In this document: piece after piece, positions 1 through 64,000 of the stretch
How positions within the stretch are numbered: the stretch's first letter is position 1
Layout: every line of letters starts with the position of its first letter
Assembly (NCBI GenBank): GCA_045639085.1
Contig: JAZUCM010000102.1
Coordinates: 3,178-67,177, forward strand
DNA length: 64,000 bases
Direction of reading: 5' to 3'
From: Candidatus Gastranaerophilus bacterium
GTDB taxonomy: Bacteria; Cyanobacteriota; Vampirovibrionia; Gastranaerophilales; Gastranaerophilaceae
The notes under the pieces: generated by a model
Told to the model about the DNA's origin: nothing
Seen by the model: only the letters and a program-made list of their open reading frames with translations
Databases searched by the model: none
Translations under genes and position numbers: made by a program

Positions 1-285
1 AGTTCCGACGAAAACAAGTGAACAATATTCTTGAGAAGCGCCAAGAGCGTTTTCTTTTTGAAGCAATCTGTAACTTTCGCGGATAATTCTGCGAAGTCTG
101 TTGCGTCTAACTGCGCGTTTGTGAGTTTTTTTGCTGACTACAAAACCAACTCTGGTAATCAATGAGGGGTCGCTTTTTTGCGGACCTACAAACAAAGATA
201 CTCCGCCCTTGTGGGTGGAGTTCTTAGATTTATACGCTGCATTAAATGCTCGTCTGCTTTTAAGTCTGTACCTTTTTTTTAACAC
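1..285 (-). CDS. rnpA: Ribonuclease P protein component, N-terminal part (gene runs off the window edge)
   Basis: My reverse-strand translation from GTG at 285-283 gives VLKKRYRLKSRRAFNAAYKSK...VGFVVSKKTHKRAVRRNRLRRIIRESYRLL. This is the typical RnpA basic motif (VGFxVSKK..AVxRNRxKR). It lies directly downstream of rpmH, the conserved rpmH-rnpA order. Confidence 0.75.
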   Translation of the reverse strand, partial: MLKKRYRLKSRRAFNAAYKSKNSTHKGGVSLFVGPQKSDPSLITRVGFVVSKKTHKRAVRRNRLRRIIRESYRLLQKENALGASQEYCSLVFVGT

Positions 286-344
286 GAAATTTCTCTGATA
301 TTTTCCGCAATACAAAAAAGAGCCTTTCGGCACTTTTTTGTAAA

Positions 345-497
345 TTATGCACGTTCTTTCGCTGTGATAGCCAACTTGTGACGGCCTCTTGCACGACGTC
401 TGTTCAAAACTTCGCGTCCGCCAGGGGTTGCCATTCTAGCTCTAAAACCGCTAACCATTTGTCTTTTTCTTTTAGTTCCTTCTAGTGTACGTTTCAT
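345..497 (-). CDS. rpmH: 50S ribosomal protein L34
   Basis: [43 protein letters not shown] matches the L34 signature (MKRT...GFRxRM). I trimmed the ORF-track start to the internal Met that gives the canonical 50 aa. Confidence 0.9.
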
Positions 498-593
498 TTT
501 TCTTATTTCCTTTGCTAGTTTAATCAGATTTATTTTTATGTTATACCAAAGAAAACAAATAGTCAACTAAATAGAAGCATGAGGTTAAATTTT

Positions 594-1406
594 ATGAACA
601 AAAAAGTGTTAAAGATTGGATTTATCGGTTGCGGAAAGATGGCGGGCTCTATAATTAAGGGGGTAAAGTCATCATGCCTGGGTGGTAATTTTGAAATAAT
701 CGGCTCTGAGGTTAATAACGAAATAGCCGAACTTGCGTCGTCGAAGTTGGGTGTTGAGGTTTTGTCAGATAATATGGAATTAGCTAAAAGGGTTGATGTG
801 CTTGTTGTTGCGACCAAGCCGATGTACGTTTTGAATATTTTGGAAGAAATTAAACCTGTTTTTGATGAAACGAAATTGTTAATTTCTATTGCGGCGGGTG
901 TTTCTACTGAAAAAATTGGTAAAGTTTTGCCGAAACATCGCATTGTTAGGGTTATGCCAAATACGCCGGCGCTTTTGGGCGTTGGCATGGCGGGTGTTGC
1001 CCCGGGTTCATTGGCCAACGAGGATGACGTTGATTTTGTACTTGATTTGATGGCATCTGTCGGAAAAAGTATTCAAATAGAAGAAAGACAAATTGACGTA
1101 TTGACGGCGATTTCCGGCTCCGGGCCTGCTTTTTTCTATCAAGTGATTGAAGATATGGCGCGTGCAGGGGAAAAACTTGGGTTAGATTATGAAAAATCAC
1201 TTCTTCTTGCTACGCAAACGGCCTTAGGTTCGGCTAAAATGGTCGAGAATCGTGGCGAATTAACTGTACAAAACTTGATTGACAACGTTGCAACAAAAGG
1301 CGGATGTACGTTTGTCGGAATTCAAACGATGAAGAGTGAGAATTCTGCCGCAATGTTTGAAAAAGTTATTGCAGATACGACAAAAAAAGCGTCAGAATTA
1401 GGCTAA
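594..1406 (+). CDS. proC: Pyrroline-5-carboxylate reductase
   Basis: N-terminal Rossmann motif IGFIGCGKMAGSII, MPNTPA motif and C-terminal TKGGCT block are typical of ProC. Start set at MNKK (594). Confidence 0.9.
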   Translation: MNKKVLKIGFIGCGKMAGSIIKGVKSSCLGGNFEIIGSEVNNEIAELASSKLGVEVLSDNMELAKRVDVLVVATKPMYVLNILEEIKPVFDETKLLISIAAGVSTEKIGKVLPKHRIVRVMPNTPALLGVGMAGVAPGSLANEDDVDFVLDLMASVGKSIQIEERQIDVLTAISGSGPAFFYQVIEDMARAGEKLGLDYEKSLLLATQTALGSAKMVENRGELTVQNLIDNVATKGGCTFVGIQTMKSENSAAMFEKVIADTTKKASELG

Positions 1407-2342
1407 ATTCAGAATGTAATCAACCAGCGTTTCTTCAAGATTTATGTTGAAATGTTGGTTGATTTCTTTTATAAAATAGCATGGACTTGTGACATTTATT
1501 TCGATGATTTTTCCGTCTATAACGTCCAGTCCGGCCATCGGAATACCTATTTTGTTAAGTTCTTTGGCAATTGGGGCGAAGTTGTTTTTTTCTTCAGGTG
1601 TAAGTGACGCACGAATTATATTTTTATCGCAGTGGTCGTTGAATTTGAAATCGTTTTTGCCGGGTAGCTTTTGTACCGCATAATCTAGCACTTCCCCGCC
1701 AAGAAAAAGTACCCGTTTATCGCCATTAATTGCTTTTTCCAAATATTTTTGAACCATGACCATGCGTGTTGAATTGGCGGTCATTGTGTTGATTATAGCT
1801 GTTGTGTTTAAGTCACCTTTTTTTAGAAGCATTACGCCAGAGCCAAAACACGCGTTCAATGGCTTCAATACCAAGTGTTCGTGTTCGTCTAAAAAGTTCA
1901 GAATATCTTTGGGCGAACTGGAAACGAGGTTTTGCGGCATTAGATGTCGAAATTTTACCGCGTGAAATTTTTCGTTGAAGTTTCTTATTGCCCGAGGAGA
2001 ATTTAGGATACGCGTTTTACCTTCATCGACAAAGTCAAAAACATAAGTCGCGTTGATATAGTCCAAGTCTACCGGCGGATCAGGACGAAACATTACCAGT
2101 TGATAGCTTTCAATTTCCTTATGGATTAAATTTTTTTCATAGAAAATGTTTGAGTCTTTTTCGTAACTTTTACGCGCGTTAACATACGCTACGCCATTTT
2201 TGACACCAAGATTATCAATCGTTGCGATATCAACTTCTGCGCCTTTTTCAAGTAAGCCTTTTATCAGCCAAAAATTCGTCACCAAATTGTTGAATTCAAA
2301 ATATTTTAATTCAACTCTGTCGATTATAAATAAAACTTTCAT
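1398..2342 (-). CDS. gshB: Glutathione synthetase (ATP-grasp, prokaryotic GshB type)
   Basis: 314 aa from MKVLFII. Blocks RPDPPVD, NEKF, VLKPLN..GSG, GDKRVL and GLDVIDGKIIEINVTSP align with E. coli GshB motifs as I recall them. Confidence 0.8.
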   Translation of the reverse strand: MKVLFIIDRVELKYFEFNNLVTNFWLIKGLLEKGAEVDIATIDNLGVKNGVAYVNARKSYEKDSNIFYEKNLIHKEIESYQLVMFRPDPPVDLDYINATYVFDFVDEGKTRILNSPRAIRNFNEKFHAVKFRHLMPQNLVSSSPKDILNFLDEHEHLVLKPLNACFGSGVMLLKKGDLNTTAIINTMTANSTRMVMVQKYLEKAINGDKRVLFLGGEVLDYAVQKLPGKNDFKFNDHCDKNIIRASLTPEEKNNFAPIAKELNKIGIPMAGLDVIDGKIIEINVTSPCYFIKEINQHFNINLEETLVDYILNLA

Positions 2343-2406
2343 ATTTGTCCTCGTTTCATTTCTTATTAGAAATCTAAAACGTTTGTCAAACAATAGCCCT
2401 AGAAGG

Positions 2407-3063
2407 CTATTGCTTATTTGGATCGAGCGCAAAAAGCATTGAATTGTTGTTTTGGAGTAATGCGGCAAATCTTTCCAAATCGGAGTTGATTTCAGGGAAG
2501 GTGTTGAAGTGCATCGGTACAATTCTTTGTGCGCCAATCCAGTTTGCGGCGATTGCAGCGTGTTCCGCGTCCATAGTGTATTTACCGCCGATAGGTAACA
2601 TAGCTATTTGTGGGCGATAAAGTTCTTTAACTGTTTTCATGCCTTCGTGTAAGCAGGTGTCGCCGGCATGATAAATTCTTGCGCCGTCGATATCGAAAAA
2701 TATTGCAGCTGCGTGTCCGCCATAGCGTCCGTCAGGTAAAGAGCTGGAGTGGAAAGCCGGAAGGAAGATTGCACTTCCCCATTCGTGAACAACCCTGCCG
2801 CCAAGGTTTACAGGATTAACGTTGCATCCTTGTTCGCGACAGTAATTTGCAAGTTCAAATACTGCGGTAATGGTCGCATTTTTTTCTTTTGCAATCTCGA
2901 TTGCTTGACCTATATGATCGCTGTGGGCATGGGTCAAGAATATATCTGTAATATTGCGTTCATGCCAGTTATATTTATCCGTTGTAATGTACGGGTCTAC
3001 TAAAACTTGTTTGTCGTTGTGTGAAAATTCAAATGCGCTGTGGCCTAAATATCTGATATCCAT
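2407..3063 (-). CDS. Metallo-beta-lactamase-fold hydrolase (UPF0173-like)
   Basis: MDIRYLGHSAFEF...VLVDPY...THAHSDHIG contains the HxHxDH zinc motif. Size is ~218 aa. Start trimmed to MDIR. Confidence 0.8.
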   Translation of the reverse strand: MDIRYLGHSAFEFSHNDKQVLVDPYITTDKYNWHERNITDIFLTHAHSDHIGQAIEIAKEKNATITAVFELANYCREQGCNVNPVNLGGRVVHEWGSAIFLPAFHSSSLPDGRYGGHAAAIFFDIDGARIYHAGDTCLHEGMKTVKELYRPQIAMLPIGGKYTMDAEHAAIAANWIGAQRIVPMHFNTFPEINSDLERFAALLQNNNSMLFALDPNKQ

Positions 3064-3117
3064 GATTCTTCTCCTTATTTTTTGCAATAATAACATTTTT
3101 TGTTGTAAAATTCAATT

Positions 3118-4152
3118 ATGCAAAGATATATGAACATGTGTATTGAATTGGCGCAAAAAGGGCGTGGGAAAACTTCGCCGAATCCGCTTGTGGGCTGTGT
3201 TGTTCTGGGTAGAAACGGTGAAATTATTTCGACCGGTTATCATGCCGGTTATGGTCTAAACCATGCTGAGCGTGACGCGTTGTTGAAGTTACAACCGGGA
3301 CAGGCTTTTGGCGGTACGCTTTTTGTCAATCTTGAACCTTGTTCGCATTGGGGAAAAACTCCGCCTTGTACAGATTTGATTATCGCTCACGGGTTAAAAA
3401 AGGTTGTTATTGGCATGCGTGATGTTAATCCTAAAGTTGATGGGGTTGCTAAGCTTCGTGACGCCGGTATTGAAGTTATCGAAGGTGTTATGGATGCTCA
3501 ATGTCGCGATTTAAACGAGGTTTTTATTACCAACCAAGTTGAAAAACGGACTTTTGTTGCAATTAAAACGGCTACAACTTTAGATGGTAAAATTGCAACA
3601 TCCAATGGGTCTTCAAAATGGATAACCTCTGCTTGTGCACGTGGAGAAGTGAAGTTGATTCGCGAAAAATACGATGCGATTTTGACTTCTTCAACTACTG
3701 TAAAAGCAGATAATCCAACGATGTTACATTCCAAAAAGATTATTTTAGATAGGAATTTGTCGACAAATTTAAATGCGAAAATTTACTCTCAAGGGCAAAT
3801 TTTTGTGTTCCACGATGAAAGTTTGTCACCAATGAGTGTCGAAAATATTACTTTTGTGCCTGCTCCTGTTGTTGATGGTTTGTTGAATATAGAATTTGTA
3901 CTTGAACGATTATATAAATTGGGTATTATGAGTGTACTTGTTGAAAGTGGCGGACGTTTAAATGGTGCGTTTTTGCCTTACGCTGATAAAATTTATAACT
4001 TTGTTGCGCCTAAAATTCTTGGTGATAATTCGGGAAAATCATCGTTTGATTTTAGAACTATACAAGATATAAATGACTCTGTGGAGTTTGAGCTTGTTGA
4101 TGCGGTTAAATTCCTGCCTGATGTGTTATTAATCCTCAAGAAAAAATCTTAG
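3118..4152 (+). CDS. ribD: Bifunctional riboflavin biosynthesis deaminase/reductase RibD
   Basis: Deaminase zinc motifs HAERDAL and LEPCSHWGKTPPC are followed by a reductase domain (TLDGKIAT, VESGG). Confidence 0.9.
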   Translation: MQRYMNMCIELAQKGRGKTSPNPLVGCVVLGRNGEIISTGYHAGYGLNHAERDALLKLQPGQAFGGTLFVNLEPCSHWGKTPPCTDLIIAHGLKKVVIGMRDVNPKVDGVAKLRDAGIEVIEGVMDAQCRDLNEVFITNQVEKRTFVAIKTATTLDGKIATSNGSSKWITSACARGEVKLIREKYDAILTSSTTVKADNPTMLHSKKIILDRNLSTNLNAKIYSQGQIFVFHDESLSPMSVENITFVPAPVVDGLLNIEFVLERLYKLGIMSVLVESGGRLNGAFLPYADKIYNFVAPKILGDNSGKSSFDFRTIQDINDSVEFELVDAVKFLPDVLLILKKKS

Positions 4153-4168
4153 ACTTTATTCGGATTTT

Positions 4169-5326
4169 TTGTGGTTTGTCTGGGGTTATAATCCAGGTAT
4201 GTCTAACTTTCCCGTATCTGATTCTTTTTATCGCTTTAATTGTTCTTCTGAAGTGTCACCAATTGGTGACACATTATTCATTGAAAACCATGAAAAATCT
4301 AAGCTTTTTATATTACCTTATGCGCCTTATTCCTATTGCGCTGAGATGTTGAATTCTGCGTATTCTTTGTTAGATAGGGCATTTAAGACAGTTATTGTGT
4401 TTATTCCTACTTACAATTATTGTTCCGACAAGTTAATGACTTTTTCTTCAGATAAACTTCTTGAAATTGATAGAAGTGTCAGAGTTGATTTTGAGCGTTT
4501 AAAACGATTTGAAGAAAATTATTCACTATATAGTGAAGATTTTTGCTTTGAGTTCGAAGAGGTTTTGAAAATTCATCTGGAAATTTTGTCTAAGCGTTAT
4601 CCCGAAATCAAGCTTGTACCGCTCATATACAACGATATTGTGCCTGGTGTTGTTAATGAAATTTTGGAGCAAAATGGGGAATCTTGTTCGTTTGTTTTTT
4701 TGAGTAATTTAAGCTGTGGATTTGGATATAATGAAGCAAAACGTTTGGATAATTTTACGGCCGCAAACATCGAAACTAATAGCATAAAAGATGTTTCTTA
4801 TGAGTCTTTCAGCGCGTTTAAGGTGTTGCCGGAGATTTTGAATTTTGCGCGTTCTCGCTTTTCGTCATTTGTAAGGCTTGGCCTGGTAAATTCAGGTGAT
4901 GTTAATTATAATATGGCTTCAACACGTGGCTATGGCGCTTGGTTTCTCTATGAAAAAAATATTTGCGAATATTTAAAAAAATATTATTCTCAAGATATTA
5001 TTGATTTTGTCAAATTTAACTTACAAAAAGAATTACATGTTGGTTGTGGCGCTTGTTTTAACCTGCCGGAAGTATTCAACCAAGAATTAAAAGTATTTGT
5101 TTCGTTTGAAAAAGACGGCTATGTTCGTGGAGTGAGTGGTTCTTATCGGACGCCAGAGCCACTATATAAGGCCTTAGTTAAGCGCACTTTTGGGGCTGCC
5201 TTTTCAGATACCAGATTTGCCCCTATAAAACCCGATGAAATTTCTGATTTGGTTATAAGTGTGTCACTACTGGGTGACGATTTGATGTCTTCTGTTGTGA
5301 TAAGGGAACAAAATGAAATTCATTAA
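4169..5326 (+). CDS. Fusion protein: Memo-like N-terminal domain plus AMMECR1 C-terminal domain
   Basis: The C-terminus VFVSFEKDGYVRGVSGSYRTPEPLYKALVKRTFGAAFSDTRFAPIKPDEISDLVISVSLL resembles the AMMECR1 core. The N-terminal half has Memo-like spacing (LPYAPYSY..., KLVPLIYND, FLSNLSCG). The start is uncertain (4169 TTG or ATG at 4199). Confidence 0.55.
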   Translation: MWFVWGYNPGMSNFPVSDSFYRFNCSSEVSPIGDTLFIENHEKSKLFILPYAPYSYCAEMLNSAYSLLDRAFKTVIVFIPTYNYCSDKLMTFSSDKLLEIDRSVRVDFERLKRFEENYSLYSEDFCFEFEEVLKIHLEILSKRYPEIKLVPLIYNDIVPGVVNEILEQNGESCSFVFLSNLSCGFGYNEAKRLDNFTAANIETNSIKDVSYESFSAFKVLPEILNFARSRFSSFVRLGLVNSGDVNYNMASTRGYGAWFLYEKNICEYLKKYYSQDIIDFVKFNLQKELHVGCGACFNLPEVFNQELKVFVSFEKDGYVRGVSGSYRTPEPLYKALVKRTFGAAFSDTRFAPIKPDEISDLVISVSLLGDDLMSSVVIREQNEIH

Positions 5327-5480
5327 AAATATAAAAAATCTAATATGGTTGATTGTACAAATTTATGTTGTTTTGACTTTTTTCAAAGGATTGCAGCCTA
5401 TTTTGAGGCAAGGAAATTGGGCTGCTAAACTTGTTAAAATTCTCGAACTTGTGCAAAATTACATAAAAAAATTTGTTTAA
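5313..5480 (+). CDS. Small hypothetical membrane protein (55 aa, below the ORF-track cutoff)
   Basis: Hand translation gives MKFIKNIKNLIWLIVQIYVVLTFFKGLQPILRQGNWAAKLVKILELVQNYIKKFV. An AGGGA-like SD lies 6-10 nt upstream, there is one hydrophobic helix, and the ORF fills an otherwise empty 230-nt gap. Confidence 0.3.
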   Translation: MKFIKNIKNLIWLIVQIYVVLTFFKGLQPILRQGNWAAKLVKILELVQNYIKKFV

Positions 5481-5560
5481 TGTTAAATATTCTTAAAACT
5501 AGAGCCTTTTTTCTTTTGCATGCTAAGCTTACAGTATGTACAAGAATATTAGGAGTTTTT

Positions 5561-6145
5561 ATGATTAATTTGACTGAAGGAATTGAATTTGATCCCGGCT
5601 TTACGGTGCATTTGTCGCTTATATCACGTGATATTAGTAATTTTTATTATAATTTAGATTCGTTGAAATTTTCTCAAAAGAAACAACATTTTAAGATGTA
5701 TAGTGCAAAGTTATGGCGTTTGATAGAACGCAATATCGGGTTTTACGCGGGATGTATTTTGTGGGCCGGTGTTGCTAAAAATCACCCGGAACAGCTAATA
5801 ATGAACAATATTTGTTATGGTGGCGAATATGTTGAGGCCGATAACGTTGAGGAAGTTCAATTCCTTAGAGAATATTTGATGCAGTTTAAAAAAGATATGA
5901 AATACTACTGCGGCAAGGATTTTGACGTTCCTGGTATGTATTTGACTGTTTTGGACGATTACGAAGAATTTTTGAAGGTGAATGAAGGCTTTGTAAAAGT
6001 TAGTAAAGCACAAGATTTGAAATTGCCTGCAAACGTAAATATGGCAGGTGTTGCAGATGAGTCACTTTTGCTGAATAAAATTGAAAAAGTTGTTGAAACG
6101 GGCGATTTTGCACCAATGCTAGAGTTTTATTCAAAGGTAAAATAA
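5561..6145 (+). CDS. Hypothetical protein
   Basis: The ORF starts at MINLTEG, preceded by AGGAG. Its stop overlaps the nagZ start (TAATG), suggesting co-translation. I recognise no motif. Confidence 0.5.
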   Translation: MINLTEGIEFDPGFTVHLSLISRDISNFYYNLDSLKFSQKKQHFKMYSAKLWRLIERNIGFYAGCILWAGVAKNHPEQLIMNNICYGGEYVEADNVEEVQFLREYLMQFKKDMKYYCGKDFDVPGMYLTVLDDYEEFLKVNEGFVKVSKAQDLKLPANVNMAGVADESLLLNKIEKVVETGDFAPMLEFYSKVK

Positions 6146-7113
6146 TGCCGACCTTGCGCGAAAAAGTTTATCAGATGTTCATACTAGGGACTGAGGGTAG
6201 TGGCTTTAAGGCTGCACTTAGGGCTGGACTTGGTGGTGTAATATTTTTTACTAACGATATATTTTCGTCGGAACAGTTTAAAAACGTCACTGATGAGTGT
6301 CGCAAATGTGCGCTTATCCCCCCTTTTTTATCTATTGATCAAGAGGGTGGACGAGTTGAGCGTACCGAAAATATTCATGGCGGTAAGAGATATTTGTCCG
6401 CGCGTTTTGCTTATGAACAGGGTGTTTTAGAGAAACAAACAAAAGAAATAGCGCAGGAGTTGTCACTATATGGTGTCAATTTAAACTTTGCACCTTGCAT
6501 TGATGTTAATACAAACCCTCAAAATCCTATCATTGGCGAGCGGGCCTTTTCTAATAAAACAGAAGAGGTAATTGCGGCCGAAAAATTTGTTTCTCGCACT
6601 TACGAGAAAAACGGTATAATTCCTTGTGTGAAACATTTTCCCGGACACGGTGATGCCGCGGTGGATAGTCATTTGGGGCTTCCGAGGATTGATTTGTCGC
6701 TAGGTGATATGGAACGTTGGCACATTGCGCCATTTAAATCAGCTATTGATGGCGGAATAGATATGGTGATGGTGGCGCACTTGCATTGTACTTGTTTTGA
6801 TGAAAATGTATTGCCAACATCATTGAGTAATAATGCAATATGTTATCTGCGCGAAATTCTCGGGTTTCAAGGTATTGCGATTTCAGATGATATGGTTATG
6901 AAGGGAGTTTCGGCGATGTTTTCGCCATTAGATGCTTGTGTAAGAGGCATAAAGGCCGGATTAGATATGTTTATATTTAGAAATTCTGCGCCGGAAACTA
7001 TTGAAATCATCGAGAAAATTGCGTTGTTGGCCGATGATGACTTTGCATTGGCGCAAAGAATAGATGAGTCGTTCAATAGAATTTTGAAATTAAAATGCAA
7101 GTATAAAATTTAA
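6145..7113 (+). CDS. nagZ: Beta-N-acetylhexosaminidase (GH3, NagZ-like)
   Basis: IDQEGGRVER, KHFPGHGD and AISDDM blocks are characteristic of GH3 NagZ. Confidence 0.85.
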   Translation: MPTLREKVYQMFILGTEGSGFKAALRAGLGGVIFFTNDIFSSEQFKNVTDECRKCALIPPFLSIDQEGGRVERTENIHGGKRYLSARFAYEQGVLEKQTKEIAQELSLYGVNLNFAPCIDVNTNPQNPIIGERAFSNKTEEVIAAEKFVSRTYEKNGIIPCVKHFPGHGDAAVDSHLGLPRIDLSLGDMERWHIAPFKSAIDGGIDMVMVAHLHCTCFDENVLPTSLSNNAICYLREILGFQGIAISDDMVMKGVSAMFSPLDACVRGIKAGLDMFIFRNSAPETIEIIEKIALLADDDFALAQRIDESFNRILKLKCKYKI

Positions 7114-7122
7114 GGTTAAGGG

Positions 7123-7156
7123 CAAAACAAACCCGCCAATTGGCGGGTTCGTTTTG
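7123..7156. terminator. Bidirectional stem-loop between convergent nagZ and thrS
   Basis: caaaacaaacccgcc aatt ggcgggttcgttttg forms a ~15-bp stem with one mismatch and A/T runs on both sides. Confidence 0.7.
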
Positions 7157-7177
7157 TCATGCAATATGTATGAATGT

Positions 7178-8983
7178 TTAAACATTTGCGGTTGCTTTTG
7201 CAAATGAGTCAATATTGCGTTCTTTGATTTCGTTTGCAACTTTTTCCACGAAATCTTCAACTTTAAATGTTCCGACTTGGCCGATTCCGCGTGCACGGAC
7301 TGCGACAGAGTTCGTTTCGATTTCTTTGTCGCCGATAACGCACACATAAGGAACTTTTTTATCCTGCAAGCTTTCGCGGATTTTGTAGTTCATACTTTCT
7401 GAACGATCGTCAAGTCTTGCGCGGATGCCTGCTGCACGCATTTTTTTGTAGACTTCTGCTGCGAAATCAGCGTGTTTTTCGTTGCTGATCGGCACGATTG
7501 CTACTTGAGTTGGTGCAAGCCAAGTTGGGAATGCGCCGGCAAAGTGTTCGATTAAGATACCGTGGAAACGTTCCATTGAGCCGAAAATTACGCGGTGTAA
7601 CATCAACGGAGTTTTTAATTGTCCGTCTTTGTCTTGGTACTTGATATCGAAACGGGCAGGCAAATTGAAGTCTAATTGAATTGTTGCGCACTGCCAAGTT
7701 CTGCCGATTGCGTCTTTAACTTTGAAGTCGATTTTTGGTCCGTAGAACGCACCGTCGCCTTCGTTGATTTCGTATTTCATTCCGCGGCGTTCCATTGCTT
7801 CTTTTAGGCCTGCTTCAGCACGGTTCCAGTTTTCGATTTCGCCGACAAAGCTTTCAGGACGGGTTGAAAGTTCAACTTCAAAATCCATTTTAAACATTGC
7901 CATTGTATCTGCTACAAAGTCGATAATCGCATTGATTTCGTCAACAAGTTGTTCCGGCGTACAGAAAACGTGTGCATCGTCTTGGGTAAAGCCTTGAACA
8001 CGGGTCAAACCTGCAAGTGCGCCGGATTTTTCTTTTCTGTAAACTGTTCCGAGTTCGGCCATACGAAGTGGTAATGAACGATAAGAGTGTCTGTTTGCTT
8101 GGTAAATTAAAATGTGGAACGGACAGTTCATAGGTTTTACCACGAATTGATCGTCTGAATCTTCATCTTTTTGGACAAAGAACATATTTTCTTTGTAGTG
8201 GTCCATGTGGCCTGAAATTTCCCAAAGTTTTGATTTTGCGATTTGTGGAGTGTTTACGATTACATATCCGCGTTTGCGGTGTTCTGTTCTCCAGTAGTTT
8301 TCGATTTCTTCGCGAACTACCGCAAGATTAGGGTGCCAAAGAACGAGGCCGCCGCCAAGTTCTTCGCGAACAGAGAATAAATCCAATTGATTACCTAATT
8401 TTCTATGGTCGCGTTTTTCCGCTTCTTCCAAGAATGTCAAATATGCTTGCAAATCTTCTTTGTTCCAGTATGCGGTTGCATAGATTCTTTGGAGCATTTT
8501 ATTTTTTTCGTTACCGCGCCAGTAAGCACCAGCGACTTTCAATAATTTGAATGCATTATGTTTGATATAGCTTGTGTTTGGAATATGTGGACCTGCGCAA
8601 AGGTCGTTAAAGAGGACGTTTCCGTCTTTGTCTTTTGTTAAGTACAAAGTAGGATTGTCGTTTCTGTGTTCTTCCAAAAGTTCGGCTTTGTAAATTTCGC
8701 CTTGAGCTTTAAACTCAGCGATTTTTGCATCAACGTCTTCTACAACGTATTTTTCAAACGTTAGGTTTTGTTTTACGATGTTTTTCATTTCTTCTTCGAT
8801 TTTCACAAGGTCTTCTGCGGTGAATGCGTGACCGTCAGTTAGGTCGAAATCATAGTAAAAACCGTTTTCTGTCGCCGGGCCGATCGCCAACTTCGCGTTC
8901 GGAAACAACTTCTGAACGGCTTGTGCCATAACGTGTGATGTTGAGTGTCTCAACACATGCAATGTTGAATTGTCTTTTTCCAT
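7178..8983 (-). CDS. thrS: Threonine--tRNA ligase (no N-terminal TGS domain)
   Basis: 601 aa. It starts at the editing-domain HxxxH block (LRHSTSHVMAQAV) and carries class II motifs and an anticodon-binding C-terminus. Confidence 0.9.
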   Translation of the reverse strand: MEKDNSTLHVLRHSTSHVMAQAVQKLFPNAKLAIGPATENGFYYDFDLTDGHAFTAEDLVKIEEEMKNIVKQNLTFEKYVVEDVDAKIAEFKAQGEIYKAELLEEHRNDNPTLYLTKDKDGNVLFNDLCAGPHIPNTSYIKHNAFKLLKVAGAYWRGNEKNKMLQRIYATAYWNKEDLQAYLTFLEEAEKRDHRKLGNQLDLFSVREELGGGLVLWHPNLAVVREEIENYWRTEHRKRGYVIVNTPQIAKSKLWEISGHMDHYKENMFFVQKDEDSDDQFVVKPMNCPFHILIYQANRHSYRSLPLRMAELGTVYRKEKSGALAGLTRVQGFTQDDAHVFCTPEQLVDEINAIIDFVADTMAMFKMDFEVELSTRPESFVGEIENWNRAEAGLKEAMERRGMKYEINEGDGAFYGPKIDFKVKDAIGRTWQCATIQLDFNLPARFDIKYQDKDGQLKTPLMLHRVIFGSMERFHGILIEHFAGAFPTWLAPTQVAIVPISNEKHADFAAEVYKKMRAAGIRARLDDRSESMNYKIRESLQDKKVPYVCVIGDKEIETNSVAVRARGIGQVGTFKVEDFVEKVANEIKERNIDSFAKATANV

Positions 8984-9141
8984 AATAAATTTTTCCTTCC
9001 CGTTTCAAGCAACAACATTTGCAAGAAACATTCTATCTACAATTTGAATTGTAACATAAAAATACATTTCGGTCGAAAAGGGCTTGAAATTTTTACATGC
9101 TTGGTTTATATTAGTTGTGTAGTAGTAAAGGAAAAAGATTA

Positions 9142-9192
9142 ATGTTTATTCTAAGCGTAAAACGACATCATCACCATCATCATTGCCATTAA
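9142..9192 (+). CDS. His-rich mini-ORF (16 aa): MFILSVKRHHHHHHCH
   Basis: ATG at 9142 is preceded by AAGGA about 9 nt upstream. Six consecutive His codons (cat cat cac cat cat cat) are followed by Cys-His-stop. It lies 115 nt upstream of the next gene on the same strand. Confidence 0.35.
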   Translation: MFILSVKRHHHHHHCH

Positions 9193-9307
9193 GGCTTGGT
9201 TGATGTGTTTGCGCTGAATCTCGTTATGCAGTACCCCTCAATTTCACATTTACCATAAGCCGTTGTGGTTTCGCTTGTGTTGTAAGATTGTGAAATTGGA
9301 GAAAAAA

Positions 9308-10588
9308 ATGACATTTACAAATATAATTTCGGCAATAGGTAATAACAATAGCATTTATCCTTTATTGGTTCGTGATTGCGGTATAGAGGTTCCGACCAAG
9401 GTCGCATTGACCTATGAGCAAAATAAAAAAGATAAAGATGTCGCAATGTTGGCTACGCGTGAGCGCTTGGTTGACGAGTACGTCGTTTCGGCTGTTTGGT
9501 TGGGCGGAATCCCTTTGTTAGAAAAATTAAATGGCAAATTATTAAAAAAACAAGGCTTTAACCCGGAAATTAGTAGTAAGCTTCTGAAAGAGGAAGGCTG
9601 TCAGGGGCTTGATTTCAATATTAAAAAGTTTCAAAATATTGCCCCGGATGCCGTCAAAGATCTGGAATTCTTGAAAAAAAATCAAGCGAAATATCGAAAA
9701 TTATTGGGTGGTAAAATCCTTTCTGAAACCGCAATTCCTATTGCATTGATGGGGTTTATTATTCCGAAACTCATTTTTGCTTGGACTGCTAATACAAAAA
9801 AACAACTTGCTGAAAAGAAAAAAGCGTCACTAATAAGTGTCAAAAATGATGAAATGTCACCCAAAAGTGACATTTATGCTCCTGGAATGAAAAATATTGA
9901 TGAATATTCAAAAGGTTTAGCATTTAAAGGTAATATAATTTCCGGCCTTGCTCAGATGTCAACTGTTCAAAAAATGGCGGTTACGGACGGCGGGTATGCT
10001 GTCGGCCGCGTTGTGACTGCACGTAAAAAAGATGAAGCTTACGACATTGGGTTTAAAATGACCGGCATGATGTTTTTGAATTTTGTGTTCCCGAAAATGT
10101 TGGCTAATTTTCTGGATAAAACAACGGGTAAAGCAATCGGGACCAATTTAAATTTGGATATAAAAATGTTGGATGATAAGGATTTTGTTGTGGCAATAAA
10201 AGATAAAAAACTTTTTTTACCTGATGCAAAAACTGGTGAGGAATTGCTAAATTTTGTTGACCAAAATCCGAATAATGTTTTTGTAAAATATGCTAATAAA
10301 TACAAAAAGGTTTCCTTGCTTGAAAATGGTATACGTGATCCGCGCAAATATGTTGATTTGAAAGAACTTTGGGCGTTTCGTGACAATATTGCTGAAATTT
10401 CTCAAAGAGCACTTGATTCAGGTAATGTAAATAAATTTATGAAAAAGGCCAAAGGTTTGAAGGCCGCAAATATTCTTGCGAATGTTGGAATAAGTAGTTT
10501 CCTTCTTGCTTTTGTTCTACCCAAAGCTCAATTCGCCTTCCGTAAAAAGGTTTTGGGAATGGAGCTTGAGCCGGGAATTGTTGCGTAA
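9308..10588 (+). CDS. Hypothetical membrane protein (lineage-specific)
   Basis: Start at MTFTNII with GGAGA SD. Hydrophobic segments occur mid-protein (AIPIALMGFIIPKLIFAW) and at the C-terminus (ANVGISSFLLAFVLP). I recognise no domain. Confidence 0.6.
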   Translation: MTFTNIISAIGNNNSIYPLLVRDCGIEVPTKVALTYEQNKKDKDVAMLATRERLVDEYVVSAVWLGGIPLLEKLNGKLLKKQGFNPEISSKLLKEEGCQGLDFNIKKFQNIAPDAVKDLEFLKKNQAKYRKLLGGKILSETAIPIALMGFIIPKLIFAWTANTKKQLAEKKKASLISVKNDEMSPKSDIYAPGMKNIDEYSKGLAFKGNIISGLAQMSTVQKMAVTDGGYAVGRVVTARKKDEAYDIGFKMTGMMFLNFVFPKMLANFLDKTTGKAIGTNLNLDIKMLDDKDFVVAIKDKKLFLPDAKTGEELLNFVDQNPNNVFVKYANKYKKVSLLENGIRDPRKYVDLKELWAFRDNIAEISQRALDSGNVNKFMKKAKGLKAANILANVGISSFLLAFVLPKAQFAFRKKVLGMELEPGIVA

Positions 10589-10749
10589 ACTTAATCCAAC
10601 TGGTATTTATTGTTGGAATTCGGGCATATAATATATATGTGTAAATATTTGCCCTATGTAACGAAATGTAACAAAAAGCTCTCTTGTTGAAATTGTCGAA
10701 AATAAAAATACTTTATTTATTTGTACAGTAAAAACGAGAGAGAGTAATC

Positions 10750-12633
10750 ATGGGTGATGGCGTAACAACCGGTTCATTATTGAACACTCGCGTATATCGG
10801 CGCGAGGTGAATAAAGGCGCATCCTCTTCTAACAAAAGTGGAGGTGTGAAAACTTCTGCGCTGTTACAAACCCATGTTACGCTTGCAAACAGGCATCGTC
10901 CGTCCAGTGGCGTTTCTTATACAGCGTTGAGTAATCAAATTAACGGGCGTAAAGAGATAATATATGTCGGTGGTGGAACTCAATGTTGCGGTAAAGCTGG
11001 CGGCATGTCGACGATGGATAAAATTGCAGCATTTAATGCGATTGCAATGCAAGGGTTGCAATTGACCCAGGGTATTGCCGGAATGTTTAAGAAAGACGGC
11101 GCCAACGCGCCAACTGGTGTGAAAAATACCGGCGGCAGCGATCTTGAAAAATTAAATAGCAAACAAAGCCGTGTTCAAACATTTGGTCAGGATAATTATT
11201 CAATTGGTTCACAAGGTTTGGCTACGACTATTTCATTGATGGACGTTGATTACAAAGACGCGGCTTCAGATTTTATCAGTAAAATGAATAAAGCTGATAC
11301 TTCACAAGATTTGTATCAAGCACTACAAGGTGCCAAGGCTTATAAGGCTCAATTAGACAATCGTATTACGAACATGGGTAGCCAGGTTGGAAAGTGGCAG
11401 GATGAACTTGGTGCATTGAAAGGTGAAGCTGAGGGTTCTGTGTCAAAGGCTGAAGCTGATGTAAAATCTAAGCGCGGTGTCGCCAAAGATGCAAGTGAAT
11501 CAATAAAACAAGGTGAACGTCAAGTTGAAACGGCAAGAACCAGTTATGCTTCAGCTAAAGAGGCTGTTGCGCTTAAAGACGAAAAGTTTAAAAATGCGTC
11601 TGAAGAGGAGACAAAGCTCACGAAAGATTATGATGAGGCTTGTAAAAAGACTGCAGAAGCTCGAAAAGGAGTCAGTACTTCAAGAACGGCTCTGGCTAAT
11701 ACTAATACGGCTTTAGCAAATGCGAAAGTTAATACTCAACAGGCTAGGGCGAATTTAGCTGCACTAGAAGCTCAACGTGGAGCAGCCGATGCGGCAGGGG
11801 CTGCTGCTCTTGAAGCTCAAATTTGGCAGGCACGAGCTGCCGTTCAGAAAGCTGAAGCTGCGGAAGCTGAAGCTACAAAAACGCAAAAAGAGGCTGAAGC
11901 TGCATTATCGAATGCGGAAAATCAAGAAGGCCTTGCTGTTAAATCTGAACAAGGTGTAAAAGCTAATTTGACTACTCAGCGGAATAGCTTGAAAGCGATG
12001 GCAAAAGATTTGGTTGATGCTAAAAAAATTACTCAAGAGCAAGCAGATTTGTTGAGTAATCGGACATCATCACTAGAAAAAGCTGAAGAAACATTGACTA
12101 ATGCTGAAACGGCGTTTGATAAAGCGAATGATGATTTACAAGGCGCAGAAGAAAAATTAGCTAAATTGGAAGCGAAAAAAGATGAACTCGAAATGAAACT
12201 GAGCGATTTTGATGAAATGAAAAAAGGCGCTGAAAAGTTAAGTGATTTAAGTTCTTTTGAAACGAAATTGGATAAAATGATGAAAAAAGAAAGTCTAAAA
12301 GAAGCTGATTTATTAAAGAAATTAAATGATGAAAATTCTGTTTCAAATGATGAGAGTATGTCAGCAAAACAAAAAGCAAAAGCTGAAAAACAAGAGGCCA
12401 AGTATACTAAACGACTGACGGAATTATACGAGGGCAGTGCTCTTGATGATATTGCCCGTGATACTGCATCGCGTGAAGGAAATATACAAATGTCATTAAA
12501 TGCCTTGTCACATCCTGGCCAATCTGCAACTATTAATGGAAAGAATGTTTCGCTCGGATTTACGTCTGGTGAATATTTAATCGACGGTAAGACAATGTCA
12601 AAAGAGCAAGCATTAGAATATTTGAAAGCATAA
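10750..12633 (+). CDS. Large coiled-coil protein (Ala/Glu/Lys-rich), unknown function
   Basis: 627-aa ORF with GAGAGAG SD. The N-terminal ~150 aa are Gly/Ser-rich. The remainder is long heptad-like A/E/K/Q sequence (AEAAEAEATKTQKEAEAAL...). Confidence 0.65.
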   Translation: MGDGVTTGSLLNTRVYRREVNKGASSSNKSGGVKTSALLQTHVTLANRHRPSSGVSYTALSNQINGRKEIIYVGGGTQCCGKAGGMSTMDKIAAFNAIAMQGLQLTQGIAGMFKKDGANAPTGVKNTGGSDLEKLNSKQSRVQTFGQDNYSIGSQGLATTISLMDVDYKDAASDFISKMNKADTSQDLYQALQGAKAYKAQLDNRITNMGSQVGKWQDELGALKGEAEGSVSKAEADVKSKRGVAKDASESIKQGERQVETARTSYASAKEAVALKDEKFKNASEEETKLTKDYDEACKKTAEARKGVSTSRTALANTNTALANAKVNTQQARANLAALEAQRGAADAAGAAALEAQIWQARAAVQKAEAAEAEATKTQKEAEAALSNAENQEGLAVKSEQGVKANLTTQRNSLKAMAKDLVDAKKITQEQADLLSNRTSSLEKAEETLTNAETAFDKANDDLQGAEEKLAKLEAKKDELEMKLSDFDEMKKGAEKLSDLSSFETKLDKMMKKESLKEADLLKKLNDENSVSNDESMSAKQKAKAEKQEAKYTKRLTELYEGSALDDIARDTASREGNIQMSLNALSHPGQSATINGKNVSLGFTSGEYLIDGKTMSKEQALEYLKA

Positions 12634-12638
12634 AATAA

Positions 12639-12663
12639 CATCGCCGGATTTATTCCGGCGATG
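12639..12663. terminator. Bidirectional terminator hairpin between the coiled-coil gene and ileS
   Basis: catcgccgga tttat tccggcgatg is a perfect 10-bp GC-rich stem lying between convergent stop codons. Confidence 0.75.
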
Positions 12664-12667
12664 ATTA

Positions 12668-15493
12668 CTAATTAATCCTTATTCCATTAACTGCGTCGCG
12701 GCATTCATCGCAGATTCCGTCTGAACCCAGAGGGCGGAATTTCCAGCAGCGGTCGCATTTCTTACCTTCTGCGGCCGTTACCCAAACTGTCAAGCCGTCT
12801 TCGGTGTGTTCGTTTAGAAACTCTGCCGGGGCAATTTCGCTCACGTGTGCTTGGGATGTGATGAAAATGTTGCACAATTCGGTTTCGTTTGTTTTTAACA
12901 CGTTATTGTCTTCCGCTTTTAGCCAAACTGCAACTTCCAATGAGCTTCCGACTTTTTTGTCTGCACGAAGCGGTTCGATTGCGCGGGTTACGACTTCGCG
13001 TGCTTTTAAGATTTGAGTGAAGTCTTCTTCCAGTTGAGTGTTTGTCCATTTCGGATTAACTTCAACCCAGTTTGCAAGCAAGATACTTTCAAGTTCACCT
13101 TTTTGTGCCTCTGGGACGCTGAACCACATGTCTTCCGCTTGGTGTGGCATAACCGGGGTGAGCATTCTGATTAGGCATTGAGAGATTTCAAAGAGAACTG
13201 TTTGGCAGGCACGGCGTGAAAGCGATTTTTTGCCTGCGGTGTAGAGTCTGTCTTTTACTATATCAAGGTAAAATGAGCTCAAATCCACTGCCGCAAAGTT
13301 TTGAAGGGTTTGGAAATATTTGTAAAATTCGTAATTTTCAAAACTTTCTGTAACGTCAGCGATGACTTTGTTAAGTTTGTGGAGTGCAAATTTGTCGATA
13401 TTTTTAAGGTTTTCGTATTCGACGTAATCTACAGCCGGATCAAAATCGTAGATGTTTCCAAGTAAAAATCTCACGGTGTTGCGAGTTTTCTTGAAAATTT
13501 CGACGAGTTGTTTGATTATGTTGTCGCCGATTTTGGTGTCGTTTCTGTAGTCAACAGAAGCGGCCCAAAGTCTTAGGATATCTGCACCGTAGACGCTGAT
13601 TACTTCTTGTGGAGTTACTACGTTTCCGATTGATTTGGACATTTTTTTGCCTTCGCCGTCCATAACGAAACCGTGGGTTAAAACGGATTTGTATGGCGAG
13701 ATTCCTTGGGTCGCGATGGATGTTAAAAGTGATGATTGGAACCAGCCTCTGTGTTGATCTGAGCCTTCCAGGTACATATCAACAGGTGTGTGACCGAGTT
13801 GTTCAGCGCGTTTTTCGACGACTGCTCTCCAGGTGATACCGGAATCAAACCAAACGTCCATAATGTCGCTTTCTTTTGTGATGTGAACGCTGCCGCATTT
13901 AGGGCATTTAAAGCCTTGTGGTAAGAGTTCTGCGGTTGAACGTTTCACCCAAGCGTCTGAAGATTCTTTTTCGAATATTTTTGCGACGTTTTCGATAGTT
14001 TCGTCTGTAACGATAGATTCGCCGCAGTCTTCGCAGTAGAAAACAGGGATTGGGACGCCCCATGCGCGTTGGCGGGAAATACACCAATCAGAACGATTTT
14101 CAACCATGTTTGAGATACGGGATTCGCCACTTGCCGGAATCCATTTTACTCCTTTTATGGCATCCAACGTTGCGTCTCTGAATTTATCAACTTTAACAAA
14201 CCATTGAGGTGTTGCGCGATAAATTACAGGTTTTTTACATCTCCAGCAGTGCGGGTAGCTGTGTTGAATGTCTTGTTGTGCAAGAAGAGCCCCGCAGGCA
14301 GCGAGTTTTTCTATTACGATAGCGTTGCCTTTGTAATATGGAACGCCGATTAAGTCTTCATCTTGAACGCTTTCTGTCCAAACTCCTTTGCTATCAAGAG
14401 GTGAAAATACTTCGATACCGTATTTGCATCCAACTTCGTAGTCTTCTAAACCGTGGCCAGGAGCTGTGTGAACAGAACCCGTACCGGCATCAAGAGTTAC
14501 GTGTTCCCCTAAAATAATAGGTGATTTTCTGTCAACGAGCGGGTGCTTTGTGTTCAAAAGTTCTAACTCTGTGCCTGTGCAAGAACCGATTACGTTGATG
14601 TCGGACTCTTCCCACTCAACGTCTTTCAAGAATGCGCCCAGTAATCCTTGCGCAATAACGTAAACTTCGCCTTTGTGTTCAAAGAATGTGTATTCAAACC
14701 TTGGGTGCATACTGATTGCCATATTTGACGGGATTGTCCAAGGTGTTGTCGTCCAGATTACGGCGTAAATGGAATTGTTTTTTGTGCCGATAAGTTTTTG
14801 GATTTTTTCAGTTGCATCGTTGTCAAATTTAAATCTTACATAAATTGACGTTGATGTATGATCTGCGTATTCAACTTCAGCTTCAGCAAGAGCGGTTTCG
14901 CAAGATGCGCACCAATAGACTGGTTTTAGGCCTTTTTCAACGTAACCTTTTTTAAACATTTCGCCGAAAACTCTGATTTGTTCAGCTTCGAATTCAGGGT
15001 TAATTGTTAAATAAGGATGTTCCCAATCGCCCCAAACACCAAGTCTTTTGAACTCTTTTTCCTGGCCTTTAAGGTTTTTGTGTGCAAATTCTCTGCATTT
15101 TTCGCGTAGTTCTGCGGGAGTAAGGGCTTCACGGCCGCCTTTGATGTTTTTTACTACGGCGTTTTCAATTGGCAATCCGTGTGCATCGTAGCCCGGAACG
15201 TATGGTGCGTAAAATCCGTTCATTGATTTGTAACGAATTAAAATATCTTTGAGAATTTTGTTTAAAGCGTGGCCGATGTGAATTTTATCGGAGCTTAAAT
15301 ATGGCGGCCCGTCGTGTAAAATAAACGAATTCGTTTTGTCGCGGTTGGCCAAATTTTTCTCGTAAATGTTGTTTTCTTCCCAGAAATTTTGGATTTCTAC
15401 TTCTCTTACTGCGGCATTAGCGCGCATTGCCAGAGTTGTTTGTGGAAGGTTTAATGATTCTTTGTAATCTGTTTTTGTTGCTTCGTTACTCAT
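12668..15493 (-). CDS. ileS: Isoleucine--tRNA ligase
   Basis: 941 aa. HIGH-type motif (HIGHALNK), KMSKS motif, and a C-terminal Cys-cluster zinc finger (CDRCWKF...CDEC). Confidence 0.95.
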   Translation of the reverse strand: MSNEATKTDYKESLNLPQTTLAMRANAAVREVEIQNFWEENNIYEKNLANRDKTNSFILHDGPPYLSSDKIHIGHALNKILKDILIRYKSMNGFYAPYVPGYDAHGLPIENAVVKNIKGGREALTPAELREKCREFAHKNLKGQEKEFKRLGVWGDWEHPYLTINPEFEAEQIRVFGEMFKKGYVEKGLKPVYWCASCETALAEAEVEYADHTSTSIYVRFKFDNDATEKIQKLIGTKNNSIYAVIWTTTPWTIPSNMAISMHPRFEYTFFEHKGEVYVIAQGLLGAFLKDVEWEESDINVIGSCTGTELELLNTKHPLVDRKSPIILGEHVTLDAGTGSVHTAPGHGLEDYEVGCKYGIEVFSPLDSKGVWTESVQDEDLIGVPYYKGNAIVIEKLAACGALLAQQDIQHSYPHCWRCKKPVIYRATPQWFVKVDKFRDATLDAIKGVKWIPASGESRISNMVENRSDWCISRQRAWGVPIPVFYCEDCGESIVTDETIENVAKIFEKESSDAWVKRSTAELLPQGFKCPKCGSVHITKESDIMDVWFDSGITWRAVVEKRAEQLGHTPVDMYLEGSDQHRGWFQSSLLTSIATQGISPYKSVLTHGFVMDGEGKKMSKSIGNVVTPQEVISVYGADILRLWAASVDYRNDTKIGDNIIKQLVEIFKKTRNTVRFLLGNIYDFDPAVDYVEYENLKNIDKFALHKLNKVIADVTESFENYEFYKYFQTLQNFAAVDLSSFYLDIVKDRLYTAGKKSLSRRACQTVLFEISQCLIRMLTPVMPHQAEDMWFSVPEAQKGELESILLANWVEVNPKWTNTQLEEDFTQILKAREVVTRAIEPLRADKKVGSSLEVAVWLKAEDNNVLKTNETELCNIFITSQAHVSEIAPAEFLNEHTEDGLTVWVTAAEGKKCDRCWKFRPLGSDGICDECRDAVNGIRIN

Positions 15494-15503
15494 ATTATTC
15501 CCT

Positions 15504-16754
15504 CTATTCGTTATTTTGTTGTTCTATATAATTATTCATTTTATCATAATCAAACTGATTTTCCCAGCGTGCAATTACGACGGTTGCAATGCAGTTTCCT
15601 ATAAGGTTTACGGTTGTTCTTCCCATATCGAGAATTTGGTCTATGCCAAGAAGGATTGCTACGCCTAAAATTGGAATGTTAAAGCTTGCCAGTGTTCCGG
15701 CGAGAACGATTAAGGATACCCGTGGAACGCCTGCGACGCCTTTGCTCGTAAGCATTAGGGCCAGCATTATTATGATTTGTTGTTCAATTGATAAATTTAT
15801 CCCGGCGATTTGCGCAGAAAATAAAACTCCGACCGCCAGATACAGTGTGCTGCCATCAAGGTTAAAAGTGTAGCCGGTAGGCATTACAAATCCGACGATG
15901 TTTTTAGGTACACCAAAGTTTTCCATTATTTCGATGGCTTTTGGAAACGCAGCTTCGGAACTCGCGGTTGAAAACGCCAGTAATGCGGGTTCTTCCAACG
16001 CTCTAATGAGCGCCCTGAAAGATATTTTTGCTATTTTGCAAGCGATAATCAAAACTAAAATTACAAAAATTGCAAGTGCTGCGTAAAGTGTTAAAATTAC
16101 TTTTAAATAGCCGCCCAGAACTTTTATTCCGCTTGTGCCGATTGTGTAGGAAATTGCGCCAAAGATACCTATTGGGGCAAAATACATTACGTATTCGGTG
16201 AATTTAAACATTATTTTACTCAATGATTTAAGCACGTCTAAAACAGGTTCTGCGGCTTTTCCGACGGTACAAATTGCGAGTGCAAAAATTATTGAAAATA
16301 CTACAATTTGTAATAAATTTCCCGTTGCCATAGCGTCAACAATACTTGTAGGGAAAATATTTATTACCATATCGTGAATTGATGTATGTGCGTCAGTTGA
16401 GGCCATTATTCCGGCAGTTTTTAAGTTTGAGAGAGTTGTGCCGTGTGAGAACCCGACGCCAGGTTGGAACAAATTCCCTGCGATTAATCCTATAAAAAGT
16501 GCCAGCGTTGTCACTATTTCAAAGTAAATGAGAGTTTTAATCCCGATTTTGCCAAGTTGTTTAACGCTTCCGTGCCCGGCTATTCCGACCACTAAAGTGG
16601 CAAAAAGTAGTGGTGCAATAATCATTTTAACCATTCTTAGGAAAATCGTTGCGAACGGTTGCATTTTTACGGCCCATTCGGGCGCAATACATCCAAAAAC
16701 GATACCTAAAATAAGGGCTAAAAATATTAAAAAAGTTAATTTGCTATGTTTCAA
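15504..16754 (-). CDS. Dicarboxylate/amino acid:cation symporter (DAACS, GltP/DctA-like)
   Basis: 416-aa polytopic protein with family-typical blocks (SSEAAFP, NLDGSTLY, DMGRTTVNLIGN). It ends 10 nt upstream of ileS, so the two are probably co-transcribed. Confidence 0.85.
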   Translation of the reverse strand: MKHSKLTFLIFLALILGIVFGCIAPEWAVKMQPFATIFLRMVKMIIAPLLFATLVVGIAGHGSVKQLGKIGIKTLIYFEIVTTLALFIGLIAGNLFQPGVGFSHGTTLSNLKTAGIMASTDAHTSIHDMVINIFPTSIVDAMATGNLLQIVVFSIIFALAICTVGKAAEPVLDVLKSLSKIMFKFTEYVMYFAPIGIFGAISYTIGTSGIKVLGGYLKVILTLYAALAIFVILVLIIACKIAKISFRALIRALEEPALLAFSTASSEAAFPKAIEIMENFGVPKNIVGFVMPTGYTFNLDGSTLYLAVGVLFSAQIAGINLSIEQQIIIMLALMLTSKGVAGVPRVSLIVLAGTLASFNIPILGVAILLGIDQILDMGRTTVNLIGNCIATVVIARWENQFDYDKMNNYIEQQNNE

Positions 16755-16930
16755 TCTAAGGGCACCTCTCTTTGATTATATTATAAACATGCGCTTTGGC
16801 AAGTGTTACGCTGGCCTGTTCTTGCATTCGTGTCTGGCTGAGTGTGATTTTAATGTTTGATTTATGTTAATATTGTGAATTAAACATTTGGGTAATGTTT
16901 TTTATTTTGGGGTTTTGTATATTCTGAGAT

Positions 16931-17332
16931 ATGATACCTGATGATTTTTATGATAAATTAAATAAACCCGGAATTACGCCGTCAAAACAGGTTTTTCGTG
17001 GCGCGTGGAGTATTCTTTATGCACTGTTGGCTGTTTCTTTTGTGTTGGTGTTGTTGTCGCCTAACACTTTTAATAAAATGATGGCGATTTTTCTGTTCTT
17101 GGTTCAGTTGATTTTGAACTTCAATTGGGGATGCGTGTTTTTCGTTGAGCGAAAAATTAAAGAGGCGTTCTTTATTTGTCTGACGCTTTTGGTTTTGGTC
17201 GTTGCGATGACGGTGTTGTTTTTTAAACAATCAATATGGGCGGGAATTTTACAAATACCTTATTGTATTTGGTTAATCCTCGCCACATATTTGAATTATT
17301 TTATTATGAAAGAAAATCCAACAATACGCTGA
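16931..17332 (+). CDS. TspO/MBR-like membrane protein, apparently lacking the first TM helix
   Basis: FYDKLNKPGITPSKQVFRGAWSILYALLAV matches the conserved TspO WYxxLxKPxwxPPxxxFxxxWxxLY block. The protein is only 133 aa, and an in-frame stop 6 nt upstream precludes extension. Confidence 0.5.
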   Translation: MIPDDFYDKLNKPGITPSKQVFRGAWSILYALLAVSFVLVLLSPNTFNKMMAIFLFLVQLILNFNWGCVFFVERKIKEAFFICLTLLVLVVAMTVLFFKQSIWAGILQIPYCIWLILATYLNYFIMKENPTIR

Positions 17333-17351
17333 ATAAAACGCGCCAACTGAA

Positions 17352-17990
17352 TTAAAGTTTTTCGTAGAAAATTACTTCTTGGGCTTCTTTGCGGATTTTC
17401 TTTGTTTCGTGTGGTGTTTTTTCGTAGCCTAAAGTTAGGACAGTTAAAAGAATTTGTTTGTCGTTTAGATTTAGGCGTTCTTTGAGTTCTTTTATTACGT
17501 TTTCGTCGCCTTTAGTCATTTCGTTGGCGAGCGCTCCGATGATGCAACAACCGACGCCGGATTTTTCGGCTTGGAGTGTCATATAAGCGACAGCGTAGGT
17601 TAATTGTTCGATTGTGCGTGAAAGGGTTTCGACCTGACCGATTAAAGACGGATTAAGGGTAGGGTTGCTTAAATATGCCTCTTGGACCATTTGGTTGACG
17701 CCGGCTTTTTTCAATACTGCTGCAAAATTTTTCTTTTCCCAGGCTTGTGTGTCTGCAACGCAACCGATTACAACTTGCGCGCCAAGAATTTGTTTTTGTC
17801 CGCCAGAGGCCTTAAACAGTAACTCTTTTGTTTTTTCGTCTTTTATTACGATGAACTTCCAAGGTTGAACGTTTACCCAAGAGGGTGCAAGACGACCGGC
17901 TTCAAGGATTTCGTTTAATGTTTCTTCCGAAATTGGTTTTTCGCTGTAACTTCTGACGCTTTTTCTCGTTTTGATTTCTTCCAGTAGCAT
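17352..17990 (-). CDS. Nitroreductase family protein
   Basis: The N-terminus RKSVRSYSEKPISEETLNEILEAGRLAPSWVNVQPWKFIVI is the classic nitroreductase signature. Confidence 0.8.
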   Translation of the reverse strand: MLLEEIKTRKSVRSYSEKPISEETLNEILEAGRLAPSWVNVQPWKFIVIKDEKTKELLFKASGGQKQILGAQVVIGCVADTQAWEKKNFAAVLKKAGVNQMVQEAYLSNPTLNPSLIGQVETLSRTIEQLTYAVAYMTLQAEKSGVGCCIIGALANEMTKGDENVIKELKERLNLNDKQILLTVLTLGYEKTPHETKKIRKEAQEVIFYEKL

Positions 17991-18002
17991 AATTTTAACT
18001 CC

Positions 18003-19358
18003 TTATTCTTCTGCAACAATTATTGTAAAATCTGTACCCGCACAGTATAAATTTATTGGGTCGTAAACAAATTGAATTTTGTTTATATTTTCAGTTTTTT
18101 CGTTTAGACTGTTAAAATAATCGTTGGTAATTCTTTTTGAATGAGCGATGAATTGAGAGTGCGAGCGATTTACGACGTCAACACATTTTATCTCGATGTT
18201 GGAGGTTTTAAGTTCGTTTATTAATTCTGTCGCTCTCGCTTTTTTGTCTTTTGCATACATTATGTTCGCCACGATTGGTGGTTCGTGTTCGCTGATTTTA
18301 AATTTATCTCTGTAAATTAACCTGTCAATAACTTCTTGAGTTTTTTCGGGGTCTAAAATCCAGTAACTAATGTAACCGCGTTGATTTGGTTGTCCCGGTA
18401 GGGTCGCGATTTCTGTTTTTGAAAGATCCATTTGGCGGATAAAATCTACGTATTGAGTCATTTCGGCGACACTAATATCCGTTTTTATGTATTCACGCGC
18501 GATTGAGATAAGTTCAGGGATTTTGGGTAGCGTTTTAGGATCTTGCAGGGTTTTTACCAGCGCTCTAACAAACCACTGTTGACGTTGAGTTCTGCCGATA
18601 TCGCCCATCTGATCATGCCGGAAGCGCAGGTATTCAATAGCTTTTTGCCCGCTGAGTTTTTGCATACCTTTGTCGAAATTAATTGTTAAATGGGCTGTTC
18701 TGTCCCGGTAGTGCATAGGTTTTTCGATGTACACATCAACGCCGCCAAGAGCATCTACAAGCGCTTTTACAATTCCTTCGTGCACCAAAACGTATTTATG
18801 GACTTTTATTCCTAATGTTTTTTCTATGGTTTTTTTTGTCATTTCTACGCCCCCGATGGCGTGAGCTGAATTTATTTTATTAATCCCTTTGTTGCCCGCA
18901 AGGAAAACCTTGCTGTCGCGAGGAATAGAAATTGCGTTTACGGACTTTGTTTTCGGGTCGAAGTTTGCCAGAATTATTGTGTCGGTTCTGGTGCCGGCCC
19001 ACATGTCCTTGACTTCCGGGTTATCGTCTACCCCTAAAATCAGGACATTATGGCGCTTTAGTCCAAATGGCGCCGGAAAACTCGCCCTTTGTTTTTCTTC
19101 GTTAGAAAACATTGTACTGAAGGCTGTTTTTAGCTTTGAATCTTCTCCGAAAATTCGGGCGAAAAAGCTTTCAGTGTCAAATGAAATCAAGGTTCCTAAA
19201 AGAACGACAAAAAATATTAAAACGGAAATTATAACGACGCGTTTCAGCCGGTAAGCTTCATTTTCTTCTTGTTCGCGGTGGTAAATTTCTTCGTTTAAAA
19301 AAGTTCTGCTATAGTCGACTTTGTATATTTTATTAGAATTTTCGCTATTATTTTTCAT
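18003..19358 (-). CDS. LytR-CpsA-Psr (LCP) family protein
   Basis: N-terminal TM helix followed by the LCP core (ILGVDD...RTDTIILANFDP...ISIPRDS...INSAHAIGG). Confidence 0.8.
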   Translation of the reverse strand: MKNNSENSNKIYKVDYSRTFLNEEIYHREQEENEAYRLKRVVIISVLIFFVVLLGTLISFDTESFFARIFGEDSKLKTAFSTMFSNEEKQRASFPAPFGLKRHNVLILGVDDNPEVKDMWAGTRTDTIILANFDPKTKSVNAISIPRDSKVFLAGNKGINKINSAHAIGGVEMTKKTIEKTLGIKVHKYVLVHEGIVKALVDALGGVDVYIEKPMHYRDRTAHLTINFDKGMQKLSGQKAIEYLRFRHDQMGDIGRTQRQQWFVRALVKTLQDPKTLPKIPELISIAREYIKTDISVAEMTQYVDFIRQMDLSKTEIATLPGQPNQRGYISYWILDPEKTQEVIDRLIYRDKFKISEHEPPIVANIMYAKDKKARATELINELKTSNIEIKCVDVVNRSHSQFIAHSKRITNDYFNSLNEKTENINKIQFVYDPINLYCAGTDFTIIVAEE

Positions 19359-19390
19359 TAATATAAAACCCTGTGACTTCTTCTTGATAG

Positions 19391-20758
19391 TTATGCGACG
19401 TGCGAAATAAGGAAGGTTGAAACGAGTCCGAAGTAAATTGCCAATCCTAAAACGTCGATTGTTGTTGCGATAATTGGGCCGGACGCGATTGCCGGATCAA
19501 TGTTCATTGATTTAAGTGCAAACGGAGTGAATGTACCGATTACGGTTGCCATTGTCATGTTAATTACCATTGCAACACCTACTATAATACCTAATTCGAT
19601 ATTGTGTTGCCACCCCCAAGTGGTTAATGTTACAAGAATTCCGAAAATTGTTCCAATCATAAGGCCTACGCCCATTTCTCTGAAAATATGATAAACCGCA
19701 GAGTTAAGCGTGACTTGGCCCGTTGAAAGTCCGCGCACCATAAGTGTAATACTTTGGGTCCCGATGTTCCCGCCAAGACCGGCCAAAAGTGGCATAAATA
19801 TTGCAATAACCGGCAAGGCCGCCAGTGTAGCGTTGAAGTGGTTTGCAACATTTACCGCAAGAAATTCACCAATTAGAGTGATAAATAACCAAGGCAATCT
19901 CGCAATGATAGCGTTTAAAACATTACCTGATAAAATCTGGTCTTCGTCGACGATTTCGGTCGAAATACCTGATGATTGGTAGATTTCTTCGGTTGTTTCT
20001 TCTTCAAACAAATCGTGTACGTCATCCCAAGTGACCATACCTTTTAGTCTGTTATATAAGTCAACAACAGGAAGTGCGTTATATTGGTATTTTAAAAACT
20101 CGTCAACTATGTAGTCGCTGTAATCATCTACGTGAAGTTTTACAATATCTCTTATCATAATATCGGCAACGGACTGTTGGGATGGAGTTGTAAGCAATTT
20201 TCTTAATGAAACAACGCCCAAAAGGTGGTTTTGTTTGTCCACAACATAGACGTAATAGAGTTCCATATTGTCTTTTTCTGCTTTAGTACGGATGGTGTTT
20301 AAGACATCGGCAACGGTCATGTCAAAAGTTACTGTCAACACTATTGGGTTCATAATCCCGCCGGCCGTGTCTTCGTTGTAGGTCAACAGTTCGCGGACTT
20401 CTTGTGAAAATTTATGAGGAAGTTTATCCAAATACGTTTCACTCTCATCTTCTTCCATATCGCCCAAAACGTCGGCCGCGGCGTCGTGAGGAAGTCTCGT
20501 GATGATTTTTGAGGCTACTTCTTCGTCAAGTTCGCCCAGTAATTCCACTTGCAACTGTGGGGATAAATATTCGATTAAATCAGCCGCTTTTTCCAAGCTA
20601 AGCAGTTTGAAGCACTGTAGGCGTTCTTCAAACTTCATCTGTGTAAAAATGTCGGCCAAATCCGCTTCGTGATAGCTGTCCAGCTCTTCACGTAAACATT
20701 CCACGGACTCGTCCGCAATTATTTCTCGTAATCTGTCTATAATGTTTGGAATATTCAT
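19391..20758 (-). CDS. mgtE: Magnesium transporter MgtE
   Basis: N-domain, tandem CBS region and a C-terminal 5-TM MgtE domain (GNIGTQS, PIIATTIDV). Start trimmed to MNIPNII. Confidence 0.9.
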   Translation of the reverse strand: MNIPNIIDRLREIIADESVECLREELDSYHEADLADIFTQMKFEERLQCFKLLSLEKAADLIEYLSPQLQVELLGELDEEVASKIITRLPHDAAADVLGDMEEDESETYLDKLPHKFSQEVRELLTYNEDTAGGIMNPIVLTVTFDMTVADVLNTIRTKAEKDNMELYYVYVVDKQNHLLGVVSLRKLLTTPSQQSVADIMIRDIVKLHVDDYSDYIVDEFLKYQYNALPVVDLYNRLKGMVTWDDVHDLFEEETTEEIYQSSGISTEIVDEDQILSGNVLNAIIARLPWLFITLIGEFLAVNVANHFNATLAALPVIAIFMPLLAGLGGNIGTQSITLMVRGLSTGQVTLNSAVYHIFREMGVGLMIGTIFGILVTLTTWGWQHNIELGIIVGVAMVINMTMATVIGTFTPFALKSMNIDPAIASGPIIATTIDVLGLAIYFGLVSTFLISHVA

Positions 20759-20810
20759 TAATAAAATTATATTACAAAAATGCAGATTTTGAAAGTCAAA
20801 ATTTAACACA

Positions 20811-20848
20811 TAAAAAAAGCGTATTCGGGGGGGGTGAATACGCTTTTA
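20811..20848 (-). terminator. Intrinsic terminator inside the mgtE 5' leader
   Basis: On the minus strand: aaaagcgtattc-acccccccc-gaatacgct followed by tttttta. It ends ~50 nt upstream of the mgtE start codon. Confidence 0.6.
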
Positions 20849-20941
20849 AGAAAGGAGGCGGAAACCAATTTCTTGGCTCCCGATATGAAAAAATTGCAAA
20901 TCTGCTGGAGGAAGCGTCCAGTTCAACAGACTTACTCTATC

Positions 20942-20970
20942 ATTATAACATGTTATGGTGTAATGTGCAA
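20942..20970 (-). promoter_or_regulatory. Sigma70-type promoter for the mgtE leader
   Basis: On the minus strand: TTGCAC, a 17-nt spacer, then TATAAT. It lies ~180 nt upstream of the mgtE ATG. Confidence 0.55.
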
Positions 20971-21133
20971 GCTGTATGCGGGTTTGTTCCTACGCTTGTA
21001 GAAGTTGATTTGGCTAAAACCCTTGATAACATTAGTAATATTTAACTTTATATTTTGTTACAATTTGACTTTGTTTGAGTTTTATATTCTACCGGGACTT
21101 GATTTTGGCTAAATTTTTCGTTAAAGTATAGTT

Positions 21134-21916
21134 ATGATTAGAAATTTATTGGTTATTTTATCGTTATTTATGTTGTTATTGACTGGGTGTGGTAAAAAAG
21201 AAGAACCATTGCCAGACGATTTGCAAGTCATAAAAGAGCGTGACAAGTTGGTGGTGGGCGTTCGTGATGATACAAAACCGTTCGGCTACCTTGATAAAGA
21301 TGGAAATCTAACCGGATTTGATATTGAGTTGGCCAAAATGATGGCTGAGCATATTTTGGGCGATTCTTCTAAAATTGAGTTTGTGGTTGTCAGTGCGGAC
21401 GATAGAATTTTGTTACTCAATACACAAAAAATTGATATGCTTGTCGCTACTATGACGATTACTCAACAGCGTTTACGTGTGGTTGATTTTTCTGAAACCT
21501 ATTATGTTGCAGGGCAAGCGGTCATGGTCAAGGCAAAATCACCGTATACTACGTTTAACGAGCTTGCAGACAAACGTTTAGTTGTTGTTTATGGAACAAC
21601 CGGGGAAAAATCTTTGCGTCATATTTATCCGACTGCAAAAATTATTGGTTTTAAAACGTATTCAGAAGCATTTGAGGCATTGAAAAATGACGATGCGGAT
21701 GCCATTGTTGCGGATGATACGGTGCTTTTAGGCTATGCATTGGATGATAAGTCCGTGCGCCTTTTGTCTAAGCGTTATTCGAGAGAACCTTATGCAATTG
21801 CGTTTAGGCAAGGTGCTCAGTCTCAATCTTTGCAGATGGTCGTGAATGAATACCTTAATTTCCTTCTTTCTACGGGTAAGTTGAAAAAATTGGCGCAAAA
21901 ATATAAATTATTGTAA
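21134..21916 (+). CDS. Amino-acid ABC transporter substrate-binding lipoprotein (family 3 SBP)
   Basis: Lipobox LLLTGCG is followed by the typical block KLVVGVRDDTKPFGYLDKDGNLTGFDIELAK. Confidence 0.85.
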   Translation: MIRNLLVILSLFMLLLTGCGKKEEPLPDDLQVIKERDKLVVGVRDDTKPFGYLDKDGNLTGFDIELAKMMAEHILGDSSKIEFVVVSADDRILLLNTQKIDMLVATMTITQQRLRVVDFSETYYVAGQAVMVKAKSPYTTFNELADKRLVVVYGTTGEKSLRHIYPTAKIIGFKTYSEAFEALKNDDADAIVADDTVLLGYALDDKSVRLLSKRYSREPYAIAFRQGAQSQSLQMVVNEYLNFLLSTGKLKKLAQKYKLL

Positions 21917-21955
21917 TGTTTTGTAATATTATTTTATATTCGCGCAAATTAAATT

Positions 21956-23554
21956 TTGTTTCGACTTAAAAAGTGTATGATTACCCCGTTATTAAGTAAT
22001 ACAATCAGCAGAAATCTTCAATTTGGGAATTCAAAGGTCAACATGGTTATCTTGAACGATATGCATGGCAGTACCTCAAACATTGATTCCTTTATAACAG
22101 GGCGTGATGAATTTTTCCACGAAAACAAAGAAGGTTCTAACTGGACTGTCAGTGGCGGGGATATGTTTATCAAAGGCGCTGCAAATAATGCGATTGTAGC
22201 GAGATTTATTGACAAATATGTTGACGTTTCAGCGGTTGGAAATCACGATATTGCTAATGCTAAAGATTTTAGTGAACTAGTTGAAAAACATGGCATTGCC
22301 CATAAGTTTTTAAGTGCGAATATGCAGGCAGATGATGGTTCGCCGCTTGACGGAAAAATCGCTCGTTCCGTAATTGTTGAGGATGATGGCGAAAGATTAG
22401 GGTTTATCGGTGTTTCGCCTTTGGATTTTGATTCACATATTTCGCGTAATGAAACGAACGATTTTGTTTCAATAAAAGATTTAAAATCAACCGTCCGCGC
22501 TATCAAAAAAGAGGTTAGAAGCCTTGAGGCCCAAGGGGTTGACAAGATTGTTCTTTTGGCTCATACCGGTCAATCCTCTGATGAGATTAAAGGTATTGAT
22601 TACTACAAGGTTTTTGCAAAAATTGGCGGAATAGATGTCATTGTTGGCGGGCATGATCATGTGATGGTTGATAAATGGGAAAAATCTTCTCGCAGAAGTG
22701 TTGAAAATCCCGATGAATTTGAGCCTGTAAAAGTCATTTCGACAGGTGCAGATGAATTGCATTATTTTGGCGGAAACCTTAATTTGTTCGGAACTATGAA
22801 TTTAACTTTTGATGACAAAGGGGTTTTGATTCCGCAAGAGTGCAAAAATGATATTCGTTACACTCATATTTATCCGACGACGAATTTTGTGTCCCAATTT
22901 ATTGATAAGCACGCCCGCAAAATTATAGGTGTCATAAACATGCCTATTGTAAACTTGTCTAATCCGCTTAGAACGGAAAATAAAGTTGCGAATTTCGTAG
23001 CCGATTCTGATTTTTGGTATGCGACCAAAAATTCAAAAATAGGTCCGAAACCTGATTTTGCGATGATTAATGCCGGAACTATTCGAGATGAGTTTTCGCA
23101 TGTCGAAATCTCTCGAAATAATATTCATCAAGTTTTACCGTTCAAGGAATCCTTGGTAAAAGCTGAATTAACTAAAAAACAGATATATGACGCGCTTTCG
23201 ATAGCCGCTGAATCCACTACTTTGAAAAAGCCGACTCCCGGCCTGATGCAAGTTTCGCATTTGACGTATAAAGTAAATCCTGATTATTCGGTCTCCCGGG
23301 TCAAAATTTTAGATGATGCGGGCAAGGTTCGTTACGATTTGGACAGGATGGATGATGATGAAACCTTTACTTGCGTAATGGATTCGTTCTTGATTTCCGG
23401 GCCAAATCTGTTGAAATGCCTTAAAACAGAGGCAATAGAGGATTACGGTGTGACTCGCGCCGAAGCTTTGGAACAGTATCTTTCCTCCGGCGAGCAAAAA
23501 GATGTCGTTTTAACAGACAGAATTTACTTGCCTTCGGCGAAGACCGTAAGTTGA
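21956..23554 (+). CDS. Bifunctional metallophosphatase/5'-nucleotidase (UshA-like)
   Basis: Calcineurin-like motifs NDMHG, GGDMF, GNHD and GGHDH, plus a C-terminal 5'-nucleotidase domain. The start is uncertain (21956 TTG, 21977 or 22043 ATG). I see no obvious signal peptide. Confidence 0.75.
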   Translation: MFRLKKCMITPLLSNTISRNLQFGNSKVNMVILNDMHGSTSNIDSFITGRDEFFHENKEGSNWTVSGGDMFIKGAANNAIVARFIDKYVDVSAVGNHDIANAKDFSELVEKHGIAHKFLSANMQADDGSPLDGKIARSVIVEDDGERLGFIGVSPLDFDSHISRNETNDFVSIKDLKSTVRAIKKEVRSLEAQGVDKIVLLAHTGQSSDEIKGIDYYKVFAKIGGIDVIVGGHDHVMVDKWEKSSRRSVENPDEFEPVKVISTGADELHYFGGNLNLFGTMNLTFDDKGVLIPQECKNDIRYTHIYPTTNFVSQFIDKHARKIIGVINMPIVNLSNPLRTENKVANFVADSDFWYATKNSKIGPKPDFAMINAGTIRDEFSHVEISRNNIHQVLPFKESLVKAELTKKQIYDALSIAAESTTLKKPTPGLMQVSHLTYKVNPDYSVSRVKILDDAGKVRYDLDRMDDDETFTCVMDSFLISGPNLLKCLKTEAIEDYGVTRAEALEQYLSSGEQKDVVLTDRIYLPSAKTVS

Positions 23555-23584
23555 TAGCATATTTCCTAAACGCTCAGTGTTTAT

Positions 23585-25345
23585 CTAGATCGAATTATCT
23601 GTTGTTGGCGCGTTTGATTCGGACTGCTTTTTCTTCTTTTTCCAGAATTTTTTGTCTTTATTTTCTTGGGCCTCTTTTTCGGCTTCTTCAGCTTCAATTT
23701 TCGCTTCTTCTGCCTCGTGGTCCATTTTTTCATAAAGCGCTTCTATTTTGTGGTAGTCCTTTTTGCTGGTCGGGAAACAGTGCCAGCCACTGAACATACA
23801 GTAATCTTCTAGTTCTTGTTTTGAGATTTTTCTTGCTATTCTGTTCCATTTCATATCCGTTTTGTCAAAATCTTCAGGGATTCTTGTGACGATAATGAAC
23901 TCGTCGTGTGGGTTTTCTTTGGATGTAAAATAGTCCATATCGGTGACAATTCGAACCTCTGCTTCATCGTGAGTGTAGAGAATAACCTCTGATGTCGCAT
24001 AAATTGGGAAGTTTTTGTCATTTTTTAGATATATAGGAAGTTTTGATTCCAAAAGCGGCTTCATGTGTGAGAAATTAAAGTGTGCAAAATATATGAAAGA
24101 CGCTATTGGTTTTGGGATGAAGTGAAGTGTCAAAGGCATTGAATACGCAACGTATAACAAGCCGAAGATGCAACTCCAGATTTTTGAATCCAGATTGACT
24201 ATCAGCCAGATAATTGCCATCGCCATAATCGGGTATCCGGCCATAACGTATCTCATATAATCCAAGTGGCCGATGAAGATTATTATATAACTCCAAATCG
24301 CTGCTAACAGTGCCGGCAATAGTAGGAAGTTATATTTTGTTTCTTTAAAACTTTTGAATTTTTTCCAATTCAAACCGGCCGCAAGTGCACCAAACACAAG
24401 TGTTGGACAGTAAAATAATGATTTATACATAAATCCATTGTTTTTCAAAAACCTGTCCCAAACTCGTTTCAGGTTGAATGGAGTGTCTTGTGGGAAATCT
24501 CCTGTGCCGATGAAGTTGAAAAAGCCCCAATACATTAACTTTGCAAGTATTAAATGACCGATGAATATTGACACCAGCGCTATCAGCCAGTCTGTTCTGC
24601 GCGCTTTCCAAGCTTTGTACAGAAGAAAACCGCCCAATAATGAGATATAAACTTCTGAGTAATAAGCCGAAAGTACAAACAGCGTCAGCCCAAGCGTGCA
24701 CAATGCCAACTGCCACCAGTTGTAAAGTTTTTCTTTATTCTCGATTGAATAGTAAACTCGTGTAAATATGTATGTTGCGAGAATGAAAAATATCGTTTGA
24801 AGCTCATATTCGCGCACGAACATCGTACAAGAGATTGCGCCTGCGTTGAGGAACGAAATCAACATCGCTAACGGGATATGCTTGTCTTCCTTTATGATAA
24901 ATCGTAAAAGTTTAAACATGACAAAATACGCAAATACCATTAGCGCAATATTGAAAAATATTCCGAATATTTTCATAAATGACGGGTTAAAATCGTCTAA
25001 TCCGGAGTTGTAAATTCTAAATAATGTATAATAAAAATTTGAGTGTCCGTCGTCTTTTGTCGAAACGTACATCATTTTTAGGTCTTTGCCAAGCGAATCC
25101 GGGTATGGCTTGAAGAAGATTTCTTTCAAAAACCGGCCTTTATATGGCGTGTTGGCTTTAAGTCGGAAATAGTTCCATTTCTTTTTGAAAACTTCTCCGC
25201 TATCGTTGAGGTTTGACGGAGTTGAAACGCTGTATGAAAACGGCTCGTCGCCAACTATATTACCGCCGAATAGTCCCCAATAAACTCTCACAAATACTGC
25301 AAAAAGCAGAACTAATAATACTAAAATTAATTTCTTTGTACTCAT
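23585..25345 (-). CDS. Polytopic membrane glycosyltransferase-like protein (GT39/ArnT-like) with charged C-terminal tail
   Basis: About 11 hydrophobic segments. The N-terminus (KLILVLLVLLFAVFVRVYWG...GDEPFSY) resembles PMT/ArnT-type enzymes. The C-terminal soluble part ends in an E/K-rich tail. Confidence 0.5.
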   Translation of the reverse strand: MSTKKLILVLLVLLFAVFVRVYWGLFGGNIVGDEPFSYSVSTPSNLNDSGEVFKKKWNYFRLKANTPYKGRFLKEIFFKPYPDSLGKDLKMMYVSTKDDGHSNFYYTLFRIYNSGLDDFNPSFMKIFGIFFNIALMVFAYFVMFKLLRFIIKEDKHIPLAMLISFLNAGAISCTMFVREYELQTIFFILATYIFTRVYYSIENKEKLYNWWQLALCTLGLTLFVLSAYYSEVYISLLGGFLLYKAWKARRTDWLIALVSIFIGHLILAKLMYWGFFNFIGTGDFPQDTPFNLKRVWDRFLKNNGFMYKSLFYCPTLVFGALAAGLNWKKFKSFKETKYNFLLLPALLAAIWSYIIIFIGHLDYMRYVMAGYPIMAMAIIWLIVNLDSKIWSCIFGLLYVAYSMPLTLHFIPKPIASFIYFAHFNFSHMKPLLESKLPIYLKNDKNFPIYATSEVILYTHDEAEVRIVTDMDYFTSKENPHDEFIIVTRIPEDFDKTDMKWNRIARKISKQELEDYCMFSGWHCFPTSKKDYHKIEALYEKMDHEAEEAKIEAEEAEKEAQENKDKKFWKKKKKQSESNAPTTDNSI

Positions 25346-25438
25346 AATACTAATATAATATCATAACTTAGCAAAGGCATGGTCGTAAAGTTTTGTAAAA
25401 TTTTTTTTGTCCCGTGTGGCTTGGATTATAATTGTTTT

Positions 25439-25972
25439 ATGAATAAAATTGAGTTAAGAAAGTATGCAAAAAAGTTTCGGCGCGAACTTGATATTGAGGC
25501 GCTAAGTGTTGAAATTGTTGAGCAAATATCTTTGTTGGAAGAGTTTCAAGCTGCCCAAAATGTATTGTTTTTTTATCCTAAGGGGGCGGAATTGAATATG
25601 TTGAGCTTGTGTACGACGGGCAAAAACTTCTATCTTCCGCGTGTTGAGGGTGAAACGTTATTTGTTTGTCCTTATGATTGTAATACGGAGTTGCGGCTTT
25701 CGGAGTTTAATGTTCAGGAACCTTGTAGCGCGCCTGTAGATGTTCAGTTGATTGATTTTGCAATAATTCCTTGTTTGATGGCGGATAAGAACGGGTTTCG
25801 TCTTGGGTACGGCGGGGGATTTTATGATAGATTTATTCCATCGTTGCGTGAGGATTGTGTTAAAGTTGTGCCTGTTGCGAGTAGTTTAGTATCAGAAAGT
25901 TTGCCGGTTGATGATTTTGATATTCCTGTAGATATGGTGATAACTGAAAAAGGCTTGGTTGGACGTTATTGA
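25439..25972 (+). CDS. 5-formyltetrahydrofolate cyclo-ligase
   Basis: MNKIELRKYAKKFRREL N-terminus, YLPRV block and the diagnostic GYGGGFYDRF motif. A TATAAT hexamer lies only ~9 nt upstream of the ATG with no SD. Confidence 0.8.
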   Translation: MNKIELRKYAKKFRRELDIEALSVEIVEQISLLEEFQAAQNVLFFYPKGAELNMLSLCTTGKNFYLPRVEGETLFVCPYDCNTELRLSEFNVQEPCSAPVDVQLIDFAIIPCLMADKNGFRLGYGGGFYDRFIPSLREDCVKVVPVASSLVSESLPVDDFDIPVDMVITEKGLVGRY

Positions 25973-26139
25973 TGATGTTTCCATAAAAAGAAAACGCCGC
26001 CCAAGGAGTCAAGAGGCGGCATTCGGGGTTGGTCTACCCGAAATATTTATCAGTAAAAGAGACATCAACAACAGTATGAAATATATTCAAAAAAAGTCAA
26101 ATAAATTGGCGAACTTTTTTTTTCATGTATAATGTTGCT

Positions 26140-26769
26140 ATGAAGAGAACGTTTTTAGTATTATTATTTGTATTTTTTGCGTTGCCGAGTATAGCAATTG
26201 ATATGAAATTAGAGAATTTTTTCACTGACCAGCGTCAAGAGGTTTCATCGTACGAGAATGAAACCCAAGAGGCTCGCGCGTTTTATGCGCAAAACAATCT
26301 TGAAGAGGCTATGAATGTGTTGGTAAGCATTCCGGCCGAATCCAGAAGTGCTGAAAATTGGTTGTTAATGGGCAATATTCAACAAGATAAGGGCAATATT
26401 AAAGATGCTATTTTTATGTTTGAAAGTGCATTGATGGCAGATGCTAAATTTTATAAAGCGTATTACAATTTGGCAGTTGTGTATTTTGATGAAGAAAAAT
26501 ATTCTTTGGCGCTCGAAAATCTTTTAAAAGCAAAAAAGTATAAAAATGATTTGCCTATAATCTACTACAATTTGGGTTGTACTTATTTGAAATTGGGTGA
26601 ATTTAAAAAGGCAAAGAATGAGTTTTTGTATGCAATTGAGCTCAAAAACACTGAACCTGATTATTACTACAATCTTGCGTTAGTCTACAAAAAATTAAAT
26701 AATGAAAAAAAGGCTAATTATTATTTGGATTTTTACAACCGTCTTAATCAATCCATTCAAAAGATTTAA
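26140..26769 (+). CDS. Secreted TPR-repeat protein
   Basis: Signal-peptide-like N-terminus (MKRTFLVLLFVFFALPSIA) followed by several TPR-like repeats (AxxxxGNxxxxxGNxxxAIxxFExAL, YYNLAxVY). Confidence 0.7.
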   Translation: MKRTFLVLLFVFFALPSIAIDMKLENFFTDQRQEVSSYENETQEARAFYAQNNLEEAMNVLVSIPAESRSAENWLLMGNIQQDKGNIKDAIFMFESALMADAKFYKAYYNLAVVYFDEEKYSLALENLLKAKKYKNDLPIIYYNLGCTYLKLGEFKKAKNEFLYAIELKNTEPDYYYNLALVYKKLNNEKKANYYLDFYNRLNQSIQKI

Positions 26770-29700
26770 CGAAGTTTTCGCCGTTTATGTCACCGTTGAT
26801 GATTGCACGGAAAAATTTGTAGATGTTATTTCTGTCGTTTGAGTTTGGAATTTTTGCGATGTCGGTGGCAAATTCTGTTGTAGATTCGTTTTTTATGCCC
26901 GGAATTGTCTTTAATAGAGTGTTTAGCGAAAGATTTTTTACTTTGTTAAAGACTGTGGTTATGTTTTTTGATAAACTGCCAAAGATTTGGAAATCAGCGA
27001 TTGCGGTGGAGAGGTTGTATTTGCCTGTGATGTAAAGATTTAAGTCTTTGCCGCTTGAATATATGTTGATTTTTTCTGCAGTTCCTTCGTTGAGGGTGAA
27101 TGTTCCTGCAATGGTTTTGAATTCCCCGGATTTAAGAGGAGATAATAGGTCTATGAGGCCGTTAATTGTAAGCCCTGTAAGTCCATTGCTTAATAGGTTT
27201 CCAGCTTTTAAAAGATACTCGAGAGAGCCGAGTTTTGGCATTTTCCCGTTTTGAATTGTGAAGTTTCCATCGCCACTGAGGCTTGCAAGACAGGTTTTGT
27301 CGTTTTGGGCGTTGCAGGTCAGATTCATTTTTCCGTTGGCGAGTCCGTAAATTTGGCCTGTAATGTCGAAAAGAGTTTCTGCGATTAGGGCTGCGTTAGC
27401 GCGATCAAGAATAAGGTTGAGTGTTGCGTTGTTGTTATTGTAATTGTGGGTCGCGACGCCGTAAACTCTGCCTTCTGCCAGGTCGAAATTGAAGTTTTTA
27501 ACTTTCATTATTTTATCTTGGCCGATTTCGACGTTGCTGTTGAAGTTTGTTGCCGTAATATTGTCGATGAGAATAGTGTCGGCTAAGATGGATGAGTTGT
27601 GTATTATAAAGTTTGTGTAATCAAGCGGCAATGCGTTGTTTGTTGTGGTGTGCATTTTAAAGTTCGTTTCTTCGATATGTCGAAATTTTTCATTAATTTT
27701 GTTCAGATCGAGTTTGGAGACGTGCACTTTCATGTTTTCGATTTGAAGTGGAAGAGAAAGGTCGTTTTTCAGCGTTGCGTCAAGTTTGATTTTATTCGTA
27801 ATAAGATCGCCGCTAGAGGTCATGTTGATTGTTTGCGGAGCAAAGTCGAGGTTTATATTGTTTATATTTGTTTCAACCAGTGGGATATTGATGTCGGTGA
27901 TGTTTAATTTTCCAAGAACGTTCGGTTTTATGGATGAGCCGTTTAGGACTAAGTCAGATGTGAAAAATCCTTCTTTCATGAACGGTTTGCGGAAAATTAT
28001 GTTGAAAATCTTGGCATCAACCGGCATTAGCGATTTTATTTTAAGATTATTAAAACCGATTACGTTGTCGGGTGAATACGTCATTGCACCGTCAATATGA
28101 AGAAGCGGAACTGTTGTTTCATTATTATCCAAGGAAGGAATTAGTTTATCGTAATTGAAATGGTTAATTTTTAAGTTGTTGTTGTGTAAAGTTATGTTTG
28201 ATGTAAGTTTTACGGAATTTGATTTGTCGCCTAAGGTTGCTCCCATATAGTAAATTGAGGCATCTTTTGCTAAAAGAAGATTTGATTTTATGTGGGCGTT
28301 TTTTGTATTACCTTGAATTTCCGCGTTAAGCGTGAGGTCACCTTTAACTTTTATCGGATAGAGTGCGTTTTGATTGAAACAGGAATTGAAAACTTCTTGG
28401 TTAGGTTTTGAGTTGAGAGTGAAGTGATAATGCGGCAATTCTTTGTTGTGGAATAGAACTTTGCCGTTTAAAAGGAGGGGCATATCAAAAAATCTTGCGT
28501 TAATATTTTCGGTTGAAACCTGGTTGTTGCGAATCGAAACTTTACCGCTCAAGATTTCGTGGATGTGTTTGTTTTCTTGGAGTTTAATGTTTTTCAGGTT
28601 GAAGTTGGCATTTAGGTTGTTGTTTTGGATATTTGAAGAAAGATTTATTTGGCCTGAAAGCTTTTCAATTTTTGAAACTAATGGGTTTAAGAGTTGAATG
28701 TTTTTGAGCGTTGCAAGATTTATTAATTCGAGATTGAAGTCTTTTAGGTTGAATTTTCCGCTGATAATTGGTTTTTCACTAAACAGATTCGTTATTATTG
28801 CGTCGGTTTCCAGATTTATGTCTTTTGTGTTTAATTTTATTGGGGTAAATTTAAGGGTTGAATTTGTGAATTCGTAGTTTGATTTTTGAAGTGCAGAGTT
28901 TGTGTTTGAATAAATAGAACCGTAAAGTTCAAGATTTTCAGGTTGAATTTTATCGATTGCGCCTTTGTATTTGGCTGTGAAATTTGTGTAAATTGAGGGT
29001 AAAAGGTTTAATATTTCGTTTGAATTTATTAGTGTCAGAATGTTGCGTTGAATATTGAGCGGTAGAGTGGAAATACCGTCAAGTATGCGGAAAGCTTTGG
29101 TTTTTACTAAAAGATTTGCGCTGGAATCTTTGATTTTGCCTTCTATTGTAACTTTTGATTTGTTGATTAGGGCATAAAGATTCATTAATATATCTTGGTT
29201 GTCCAGGGCGATTGTGCCGAAAATGTTTGAGATTTCTTGAGGGATGTTTTGGTGTTTAAGGGTTACTGCTTTGAGATCAATTTGGCCTCTGGTAAAGATG
29301 TTTTTGTTAAATTCAATTTCGCGAATGTTATTTAGTTGACCGTAAATGTTTAAATCAAGATCCCCAAGTCCTTTTATTTTTTCAATTTGTTCTAAATAAT
29401 TGTTTAAATCTGCTAAAAGGGTGTTGCCTTTTATGTCATTTAGTAATTTTGTTAAATTTTGATCTTTTGATGTGGCTGTAAAATTGAATGCGCCTTGGAG
29501 AGTGCAAGAGCCTTCAACGTTGAGAGGTTTGCCGTTAAGAGTTGCGGATGTTGTTTGGAAATGAGTATCTGTATCGTTGAAGGTGAGTGTGCCTCCGCCA
29601 TTTTTTATAATTAAATTAGGCATGTCATTAAAATATACTTCAGCATTGTTGAAATTTAGAGCGCCTCTAATATGAGGATCTGCGACATTTCCGTTGATGT

Positions 29701-31165
29701 AAAGATCAACGTTTCCAGATCCTAAAAGGTGCATTGCAGGAAGTGGGCCGAAGTCAATTTTTATAATTTCTTGGAGTGGGTTAAGGATAGTTTGTACGAT
29801 TTCGAGGTTTATGTTTGGGGTAGATTTTACGCTTAGATTTGCGCGTTTTTCGTCGTACATTTCAAACGTTCCGTTTGCCCATACTCTTTCTTTTGCTGCT
29901 GTTGGAACATTCGCTTCTAATTTCATTTTGTCACGGTTAAAAATAAGTTTTATTGTTGCTTTTTTGGCGTTTTTTATTGGTTTTATTATGTAAGCGTCTG
30001 AAATCAAAATGTTACCGTTAATCAGCGGACGGGCTGTATTGCCGGTTATATCAAAATGAGCCAAGACATTTCCGTCTAAGAAGTGTTTTTTCAGGGCTAA
30101 TAAATTCAGTTCAGGGATTAAGTTTTCTTTCGGCGGCAAAAGTTTAATTATTTCCTGCACGTTTGACTTGTCGAGTGAAATTGAAAGATTTAGACTTGGA
30201 GTTTTCTCCTCGAGAATTATTTCGCCTAGAATGGACGATTTTATTAATTCTGAGAGAATTTTTAATTGATTTATTTTTATGCTTTTGTCGCTAATTGAGA
30301 TGTGGGATTTTATTTCAATTGGTCGGGAGTGCGTGAGAGGGTGTTCGACATTCGGGAATTTTATGCTGAGATTATGGCTTAAAAGGTTCCAGTTAAGCGT
30401 TTCTCCGATATCTTTGGTTACATTTAAATCAAAAATTCCTTGTATCTTTTCTATTTCCGGATTGAGTTTTTGTATCGTGTTTGAAAATATCGCAAGGTTA
30501 AGTTCTTTTACTGAAATATTAACAATACTTTTTTGAATATTTTGAGGCGAAATCGGCATTTTTAGGTCGGTTTTTATTCTGATTTCACTTGTTTTATTAG
30601 CGGTTTCCAGATGAAATTTCGAATTAAGCTTGATTTTTTTGTTTGGATTAAATTGGGCAATTGTGATGTCGTTGCCGTAAAGTTTCATGTTTTCGATAAG
30701 TTTTTGGTTTTGTAAATCAAGGGCAATGTTGTGAATTTTTGTGTTTTTTAGACGTATTCGTTTTATCAGGTTGATGATTCGTGGACTTACGAGTTTTTCG
30801 CTATAATCATTGCGGAATTGGACATTGAACTCGTCAGATTCGAATTTGCGTATAGAAACGTTTCCGGCTAAAAGTCCTAACCAGTTGATTTTTGTGTGGA
30901 TGTTTTTTAATTGCAATAAATTATTCTTGTCGGGGCTTTCTAATGTAACGCTTTCTGCCTTAAATCTTATAGTCGGAGTCAAATCGGTGCGGAATCTGTA
31001 GTTTTTGAGCGTTAAATTAAAGCCGGTTTTATGGGAAATTATTGTTTCTACTCTTGTTCTGATAAAATCTGATGCCAAAATTTGCGGAACTGCTACAAGA
31101 TAAAAAGCAAGCCATGCCGCTAATACTCCCAATATTATTAGAATTACTTTCCCTAATTTGTTCAT
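26744..31165 (-). CDS. Giant AsmA/TamB-like envelope protein (1473 aa)
   Basis: Single N-terminal TM anchor (VILIILGVLAAWLAFYLVAV) followed by >1400 aa of Asn/Ile/Lys-rich, beta-strand-like repetitive sequence, typical of the AsmA/TamB lipid-transport family architecture. Confidence 0.55.
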   Translation of the reverse strand: MNKLGKVILIILGVLAAWLAFYLVAVPQILASDFIRTRVETIISHKTGFNLTLKNYRFRTDLTPTIRFKAESVTLESPDKNNLLQLKNIHTKINWLGLLAGNVSIRKFESDEFNVQFRNDYSEKLVSPRIINLIKRIRLKNTKIHNIALDLQNQKLIENMKLYGNDITIAQFNPNKKIKLNSKFHLETANKTSEIRIKTDLKMPISPQNIQKSIVNISVKELNLAIFSNTIQKLNPEIEKIQGIFDLNVTKDIGETLNWNLLSHNLSIKFPNVEHPLTHSRPIEIKSHISISDKSIKINQLKILSELIKSSILGEIILEEKTPSLNLSISLDKSNVQEIIKLLPPKENLIPELNLLALKKHFLDGNVLAHFDITGNTARPLINGNILISDAYIIKPIKNAKKATIKLIFNRDKMKLEANVPTAAKERVWANGTFEMYDEKRANLSVKSTPNINLEIVQTILNPLQEIIKIDFGPLPAMHLLGSGNVDLYINGNVADPHIRGALNFNNAEVYFNDMPNLIIKNGGGTLTFNDTDTHFQTTSATLNGKPLNVEGSCTLQGAFNFTATSKDQNLTKLLNDIKGNTLLADLNNYLEQIEKIKGLGDLDLNIYGQLNNIREIEFNKNIFTRGQIDLKAVTLKHQNIPQEISNIFGTIALDNQDILMNLYALINKSKVTIEGKIKDSSANLLVKTKAFRILDGISTLPLNIQRNILTLINSNEILNLLPSIYTNFTAKYKGAIDKIQPENLELYGSIYSNTNSALQKSNYEFTNSTLKFTPIKLNTKDINLETDAIITNLFSEKPIISGKFNLKDFNLELINLATLKNIQLLNPLVSKIEKLSGQINLSSNIQNNNLNANFNLKNIKLQENKHIHEILSGKVSIRNNQVSTENINARFFDMPLLLNGKVLFHNKELPHYHFTLNSKPNQEVFNSCFNQNALYPIKVKGDLTLNAEIQGNTKNAHIKSNLLLAKDASIYYMGATLGDKSNSVKLTSNITLHNNNLKINHFNYDKLIPSLDNNETTVPLLHIDGAMTYSPDNVIGFNNLKIKSLMPVDAKIFNIIFRKPFMKEGFFTSDLVLNGSSIKPNVLGKLNITDINIPLVETNINNINLDFAPQTINMTSSGDLITNKIKLDATLKNDLSLPLQIENMKVHVSKLDLNKINEKFRHIEETNFKMHTTTNNALPLDYTNFIIHNSSILADTILIDNITATNFNSNVEIGQDKIMKVKNFNFDLAEGRVYGVATHNYNNNNATLNLILDRANAALIAETLFDITGQIYGLANGKMNLTCNAQNDKTCLASLSGDGNFTIQNGKMPKLGSLEYLLKAGNLLSNGLTGLTINGLIDLLSPLKSGEFKTIAGTFTLNEGTAEKINIYSSGKDLNLYITGKYNLSTAIADFQIFGSLSKNITTVFNKVKNLSLNTLLKTIPGIKNESTTEFATDIAKIPNSNDRNNIYKFFRAIINGDINGENFVKSFEWID

Positions 31166-31296
31166 TCCATTTTATCATACCATTAAAATATGATATTAAC
31201 AAATAGTATAATTTTTTTTAAGAAAATTAGTCTTTGTTAGGATTATTTTTTTTTAGGGCGGGCGGATAATAAAAATAGCTAAAAAGGGGGAATGTT

Positions 31297-31461
31297 ATGA
31301 GATTACTTACTTATACACGTTATCTTTGGCGAAAAATAAAGTTTTATGACCGTTTGGCGATTAAAACAAATTTCTTTTTGCCCAATCCTTTTGAAAAACA
31401 TGACAAAACTCTAACTATTCTTTGGGTTGAGGACGAAGATGGACATACCTTTTATAATTGA
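31297..31461 (+). CDS. Small hypothetical protein (54 aa, below the ORF-track cutoff)
   Basis: Hand translation gives MRLLTYTRYLWRKIKFYDRLAIKTNFFLPNPFEKHDKTLTILWVEDEDGHTFYN. A strong SD (AAGGGGGA) lies 6 nt upstream. Confidence 0.3.
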   Translation: MRLLTYTRYLWRKIKFYDRLAIKTNFFLPNPFEKHDKTLTILWVEDEDGHTFYN

Positions 31462-31508
31462 TGATTTTATGGTATTGTAACGTCAGGTAGACATTATGGA
31501 GAATTGAG

Positions 31509-32159
31509 ATGGAATTAAATAGATTTATTGAACACACTTTACTGAAACAGGACGCTTGTGAGGCGGATTTTGAAAAACTTTTTGACGAGGCGATTAAGTA
31601 TAAGTTTCTGGGCGTTTGTGTAAATCCGGCTTATGTAAAAATGGCATGTGAGAAATTGTCAGGTTCAGGTGTGAAGGTCGTGACGGTTGTCGGTTTTCCA
31701 TTGGGTGCCTCATTGGCTGAAATTAAGGCGCAAGAAGCTGCGTTAGCTGTTAGAGATGGTGCAGACGAAGTCGATATGGTCATAAATGTTACAGATTTGA
31801 AAAATAAAAAATATGATTTTATTGTTGAAGAGATTGCCAAAGTTAAGTGTGCGTGCGGCGAAAAAGTTCTTAAAGTTATTATTGAAACCGACCTTTTGAC
31901 AAAGGATGAAATCAAGATTGCTTGTGAACTGTGTGTGAAAGCGGGGGCTAATTTTGTGAAAACCTCGACAGGATTTGTTAAAGGTGGCGTTGGAGCAAAA
32001 GTAGAAGACGTTGAAATTATGTTTGCAACGGTTTCGCCTTATGGCTTAGGCGTTAAGGCTTCCGGCGGTATAAAAACTCGAGAACAGGCTCTTGCACTTG
32101 TCGCAGCGGGTGCAACAAGATTAGGCACAAGTTCGGGTGTGGCGATTGTTGTCGGTTAA
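31509..32159 (+). CDS. deoC: Deoxyribose-phosphate aldolase
   Basis: IEHTLLK, VCVNP, VVGFPLG, DEVDMVIN, FVKTSTGF and VKASGGI blocks, including the Schiff-base Lys context. Confidence 0.9.
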   Translation: MELNRFIEHTLLKQDACEADFEKLFDEAIKYKFLGVCVNPAYVKMACEKLSGSGVKVVTVVGFPLGASLAEIKAQEAALAVRDGADEVDMVINVTDLKNKKYDFIVEEIAKVKCACGEKVLKVIIETDLLTKDEIKIACELCVKAGANFVKTSTGFVKGGVGAKVEDVEIMFATVSPYGLGVKASGGIKTREQALALVAAGATRLGTSSGVAIVVG

Positions 32160-32282
32160 AAAACTATTTTTACGAGGCCTGTTTTGTAAATTTTTTGTTA
32201 ATATTCAAGCACTCTCTTTATTCTCAAAATGATTTGTTTTATAATTGTGGATATCAAGGATATGTTTCACAAGGAGATAGGG

Positions 32283-35200
32283 ATGAAGTCATTTTTGAAA
32301 ATAATAGGAATTACTTTCGGTGTATTGATATTGGGTCTGTATTTGGCGTTTTTGTTTTTACTGCCAAAGTATGACATAAATAAATTTAAGGCTGACATTC
32401 AAAAAATTGCAAAAGAACAGACAAAACTTGATATTAATTTTGAGAATGCGAAAATTATTACTACACCTCTTTTAGGGGTGGGTGTCAAAGCTGATGATAT
32501 TTCTGTAAAATTACCAGATGGCTCAACACTTTTTAGTGCGGAAGGGGTGAAAGGGCGCGTTGCACTCCCGAGTTTATTCCTTTTGACGGTTAAAGTTTCT
32601 TGTGCGGAAGTTTATTCGCCGTTTATTAATGTCGAAATTGTTGATGATAAGGCGTTCAAAGTTGTCCAAGTCCTCGAAGAGATACTTAATTCAAAAGATG
32701 AGGCATTGGAAGAGGCTCAACAAACTGTCGAAACGAATGCAAATACCGCTTTTGCATTTAATCCTGCTTGGATAAAAATCAAAGTTCCTTGTGTGAAAAT
32801 TTCTGATTATAAGGTTCTTATTAATGATCTTAAATCCAAGCATTATCTCACTTTAAAAGGGGATGAATTAAAGCTTGCCTATTTAAACGGTAAAATTTTT
32901 AAATTAAAAACAAACGCAGAATTTTTCTCCGACGAGAATAAAAACATTACTGCAAATCTTGATATAGATACTTTTATTCCGCCGGCTGTTGAGTTAGATG
33001 AAGAGGATGACGAGGCGCAACACGTTGAAATCCCGTTCGTTAACCCTGTTTCCATGTATAGAAATTATGACTTGAAGGCAAATATTGATTCAAAAATACG
33101 TTTGCGTCAACGTGCAAAGAATTTGGTTTCTTTCGGGTATTTTAATATTGATGGCGTAACTCTGAAACTTTCTCAACTTCAGCTTCCTGAAAGTTATTTC
33201 CATCTTAAAACTCGTGGTTTTTGGGCAAATATAGATTCCAATCTTAATTTGTTGAATGGGCAAAATGTCGCGCTTTTAGGTAAACTTAATTACAGTCGCA
33301 GGCCTAAATTTGACATGAATGTTAAAACCAACGAAATTTATTTTAATGATCTGGTTGTATTGACGAAGGCGCTTTTAGACTCTTTACATATTCAAAACGA
33401 TTTGGATAAAATTAAAATGGCCGGTTTTGCTAAGACTGATGCTTACGTTAAAACAAATTTCAAAAAATGGATTTCCAATGGGCTGCTTGAAGTGAAAGAC
33501 GGTGCGTTGGATATAAAAGGCTTGGGTAGTGTAATTTCTGACTTGAAGGCTTTGGTATTGCTTGATAACAATGTTATGGAAATCCGAGATACATCGCTTA
33601 ATCTTGCCGGGGCGAAAGTGCTTGCAAAGGGTAAAATTGATGAAAAATCTTTTGCTGATATAAATATTCAGACTGAAAAAATTTCTTTGCCGACCTTGTT
33701 TAACGCATTTGCGCCGGATAGTGTAAAAAAGGCGTTTGACTTTACCTCAGGCGATTTTGCACTCAATCTTGATTTGAAAGGTAAGTTGGATAATGCGGTG
33801 GCAAAATTGAGCGCTGATTTGGCTAATTTAAAGATTTCGGATAGCGCAAAAACATTTGTTGTGACAAATAATAATCTTAATGCGGATTTTTCTTGCGACC
33901 GAAAAGATTTTGTCGGTACGGTGAAAAATAACGACTTAAAAATTTCTCTTCCGGCTACAAAATCAAATGTTGCACTTCCTGAATTTGCGCTTAATATTGC
34001 GCAAAAAGATATTGTTATCCCGCAAAATACTCTTGTTTTGAATAACAATTCCAATATTGTTTTTAGAGGGGCGATTCAGGATTATACAAAATTTAATAAT
34101 GTGGATTTTTCTGCGAACGGACGCGTGTTGGCATCTGATTTGATAGCGTTAATAGGTAAGGATTTTGCAAATTTCTTTAATGCGAAAGGTCAGCCAAATG
34201 TAAGCGTTACGCTTATGGGGGACGCAAAAAAACAAACGCTTAACGCTGAAATTCTTGCGGATTCTGAAAACTATTTTACGCCTGTGAACATCGCATCTTT
34301 GCGTGATAAGACTACGGCAATTCGCTCTACTGTTGATTTTAAACGCGACAGGATAAAAATAAAAGACACCGGGATTTTTACTAAAAATATTGTGACAGAT
34401 GAAAAAGGGAACTCCAAAACAGTGTATAAAGAGGTTCTCGGGGTCGACGGAACGGTTGTCGGCAACAATATTAATCTTTTGAAAATCACCATGCCGGAGA
34501 CGCTGAGGGTTTCTGTTCAGGCGTTCAAGGATTCGTTGATGGATGTCAAAGGTCACTTGTTCGTGTTTGGTGATATGGCTGCTCCGCGTTTTCGCGGGGA
34601 ATACACCGTGAAATCACTCGCAATTCCTGATTTGATGATGACGATGGATAATGCAACTCTTGCGTTTAAAGGGCATGAGTTGGTTGCAAAAGTTAAAAAT
34701 CTTCTTGTGAACGGTTCGGATTTTAACGTAGATACTACGATTAGTCTTGTGCCGGCATCTGTTTTAAATATTTCCGGCATGGAAGTGGTTTCTAATCATG
34801 TTGATGCAGATAAATTATTACAGGTTAGCGAAGCTGCGATGAAGTTTGTTCCTGCAACTCCGGCTCCGGCAAAAAATGTTGCGGCTCAACCGGCTGATAT
34901 TCCGGTAATTTTGCGCAACGGACATTTTAACGGTAAATCGTTGAAAAGCGGTGCAATAGTAACCGGCGAAACTGATACGGATTTTTCGTTGAATAAAAAT
35001 ATTTTGGTTTTGAATAATTTGAAAACTAAAGTGTTTGATGGCGCAGTCCGTGGAAATGTTTCGATGAATTTGGTTTCGGGTTTAATCCAAGCGGCGGTTA
35101 ACGGTGACAATTTAGATGTACAAAAGGCCTTGTTACAGGCTGCGGCGATGGATAACATGCTTTATGGAACCGCGGAATTTAAAGCGGATCTTTCACTCCG

Positions 35201-36194
35201 TGGTACAACCTATGAAGAACAAATGAAATCGCTCAAAGGTTTTGTTGATTTTAAGGTGAAAGACGGACAGTTCGGGCCTTTTGGTAAATTGGAAAACCTT
35301 ATAATTGCGGAAAATATTCGCGAATCTGAATTTTTCCAAACTACATTGGGAAGTGTTTTAAACTCTTTGACGTCTGTTGATACTACTCATTTTGACACTT
35401 TGCTTGGTACTTTGACATTCGATAAGGGAATTGCGACGATTGATCCGATTACCTCAATCGGGGATGCGTTGAGTTTGAAACTCTTTGGAAACATGGATCT
35501 GGTTAAAAATTCCGTTGATATGAAAGTCCGCGCTCGTTTGACTTCGACTATCGCTAACATGCTTGGGCCTTTGAACGCAATAAATCCTATTAACTTGATG
35601 AATCAAGCCGGCGGGATGAATGTTTTCACCGCCAAAGCGTTCTCATTGTTCTGTGAAGCGGTTTCTCAAGAGGAAATGGATTCTATCCCTGCGTTTGAAA
35701 ACGGCTATATTGATTTCAATTCAACTAAGTTTCAGATAGTTGTGCGTGGGGATTTGGCTAAACCTCTCACGCTTGTTAAGTCTTTCAAATGGTTGGCATT
35801 GGCATCTGATGTTGAGAAGGCCAAAGACTTTGTCAATACATTACCGGCCGGCAAAGACGGAGCAAATTACGTGTTGGATGCAAAAACTTTGGATAAAGCC
35901 AAAGAAGAATTGAAAAAAGAGGCGATAAAAGCTGTTGAACTTAAAAAAGAAGAAGTGAAAAAACAGGCTAAAGAAGCCGTTGAAGCTAAAACTCAAGAGG
36001 CAAAAGACGCGGTTCAAAAGGTTCTTGAAGATAAAATTGAAGAACAAAAAAGTGGAAAGCTAGGTGAAATTCTAAAACAAGCTCAACAGGCACAAGAACA
36101 AATTGAGGCGGCCAAACAAATCTTAACTATTCCGACGGTAGAGATTCCGGCACCATCAATCCCGGTTCCGACACCATTGGAATCTAAACAATAA
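32283..36194 (+). CDS. AsmA family protein (about 1300 aa) with K/E-rich and Pro-rich C-terminal tail
   Basis: Start at MKSFLKIIGITFGVLILGLYLAFLFLLP (GGAGA SD). The N-terminal anchor plus DINKFKADIQK...LDINFENAKI is typical of AsmA N-domains. A long beta-rich body follows. The tail is KKEEVKKQAKEAVEAK...PAPSIPVPTP. Confidence 0.6.
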   Translation: MKSFLKIIGITFGVLILGLYLAFLFLLPKYDINKFKADIQKIAKEQTKLDINFENAKIITTPLLGVGVKADDISVKLPDGSTLFSAEGVKGRVALPSLFLLTVKVSCAEVYSPFINVEIVDDKAFKVVQVLEEILNSKDEALEEAQQTVETNANTAFAFNPAWIKIKVPCVKISDYKVLINDLKSKHYLTLKGDELKLAYLNGKIFKLKTNAEFFSDENKNITANLDIDTFIPPAVELDEEDDEAQHVEIPFVNPVSMYRNYDLKANIDSKIRLRQRAKNLVSFGYFNIDGVTLKLSQLQLPESYFHLKTRGFWANIDSNLNLLNGQNVALLGKLNYSRRPKFDMNVKTNEIYFNDLVVLTKALLDSLHIQNDLDKIKMAGFAKTDAYVKTNFKKWISNGLLEVKDGALDIKGLGSVISDLKALVLLDNNVMEIRDTSLNLAGAKVLAKGKIDEKSFADINIQTEKISLPTLFNAFAPDSVKKAFDFTSGDFALNLDLKGKLDNAVAKLSADLANLKISDSAKTFVVTNNNLNADFSCDRKDFVGTVKNNDLKISLPATKSNVALPEFALNIAQKDIVIPQNTLVLNNNSNIVFRGAIQDYTKFNNVDFSANGRVLASDLIALIGKDFANFFNAKGQPNVSVTLMGDAKKQTLNAEILADSENYFTPVNIASLRDKTTAIRSTVDFKRDRIKIKDTGIFTKNIVTDEKGNSKTVYKEVLGVDGTVVGNNINLLKITMPETLRVSVQAFKDSLMDVKGHLFVFGDMAAPRFRGEYTVKSLAIPDLMMTMDNATLAFKGHELVAKVKNLLVNGSDFNVDTTISLVPASVLNISGMEVVSNHVDADKLLQVSEAAMKFVPATPAPAKNVAAQPADIPVILRNGHFNGKSLKSGAIVTGETDTDFSLNKNILVLNNLKTKVFDGAVRGNVSMNLVSGLIQAAVNGDNLDVQKALLQAAAMDNMLYGTAEFKADLSLRGTTYEEQMKSLKGFVDFKVKDGQFGPFGKLENLIIAENIRESEFFQTTLGSVLNSLTSVDTTHFDTLLGTLTFDKGIATIDPITSIGDALSLKLFGNMDLVKNSVDMKVRARLTSTIANMLGPLNAINPINLMNQAGGMNVFTAKAFSLFCEAVSQEEMDSIPAFENGYIDFNSTKFQIVVRGDLAKPLTLVKSFKWLALASDVEKAKDFVNTLPAGKDGANYVLDAKTLDKAKEELKKEAIKAVELKKEEVKKQAKEAVEAKTQEAKDAVQKVLEDKIEEQKSGKLGEILKQAQQAQEQIEAAKQILTIPTVEIPAPSIPVPTPLESKQ

Positions 36195-36200
36195 ATACTG

Positions 36201-36229
36201 AAAACTCCCTATGCAAAAGGGAGTTTTTT
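36201..36229 (+). terminator. Rho-independent terminator after the AsmA-family gene
   Basis: aaaactccct atgcaaa agggagtttt tt: a 10-bp stem followed by a T-run. Confidence 0.8.
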
Positions 36230-36262
36230 GTAAAGATTAGTTAATAAATTGGCAAAAAAAAC

Positions 36263-38572
36263 TTGTTACGGGATTTTATTTTTGAGAACATATTTCGAAA
36301 CAGGGGAAGTAAATTGTTAATTAGTACAGTAAATGTGCAACCTAAATATCAAGAGCGAATGTCGTTGCCCCAGAGACAGCGACACAAGGGTGGACTTTCC
36401 CCAAAATCCATGGGCTTAAATTCAAATAAATCAAAAATAAACAACGAGGGACCGGCAAAAATAAATTCTGAGAATTTGTCTTTTGGGGTCTCTCTTTTAT
36501 CGGTCAAAGTGGATAAACTTAACCCGGTTAAAGCCGAAGAGATTATAGATTTCTACAAACATTCACCACTCGGTGACATGCCCAAAGAACTCTACAACAG
36601 TTTGATGAAATCTGAATCTGCCAAAAAGTATATGCAAGTCGACAAGGACGGCAATATTGCGTTTCATAAAAAGTCGATTTTGCGATTGATTGTTGATGGA
36701 GCCCTGTATCCGTTTGTGCAACTTCCTCAAGATATTCTCAACGGTTCCGTTGCGCTTTTAGGCAAGTTTAAACCGTTTGAAAATTGGTCGAAAAAGGTTT
36801 TAAATACGGATTTCTTTAAAGGGATTCGCAGACGTTCAAAAGAAGACGCCAAGTTGAATTCCTTCCGTGGACTTGCGTCATTAAGACAACAACTTTTGCA
36901 AGAAGGTAAGTCCGAGGATGAAATTAGAAAAATTCTTTTCAATAAAAGTACTAAGATGTTTGACCCGAAAACCGGGAATTATGATACAAAACACGAACGA
37001 GCGCTTAATCGTTTAGTCACAGGACTTCCGCCGGCAATTTTCTTGGCGAATGACGCTTATAACCTTTCTCGCATGATGGATGATGATGAGGAATTGGCGG
37101 AAAAAGAACGTCGACAACGTTTTAAACAAGAAACAAGTCGTATTTTGACTAGCGGTTATTTGACGTTGATTACTCTTGGTGCTCTTCAAAAGTACATTAA
37201 CAATTCACCGGCGGGTATTATGTTGATGACCGGTTCGACCGTCCTCATTACGGAAATGTTTTCTCGCTTGAGTAACGGTAAGCATATTACGCGTTTGACC
37301 CCGGAAGAAGCGAAGGCGATTAATGCTAAGAAAGCTCAAGAGAAAGGCGCTGCGGGGGTGAAGGAAATTTCGTTTAAGTCAAACACCGTTGAAGAAAAAC
37401 AACCTTCTAAAAGCGACAAAGAAAAACAACAAAAACCCTTGCTTTCCTTTGACACATTGATGAAGGCCTCATTAGCTGTCATTACTGCGGGTTGGGCCAT
37501 TAAGGGCGCGCGAAAAATCTCATCAATCGACAACATTTTTAAATCGGTTTCAAAAAAATACGATGAAATATACAACAATTTGACGCTTAACAAGGATTAC
37601 ACGATATCAAAGGATAAATTCGACAAAATTGTGACAGTTTTGCGCGAAAATAAATTTGATAATTTAGCCGAACAATATGAAATGGCCGCGAAAAAGGCAC
37701 TGGGTAACGACGATAACCTTATTCACCTTGGCTCAAAGGACAAAAAGATTAAGCCGTTGGTGAATTTTGTGATCGCTCCGTTTAAATTCGCAAAAAGTGT
37801 TGTAACGCTACCTTATCGTTTGAGTGAAAAGTTTGTCGGAATCTTCCAGCCTAAAAAAGCTAAAAAAGAGGTTTCGCCAGATGAAATTAAGTCATTAGCA
37901 ATGAGTATTGACAAAATCGCTCAAAAGGCTTTGGATAAAAATCTTTCGCCTAAAAAATTCCAAGAGTTTGTGAGCGACAACATCTTGAAAGGTTTTAACG
38001 CCGACAGTATGTCAAATGTGTCAAATGCAGAGTTGTCTAACTTGGCAAAAACAGCGGCCGCTGCGGCAACAATTTGGTTCCTGATGACAGATAACTACAA
38101 TATGGTTATGTTGAAATCGAACGGTGAAGATAAAGAAGGTGCGGAAACCAAGTTTAAAGAACGTTTTGTCCAAGAAGGTTCGCGACTTTTCTATCAAACG
38201 TTGTTGATTGACTTATTTAATTCAACTTTCCGTAACCAATATAACGCGTCATTGTTTGGTATGAGTTGGATTTCGCTCACAAACACCACAATGGGCGAAT
38301 GGCTAACCCGAAAATCTGTTGGCGTTGCCGTTCAACCACATACGCGTGACGAACTTCTCGCACTGGAAAAAGAGCGTAATGAAGCGACCGGGTTCACGAA
38401 GAAATATTATAATTTTATGACCCGATTGACAGGTAAGCGTTCTATTGAGTCGTATAACGTCAGCAAAAAAGTCGTTACCCCGGTGGCTGTGGCTGAAGAA
38501 AAGCAGGTGGAAACTGAGACAAAAGTATTAAAAACCTCTGATTATTTTGCAATGATAAAGAATACAAAATAG
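36263..38572 (+). CDS. Large hypothetical membrane-associated protein (lineage-specific)
   Basis: 769-aa ORF with several hydrophobic segments (YLTLITLGALQKY, AGIMLMTGSTVLI, LAVITAGWAI, AAATIWFLM). I recognise no domain. The start is uncertain (36263 TTG or ATG at 36360). Confidence 0.55.
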   Translation: MLRDFIFENIFRNRGSKLLISTVNVQPKYQERMSLPQRQRHKGGLSPKSMGLNSNKSKINNEGPAKINSENLSFGVSLLSVKVDKLNPVKAEEIIDFYKHSPLGDMPKELYNSLMKSESAKKYMQVDKDGNIAFHKKSILRLIVDGALYPFVQLPQDILNGSVALLGKFKPFENWSKKVLNTDFFKGIRRRSKEDAKLNSFRGLASLRQQLLQEGKSEDEIRKILFNKSTKMFDPKTGNYDTKHERALNRLVTGLPPAIFLANDAYNLSRMMDDDEELAEKERRQRFKQETSRILTSGYLTLITLGALQKYINNSPAGIMLMTGSTVLITEMFSRLSNGKHITRLTPEEAKAINAKKAQEKGAAGVKEISFKSNTVEEKQPSKSDKEKQQKPLLSFDTLMKASLAVITAGWAIKGARKISSIDNIFKSVSKKYDEIYNNLTLNKDYTISKDKFDKIVTVLRENKFDNLAEQYEMAAKKALGNDDNLIHLGSKDKKIKPLVNFVIAPFKFAKSVVTLPYRLSEKFVGIFQPKKAKKEVSPDEIKSLAMSIDKIAQKALDKNLSPKKFQEFVSDNILKGFNADSMSNVSNAELSNLAKTAAAAATIWFLMTDNYNMVMLKSNGEDKEGAETKFKERFVQEGSRLFYQTLLIDLFNSTFRNQYNASLFGMSWISLTNTTMGEWLTRKSVGVAVQPHTRDELLALEKERNEATGFTKKYYNFMTRLTGKRSIESYNVSKKVVTPVAVAEEKQVETETKVLKTSDYFAMIKNTK

Positions 38573-38779
38573 ATTTTTGTGATAATAAGCTAAAGAAGGA
38601 GCTCTAAATATACCATTTTATTCGGGGCTTACAGAGAGCCATCCTCGTTCCGAATTACATTATACACGTTGTATTAAGCGTTAAAATTTTACACGGGTCA
38701 GCACGAGTATAAGACGGACTTAGTCCGCGGAGTGCGAAGTGTTAAAATCGTTTGTTAATCGCTGAGTTTTTCATAAAGA

Positions 38780-38809
38780 AAAAAGCCACCTTGCAAAAGG
38801 TGGCTTTTT
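38780..38809. terminator. Bidirectional terminator downstream of rpoC2
   Basis: aaaaagccacct tgcaaa aggtggcttttt: a perfect 12-bp stem (seven core pairs gccacct/aggtggc extended by five A-T pairs from the flanking A and T runs). Confidence 0.8.
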
Positions 38810-38835
38810 ATAAATGCAATGAAAGGATATTTTTT

Positions 38836-41800
38836 CTATTCGAAATCGTCGTCTTCGTCGTGATCTTCGAATGAGAAGTCCGGAGAACCAAACATTCCTT
38901 CGATTTCTTCCAAGATCGCGGATGGTTTTCTTGCTTGGTTGCGTTGTGCAACTGCGCGTTTACGTTCCTCGCGTTCTTTTTCTTCATCAGAGTTTGTCAA
39001 GTGGTGGAAACCTGTTCCGGCAGGGATTAATCTACCGATAATAACGTTTTCTTTCAAACCTCTCAACAAGTCTTTCTTTCCTTCAACTGCCGCTTCTGTT
39101 AAGATTTTGGTTGTTTCTTGGAATGATGCTGATGAAATGAAGCTATCGGTTTTCAATGATGCTTTTGTGATACCTAACAATTGGTATTCGCAAGTTGCAG
39201 GATTTTTACCGTTTTGAATTGCTTCTTCGTTTGCTTTTTCGAACGTTTGAAGTTCAACATAATCGCCAGGCAATAGAGTTGTATCACCACTTTCAAGAAC
39301 TTTAACTTTTTTAGTCATTTGTCTTACGATGATTTCGATGTGTTTGTCGGCAATTTCTACACCTTGTGAACGGTATACGCGTTGTACTTCGTCTACGAGG
39401 TATTGTTGAGCAGCTTCCGGACCGCAAAGTCTGATGACGTCTTGTGGGTTCAATGGGCCGCTGGTCAACGGTTGACCTTTGCTGATTTTTTGTCTGTTGT
39501 TTACAATGATATTTGAATCAACAGTGTATTTGATTTCTGTTCTACCGTTTTCGTTGACGATGTAGAGTCTTGGAAGATCTTCGTCCGTAACGATTTCTGC
39601 GATACCTTCTTCTTCAGCCAAGATAGCGCAATCTTTAGGTTTGCGACCTTCAAGAAGTTCTTCTACACGCGGAAGACCTTGAACGATGTCACCGGTTTTT
39701 TGTCTTTCAAATACCAATGTTGCGATGTTATCACCACGAAGAACTAGCGCTCCGCTTTCAACCTGTAACATTGTACCAGGGCTGATCAAGTACGGACGTC
39801 CTGTTCTTACGGTAATTTCACCTTTGTTAACTGCGATTACTTGACCTGAAACTTCAGTTCTTTCGCCGCTTTCTGCGATTACGCCGTCCATTCTTACAAA
39901 GTCGCCTTTAGAAACAACTGCTTTTCCTTTTACTGCAATAGTTGTTTCGTAAGCTGCGCTTGTTAGAAGAAGTCTTCTTGCGTCTTCGCTCATATTCTTC
40001 ATTGATGCAACGCCGTCTTCGATTGCAAGAACTTGTGTTTTTGCAACAGGTGTTTTTGCGTCAATTACTTGTCCGTCTTTAACCAAAAGTTCTGTTTGCA
40101 TTGCAGCCATTGCTTTTGAGTTGTTATCGTTTTCACGACGGAGAATTAAGTTTTCAAGAACGACAATTTTTAGTTTGTTTTGTTCATCAACTTCAACCAT
40201 ACCTTTTAAGTGTGAGAGGTATCCTTGCATTTGAAGAACTAAACTTGTTCTTGTGATTGTTGAACCGTCGAGGTTTCTGACTCTTGCACCGTCTTTATAT
40301 TGAAGTTGTGTAACGTTAACGATGTTGATTAATTCATCAGTTGTGTTAAATTCGATTGAAACATCACGTTGTTTAACATCCAATACTTGAACCGGTCTGA
40401 CAAGGATTTGAATTGGTTGGTTAGAAATAGAATCTTCATCAAGAGATAATGATGTGTCGATTTCTTCATCCAAATCGTCGATGTCTAAGTCGTCAAGGCT
40501 GGAATCCATAATCGTAACGATTGAAGTTTCAGTCGCTTTGATTCCGTCTGCGATGACGGTACCTTTTTTGATAACTTCGCCTTCATCTACTTTCAACTCA
40601 GACACGCTTGAAAGGGTGTGAATTGAGCCCGGACGGATAGTGATTTCGTGAATAATGTCGTTATATTCTTTAAATTCAACGATACCATCCAAGTGGCAGT
40701 AGATATCTTTTACGATTTCTGTTCCTGCAGTAACTTGAGTGCCGTTTTCTACCATTTTGAGTGCTGAATCTTTGTTCAATTGGTGAATTTCTTCAGGAAT
40801 GAAGATTACTTTACCCGGTTTTGTGATGATTTGGTTTTCATCAACTTCAACGTCAACGTAACGAATTTCACCAGAAGATGAAACTACGCAGTCTTCGTCG
40901 ATTAACTCAGCGATAATCATACCATTTTCTACTGGTGTATCAACAGGAGCTTTAACGATATATTTTTCGCCGGTTGAATCAACTGTCCAGATTTGTTCTT
41001 TTTTAGTGTGTTCGAACGTTGCGTTTCCTGGTGCAATTGACGCAATAACGATGGTGATTTCTTTACCTTGAACGATTTTGTTGATTTTTTTGCCTTCAAA
41101 TTCGACTTTTTCGACAACCAAATCTTCACCGAATCTTACTTCACCGCTATGTTCTGAAATAGTCAATGTTTCAGCAAGTTTTTCGCCGGCTCTGATTTTT
41201 TGTCCGTCTTTAACCAAAACTTTTGAACCGCCTGGCAAGTTGTAAACGTCTCCGCCTAAAACCCAGATGATACCTTGTTTATTGGTAGTTCTGGAAATGT
41301 TACCTTGTCTGTCTTTTCTTTCGTCAGCAACAAAATCCTCAAATATGATCTCACCGCTCAAGTCGGTTGTAATATCTTTTGTAGCTTTTTCGGTCAAACG
41401 AGAACCGTCGCCTGATGAAATTGGTTCATATTCAGCAAGCTTAAAGCCTTTTTCGACTTTCATTCCGTTTTTAAAGAATACTTTTGAACCAGCAGGAATG
41501 TGGTATTTTTCAGAGCGTTTTTCGCCTTTTACTTCGATATCAGATTCGTAGTTTGAAACTTGAACGATATCACCGTGACGAGTTCTCAATTCTCTTGTTT
41601 TAACATTAGAGATGATTTCGCCGGCTAAGTTTGCTTCAACTGATTTCATCGCACCTGAACCCTTGAATACACCACCTGTGTGGAATGTTCTCATTGTTAG
41701 CTGTGTACCAGGTTCACCGATTGATTGTGCTGCAATAATACCAATTGCTTCACCAATGTCTACTGGTTTTTGGGTTGTTAATGCCCAGCCGTAACATTTT

Positions 41801-42714
41801 TGGCAAATACCGTATTCAAGGCCGCAAGTTAAACCTGAGCGTACTCTTAATTCTGTTAGGTTGATTTTTGCTTTTTCAACTTTTTGAATATCGTCACGAT
41901 CCATTGTTGTGCCGTTAGCAACAATAACGTTTCCTTCAGCATCTTTAATGTCTTCTGCGATAGTTCTTCCCAACAATCTGTCGATCAGCGGAACGATAAC
42001 TTGGTCACCGTCCATAATCGGTTTCATGTTGATTGCTTTTGTTGTTCCGCAATCGATATCGCGAATGATAACATCTTGCGCAACGTCAACCAAACGTCTG
42101 GTCAAATAACCTGAGTCGGCTGTTTTCAACGCTGTATCTACAAGACCTTTACGTGCACCGTAAGAGGAAATAATGTATTCAGTTACGGACAAGCCTTCTT
42201 TAAAGTTTGATTTAATCGGCAAGTCGATGATTTGACCTTGTGCGTCAGCCATCAAACCACGCATACCAACCAATTGTGATACCTGTGATACGTTACCTCT
42301 CGCACCGGAGAATGCCATCATATAAACTGGGTTTAATCTGTCAAAGTTATCAATTACTTGGGCTGTCAATTTTGATGTTGTTTCGGACCAAGTGTCAATA
42401 ACCTTTGTATATCTTTCAACTTCGGTAATTTCACCTTTTAAGTAACGGGTTGTTGACTTTTCAATTTCTGCTTCCGCTTCTTGAAGAAGTTCTTTTTTTG
42501 CAGCCGGAACAGACAAGTCATTAATCGAAATTGTTACGCCGGATCTTGTTGCATATTTGTAGCCCAAGTTTTTCAAACTATTTGCAAGTTCTGCGGTTTT
42601 AGCGCCGCCAAATTCCAAATAAATTTGGGACAACAATTTATTTAATCCTTTTTTGTCCATTTGTTTGTTAATGAACTCAATAGATTTTTTTGTATTAGAG
42701 TATGTTGTTTCCAT
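38836..42714 (-). CDS. rpoC2: DNA-directed RNA polymerase subunit beta-prime (C-terminal module, cyanobacterial RpoC2 type)
   Basis: 1292 aa. Starts at the trigger-loop/bridge region (GARGN..SQLVGMRGLM, TADSGYLTRRLVDV) and contains a very long internal insertion, as in cyanobacterial beta-prime. Confidence 0.95.
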   Translation of the reverse strand: METTYSNTKKSIEFINKQMDKKGLNKLLSQIYLEFGGAKTAELANSLKNLGYKYATRSGVTISINDLSVPAAKKELLQEAEAEIEKSTTRYLKGEITEVERYTKVIDTWSETTSKLTAQVIDNFDRLNPVYMMAFSGARGNVSQVSQLVGMRGLMADAQGQIIDLPIKSNFKEGLSVTEYIISSYGARKGLVDTALKTADSGYLTRRLVDVAQDVIIRDIDCGTTKAINMKPIMDGDQVIVPLIDRLLGRTIAEDIKDAEGNVIVANGTTMDRDDIQKVEKAKINLTELRVRSGLTCGLEYGICQKCYGWALTTQKPVDIGEAIGIIAAQSIGEPGTQLTMRTFHTGGVFKGSGAMKSVEANLAGEIISNVKTRELRTRHGDIVQVSNYESDIEVKGEKRSEKYHIPAGSKVFFKNGMKVEKGFKLAEYEPISSGDGSRLTEKATKDITTDLSGEIIFEDFVADERKDRQGNISRTTNKQGIIWVLGGDVYNLPGGSKVLVKDGQKIRAGEKLAETLTISEHSGEVRFGEDLVVEKVEFEGKKINKIVQGKEITIVIASIAPGNATFEHTKKEQIWTVDSTGEKYIVKAPVDTPVENGMIIAELIDEDCVVSSSGEIRYVDVEVDENQIITKPGKVIFIPEEIHQLNKDSALKMVENGTQVTAGTEIVKDIYCHLDGIVEFKEYNDIIHEITIRPGSIHTLSSVSELKVDEGEVIKKGTVIADGIKATETSIVTIMDSSLDDLDIDDLDEEIDTSLSLDEDSISNQPIQILVRPVQVLDVKQRDVSIEFNTTDELINIVNVTQLQYKDGARVRNLDGSTITRTSLVLQMQGYLSHLKGMVEVDEQNKLKIVVLENLILRRENDNNSKAMAAMQTELLVKDGQVIDAKTPVAKTQVLAIEDGVASMKNMSEDARRLLLTSAAYETTIAVKGKAVVSKGDFVRMDGVIAESGERTEVSGQVIAVNKGEITVRTGRPYLISPGTMLQVESGALVLRGDNIATLVFERQKTGDIVQGLPRVEELLEGRKPKDCAILAEEEGIAEIVTDEDLPRLYIVNENGRTEIKYTVDSNIIVNNRQKISKGQPLTSGPLNPQDVIRLCGPEAAQQYLVDEVQRVYRSQGVEIADKHIEIIVRQMTKKVKVLESGDTTLLPGDYVELQTFEKANEEAIQNGKNPATCEYQLLGITKASLKTDSFISSASFQETTKILTEAAVEGKKDLLRGLKENVIIGRLIPAGTGFHHLTNSDEEKEREERKRAVAQRNQARKPSAILEEIEGMFGSPDFSFEDHDEDDDFE

Positions 42715-42740
42715 TTATACTTTTCCTTTTTTCTTATGTC

Positions 42741-42825
42741 AGTAAGTTAGTAGGTTCGTAAGTTAGTAAGAATTTATTCTTTATTTAATTTTCTTACTTA
42801 CCTACTTACTTCCTCACTTCCTTAC
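42741..42825. repeat. Long imperfect palindromic GTAAG/CTTAC-type element in the rpoC1-rpoC2 spacer
   Basis: Left arm agtaagttagtaggttcgtaagttagtaagaa. Right arm ttcttacttacctacttacttcctcacttccttac. It shares the identical 17-mer cttacctacttacttcc (42797-42813) with the rpoB-rpoC1 spacer. Confidence 0.7.
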
Positions 42826-44531
42826 GCTAGAGCATTTTTTACAGCTTCGTTGAAGATAATTCTTCCGGCTGTAGTTTCAAATCTTTCACCTTTTTCATCT
42901 CTTACGACAATTTTGTCGTGAAGTTCGATTACGCCAACTTCAAGCGCAGAGATTGCGTCTTGGAAGTTATAGAAGTAACCTTTTGGTTCCATTTCAGGAT
43001 TTTTGATGATTGTTAGGTAGTACATACCCAAGACCATATCCTGTGTTGGAGTGATGATAGGTTTACCGTTAGCTGGGGCTAGGATGTTGTTAGTCGCTAA
43101 CATTAACATTCTAGCTTCCGTTTGTGCCTCGATTGAAAGTGGTACGTGAACAGCCATTTGGTCACCGTCAAAGTCAGCGTTAAACGCTGTACAAACAAGC
43201 GGGTGAAGTTGAATAGCGCGGCCTTCTACCAAGATTGGTTCAAATGCTTGAATACCAAGTCTGTGAAGGGTCGGTGCACGGTTCAACATTACTGGGTGTC
43301 CGTCGATAACCTCTTCTAAAATATCCCATACATCAGCGTCTGATCTTTCGATTTTTTTCTTAGCTGATTTAATATTTTGTACGTGGCCTCTTTCTATCAA
43401 TTTATTTACAACGAAAGGCTTGAATAGCTCAATTGCCATTTCTTTTGGCAAACCGCATTGGTTTAATTTTAATTGCGGACCGACAACGATTACTGAACGA
43501 CCTGAGTAGTCAACACGTTTACCCAACAAGTTTTGACGGAAACGACCTTGTTTACCCTCGATAATGTTGGATAATGATTTCAATGCTCTGTTGTTAGGAC
43601 CAACAACTGTTCTGCCGCGACGTCCGTTATCAATCAATGCATCAACTGCTTCTTGTAACATACGTTTTTCGTTTCTTACGATGATTTCAGGTGCACCCAT
43701 TTCTAACAATCTTAACAAACGGTTGTTTCTGTTGATAACACGTCTGTAAAGGTCGTTTAAGTCAGATGTTGCGAAACGACCACCATCCAATTGTACCATC
43801 GGACGAAGATCCGGCGGTGTTACAGGCAACACGTCCATAACCATCCAGGTTGGATCTGTTTCTGAGTTGATCAATGAATCTATCAGTCTTAATCTTTTAA
43901 TTAATTTACTTTTCTTTTGTACTGAAGTTACGCCCATTTCAAGCTCTGCGCGAATTTCTTCTGCCAATACTTTAATATCAATTTCACCAAGAAGTTCTTT
44001 GATTGCTTCTGCGCCGATTCCGACTCTAAGTTCGGTATCTTCGTTTTCGTCTCTGTATTCATCGTATTCTTCTTCTGTGATTAATTGTAGTCTTCTAAAC
44101 GGGCTCTCTGCACCATCCAAAACAACGTAGCTGTTGAAGTAGATTACCTGTTCAAGATCTTTTAGCGTCATATCCAAAAGTAATCCCAAGTATGATGGAA
44201 TACCTTTCAAGAACCAGATGTGAGAAACAGGCGCTGCAAGTTTAATGTGGCCCATTCTCTGACGTCTTACTTTTGAATCTGTAACTTCAACACCGCAGCG
44301 TTCGCAGATTATACCTTTATGTCTTACACGTTTATATTTTCCGCAATAGCATTCCCAGTCTTTTGTTGGCCCGAAAATTCTTTCGCAGAACAAACCGTCT
44401 CTTTCCGGTTTTAGCGTACGGTAGTTAATTGTTTCCGGTTTTGTGACTTCACCGTACGACCATTTAAGTATTCTGTCCGGAGACGCAACACTTATTCGTA
44501 TATAGTCAAAATAATCAATACTTGTAGTCAA
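42822..44531 (-). CDS. rpoC1: DNA-directed RNA polymerase subunit gamma (N-terminal beta-prime module, RpoC1)
   Basis: 569 aa. Zinc-finger CERCGVEV, catalytic [12 protein letters not shown]. It ends where RpoC2 begins. The start codon appears to be TTG with an AAGGAG SD 9 nt upstream. Confidence 0.95.
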
Positions 44532-44550
44532 TTTTAATTCTCCTTTTTAA

Positions 44551-44629
44551 AAGTTAGTAAGTTAGCAGGTTAGTAAGTAAGGAAGTGTTTTATTCTTACT
44601 AACTTCCTTACCTACTTACTTCCTTACTT
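44551..44629. repeat. Long imperfect palindromic GTAAG/CTTAC-type element in the rpoB-rpoC1 spacer
   Basis: aagttagtaagttagcaggttagtaagtaaggaagtg ... cttactaacttccttacctacttacttccttactt. Perfect sub-stems are gtaaggaagt/acttccttac and agttagtaag/cttactaact. The 17-mer shared with the other spacer lies at 44607-44623. Confidence 0.7.
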
Positions 44630-47600
44630 TATAAATCACCTAATGAAGACGGCGTTTCAAAGAAATTGATGTTCAACAATTCTGAATCGATATCAGAAAG
44701 AGTTCTGCGTGGAGCAGCTTTTCTTAAATCGTCCATGTCTGTCATTAAGTCAACTTCGATACCATCTTTCTTGGCAACGGTTATGTCCAAACCGATACTT
44801 TGTAGTTCTCTAACGAGTACCTTGAATGATTCAGGAATACCCGGTCTTGGGATGTTGTCGCCTTTAACGATTGCTTCGTACGCTCTGTTACGTCCGTTGA
44901 CGTCATCGGATTTGATTGTCAACATTTCTTGGAGTGTGTAAGCCGCACCGTATGCTTCCAACGCCCAAACTTCCATTTCCCCGAATCTTTGGCCACCGAA
45001 TTGTGCCTTACCGCCAAGAGGCTGTTGTGTAACAAGTGAGTAAGGACCTGTTGAACGAGCGTGAATTTTGTCGTCAACTAAGTGGACAAGTTTCAAGATG
45101 TACGATAAACCAACTGCTACAGGTTCGTCGAATGTTTCACCTGTTCTACCGTCGATTAATTTAACTTTACCTGATGGAAGTACCCAGTCACAACCGGATT
45201 CTTTGATACCTTTGAGCAATTCTTCACGAGTTACGATTTCGGATTGGTTTTCGCCATATCTTTCATCGAATGAAGGTGCTTCGTAGTGGTTGCCTGTCAA
45301 GTATGCAGCCAAACCAAGCAATAATTCGTAAGTTTGACCAACGTTCATACGAGAAGGTACACCAAGTGGGTTTAATACGATATCAATTGGTGTTCCGTCA
45401 GGCAAGAACGGCATATCTTCTTTCGGTAATATACGTGATACGATACCTTTGTTTCCGTGGCGGCCTGAAAGTTTGTCACCGACTGAAACTTTACGTTTTT
45501 GTGCGATGTAAACTCTGATAACTGTGTTTGCGCCTGGTGGTAATTCATCACCTTTTTCTCTGTCAAATACCTTAACGTCAAGGACTCTACCGCCTTCTCC
45601 GTGAGGAACTCTTAGAGAATTATCTTTAACGTCTCTTGCTTTTTCAGCAAAGATTGCTCTTAACAATTTTTCTTCAGGTGGGTGTTCTGATTCACCTTTC
45701 GGTGTAACTTTACCTACCAAGATGTCGTCCGCAAATACTCTTGCACCGATACGAACAATACCGCGTTCATCGAGGTGTCTTAGGGCATCTTCTGAAACGT
45801 TCGGAATTTCGCGTGTAATTTCTTCAGGTCCAAGTTTTGTTTGTCTTGCGTCGATTTCTAATTTTTCAATGTGTACTGATGTAAATACGTCGTCGTGTAC
45901 GCATCTTTCAGATAGCAAAATCGCGTCTTCATAGTTGAAACCTTCCCAAGGCATGTACGCTACAAGAACGTTTTTACCTAATGAAAGTTCGCCGCAATTT
46001 GTAGATGCGCCGTCTGCGATAACTTGACCTTCTTTAACCTTGTCACCTTCTTTAACGATAGGTTTTTGGTTGATACAAGTGTCTTGGTTACTTCTTACAT
46101 ATTTCATCAACTGATGAACGTGAGGTACGCCTTGAAGGTCTGTGATAATAATTTCTTCGCCTACAACTCTTGTTACGGTACCGTCGCATTCAGCTATAGC
46201 AACCATGCCTGAGTCTTTAGCGGCTCTTTTTTCCATACCCGTACCGACAACTGGTCTTTGGGTTATCAAAAGAGGTACTGATTGACGTTGCATGTTTGAA
46301 CCCATCAATGCACGGTTTGCGTCGTCGTGTTCAATAAACGGAATCAATGAGGTCGCAACAGAGATAATCTGAATCGGAGAAACCCCGACGTAGTCGACCT
46401 TTTTAGATTCGCCCATTGTGAATTCTGAACGGTAACGAACAGGAACGTAGTCTTCTTTAAATGTTCCGTCTGCGTTCAATTTAACGTCAGCCGGCGCACA
46501 ACGGAAGTCTTCGTCTTCGTCCGCTGTCATATAAACAACTTCATCGGTTACGACACCATCTTTAACAACGAAGAATGGTGATTCAATGAAACCGTAGTCG
46601 TTAACTTTTGCGTGAGTAGCCAATGAACCAATCAAACCTGCGTTCGGACCTTCCGGTGTTTCAATAGGACAGATACGACCGTAGTGTGATGGGTGGATGT
46701 CACGGACTGCAAATCCTGCGCGTTCTCTCATCAAACCGCCAGGTCCAAGGGCTGAAATACGTCTTTTGTGAGTCAACTCAGCAAGTGGGTTGATTTGGTC
46801 CATGAATTGTGACAACTGTGAACTTCCGAAGAATTCTTTCAATGACGCGATTAACGGTTTTGTGTTCAACAAGTTTAACGGAGTCAATGTTTCAGAATCT
46901 TGAAGAGTCATTCTCTCTTTAACGATTCTTTCGATTCTTGAAAGACCTACTCTGAATTGGTTTTGAAGAAGTTCGCCAACTGAGCGAATTCTTCTGTTAC
47001 CCAAGTGGTCGATATCATCAACGGCACCTTCATCGTACGTCAAGTTAATCAAGTATTCGATTGACGCGACGATATCTTGGATTGTCAATGTTCTTTGGTT
47101 TTTAGGTATGTTAAGGTTTAATTTTTTGTTTAATTTGTAACGACCGACGCGACCGATGTCGTATTTTTTCTCATCAAAGAAACGAGATTCTAAGATTTGG
47201 CGTCCGCCTTGAGCAGATGCAGGATCTCCCGGTCTTAGTTTTTTGTAAACTTCGATTAATGCGTCGTCTGTTGTTTCTGTTGTATCTTTTTCTAATGTTT
47301 TCTTCAAAAATTCGAAGTGAGTGAACAAAGATTCCATTTCAGAAACCGTAATACCCATTGCTTTCAACAATGTAGTTGCAAGGATTTTTCTGTTTTTGTC
47401 TATCTTAACGTAAATTAAATCGTTGGAATCTGTTTCTATTTTTAACCAAGCGCCGCGGTTAGGAATCATTGTTGCATTATATAAGCGTTTGCCGGCAGGA
47501 GAGATTTCTCTCTTGAAGTAAACGCCAGGAGAACGAACGATTTGAGAAACGATAACACGTTCCGCACCGTTGACAATGAATGTACCTTTGTCGGTCATTG

Positions 47601-47949
47601 TCGGGATGTCTCCGATATAAACTTCTTGTTCTTTTATTTCACCGCTGTCACGGTTAACAAGTCTAACCATTACACGAAGCTGTTTTGCGTAAGTTGCGTC
47701 ATGGATTCTTGCTTCTTCAATTGTATACTTTGCATTGTCAAAAGTATAGTTCGGCAGGAAGTGTAACTCTAATCTTCCGGTATAGTCTTTTACAGGTGAG
47801 AATGAAAGTAATTCTTCTTTCAAGCCCTCTTTCAAAAACCATTCAAATGATTTTTTTTGCACTTCAATAAGATCAGGTAAGTCATCCAATCTGGTATGTG
47901 GAATACCCATTGGTGTTACTCGTTTTGCATATTCTGTGTTAGACATCAA
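44629..47949 (-). CDS. rpoB: DNA-directed RNA polymerase subunit beta
   Basis: 1106 aa with canonical beta blocks ([49 protein letters not shown]). Confidence 0.95.
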
Positions 47950-48300
47950 TTCACCTCGTCTATGTACGTACTATCTATATATAAAAATTTATTTATATTC
48001 GCTTATCTTCCATTTTAGGCACAATTTACCCAAGTTAAATTACACCATGTTTATTAATAATACACCGTCAATATTTATAGTCAATATAACACTATATAAA
48101 ATTCTATGTTTTCTTAAACTTTTTTAACATAGGGCAAAACTATTGGTATATGAGCGTTTTGTTGAAATTTGTCGGTGAAAACCATTGATTTTTCGTCTTT
48201 GCCGGCATGCCCGTATAATGATGGTTTTCGCCAAAGGCGGAAGGCCGTGACCAAGAGGATGGGGAGTAAGTGATTAACTATTTATCACATTTTCGGTTTC

Positions 48301-48349
48301 TTGTCCACATTTTTGTGGACATGTTTTTGTGGACAAAATTTTGTGTACT
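48301..48349. promoter_or_regulatory. Operator-like repeat cluster: a 20-bp perfect palindrome plus 14-bp-phased direct repeats (also DnaA-box-like)
   Basis: TGTCCACA tttt TGTGGACA spans 48302-48321. TGTGGACA recurs at 48328-48335 and a degenerate TGTGTACT at 48342-48349. Repeat starts are at 48314, 48328 and 48342, a 14-bp period. TTGTCCACA differs by one base from the DnaA-box consensus TTATCCACA. Confidence 0.5.
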
Positions 48350-48495
48350 CAATAGTGTGTCAACTGATTTGGCGACTTTTCAAATTTTTAATATCCGCTA
48401 TACTGAAAATGTGATGTGCAAATTGACAAGTGAACAAGAGAGAAAATTCAGTCCATAAACTAGTTTTATTCATATAAAATCCGATTATCTTAACG

Positions 48496-48526
48496 CGAGG
48501 ATTTTATCCTAAATCCTCGTTTTTCT
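48496..48526 (+). terminator. Terminator-like hairpin in the non-coding flank upstream of the phage-like cluster
   Basis: cgaggattt tatcct aaatcctcg tttttcttt: a perfect 9-bp stem followed by a T-run. Confidence 0.5.
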
Positions 48527-48600
48527 TTAATCATGGAATTATTATTAATGTTCCTTTAGGATTTTTTGCTAAACTGGTAATAGGTATGAAAAAGAGGTAA

Positions 48601-48837
48601 ATGATGAATGTAACACCGCAGGAACGTATGGCATTGCTGTATATTTTGCTTGGTTATACGGACAAAGAAATTGCGAAAAAAATGAAAATTAGTTATGCGA
48701 CTGTAAGAACTTATCTGCTGCGAGGAACGCTGAAACTTTCTGCTAGAAATACTACTCACGCAGCATTTAAATATCTTTTGAAATTGTCTCCTGAAGTTTA
48801 TTTAAAAACGGTAAAGGAATTACAAGAAAGCTTATGA
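48601..48837 (+). CDS. LuxR/GerE-type single-domain HTH transcriptional regulator (78 aa)
   Basis: TPQERMALLYILLGYTDKEIAKKMKISYATVRTYL matches the LuxR C-terminal HTH pattern (LTxRExxVLxLxxxGxxxKEIAxxLxISxxTVxxH). A GAGG SD lies upstream. Confidence 0.75.
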   Translation: MMNVTPQERMALLYILLGYTDKEIAKKMKISYATVRTYLLRGTLKLSARNTTHAAFKYLLKLSPEVYLKTVKELQESL

Positions 48838-49322
48838 GAAGAATAATTTTACACTGGACTGCCGGAAAATATGAGCCGAATGAATGCGATTTAGAACATT
48901 ATCATTATTTGGTTGATGGTTGTGGGCACGTTCACAAGGGTAAATTTTGCGTTGCGGATAACGTTGTTTGCCGTGCGGGTAAATATGCTGCTCACACTGG
49001 CGGCGGAAATACCGGGTCAATTGGTGTTGCAATGTGCGCAATGTTTGGGTTTAAAAATAAAATAGCTGTCGGAGATTATCCGATTATGCCTATTCAATTT
49101 GAACGAACAATGAAACTTTGTGCTGAACTTTTGAAAAAATATAATCTTCAACTTGGAAACGGTACTGTTCTTACACATTATGAGTTTGGGCAAGCTCATC
49201 CAAGGACGTCCAGTTACGGAAAAATTGATGTTACTTATCTGCCGCCATATCCTAGTGTCAGGGCTGAGGATGTTGGGGCTTTTATTAGGTCAAAAGTTCG
49301 TTGGTATCTTGAACGGTTATAG
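48834..49322 (+). CDS. N-acetylmuramoyl-L-alanine amidase-like lysis enzyme (amidase_2/T7-lysozyme-like)
   Basis: IILHWTAG..., HYHYLVDGCGHVHKG and AAHTGGGNTGSIGVAMC resemble amidase_2/PGRP blocks. I could not identify the third zinc ligand. The start overlaps the LuxR stop (ATGA). Confidence 0.6.
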   Translation: MRRIILHWTAGKYEPNECDLEHYHYLVDGCGHVHKGKFCVADNVVCRAGKYAAHTGGGNTGSIGVAMCAMFGFKNKIAVGDYPIMPIQFERTMKLCAELLKKYNLQLGNGTVLTHYEFGQAHPRTSSYGKIDVTYLPPYPSVRAEDVGAFIRSKVRWYLERL

Positions 49323-49347
49323 TGGAAATATTACCTAGGGAGGAAAA

Positions 49348-50871
49348 ATGGAAGTATCTTATTACAATTTATCAGGCGGAATTAATCTGAGCCTGACAAA
49401 AACTGAATTGGGACTTGATACAAAAAGAATGTATTGGGCTGATTCAAAAAACATTGAGTTATTGAAGCATAACGGTATCAAAAAGCAGCGCGGTAACGCT
49501 ATTTATTGTGAATTACCCGAAAAAGAAGAAATCACCGGGCTGCACCAATTTACTCATGAGAATGAGTACAAACTTGTTATAACTACAATTAGCGGAAAAA
49601 TTTACGTTTATGATGTTTCTAACAAGAGTTTTTCGACGGTTAACTTGGTTTTGTCAGGCAAAAAGCCTCAATTTAAAAACTTTTTAAACGGTTTTTTGTT
49701 GATGAGTGAAAATGACAAAATGCGTTATATTAAAAATGACGCAAATTATACTGTTGTTGATTGTAACTTAAAGACGCTTGCCGGTGTTGATTTAACCGGT
49801 GGAATTATTACGACTTACCGTGGTAGGGTTTGGGTTGCGAAAGGCTCAGCAATTTATTATTCTGCGTTGGGAACTTATGATAATTTTACAGAAGAAAATG
49901 ATGCCGGATATATCAATGATTTTCATACGAACACTGATACAATAACAGGTATTGCCGAATATAAAGATTATTTGGCAATTTATAAGAAAAATCAGGTTTA
50001 TTTGTTGAGTGGAAGCTCGCCGGATGATTTTGCTATTCAATTATTTGCGGATAAAGGAACTAAGGCCCAGCGTTCATTGGTGAATGTTGACAATCGACAG
50101 TTTTTCTTGTCTTCCGGTGGGATTTTTTCGCTTGAAGAGGCTGGAGTTCTTTTGCAAATTCATGTAGGTTCTGAAATTTCAACCAAAATTAAGCCGGAAT
50201 TTGATGAGTTTGATGAAAATCGTTTGGCGCAAAGTATTTGTTTGCATTACGAAAAACGAAATCAGATGTGGTATTTTCTCCCGTATGCGGATGAACCTTA
50301 TTTTAAAACCATTTGGATTAACGATTATGTTTTAAAACTTTGGTATAAGCGAGTTGTTCCGCAAAATATATTAGGGGCGTGCGTTTTTAAAGGAGATATT
50401 TTGACCTTTGACGATGATGGAAATATTTATATCGAGGATTTTGGCAATGATTTTTGCGGGAAACCTGTTGATTTTATGTGGAAATCTCCGTTTTTGGCGT
50501 TAAAAGATGCCCATCATCGCAAGCTTATTGATGAATTTTATTTTGTACTTGATTGTGAGTATGATAATAATTTTAATTTTTCTGTTTATAAAAATTTTGA
50601 TGATGGTTATCCTGACGACAAAGAAGTTGTTCACAATATTAACTATGAACATCTTTTATGGGCAGATGAGGCTTCGCCTGATTATCTTCCGTGTAAATGG
50701 GGAGAGGATGATTTCCGGGTGCCGATTTGGTCTGTAAACTCAGAAACGCTTGAAAAAGTTGAGATTTCTGAGAGTAATTATGCCGTTCAAATTTGCATTG
50801 AGGGCAACGAACTTGTTCATAATTGCGGGATTATCGGTTTGCAATTCCGCGAAATATTTAACGATGATTAA
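49348..50871 (+). CDS. Phage virion structural protein candidate (507 aa; possibly tail tube/nozzle-like)
   Basis: GGAGG SD. N-terminus YYNLSGGINLSLTKTELGLD... and repeated beta-strand-rich blocks. The call rests on context between the lysis enzyme and the capsid gene and is otherwise unsupported. Confidence 0.4.
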   Translation: MEVSYYNLSGGINLSLTKTELGLDTKRMYWADSKNIELLKHNGIKKQRGNAIYCELPEKEEITGLHQFTHENEYKLVITTISGKIYVYDVSNKSFSTVNLVLSGKKPQFKNFLNGFLLMSENDKMRYIKNDANYTVVDCNLKTLAGVDLTGGIITTYRGRVWVAKGSAIYYSALGTYDNFTEENDAGYINDFHTNTDTITGIAEYKDYLAIYKKNQVYLLSGSSPDDFAIQLFADKGTKAQRSLVNVDNRQFFLSSGGIFSLEEAGVLLQIHVGSEISTKIKPEFDEFDENRLAQSICLHYEKRNQMWYFLPYADEPYFKTIWINDYVLKLWYKRVVPQNILGACVFKGDILTFDDDGNIYIEDFGNDFCGKPVDFMWKSPFLALKDAHHRKLIDEFYFVLDCEYDNNFNFSVYKNFDDGYPDDKEVVHNINYEHLLWADEASPDYLPCKWGEDDFRVPIWSVNSETLEKVEISESNYAVQICIEGNELVHNCGIIGLQFREIFNDD

Positions 50872-50932
50872 TTATTTTGACCCACTCATTTTATGTTACA
50901 TACACTAGTTTAAAACGAAAGGAAAAGTGAAA

Positions 50933-51787
50933 ATGTCTACAAACACAAATTCTTACTCAGCTTTTATTCCTGAAATTTGGAGTAAAAAATTGTCAACAAT
51001 GTTGGAGAAAAAGTGTGTGATGCTCCAATGTGTCAACAAAAATTATGAGGGTGAAATCTCAGCGCAAGGTGACAAAGTTAAAATTATTACGCCTGCTCAA
51101 GTTGCGATTTCAACTCTTGGCTCTTCTGCGATTACTTACGACGAACTTGAACCTACTTCTCAAGAGCTTGTCATTGACCAGAAAAAATTCTTTGCGTTCA
51201 AAATTAATGATGTTGCGCAAGTTCAGGCAAATTCTAACATTATGGAGGCACATTTAGAAAACGCAAGAAGAGCTATTGAACAAGTTCAAGACGCTTATTT
51301 GCTTTCTCAACATACTTATGTAGCCGAAAACAATACTGTCGGTACGGAAGAAGCACCTATTTCATTGGATAAGACGACTATTTACAAACATTTCGTTGAT
51401 TTGGCTATGAAGTTGAAAAATTCAGACGCGGTTGGAAATGGTCAACGCCCTTGGGTTGTTATCAATCCGCTTGTTGAATCTTTCTTGCTTCAAAGTACAG
51501 AATTTATCGGCGCGCACAATGTTGCTGATGAAACGCTCAGAGAAGGTGCTATCGGTAGAATTGCCGGCATGGATGTTTTGGTTACAACAAATTTGACCGA
51601 CGTTGATGGCAAATTGTACGTGCTTGCAGGTACTAACGAAGCGATTACTTTCGCGTCTCAACTCGCTAAAATTGAAACTTTACGTGATAAAGATTCTTTC
51701 TCTGATTTAGTTAGAGGCCTATATCTTTATGGTGCGAAAACTGTTCAACCGGCTGCGTTGGCTAAAATGGTCGTTACTGCTGCGTAG
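50933..51787 (+). CDS. Major capsid protein candidate
   Basis: N-terminus STNTNSYSAFIPEIWSKKLSTMLEKKCVMLQCVNKNYEGEISAQGDKVKII resembles N-termini of HK97-fold/P22-coat-like capsid proteins as I recall them. Size (~284 aa) and position fit. Confidence 0.55.
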   Translation: MSTNTNSYSAFIPEIWSKKLSTMLEKKCVMLQCVNKNYEGEISAQGDKVKIITPAQVAISTLGSSAITYDELEPTSQELVIDQKKFFAFKINDVAQVQANSNIMEAHLENARRAIEQVQDAYLLSQHTYVAENNTVGTEEAPISLDKTTIYKHFVDLAMKLKNSDAVGNGQRPWVVINPLVESFLLQSTEFIGAHNVADETLREGAIGRIAGMDVLVTTNLTDVDGKLYVLAGTNEAITFASQLAKIETLRDKDSFSDLVRGLYLYGAKTVQPAALAKMVVTAA

Positions 51788-51807
51788 TGCTGATTAAGGA
51801 GAACAAA

Positions 51808-52053
51808 ATGCTCGAAAGTTTTAAAAATAAGATTTTGGAATTGGCCAAGCAGGCTGTTCATTCCGTTGAAAATGAATTGAGTGGCGAAACGGGTAAAACC
51901 AAAAAGATTGCGGCGATTAAATATGTGATTTCTCGTTTGCCCGGGCCAAAATCATTGAAATATTTACTGGGTTTTGTTCTGTCGGTTTTTATTGACAGTG
52001 CTGTTGAAATTGCGGTTTTTTACATGAATAACCGCGTAGTAGTTGAGGAATAA
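51808..52053 (+). CDS. Small hypothetical phage protein (81 aa)
   Basis: AAGGAGA SD. GETGKTKKIAAIKYVISRL...IDSAVEIAVFYMNN loosely resembles the C-terminal part of LL-H-type phage holin family proteins. This is a weak recollection. Confidence 0.4.
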   Translation: MLESFKNKILELAKQAVHSVENELSGETGKTKKIAAIKYVISRLPGPKSLKYLLGFVLSVFIDSAVEIAVFYMNNRVVVEE

Positions 52054-52056
52054 CAA

Positions 52057-52734
52057 ATGAACGAACAAGATAAAATTTTACAAACAAGAGATTTGTCAGA
52101 TGCCGTGACTCAAAGTGCTGCTGAATTGTCTTCAGGTGAGAAAACTCCAAAGGCTGACTTGTCAAAAACACAATCAGAAGTGGAAAATCTTGTGAACAAT
52201 GACCTCGGTGTCATTCGTTCCTTGATGGGAATGGGCGTTGTAACTCGTGAACAAGGACATAATTTAATGAAACAAGTTATACAAAATGCGTACACGAATG
52301 TTACTACTAAACAACACGAAGTTCAACTTTCTTCCCCCGCGACCGAATCTGTGTCGAAGAAAGATGCTTTCTTGGAGTTTACAACTTCTAACCCGAATTT
52401 CTTTAACAGATCAGGGCGTGAAGATGTTTTGTCTTACTTAAAGAATTCTAATGTGGACTTTGACAAAGATGAACTCTTGCAAATATCTAAACTCATTGAG
52501 GCTGTTGAGCAAAATGCAGTTGACAGATATTTGAAACAAATTGAGTATGGTAAAGCATTAAATGACGAAAACGCGATCGCTAAGCAAAGACTTTCCGCAA
52601 ATGCGCAAGTGTCTTCTGCGGCTGAAAACAATGGGGCTTTTACACGTGCTCAAATCGGCAAAATGAGTGGGGATGAATTTACCAGAAATGAAGCGGCTAT
52701 TATGGAGCAACTTCGTAAAGGCTTAATCAGATAG
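52057..52734 (+). CDS. Scaffold-like acidic/helical phage protein candidate
   Basis: 225 aa, charged and helical, adjacent to the capsid gene. The C-terminus MSGDEFTRNEAAIMEQLRKGLI resembles scaffold C-termini. Confidence 0.35.
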   Translation: MNEQDKILQTRDLSDAVTQSAAELSSGEKTPKADLSKTQSEVENLVNNDLGVIRSLMGMGVVTREQGHNLMKQVIQNAYTNVTTKQHEVQLSSPATESVSKKDAFLEFTTSNPNFFNRSGREDVLSYLKNSNVDFDKDELLQISKLIEAVEQNAVDRYLKQIEYGKALNDENAIAKQRLSANAQVSSAAENNGAFTRAQIGKMSGDEFTRNEAAIMEQLRKGLIR

Positions 52735-52811
52735 GAAAATCATCGTGTGAGTCGTTGGGGGAATTTCCCCCTTCGGCTTTACAAATTCCCCGCAATAAAA
52801 TAGGAGTGATT

Positions 52812-53456
52812 ATGAATTTTTTAGATATTATCAACAAATGTTTGGTTGAGTTGAATTATAAGCAAGTTAATTCCTTCGCCGAACTTACCAAAAATGAACA
52901 CAAAAAAATAATGAGCATTTTAAATGTTCTAAATGCTGAGATTTGTCAATATGCAAAATGGAATTTCCTTGTTCGCAAGGCCGTTCTTACTCTTCCGGCG
53001 CATACTGCGGAAATAGAAAATTCTATCAACGGCAGAATTTCTCAGGTATTAATTGATTCGCAGAATTTTGAATTTCATCAAGATGCGGGTGAAATTCTCG
53101 CTGGGAAATGCAAAGGTAAAAACCTTTTTACTACGTACGATAGCAAACTTCTTTTCTCCAAAACCTTTGACGTGGATAAGGAAATTGAGATTATTTACTA
53201 TACCTATGACCATGTGATTGATGATACAGGCATGGAAAAGGATATTTGGGAGCATGTTTCTGATGAGTCCTTAATCCCGAAACCTTTTTGCGAGCCGATT
53301 TTAGTCTATGGAACTTGTATGCGTTTAAAAGGAAACCAACAGCACGTACGTTTTAACTACTGGGTTACGATGTACAAAGAGGCGTTGGCAAATATGGTGT
53401 CGCGATGTTCGCTTGATGCGGGTTTTGCACCGGTCGTAAGGCTGAAAAGAAGTTGA
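52812..53456 (+). CDS. Hypothetical phage structural protein (adaptor or tail-tubular-like candidate)
   Basis: Start at MNFLDIINKCLVELNYKQVNSF with an AGGAG SD. The N-terminal pattern is reminiscent of podoviral adaptor/tubular proteins. Low certainty. Confidence 0.35.
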   Translation: MNFLDIINKCLVELNYKQVNSFAELTKNEHKKIMSILNVLNAEICQYAKWNFLVRKAVLTLPAHTAEIENSINGRISQVLIDSQNFEFHQDAGEILAGKCKGKNLFTTYDSKLLFSKTFDVDKEIEIIYYTYDHVIDDTGMEKDIWEHVSDESLIPKPFCEPILVYGTCMRLKGNQQHVRFNYWVTMYKEALANMVSRCSLDAGFAPVVRLKRS

Positions 53457-53639
53457 TTGTTATTGTTTTTACTTTTTTATATCGTAAATTTAAGGACCAT
53501 ATCATATAAATTCGCAAAGAAAAACAGGAAGTTTGTATTCCCCCTGTTAAGATTTACACTAGCCGAAATATAAATAGCATGCTTATTATACTACTTACAT
53601 GCAAAAATATCAAATTATGTAAAGAAATTGAAATAAATT

Positions 53640-54074
53640 ATGACTAAAAATATCACAATTCAACAAAAAAAGTTTATTGAAGAATATATCAAAACCCTTG
53701 ATGGAGAAGCGTCTTGCAGGTATGCAGGCTATAAAGTAACAAATCTTAAAGAATTGGCAAATAAAATGCTATCTGATAAGAAAATCGTTGCTGCTATCAA
53801 ACACGAACTCCTCTCCCGCATCCCTTCCCTTAGGGTCGAAAAAGGCTATATTGTACAAAAACTTTTACAAATTATTGAGTTCTCTCTCGAGGAAGAAGAT
53901 ATTCTCGATAAAGATGGTTCCCTCACCGGTAAGCGCAAGCTACGCGATACTTCGACAGGACTTAAAGCCCTCGAAAATCTCTGTAAGCACCTTGGATTTG
54001 TCGCCGGGCAAGATGATTCCTACAAAGAGGCCAAAATTATTACAATATCTAATCTCGATGAAAATAAATTATAA
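53640..54074 (+). CDS. Terminase small subunit
   Basis: ITIQQKKFIEEYIKTLDGEASCRYAGYK matches the Terminase_2-type N-terminal HTH pattern (LTxKQxxFxxEYxxxxNxxxAxxxAGYS). Confidence 0.7.
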   Translation: MTKNITIQQKKFIEEYIKTLDGEASCRYAGYKVTNLKELANKMLSDKKIVAAIKHELLSRIPSLRVEKGYIVQKLLQIIEFSLEEEDILDKDGSLTGKRKLRDTSTGLKALENLCKHLGFVAGQDDSYKEAKIITISNLDENKL

Positions 54075-54086
54075 GGAAAGGTTCAA

Positions 54087-54446
54087 ATGAAAGATATTAA
54101 CAATTCAGACATGGAAAAAATGCTTTTAACTGGTAAGTCGCTTGATGAACTTATTCAGATGAAAATTCAAGAAGACTACACTTCCATCCGTAATATTCCG
54201 CCTAAAAAAATACAAAAAATCGAAGACATTTCAAAACTCTCTAAAGAAATTATTTTTTCTAAATCGAGTGTCTTTAAGGTGTTTAATAAAAGCACAAGAA
54301 TGGAAAGTTTTATTAACGGAGTGCAAGCAGAAGCGTTGCTTGGGTTGCAAGATAACCTCAGAGATTCTCTTATCTCAGGTAAAATTCGTGCTTTCGTCTC
54401 TGGTGATTCGTATGTGGAATTTATGTATGCAAAAACAGCAGTTTAG
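54087..54446 (+). CDS. Hypothetical protein (119 aa)
   Basis: An ORF with an AAGGAAAGG SD. Its 3' end overlaps the GNAT ORF by 20 nt. I recognise no motif. Confidence 0.45.
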   Translation: MKDINNSDMEKMLLTGKSLDELIQMKIQEDYTSIRNIPPKKIQKIEDISKLSKEIIFSKSSVFKVFNKSTRMESFINGVQAEALLGLQDNLRDSLISGKIRAFVSGDSYVEFMYAKTAV

Positions 54447-54984
54447 GTTTGAAAGGCTTATAATTAAGCCGACTTGCGGTGTTTTTGAAAATGTAAAGTA
54501 TTTCCCGCAAGTTTTACATCTATATAAAAAGTACTTGAGAAACCTGGAAGATGATTTTTCTTCTTTTTACAAATTCACGTATGCCAGTCTATTCAGATTT
54601 ATCGAAAAAACTTCTCCGCATTTCTATCTGGTGCTGCTTGATGATGAAGTTTGTGGTTTTTTCTGTTTAGAAAATATTATCGGGACAAACTCTCATTTAC
54701 ACTCGGCTGAAGTCGTAACGTGTTTTGCACAAAAATATTGGGGAACTTTTACCAAGTACGCAGGCAAGATTTTTAGGGATTTTTGTTTTGAAGTACTGGG
54801 CATTTATAAATTAAAAGCCCTCATTTATCCGCAAAATTTTAGGGTTAAAGCGATATTGAAGGCTTGTGATTTTGATAAAGAAGCACATCTTAAAGGTGAA
54901 ACATTAAAAAATGGTGTCCGGCAAGATATAGAAATATATTCTGTTTATAATCCCGGGCCGAACAAGGAGGAAATATGCAATTAG
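54427..54984 (+). CDS. GNAT family N-acetyltransferase (RimJ/RimL-like)
   Basis: From MQKQQFRFERLIIKP... The blocks FYLVLLDDEVCGFFCLENI, QKYWGTFTKYAGKIFRDFCFEVLGIYKLKALIYPQNFRVKAILKACDFDKEAHLK fit the Acetyltransf_3 pattern. I reject the upstream part of ORF 54268 as an out-of-gene extension. Confidence 0.55.
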   Translation: MQKQQFRFERLIIKPTCGVFENVKYFPQVLHLYKKYLRNLEDDFSSFYKFTYASLFRFIEKTSPHFYLVLLDDEVCGFFCLENIIGTNSHLHSAEVVTCFAQKYWGTFTKYAGKIFRDFCFEVLGIYKLKALIYPQNFRVKAILKACDFDKEAHLKGETLKNGVRQDIEIYSVYNPGPNKEEICN

Positions 54985-56627
54985 AAACAGAAGATTTAAC
55001 CATTCAACTTGATGAGCTACAAGAAAGCTATCTTGTGGATAGAATAACCAGAAAATTTGATAATTATGAAGGTGGAAGAAGTTCGCAATTGGCGGATTTA
55101 GCCTCTGTCAGGAATGCGATATATGATGCAAAAGCTCCGTTGCGTGGAGCTTGGAACTCTAAAATAGAACTTCCCAATATTTACGAACTTGCTCAGACTC
55201 TTAAAGCTCATATTACTCAAAATATTTATTCGCATCCTGAGACAATGTTTGATGTCGCAGGTTGTGATGAACTATCTCAAGGGTTTGCGAATAAACAAAA
55301 GGCTATGCTTGTTAAAACTTTTGAGGAAATGGGGTTTGAAAATGAACTTGAAAAAATCGTTGATGGTATTATCGAAGCCGGTGAAGCAACGCTTTTTGTC
55401 GGTTGGAATACCAAGATTAAGCGCACTCGCAGACCTCAAACGTTTGAGGAAAAACTTTTAAACAACAACAATAAGCCTTTTGTTCTTGAAGAGAAAGTTG
55501 TCTATGACAATGCAAAAGTGCGTTTCATTAGGCCCGAAGATTTTGTGTTCGACAAATTTGATGCTGAGAATTGGGATAGTTGTTCCAAAATTTGTCGCTC
55601 ATTTAAGACAATTGATGAAATTAAATCTGATAAATTAAATAATTATTTGAATGATTCGAAACTGGAAGACTTGAAAGGGGTGGTGGCAAAAAATAGTAAA
55701 CGTTCAGCGTCATTTGATAACAATAAATTGGAAGTATTTGAGTTCTTGGGAGATATTGAACTTGCTGACGGCACGTTATTGAAAAATTGGTTTATAACAG
55801 TTGCCGGCAGAAAACATATTATTCGTTTCGAGAATAATCCTTTTGTAATAAATCCGTTTATTCACGCCAATATTATTGAAAATCCGATGACAGGACGTGG
55901 AATTTCGCCGATAAGGGTTGCGCTCACGTTGAATGATATTTCATCAGAAATTTTGAATAAGCAACTGGATGCGCTTGCACTTACGATGAATCCGCCTTAT
56001 CTTGCGCCGAAAGGCTGTTTTTACGGCAAACAAGAGATTACTCCGGGTAAAATTATCGAGTATGATGCTGCTCTTATGCCAACATCGCCGACTCCGTTAA
56101 GTTTTGATAAAGCCATGGTTGGTTGGGATTTCTTGAATTATTTTAAAACTACAATCGAAAGTGCAACGGGTGTTTTCAAAAATATGTCAGGGAATATTCA
56201 AGAAACTGCGCGTACTGCAACAGAATTAAATTACAGCGCAAGCGGCCAGGAATCCCGTTTAAATATGATATTAGAAACAATCAATCGTAAAATTATCATC
56301 CCGGTTGTTGAGAAAACAGCGGATATAATTGCCAATTTCAAACTGGGAGCTGAAACGATTTCGGTTTGTGAAGGCGGAAAGGTTTGTTTCTTAGAGATTG
56401 ATGATGAAATCAGAAATGCAAATTACATTTATCGTTACGGGGATAGAAAAGCGATTTTTGAACGTAAATCAAGGTTTAAGGAATTATTCGAAGTTGTTCA
56501 AGCTTTTGCGCAGGTTGATGTGATTGCACAAAATATTAATTGGCTGGAATGTTTCAAATTTGCGCTCGAACAGTACGGAATTGAAAATGTAAATAACTTT
56601 TTACTTGAAAAAGAAACTATTTCTTAA
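54975..56627 (+). CDS. Portal protein candidate (550 aa)
   Basis: Size, acidic N-terminus and position immediately upstream of TerL. AGGAGG SD. The start overlaps the end of the GNAT ORF by 10 nt. Confidence 0.5.
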   Translation: MQLETEDLTIQLDELQESYLVDRITRKFDNYEGGRSSQLADLASVRNAIYDAKAPLRGAWNSKIELPNIYELAQTLKAHITQNIYSHPETMFDVAGCDELSQGFANKQKAMLVKTFEEMGFENELEKIVDGIIEAGEATLFVGWNTKIKRTRRPQTFEEKLLNNNNKPFVLEEKVVYDNAKVRFIRPEDFVFDKFDAENWDSCSKICRSFKTIDEIKSDKLNNYLNDSKLEDLKGVVAKNSKRSASFDNNKLEVFEFLGDIELADGTLLKNWFITVAGRKHIIRFENNPFVINPFIHANIIENPMTGRGISPIRVALTLNDISSEILNKQLDALALTMNPPYLAPKGCFYGKQEITPGKIIEYDAALMPTSPTPLSFDKAMVGWDFLNYFKTTIESATGVFKNMSGNIQETARTATELNYSASGQESRLNMILETINRKIIIPVVEKTADIIANFKLGAETISVCEGGKVCFLEIDDEIRNANYIYRYGDRKAIFERKSRFKELFEVVQAFAQVDVIAQNINWLECFKFALEQYGIENVNNFLLEKETIS

Positions 56628-56733
56628 TCATTTTTTGCCGCGTGTTTAAATCTCGTCTTTATACCCTATACTCTAACTCCTTTCTTACATTTACCCCTCA
56701 CGCGGCTTTTTTTATTATTTGCAGGAGAAATTT

Positions 56734-58023
56734 ATGGAATATAATTTGTTAAAATCGCAGCGGGAGTTTTTGGAAATTCCTCACAATTATAGTCTTGATG
56801 TTGCTGTATATCAAGGTGGATATGGTTCAGGTAAAACTTTTGCAGGGTCATTGTTGGGGATTTTGTTAGCGCTTAAATTTCCCGGAATTCGTGGGCTTGT
56901 AGGAGCGCAAACTTATACCCTAGTAAGGGACACGACGCTTCATACATATTTTGAACATTTTGAGAATATGGGTTTTGTCGAAGGTAAGGACTATGAGTGG
57001 TCGTCTTCGTTGCAAAAAATAATCTTTCCGAATACTTCTGAAATTCTATTTCGTCATTTTGAGGAACCGAATAAGTTAAAATCCTTGAATCTTGGCTTTG
57101 TAGAGATTGAGGAGATGTCGGATATTCCTTATGATACCTTTAAAATGTTGTTAAGCCGTATGCGGCAAAAAATCCGCAAATCTTGGAAAAATTTCAAGTA
57201 CCGTATTTTCGGGCATACCAATCCAGAGATGCAACGTGGTTGGGTTTATAAGACTTTTGTTGAAAACCCAAGCGAAAATTATCGTTTGATTTGTGCTCCG
57301 ACAACCCAAAATATTTATTTGCCTGAGGGTTACTGTGAGGAACTCAAAAAGCTTTATGATGAAAATTATTATAATATTTTTGTGTTGGCGCAAAACGGTG
57401 AGTACAGCAAAGGGCTTGTTATAAAAGACTTTACAGACGAAAATATTATGGATATTAAATACCAACCGGAGTTAGATTTGCATATCTCTTGCGATTTTAA
57501 CGTTGATCCAATGGCGTGGGTTTTAGCGCACAAGACGGATGATAAAGTTTTTTATTTTGACGAAATCGTAATGGAAAATACGACTACTCAAAAGGCTTGT
57601 GAGGAATTTTGTCGTCGCTATCCTAATCATAAAGGGCGAATTATTGTTAATGGTGACGCTTCCGGCGACAATAGAAGTTGTACAAGTGAATATACCAACT
57701 ACGTCATCATCAAAAAAACTTTACTCAAACACGGTTATGACCTTGAAATAAAAATCAAACCTTATAATCCGCCTATAAAAAACAGGATTATGGCGTTTAA
57801 TGCAAAAGTTCGTTCTGCGGACGGTGAAGTTTGTCTTTTTGTTGACAAAAAATGTGAAAAACTTCTCTATAATATCTATAATTTACGTTATAAAGAAGGT
57901 TCGTCGAAGATAGATGTTCCGACGTATCAACAGATTAAACAAACGCACGAGTTAAAGTTTTTGTCTCACCCGATTGACGCTGCATCGTATTTAGTAGATT
58001 TTTATTGGCCGATAGTGTTATAG
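56734..58023 (+). CDS. Terminase large subunit
   Basis: Walker A QGGYGSGKTFAG. Walker B-like LGFVEIEEMSD. Nuclease-domain acidic motifs ISCDFNVDP, IVNGDASGD and HPIDAASYLV. AGGAG SD before ATG at 56734. Confidence 0.8.
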   Translation: MEYNLLKSQREFLEIPHNYSLDVAVYQGGYGSGKTFAGSLLGILLALKFPGIRGLVGAQTYTLVRDTTLHTYFEHFENMGFVEGKDYEWSSSLQKIIFPNTSEILFRHFEEPNKLKSLNLGFVEIEEMSDIPYDTFKMLLSRMRQKIRKSWKNFKYRIFGHTNPEMQRGWVYKTFVENPSENYRLICAPTTQNIYLPEGYCEELKKLYDENYYNIFVLAQNGEYSKGLVIKDFTDENIMDIKYQPELDLHISCDFNVDPMAWVLAHKTDDKVFYFDEIVMENTTTQKACEEFCRRYPNHKGRIIVNGDASGDNRSCTSEYTNYVIIKKTLLKHGYDLEIKIKPYNPPIKNRIMAFNAKVRSADGEVCLFVDKKCEKLLYNIYNLRYKEGSSKIDVPTYQQIKQTHELKFLSHPIDAASYLVDFYWPIVL

Positions 58024-58061
58024 GATGTTAGGGCGATAAGTTCATTAAGAAAGAGGTTTTC

Positions 58062-58292
58062 ATGGAGCAAATTTTACAGTTATCACCATTAATTTTAGTT
58101 GTTATGATGTTTTTTATTCAACATAAAATTTTTGTCACCCCTGAACAGTTGGAGAAAAAACATCGTGAGATATTAGAAAGTGTTGAACAACACTTTGTGT
58201 CTGTTCACTGTTTCACCGACCTGAAAGAACAAGTCGGTGAAATGAAAGATAAAATTGATAAAATTTATGATTGCTTAATTACTTTTAAGTGA
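58062..58292 (+). CDS. Small membrane protein (76 aa; holin- or spanin-like candidate)
   Basis: N-terminal TM helix (LSPLILVVMMFFI) followed by a charged helical tail. GAGG SD. It is the last ORF of the cluster and overlaps the convergent TerC-like gene by 18 nt. Confidence 0.4.
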   Translation: MEQILQLSPLILVVMMFFIQHKIFVTPEQLEKKHREILESVEQHFVSVHCFTDLKEQVGEMKDKIDKIYDCLITFK

Positions 58293-59321
58293 TTTTTTGT
58301 TGTGAATTATTGATGAAACTAATGAAAGAACGATAAAGACCAGGCCGATAATCCCTGTGATAACCTCAGGAACTTCGATTTTTGTTGAAATCAACATAAT
58401 AATCGCGAGAGCCCCGATTGCCCAGTGTGCACCGTGTTCAAGGTATAAAAATTTCGCCAAAGTCTTTTTCTCAACCAGCATAACGGTCAGTGAACGCACA
58501 AACATCGCACCGATGGCTAATCCGATGGAAATTATGATGATGTCTTTGCTTAGCGCGAACGCTCCCAAAACCCCGTCAAGAGAGAACGAGGCGTCTATTA
58601 ATTCCAAATACATAAAAGAAACAAATCCGCCACAAGCTACATTCTGCGCACATTTGCTAACGCGTTGCTGTTCCCGTTTTTCAAGATAATGCGACAAGCC
58701 GTCAATTGCAAGGTAGGTTATTACGCCGAAAATCCCCGAAATAATGATTGACATTTTTGTTTCTATGTCCGGGGTATAGTTTTGCGTAATCATTAATGCA
58801 ATCAATGCGACGATAACTTCTATTCCTCTAATATTGTCAAGGTGAGAGATCCAATTTTCAATAGGTTTTATCCAATGAATGGTTTTTTCGTGGTCGAAAA
58901 AGTAATGCAAAAACAGCATTAGAAGGAAAATTCCGCCGAAAGATACAATTGGCGCATGGGTAAGGTGTAGATAGTGCGCGTATTGTTCTGAATCATTAAG
59001 AGCGATGCGCGCGACATCCCCCATACTGAGGTTCGCAAAAATCGAAACAACAAGTATCGGGAATAAAAATCTCATCCCAAAAACCGCAATTGCGATACCC
59101 CAAGTTAAAAATCGTTGGCGCCAAATTTTGGACATTTTTTCCAGTTTCATCGCATTTACAACTGCGTTGTCGAATGATAAACTTACTTCTAACACCGCAA
59201 GTATTGCGACGATAAAAATACTTGTCCAGCCGGAGCCGGGATGAACGTGTTCTGCCCAGAAATATGCAGCAATTATGCCCAGAATGGTTACAAGGTAAGA
59301 ACCAAAGAAATATTGTAACAT
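58275..59321 (-). CDS. TerC-related integral membrane protein (DUF475-like)
   Basis: Polytopic protein with EVSLSFDNAVVNA and ELIDASFSLDGV repeat motifs, typical of the TerC/DUF475 superfamily. Its start overlaps the miaB stop (TAATG). Confidence 0.7.
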   Translation of the reverse strand: MLQYFFGSYLVTILGIIAAYFWAEHVHPGSGWTSIFIVAILAVLEVSLSFDNAVVNAMKLEKMSKIWRQRFLTWGIAIAVFGMRFLFPILVVSIFANLSMGDVARIALNDSEQYAHYLHLTHAPIVSFGGIFLLMLFLHYFFDHEKTIHWIKPIENWISHLDNIRGIEVIVALIALMITQNYTPDIETKMSIIISGIFGVITYLAIDGLSHYLEKREQQRVSKCAQNVACGGFVSFMYLELIDASFSLDGVLGAFALSKDIIIISIGLAIGAMFVRSLTVMLVEKKTLAKFLYLEHGAHWAIGALAIIMLISTKIEVPEVITGIIGLVFIVLSLVSSIIHNKKSLKSN

Positions 59322-60646
59322 TATATCAATTCTCCATTAATGTACCAGGTTTTTGCGCCAACTATTTTTACGTTGACAAATTCACCTGTGCGGTCTGTAT
59401 CGCAAGGAATATGGACTATTTTGTTGTTTCTGGTTCTGCCGGTTATAACATTTTTGCCTTTGTGATTTTCGAAACTTTCTACCAAAACTTCCATTTCTCG
59501 TCCGACGAATTTTTTATTTGATTTTAGACAATTTTCTTTGACCTTATCGTTGAGGCGTTTCAAGCGCTCGAATTTTGTTTCTTCATCGATGTATTTGTCA
59601 ACCCATTTTGCGGCGACGGTTTTTTCTCTCGGTGAATATGCCGCGGTGTTTGAATAATCCAATTCAAATTCATCAATTGCGGTAAGGGTTTCGACGAATT
59701 GTTCTTCAGATTCACCCGGAAATCCGGCGATAAAATCGCTTGTAATCGTTACATCTTTAACTTTATCGCGAACTTTTTGTACAATTTTTGCATATTCTTC
59801 GCGGTTGTAACGGCGATTCATTTTTTTGAGAACTTCACTTGAGCCTGATTGCATTGGAATATGGAAGTATTCACAAACCTTATCGAGTTTTATTGCGGTT
59901 TCTATGAGTTCGTCGCTGATATCTGTCGGATAAGATGTTACAAAACGGATTCTAAACTGTCCGTCAAGCGCGTTTAAATCTTCTAAAAGTTGCGCAAGGC
60001 GGTAGTGCTTGTCTTTAAAATCTTTGCCGTAGCTATCAACGTTTTGGCCAAGTAGCGTTATTTCTTTAAACCCTTGAGCCAGCGCGTCTTTTGCTTCTTT
60101 TATGATTATTTCCGGCAATCGAGAACGCTCTCGGCCGCGAGTGTAAGGTACGATGCAATATGTGCAGAAGTTGTTGCAACCTTCTGTTATCGGTATCCAA
60201 GCATTAACACTTTTTACTCGTTTTATTGGATAATCTTTTGCAATGTTATCTTCAACTGAATGGCTTTCTTCGCACTCACAAACCTTTTCGCCAAGATTGA
60301 CACGTTTGATGATTTCCGGCAGCTTGTAAATGTGGTGTGTGCCCAATACAAAATCTATATAATGCGCACGCTTAAAAAGGGCTTCGCCTTTTTGTTGCGC
60401 AACGCAACCGCAAAAACCGATTTTTAAATCCGGTTTATTTTTCTTCCATTTGCCCCACAATCCGATTGCGCTGTATGCCTTGTCTTCACTAAGTTGGCGA
60501 ATAGAACAAGTATTAATCATTAATAAATCGGCTTCTTTGGGGTCGTTAGTCTCTTCATAATCGAAGTGAGAGAGCATGCCAAGCATTCTTTCTGTGTCTG
60601 ATTTATTCATTTGGCAGCCCATTGTTTCTATATAAACTTTTTTCAT
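59321..60646 (-). CDS. miaB: tRNA-2-methylthio-N6-dimethylallyladenosine synthase (radical SAM methylthiotransferase)
   Basis: N-terminal MTTase Cys triad context (TMGCQMN, NTCSIR, GCVAQ), radical SAM CNNFCTYCIVP and a TRAM C-terminus. Confidence 0.85.
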   Translation of the reverse strand: MKKVYIETMGCQMNKSDTERMLGMLSHFDYEETNDPKEADLLMINTCSIRQLSEDKAYSAIGLWGKWKKNKPDLKIGFCGCVAQQKGEALFKRAHYIDFVLGTHHIYKLPEIIKRVNLGEKVCECEESHSVEDNIAKDYPIKRVKSVNAWIPITEGCNNFCTYCIVPYTRGRERSRLPEIIIKEAKDALAQGFKEITLLGQNVDSYGKDFKDKHYRLAQLLEDLNALDGQFRIRFVTSYPTDISDELIETAIKLDKVCEYFHIPMQSGSSEVLKKMNRRYNREEYAKIVQKVRDKVKDVTITSDFIAGFPGESEEQFVETLTAIDEFELDYSNTAAYSPREKTVAAKWVDKYIDEETKFERLKRLNDKVKENCLKSNKKFVGREMEVLVESFENHKGKNVITGRTRNNKIVHIPCDTDRTGEFVNVKIVGAKTWYINGELI

Positions 60647-60648
60647 TT

Positions 60649-61353
60649 TTATTCCTTATATTCCTGTATTGATAGGGATTCCACCCCTTCGAGTTTGTTA
60701 AATACTTTGTAAGTTGTCTCTATTGGCGTCTTGCCGACAACTTCAATTACGACGTTTATTTTAGAACGTTCGCTGTCTGGTTTTTGGATTTTTTTTGTTA
60801 TTTCAAAAAGTTTAGGGTACTTATTGATAACGAAATCGTAAATGCTGTCTACGGTTTCGGTCGGACAAGTAAGATTTATGCTCAAGCGTTTTGTGTTTTT
60901 TGTGCTTTTGATAATATTGGATTTTTCAAAAACTCTGACGGAGACCAATACCAATATGGACATGATTGTTGCCACGATGGCCAGAACATAAAGTCCGGCA
61001 CCGCACGCCATACCGATACTTGCGACCATCCATAACGTTGCGGCTGTAGTTAGCCCAAAAACGGTTGCACCGTGACGAAGTACCGTTCCGCCACCGATAA
61101 AACCAATACCTGTAACGACTTGCGCTGCTACCCTGGCCGTGTCGCGAATCCCATTGGCATGCTCATCTGTCACGACGGTTGGAAATCCGTAAATAGAAAT
61201 TATCGTAAAAAGGCATGCTCCAAGACATACCAAAATATTTGTCCTTAAACCGGCATACTTGTTTGTCATTTCGCGCTCTAGGCCGATTGCAAAAGCGAGC
61301 ATTGTCGCACTAAAAATACGTAATAAAATCTCTAAAGTTGAACCCAGTTCCAT
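60649..61353 (-). CDS. mgtC: MgtC/SapB family protein
   Basis: LLRIFSATMLAFAIGLEREMTNKYAGLRTNILVCLGACLF is the MgtC signature. A soluble ACT-like C-terminal domain follows. Start trimmed to MELGST. Confidence 0.8.
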   Translation of the reverse strand: MELGSTLEILLRIFSATMLAFAIGLEREMTNKYAGLRTNILVCLGACLFTIISIYGFPTVVTDEHANGIRDTARVAAQVVTGIGFIGGGTVLRHGATVFGLTTAATLWMVASIGMACGAGLYVLAIVATIMSILVLVSVRVFEKSNIIKSTKNTKRLSINLTCPTETVDSIYDFVINKYPKLFEITKKIQKPDSERSKINVVIEVVGKTPIETTYKVFNKLEGVESLSIQEYKE

Positions 61354-61461
61354 AACTATCCCTTTTTTTGACCATTGTAGCATAGACTTGAACAAATCAC
61401 AAAATACGTTAATGTAATCTCGGCGTTTTTATTTACATTACTTAAAAATCTTTGTTTCGAC

Positions 61462-61623
61462 TTGACAACAAATTATATCTTTGCGATAATCAAAATAGTG
61501 TATTAGCGGGCAACTCGTCTTTAAATACCCTGAAAAGCCGAAATTTAGCTGGTGGCGCGTGTCGCTGTTTGCGTTTTGGGCATGCGAAAGGGTTACGAGT
61601 CCCAAAGCGAAAGGAAAAGAAAA
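61462..61623 (+). promoter_or_regulatory. Promoter plus ~125-nt structured leader of the rplU-rpmA operon
   Basis: TTGACA (61462-61467), a 17-nt spacer, GATAAT (61485-61490), then a GC-richer leader with complementary segments (ttttgggc...gtcccaaag) before the rplU SD. Confidence 0.45.
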
Positions 61624-61974
61624 ATGTACGCAATCGTAGAAACTGGTGGCAAGCAATACCAAGTTGAAGAAGGACGTTATTTAGACGTTGAATTGCTTGA
61701 AGGTGAAAAAGATTCAAAAGTAGTTTTTGATAAAATAATCATGGTTGTTAACGGTAAAAAATCTAAAGTTGGCCAACCGTACGTAGAAGGCGCTAGCGCT
61801 GAAGGTACAATCATGCTTCACGATAAATCTAAAAAAGTTATCGTCTTCAAACAAAGACCTAAAAAAGGTAACAGAAAAAAACAAGGCCACAGACAAGGCT
61901 TTACAAGAGTTATGATTAACAAAATCAGAACTTCTGCACAAAAGAAAGCTGATGCAGCAACTGTTGAAGAATAA
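61624..61974 (+). CDS. rplU: 50S ribosomal protein L21 (with Lys-rich C-terminal extension)
   Basis: [17 protein letters not shown] is the L21 signature. I reject the upstream part of the track ORF. Confidence 0.9.
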
Positions 61975-62004
61975 GTTACAAAACTAACATAAGGAGATAT
62001 AAAA

Positions 62005-62262
62005 ATGGCACATAAGAAAGGTATGGGATCCACCCGTAACGGTCGTGACTCCGAGGCGAAGCGCTTAGGTGTTAAGAAGTTCGGTGGTGAGGCTGTTAAA
62101 GCCGGCAATATCATCGTTCGCCAAAGAGGAACTAAATTCCACCCTGGCAACAACGTTGGTATCGGTAGTGACGATACTTTGTTCGCTTTGATTGACGGAA
62201 ACGTTAAGTTTGAAGCGTACAGACGTGACAGACGTCAAGTTAGCGTTTACGCGGCTGGCTAG
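62005..62262 (+). CDS. rpmA: 50S ribosomal protein L27
   Basis: [29 protein letters not shown]...[12 protein letters not shown] is the L27 signature. There is no N-terminal propeptide. Confidence 0.95.
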
Positions 62263-62280
62263 TCACAAAAGAAAGTAAGA

Positions 62281-62318
62281 AGTAAAGAGAGCGCTAGGTT
62301 TTTGCGCTCTCTTTTACT
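62281..62318 (+). terminator. Stem-loop after rpmA
   Basis: agtaaagagagcgc taggttttt gcgctctcttttact: a 14-bp stem, with the T-run partly inside the stem. Confidence 0.55.
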
Positions 62319-62375
62319 GTGAAAATTTACCGTGAAAAATTTTTCCTATAAAAACCAAAGGAATTTTAATTAATT

Positions 62376-63062
62376 ATGCAAATTCAAGCCTTAAATTGTC
62401 AATGTCGAGAAAAATACGAGCGACCAGGTTTCCCAAAATTAAACTTTGGGACTATCGTCAAAAACGATTCTTCTAAAATTTTGAAATGGGATAAATCCGG
62501 GCTTAAAGATAAGATTGTGTGTATTGTCTCTGGACCTTCAGGAACGGGAAAAGATAGTATTATCAACGCTTTTGATGAGAAATATAAATTCTTTTCCAAA
62601 GTCGTAACTTGTACGACAAGACCGCCGCGTCCTGGTGAGGTCAATGGGGTGAACTATCATTTTTTGTCAAACGATGAGTTCCAAAAAGGGATTGAAAACG
62701 ACGAGTTTTTAGAGTATGTCAACGTTTATGCGGATAAATTTTATGGTACTCGCAAGAAAGATGTCGATGAGGCGCTTGAGACCGGAAAAAACGTTGTGAT
62801 GCTTTTGGATGTTGACGGGGCGATGAAAGTTAAGGAAAAACGCCCGAATTCTTTGATGTTGTTTATTTCGCCACCTTCAATAGAGGAACTCATGCGTCGT
62901 TTGGTTAATCGTGGCACTGAAACTATGGCTGCGATTCGAGAACGAGTCGGCAAAGCATCTTACGAACTTGAGTTTAAAGACAAGTATGATGTGGTTTTGC
63001 AAAATGATAAGTTAGATGAAAGCGTGAAAGAATTGGCCCAGGTCTTTAAATTGGATAAGTAA
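62376..63062 (+). CDS. gmk: Guanylate kinase (with ~45-aa N-terminal extension if the ATG at 62376 is used)
   Basis: P-loop SGPSGTGKDS, TTRPPRPGEVNGVNYHF and YGT blocks. There is no internal Met before the P-loop. An alternative GTG at about 62509 lacks an SD. Confidence 0.85.
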   Translation: MQIQALNCQCREKYERPGFPKLNFGTIVKNDSSKILKWDKSGLKDKIVCIVSGPSGTGKDSIINAFDEKYKFFSKVVTCTTRPPRPGEVNGVNYHFLSNDEFQKGIENDEFLEYVNVYADKFYGTRKKDVDEALETGKNVVMLLDVDGAMKVKEKRPNSLMLFISPPSIEELMRRLVNRGTETMAAIRERVGKASYELEFKDKYDVVLQNDKLDESVKELAQVFKLDK

Positions 63063-63092
63063 TATTGGAAATTTTTGTGTTAAAATTTTGGT

Positions 63093-63542
63093 ATGGAAAG
63101 AAAAATTATTACAACAAATAGAAAAGCGTTTCACGACTACATTGTTTTTGAAAAATATGTGGCCGGAATTGTCCTGTGCGGCACGGAAATAAAGTCGGTA
63201 AGGCAAAACTTAGTTAATTTGAAGGACAGTTTTTGCAGTTTTGTCGGTGATGAGTTGTTTTTGTACAAATGCCATATTTCGCCTTATGATCATGGAAATA
63301 GGTATAACCACGAGCCGGAGCGGCTTAGAAAATTGTTGTTGACGAAACGTGAATTGCTCAAAATTTCTCAAAAGGTCAAAAAAGAAGGTTACACGATTGT
63401 TCCGTTGGAATTGTTTTTTGTACAAGGGCTTGCGAAGCTTGAGATTGCCCTGGTAAAGGGTAAAAAATTGCACGATAAACGTGATGATTTAACCAAAAAA
63501 GATCAGAAACGTGAAATGGAACGTGCGTCAAAAATTCGTTAG
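63093..63542 (+). CDS. smpB: SsrA-binding protein
   Basis: NRKAFHDYIVFEKYVAGIVLCGTEIKSVR and RLRKLLLTKRELLKI blocks. Confidence 0.9.
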   Translation: MERKIITTNRKAFHDYIVFEKYVAGIVLCGTEIKSVRQNLVNLKDSFCSFVGDELFLYKCHISPYDHGNRYNHEPERLRKLLLTKRELLKISQKVKKEGYTIVPLELFFVQGLAKLEIALVKGKKLHDKRDDLTKKDQKREMERASKIR

Positions 63543-63553
63543 GAAGGTTTTCT

Positions 63554-64000
63554 GTGAAAGTAGTTTTGGCGGGAAAGGGTCTTATGTTGGGCGCACTGAT
63601 TGAAGGGTGCCTGGCTTGTGGCGGTGTCGATGTTGTTGGTGTTTTGCGATATGAAAACTTGATTTCGCCGCGTTGGCGTTTGAAGTTGGCTGACTTTTTC
63701 AAACCGTCGGTGGAAAACACTTTGATTAAAAAATACGGGTTGCAAGATTTGTCGTTTAAATCGATGAATAGTCCTGATTTCCGGCGTTTTTTGTTAAAAA
63801 ATAATGTTGATTTGTTGCTTGTTGGAACTTGGCGTGAAAAGTTGCAGCGTGCAACGTTTGAGGTGCCCAAATTAGCGACTGTTAATGTGCATCCGTCGCT
63901 TTTGCCGCGTTATCGCGGTCCGAATCCTTATTTGCAGGTTATAAAACACCAGGAAATGTTTTCAGGATTTACGTTTCATTTGGTTGATGAGGGGTTTGAT
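63554..64000 (+). CDS. Formyltransferase family protein (Fmt-like), N-terminal part, runs off the window
   Basis: Hand translation from GTG 63554 (AGGAAGG SD) gives VKVVLAGKG...VNVHPSLLPRYRGPNP, the formyl-transferase HxSLLPxxRG motif. The frame stays open to the window end. Confidence 0.7.
   Translation, partial: MKVVLAGKGLMLGALIEGCLACGGVDVVGVLRYENLISPRWRLKLADFFKPSVENTLIKKYGLQDLSFKSMNSPDFRRFLLKNNVDLLLVGTWREKLQRATFEVPKLATVNVHPSLLPRYRGPNPYLQVIKHQEMFSGFTFHLVDEGFD

Follow-up and report, generated by a model that had tools for sequence, protein, structure and literature searches.

A 9.7-kb block at positions 48601-58292 of the window (the whole 64-kb stretch of DNA that was analysed) is a complete head, short-tail, DNA-packaging and lysis gene set of a tiny phage. 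We consider it rather probable that the block descends from a mini-podophage of the SU10/P22 class, of roughly 17 kb, and has been domesticated, inherited vertically and kept under selection throughout the order Gastranaerophilales as a gene transfer agent (GTA)-like element; on this best reading, the virion and lysis genes were kept, whereas the replication and lysogeny functions were lost. Its intact state in at least 80 species makes a GTA-like particle maker the most likely identity of the block, rather than a dead prophage, although the production of particles, their DNA content and its transfer are predictions from the genes.

The features of the block and of its leader are listed in Table 1. 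The 13 ORFs claimed by the initial annotation were all present, on the same (+) strand and with short gaps or overlaps, and the flanks were also as it described them, with rpoB, rpoC1 and rpoC2 on the minus strand at the left and a DUF475/TerC-like gene, a MiaB-like gene and MgtC, also on the minus strand, at the right, where the last ORF (g13) shares 18 nt with the 3' end of the DUF475 gene. The GC content is 36.4% in the block, 38.8% elsewhere in the window and 46.4% in L129, a free phage relative.

Table 1. Features of the block and its leader (window coordinates).
Feature	Position	Strand	Basis
Palindrome TGTCCACA-N4-TGTGGACA plus third half-site; candidate operator upstream of promoter	48302..48335	+	sequence
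Promoter-like element GGCGACTTTTCAAA-N14-TATACT	48371..48404	+	motif scan; conserved
Leader box TCATATAAAATCCGATTATCTT	48470..48491	+	sequence conservation
Intrinsic-terminator-like hairpin (10 bp, dG -13.3) plus T-run, operon leader	48495..48530	+	
g01, small LuxR/GerE, sigma-70-region-4-type HTH regulator	48601..48837	+	Pfam
g02, N-acetylmuramoyl-L-alanine amidase (endolysin)	48834..49322	+	Amidase_2, PHROG
g03, tail nozzle/hub (beta-propeller), P22 gp10 / T7 gp12 class	49348..50871	+	AF2, Foldseek
g04, major capsid protein (MCP), HK97-fold family, P22-coat-like annotation	50933..51787	+	PHROG, PDB
g05, small membrane protein, holin-like (weak evidence)	51787..52053	+	Pfam, PHROG
g06, scaffolding-like protein	52057..52734	+	alignment, position, conservation pattern
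g07, tail adaptor (tail tubular protein A / T7 gp11 class, SU10_adaptor)	52812..53456	+	AF2, Foldseek
g08, small terminase subunit (TerS), full-length Terminase_2	53640..54074	+	Pfam, PHROG
g09, conserved 119-aa protein, role unassigned	54087..54446	+	conservation
g10, GNAT-fold acetyltransferase-like protein	54427..54984	+	Pfam, orthologue gene call
g11, portal protein, SU10 type	54975..56627	+	Pfam, PHROG, PDB
g12, large terminase (TerL)	56734..58023	+	Pfam, PHROG
g13, 76-aa protein, N-terminal membrane helix	58062..58292	+	translation

The family calls made initially for the HTH regulator, amidase, capsid, TerS, GNAT, portal and TerL stood, but the two ORFs regarded as structural proteins of unknown type are tail parts. 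Two ORFs that had been singled out for structure prediction, g03 and g07, were modelled with AF2 and compared by Foldseek. The g03 model (pLDDT 77.6, pTM 0.80) corresponded to a podovirus nozzle/hub, with 9nwi_Y as the top match against the PDB (E 1.3e-19, TM 0.69) and with Pa223, P22 gp10, Sf6 gp8, SU10, Pan3 and T7 gp12 among its matches. The g07 model (pLDDT 82.5) corresponded to a tail adaptor, matching cyanophage A4 9k09_d (2e-8) and also KHP30, VP1, SU10 and T7 gp11, and its orthologue P0284 scored 30.6 bits for Pfam SU10_adaptor (cutoff 27). Therefore, the block encodes a head plus a short tail and not a head only. The portal was assigned by Pfam SU10_portal (5e-15, 55 bits vs. a cutoff of 30), phrog_332 (2e-32) and the cyanophage A4 portal in the PDB (3e-11), and the MCP, for which GTG 50927 is an alternative start, by phrog_267 (major head protein, 1.6e-49) and PDB 8e16_I (MCP gp6, 4e-26). 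No family was matched by g06 in Pfam or PHROG; in its alignment the N-terminus varies and the C-terminal helix pair is nearly invariant, a homologue is found in L129, and its position and conservation pattern suggest a scaffold role. In their folds, portal, adaptor and nozzle agree with the solved short tails of SU10, P22/Sf6, T7 and cyanophage A4, whereas the fibres or tailspikes, needles and ejection proteins that these phages add were not recognised in the block. The lack of a recognised receptor-binding fibre in the block counts against the domesticated, GTA-like reading.

Regarding DNA packaging, g08 matched Pfam Terminase_2 (2.6e-11) over profile positions 2-130 of 141, with the N-terminal part included, and phrog_51 (2.6e-15), whereas g12, whose mechanical ORF starts at TTG 56719, matched Terminase_3 (5e-20) and phrog_2 (2.9e-32) and shows the Walker A motif GGYGSGKT in its translation. 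The mechanical ORF of g10 starts at 54268, but the start is likely at 54427 (185 aa), after the orthologue gene call in L227, the nearest relative of the window. The window copy of g10 stayed below the Pfam cutoff (Acetyltransf_3, 2e-4; 22.4 vs. 25.4 bits), an orthologue was above it (Acetyltransf_4, 28.6 vs. 24.3 bits), and the homologue in L129 adjoins TerL. Pfam and PHROG gave no family match for g09, which is found in 71 loci and in L129. A further Cys-rich protein of about 130 aa, fam12, is part of the ancestral gene set, being carried by 59 of the 81 loci and by L129; it is missing from the window and its clade, and this loss counts against the reading that we prefer.

The putative regulator g01 matched Pfam GerE (E 2.2e-9) and Sigma70_r4_2 (2.6e-8). 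For lysis, g02 matched Amidase_2 (6e-13) and the endolysin family phrog_5867 (2.6e-30), and g05, with a homologue in L129, matched Phage_holin_6_1 (1.4e-3) and PHROG holins (3.5e-4 and 1.3e-3). The g13 product probably belongs to the lysis cassette; its homologue in L129 sits directly upstream of the amidase.

The absence of phage functions other than these, as claimed initially, was borne out by the scans: no integrase or replication family matched any of the 13 products in Pfam and PHROG, no tRNA and no Rfam match were found within the 64-kb window and no att-like repeats were found flanking the block. Of the 13 block genes, g01 is the only one that has no homologue in the free relative L129 (complete uncultivated phage IMGVR_UViG_3300031555_010071; contig of 17,135 bp, terminal repeat of 129 nt); the other 12 do, and so does fam12, with identities of 57% for the MCP, 62% for TerL and 51% for the portal. 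In contrast to the block, L129 encodes a replication initiator and an HTH/excisionase-like regulator, and its gene order is different. L129 has no extra fibre gene. From its homologues of the 12 genes, the block corresponds to a full virion and lysis set.

A collection of species-representative genomes gave 230 matching stretches, and the best 80, which were analysed, all belong to Gastranaerophilales/Melainabacteria and include two complete chromosomes. The block is kept by gut Melainabacteria (Gastranaerophilales) of at least 80 species. In these best-matching genomes it is single-copy, the 13 genes are present and colinear wherever the contig is long enough (non-colinear loci, 0/80; span, 9.2-14.4 kb) and, in line with the uninterrupted ORFs reported initially, no truncated ORF was found among 81 loci. 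The MCP keeps 76-89% identity across the 80 species. The dN/dS values, approximate because dS approaches saturation in most pairs, were 0.02-0.33 across all 13 genes (g01, 0.19; nozzle, 0.125; MCP, 0.10; adaptor, 0.12; TerS, 0.092; portal, 0.068; TerL, 0.023, the lowest of the block) and 0.03-0.125 for the flanking host genes, and they were well below 1 for all 13 genes also inside the fam12-less clade, where dS is >1. Flank synteny is partial and decays as divergence grows. The distance matrices of the block and of the host flanks were correlated (Mantel r 0.84, with none of 2000 permutations as high), and neighbour-joining trees of the block and of the neighbouring host genes had 20 of 26 splits in common (0.2 expected). 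Comparison of the rpoB-to-terC-like interval in relatives thus gave colinearity, low dN/dS and co-divergence, as predicted for domestication, and supports the initial preference for a domesticated, particle-forming, GTA-like element of podovirus type over a recent prophage.

The leader is conserved as well. The promoter-like element has its -35 at 48377-48382 and its -10 at 48399-48404, and a GACTTTTCAAA-N14-TATACT motif recurs in 45 of 77 loci, with constant spacing to the amidase gene. The exact palindrome is window-specific, whereas a different one, TCCATG-N4-CATGGA, is present in about 25 other loci, where it precedes the same promoter motif by around 25 nt. The leader box occurs once in the window, shows 0 mismatches in all examined loci of the window clade and contains a core (ATTATCTTAC) that is conserved throughout the order, where it lies at the 3' end of fam12. 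A hairpin of 6-11 bp (dG -10 to -15) with a T-run occupies the same position in 42/42 loci, in 39 different stem-loop sequences.

From these elements, transcription would start at the conserved promoter with its putative upstream palindromic operator, and the conserved intrinsic terminator in the leader would gate entry into the operon. Read-through would then allow expression of g01, capsid, scaffold and portal, and procapsids could form, which TerS and TerL would load by headful with DNA that must be chromosomal, as the element is unable to replicate or excise. The short tail of adaptor and nozzle would close the portal, the holin-like proteins and the amidase would lyse the producer cell, and the particles would carry host DNA to related cells for recombination there. 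A head too small for its own genes is a classical GTA criterion, from which the block probably departs, since the related free phage packages around 17 kb, more than the 9.7 kb of the block.

This inferred head capacity and the inability to excise would also suit a hard-wired lateral transducer, a domesticated particle maker whose TerS recognises a pac site in or near the block and whose successive, one-directional headfuls move the block and downstream host genes preferentially over random DNA. As TerS keeps the full Terminase_2 profile, unlike what is reported for the TerS of FpGTA, packaging could be site-specific instead of random, and the block has gathered cargo genes in other species, as favoured if the block transfers itself. 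However, no pac site was identified, an in-situ replication module for amplification of the template is absent and the host co-phylogeny shows no excess mobility of the block over its flanks, so that we regard this alternative as unlikely, though worth weighing.

These variable cargo genes bear also on domestication for a role other than DNA transfer, such as programmed lysis, interference with related infecting phages by mixed assembly or delivery of scaffold-loaded protein cargo. One of them, fam33, is a DUF6973 domain fused to a copy of the C-terminal segment of the scaffold, and it has the C-terminal motif KWVTINGNHxLIK in common with fam21; a related free phage lineage (L129) exists, too. 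Nevertheless, the block of the window has no cargo gene, and the strongest constraint is on TerL, portal and TerS (approximate dN/dS 0.02-0.09), which indicates that selection maintains DNA packaging and makes such a role quite unlikely.

A capsid-forming satellite mobilised by a helper phage, put forward initially as an alternative, is not favoured. Such islands (cf-PICIs) are reportedly compact, about 10-15 kb, with their own capsid, portal, TerS and TerL, and are said to carry an integrase, att sites, a replication module and repressor/derepression control, to borrow helper tails and to be patchily distributed. The compactness, the packaging genes and the lack of replication genes are found in the block, and IMG/VR lists such regions as proviruses. 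In contrast, integrase, att site and rep/pri gene are absent, no repressor control was found, adaptor, nozzle and lysis genes are encoded in the block itself, its distribution is not patchy but single-copy, colinear and co-diverging with host genes across the 80 species examined, and, L129 apart, none of 58 IMG/VR contigs was circular or had a terminal repeat, making a satellite very improbable. The null hypothesis of a decaying prophage remnant kept by chance, consistent with the missing replication, integration and immunity genes and with the fam12 loss, is hardly credible, since neutral evolution would give frameshifts at such divergence, and it is contradicted by the lack of truncated ORFs, the low dN/dS of all 13 genes, fam12-less clade included, and the conserved leader.

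Among known systems, the domesticated, GTA-like block most resembles FpGTA of the gut bacterium Faecalibacterium prausnitzii, a proposed podovirus-like GTA with experimental support (Nat Commun 2026, PMC12946183), whose publication makes outdated the view that none of podovirus type is known. Compared by description, both are chromosomal operons of about 10 kb with TerS, TerL, portal, scaffold and capsid, homologues of short-tailed-phage proteins and no prophage functions, and FpGTA is conserved across its host genus (PMC12946183). FpGTA particles measure 40 nm and hold 8.4-8.9 kb of DNA, whereas particles of the block are predicted from its genes, and the FpGTA TerS was reported without an obvious DNA-binding domain (PMC12946183), in contrast to the full-length Terminase_2 of the block. 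Moreover, FpGTA needs a second 5.5-kb locus (baseplate, fibre, lysis), whereas the block has regulator, tail and lysis in one locus, and its host belongs to a different phylum, Bacillota. A podovirus-like GTA is therefore already known, and the block would be such an element in a new phylum; as the initial annotation held for cyanobacterial relatives, the literature searched describes no GTA-type element for Melainabacteria or Cyanobacteria.

RcGTA-type elements of Alphaproteobacteria are, like the block, domesticated head/tail/packaging clusters under vertical inheritance and purifying selection, with lysis release and no replication or integration genes. They differ in being siphovirus-like, of about 15 kb plus several unlinked loci, in their T=3 head, which holds around 4 kb, too little for their own genes, and in their regulation by CtrA and quorum sensing; no sequence relationship to the block was found in the searches run. 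The RcGTA TerS, too, is not known to have an obvious DNA-binding domain, and RcGTA is switched on by GafA, an activator with sigma-like domains to which g01 may be analogous. Defective prophages of the PBSX type (Bacillus) are likewise chromosomal and non-replicating, package host DNA and lyse the producer, but they are myovirus-like, of around 28 kb and mainly bacteriocins, without homology to the block.

Finally, the identity between the window and L227 is mosaic, with blocks of 99-100% alternating with others of 77-88%, which shows that imported DNA recombines at the block locus and counts in favour of the GTA-like reading.

The block of 13 same-strand ORFs was found as described in the initial annotation, and profile searches agreed with it on the LuxR-type HTH, the amidase, the capsid, TerS and TerL, as well as on the location of the block between rpoB-rpoC1-rpoC2 and the mgtC-miaB-terC-like genes; the portal-sized protein proved to be an SU10-type portal. 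The split rpoC in the flank fits a genome of the cyanobacterial lineage. Two structural ORFs that were previously unassigned were modelled with AlphaFold2. The 507-aa product, until then a structural candidate, gave a model (pLDDT 77.6, pTM 0.80) whose best structural match was the Pa223 tail (E 1.3e-19, TM 0.69), with P22 gp10, Sf6 gp8, VP1, SU10, Pan3 and T7 gp12, podovirus nozzle or hub proteins, also matched. The model of the 214-aa product (pLDDT 82.5) matched tail adaptors (cyanophage A4 tail tubular protein A, KHP30, VP1, GP4, Pa223, SU10 and T7 gp11), and a 53%-identical orthologue of this protein reached the Pfam SU10_adaptor threshold; its match in a PDB profile search was marginal, the assignment having come with structure prediction. 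Judged by these models, both products are tail proteins. The alignment of the 225-aa protein shows an N-terminus that varies and a C-terminal pair of helices that is nearly invariant, a conservation pattern from which we infer a scaffolding protein; a PDB profile search of this protein gave no match.

Coordinates and assignments of features in the window and, where prefixed with a locus number (L), in homologous loci
Feature	Position	Details
Promoter-like element GACTTTTCAAA-N14-TATACT	48371-48404	present in 45/77 loci
Short leader element GCAAATTGACA	48418-48428	conserved within the window's clade
Conserved leader box	48470-48491	downstream of promoter-like element; perfect in the window's clade; single occurrence in window
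Intrinsic-terminator-like hairpin and T-run	48495-48530	3' of leader box
Short leader element GGAATTATTATTAATG	48535-48550	after terminator; conserved across the order as GGAAATATTATGAAT
Block genes	48601-58292	13 ORFs, all on one strand
LuxR/GerE-type HTH, sigma-70 region-4 similarity	in block	profile search
Endolysin, Amidase_2	in block	Pfam and PHROG profile searches
Major head protein	in block	phrog_267, 1.6e-49
88-aa protein, weakly holin-like	in block	Pfam and PHROG profile searches
Small terminase	in block	Terminase_2, profile search
GNAT-like protein	in block	under Pfam cutoff in window, over cutoff in one orthologue
Portal, SU10-type; large terminase, Terminase_3	in block	profile searches
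Flanks		one side rpoB, rpoC1, rpoC2; other side DUF475/TerC, MiaB-like, MgtC; profile search
Large ORFs of 1473, 769, 627, 586 and 441 aa, in that order	26744-31165 (-), 36263-38572 (+), 10750-12633 (+), 23585-25345 (-), 9263-10588 (+)	no Pfam-A/PHROG match at thresholds used
Weakly YhdP-like region	32229-36194	
fam12, examples	L007:7156-7596; L129:5500-5925	
fam15, about 566 aa	L007:17769-19490 and 44 other loci	directly downstream of block
Hot-spot genes, examples	L018:16270-17106; L006:18673-19377; L010:14646-15110	many other loci too

Taken with the profile matches, the nozzle and adaptor models indicate that the block encodes head, portal-adaptor-nozzle short tail, terminase and lysis functions. 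The earlier description as a head, packaging and lysis cluster therefore held for those functions but had left out the short tail, and the podovirus-like content that it proposed matches the SU10/P22 class, whose virion module is complete here for the portal, adaptor and nozzle stack, the HK97-fold capsid, TerS and TerL, with a putative scaffold. The amidase and holin-like genes are both conserved. Receptor-binding fibres or tailspikes and a tail needle or plug were looked for in the 13 genes, in the large ORFs of the window that have no annotation and in the free phage relative L129, and none was recognised. Integrase, recombinase, repressor-switch and replication families had no match among the 13 products in Pfam and PHROG scans that also covered the flanks, tRNA and Rfam searches gave no match in the whole 64-kb window, and no att-like direct repeats bracketing the block were found, in agreement with the absences first read from the sequence.

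Homologues of the capsid protein at 79% identity or above numbered more than 100, many of them on contigs of 0.1-1.3 Mb, and most of those with a source name bear the label Melainabacteria or Ca. Scatousia. The exact sequences of the window's own MCP and adaptor had no match among recorded proteins. When one genome per species was scanned, 230 matching stretches were obtained, the best 80 of which were used for the comparisons; all of these 80 belong to Gastranaerophilales/Melainabacteria, the complete chromosomes CP017245.1 and OZ007029.1 being among them. The 13 genes were found on the same strand and in the same order in every one of the 80 loci with a long enough contig, none of the 80 being non-colinear when the 13 proteins were mapped onto them, and the block spanned 9.2-14.4 kb (median 10.3 kb). 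The ORFs, which had looked uninterrupted in the window, showed no truncation away from contig edges across 81 loci.

Pairwise dN/dS values (NG86), which are approximate because dS is near saturation in most pairs, were 0.023 for TerL, 0.068 for the portal, 0.092 for TerS, 0.10 for the major capsid protein (MCP), 0.12 for the adaptor, 0.125 for the nozzle, 0.15 for the small membrane protein g13, 0.18 for the amidase, 0.19 for the HTH, 0.24 for the conserved protein g09, 0.245 for the GNAT, 0.29 for the holin-like g05 and 0.33 for the scaffold, compared to 0.03-0.125 for neighbouring host genes. Low values were also obtained within the window's own clade and in the closest pair, for which the MiaB row is left out because its coordinates were mismatched. 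Thus, conserved presence, synteny and dN/dS well below 1 in relatives, proposed at the outset as a check for domestication, were all found (80/80 loci, 0.02-0.33), and it is very probable that the block is domesticated and selectively maintained. When metagenomes were scanned for empty sites with the neighbouring gene ZupT, 24 loci without the block nearby were obtained, and the surrounding synteny was missing there too. A divergent copy of the block was detected in L226 (GCA_029782595.1, 10001-11005 and 15890-17736), with an MCP of 334 aa carrying an insertion and a terminase region called as two genes of 389 and 226 aa, which suggests an insertion in TerL or a split of it.

The flanks in the 80 loci are host genes. 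The usual order in most species is FliI, ZupT, a radical-SAM gene, fam12, the block, fam15 and SecA, with partly conserved flanks; in some species a glycosyltransferase and DUF475 lie 3' of fam15, and in the window's clade DUF475, MiaB and MgtC adjoin the block directly. Distances of cluster proteins followed those of host proteins in the 29 loci with FliI and ZupT (Spearman 0.56-0.81, against 0.76 for FliI vs. ZupT), and concatenated distance matrices of the block and its linked host flanks gave a Mantel r of 0.84, a value reached in 0 of 2000 permutations. Neighbour-joining trees of the block and the linked host genes had 20 of 26 splits in common (0.2 expected), although strict vertical descent is inseparable in these comparisons from co-transfer of block and flank because the host genes compared are physically linked. 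The GC content of the cluster (36.4%) is near that of the rest of the window (38.8%). Colinearity, intact ORFs, dN/dS and co-divergence are together those of long-term vertical inheritance under purifying selection, as expected of a GTA.

As in the window, the block lies between rpoB and DUF475 in L227 (GCA_054267215.1), the nearest relative found, whose RpoB is 99% identical. Nucleotide identity between window positions 46639-60473 and L227 was mosaic in the block and in the host flanks alike, reaching 99-100% at 49889-50888 and about 51700-57600 and falling to 77-88% at 49389-49888, 51139-51638 and 58389-58888. Such a mosaic is a signature of frequent homologous recombination in tracts of 0.5-6 kb. 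L227 has 366 bases more than the window between the adaptor and TerS genes.

No close relative was found in a search of cultured phages, the best matches being 42% for MCP (Microcystis phage MaAM05) and 28% for TerL. In IMG/VR, 58 contigs other than L129 carry the capsid of the block, nearly all of them being fragments of 4-18 kb or calls of the block as a provirus, and terminal repeats are missing from all 58. L129 itself (IMGVR_UViG_3300031555_010071, 17,135 bp, 46% GC) has a terminal direct repeat of 129 nt, which indicates a complete genome; a repeat IMG/VR scan gave no second genome of this kind. It encodes homologues of 12 of the 13 window genes, the exception being the HTH, in a different order (MCP 57%, TerL 62% and portal 51% identical to the window), plus fam12, a DnaD/O-like replication initiator and an HTH/excisionase-like regulator, and no further large structural genes. 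The ancestor is therefore of the type of a phage with a genome of about 17 kb. The chromosomal block corresponds to all of the virion and lysis genes of that phage type, and its losses coincide exactly with the replication and regulation module. Repeated intergenic GC-rich hairpin motifs, e.g. GGTGCGTCAAACGACGCACC, were seen in L129 (6722-7058, 10092-10185, 5963-6005 and 12099-12141), one of them just 3' of its fam12 homologue.

Immediately 5' of the HTH, 59 of 81 loci encode fam12, a Cys-rich protein of about 130 aa with a homologue in L129; it is a member of the gene set of the ancestral phage. The 64-kb window as a whole and the window's clade lack fam12, and there the other 13 genes were kept under purifying selection after its loss; fam12 is either dispensable or else encoded elsewhere in the window's genome. 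The fam15 protein has a conserved N-terminus (MGLAASQARFLAITSRK...) and a coiled-coil C-terminus, evolves fast (dN/dS 0.41), and is absent from the window and from L129; it was considered as a fibre, but for lack of a homologue in this phage it was rejected as a component of the element. L154 has the whole stretch between fam12 and fam15, both included, inverted as a unit. Variable genes occupy three insertion hot spots in other species, namely adaptor/TerS to g09, portal to TerL and TerL to g13, but none was found in the window. They include fam17, a set of small secreted proteins, the lipase-like fam21 with a GHSEG motif, and fam33, a DUF6973 protein with a copy of the scaffold C-terminal segment; a C-terminal KWVTINGNHxLIK motif is common to fam21 and fam33. 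These three families may be capsid-targeted cargo or morons. Searches of Pfam and PHROG gave no match, or no informative match, for fam12, fam15 and the cargo families.

Upstream regions are strikingly conserved in the window's clade despite saturated coding dS. The spacing between the promoter-like motif and the amidase gene is fixed, at 805-816 nt in loci with fam12 and 422-460 nt in those without it. Roughly 25 nt 5' of this motif, about 25 loci have a TCCATG-N4-CATGGA palindrome, whereas the window has instead TGTCCACA-N4-TGTGGACA, which is not conserved in other loci. Of 42 loci, all 42 have a hairpin of 6-11 bp (dG -10 to -15 kcal/mol) followed by a T-run at one and the same position, and 39 versions of the stem-loop sequence occur among them; the structure of the leader hairpin is conserved while its sequence varies. 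These counts come from per-sequence folding, as RNAalifold on the MAFFT leader alignment gave 4 pairs only, because stems of differing sequence were aligned out of register. A generic promoter and terminator scan gave the same counts as shuffled controls and was informative only once loci were compared by alignment. The order in most species is promoter, fam12, box plus terminator, HTH and the rest of the block; in the window's clade fam12 is gone neatly, with the promoter upstream and the terminator downstream both kept. In phage lambda, the PR' promoter is followed by the terminator tR', which is read through by the Q antiterminator, and the promoter and terminator ahead of the lysis and morphogenesis genes recall this arrangement.

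As in GTAs, the block is a chromosomal phage-derived structural and packaging cluster without replication, integration and immunity functions. It probably forms DNA-filled particles, and GTA-like transfer of host DNA by them is somewhat favoured. Short-tailed particles would be packed with chromosomal DNA and released by lysis in the fashion of GTAs; since the element can neither replicate nor excise and constraint is strongest on its terminase and portal, packaging of chromosomal DNA is the most economical reading. A serious variant is that packaging could be directional and resemble lateral transduction, starting from site-specific initiation, which the full Terminase_2 profile retained by TerS makes possible. 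A capsid-forming satellite, also considered in the initial annotation, did not survive as the GTA-like one did: satellites of the cf-PICI type lack tail genes and use helper tails, whereas the block encodes its own adaptor and nozzle; no integrase with att sites was found and host genes flank it in 80 loci; and no pri-rep module or helper-responsive repressor family was matched, a replication initiator being present only in L129. An intact temperate prophage is rejected, as there is no contiguous integrase, CI/Cro-type switch or replication genes and both ends of the block, in the window as in L227, adjoin host genes. The case for the block as a candidate domesticated podovirus-type GTA-like element, present throughout the order in gut Melainabacteria, is well founded.

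The comparison with L129, which packages about 17 kb vs. the 9.7 kb of the block, suggests a head capacity above the particle-coding DNA, in contrast to what is expected of a GTA. If a head of about 17 kb was retained, the element could carry itself whole, unlike the alphaproteobacterial RcGTA, although T number and capsid size are not readable from homology, because MCP relatives also build much larger heads. That all these features combine in an active GTA, domesticated independently at or near the base of Gastranaerophilales, with a head of about 17 kb, self-spreading and leader-gated, is a tentative and rather doubtful reading. If true, the cyanobacterial phylum would have its first GTA, and no known self-contained GTA would be more compact, its regulator, head, short tail, packaging and lysis genes taking up about 10 kb; the putative 17-kb head would fit the whole element plus flanking homology, homologous recombination could spread the element and, in other species, the cargo genes of the three hot spots, and a lambda-Q-like promoter-terminator leader would gate expression.

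A podovirus-like GTA-like element, FpGTA of Faecalibacterium, was published in 2026, with operons of 10.5 and 5.5 kb, and so this kind of GTA is already known (PMC12946183). Particles of 40 nm and DNA fragments of 8.4-8.9 kb are reported for FpGTA, which was found with long-read VLP sequencing (PMC12946183); the FpGTA I/II proteins, compared here by their published description, include MCP RCH50849.1 and portal RCH50851.1 (CP030777, 2536737-2546346). In contrast to FpGTA, the present element belongs to another phylum, is a single locus including regulator, tail and lysis genes, is conserved at the level of an order and has a full-length TerS. In the literature searched, no such element was described for Melainabacteria or Cyanobacteria.

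The Gastranaerophilales, a widespread group of gut bacteria related to Cyanobacteria, have hardly been cultured, and we know of nothing reported on gene exchange among them. An order-wide, selectively maintained particle-forming cluster is a concrete candidate mechanism for such exchange, its conserved promoter-terminator leader offers a handle on regulation, and an independent podovirus domestication adds to the generality of phage domestication outside Alphaproteobacteria. In nr and IMG/VR, regions of the block are filed as 'Caudoviricetes sp.' (proteins P0094 and P0200) or as proviruses or uncultivated viral genomes (UViGs L081-L127), and because of such labels a host-owned block probably stands as a false virus in virome catalogues and host-prediction sets. 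Several MAGs with the block are mislabelled as Fusobacterium, Clostridium or Muribaculaceae.
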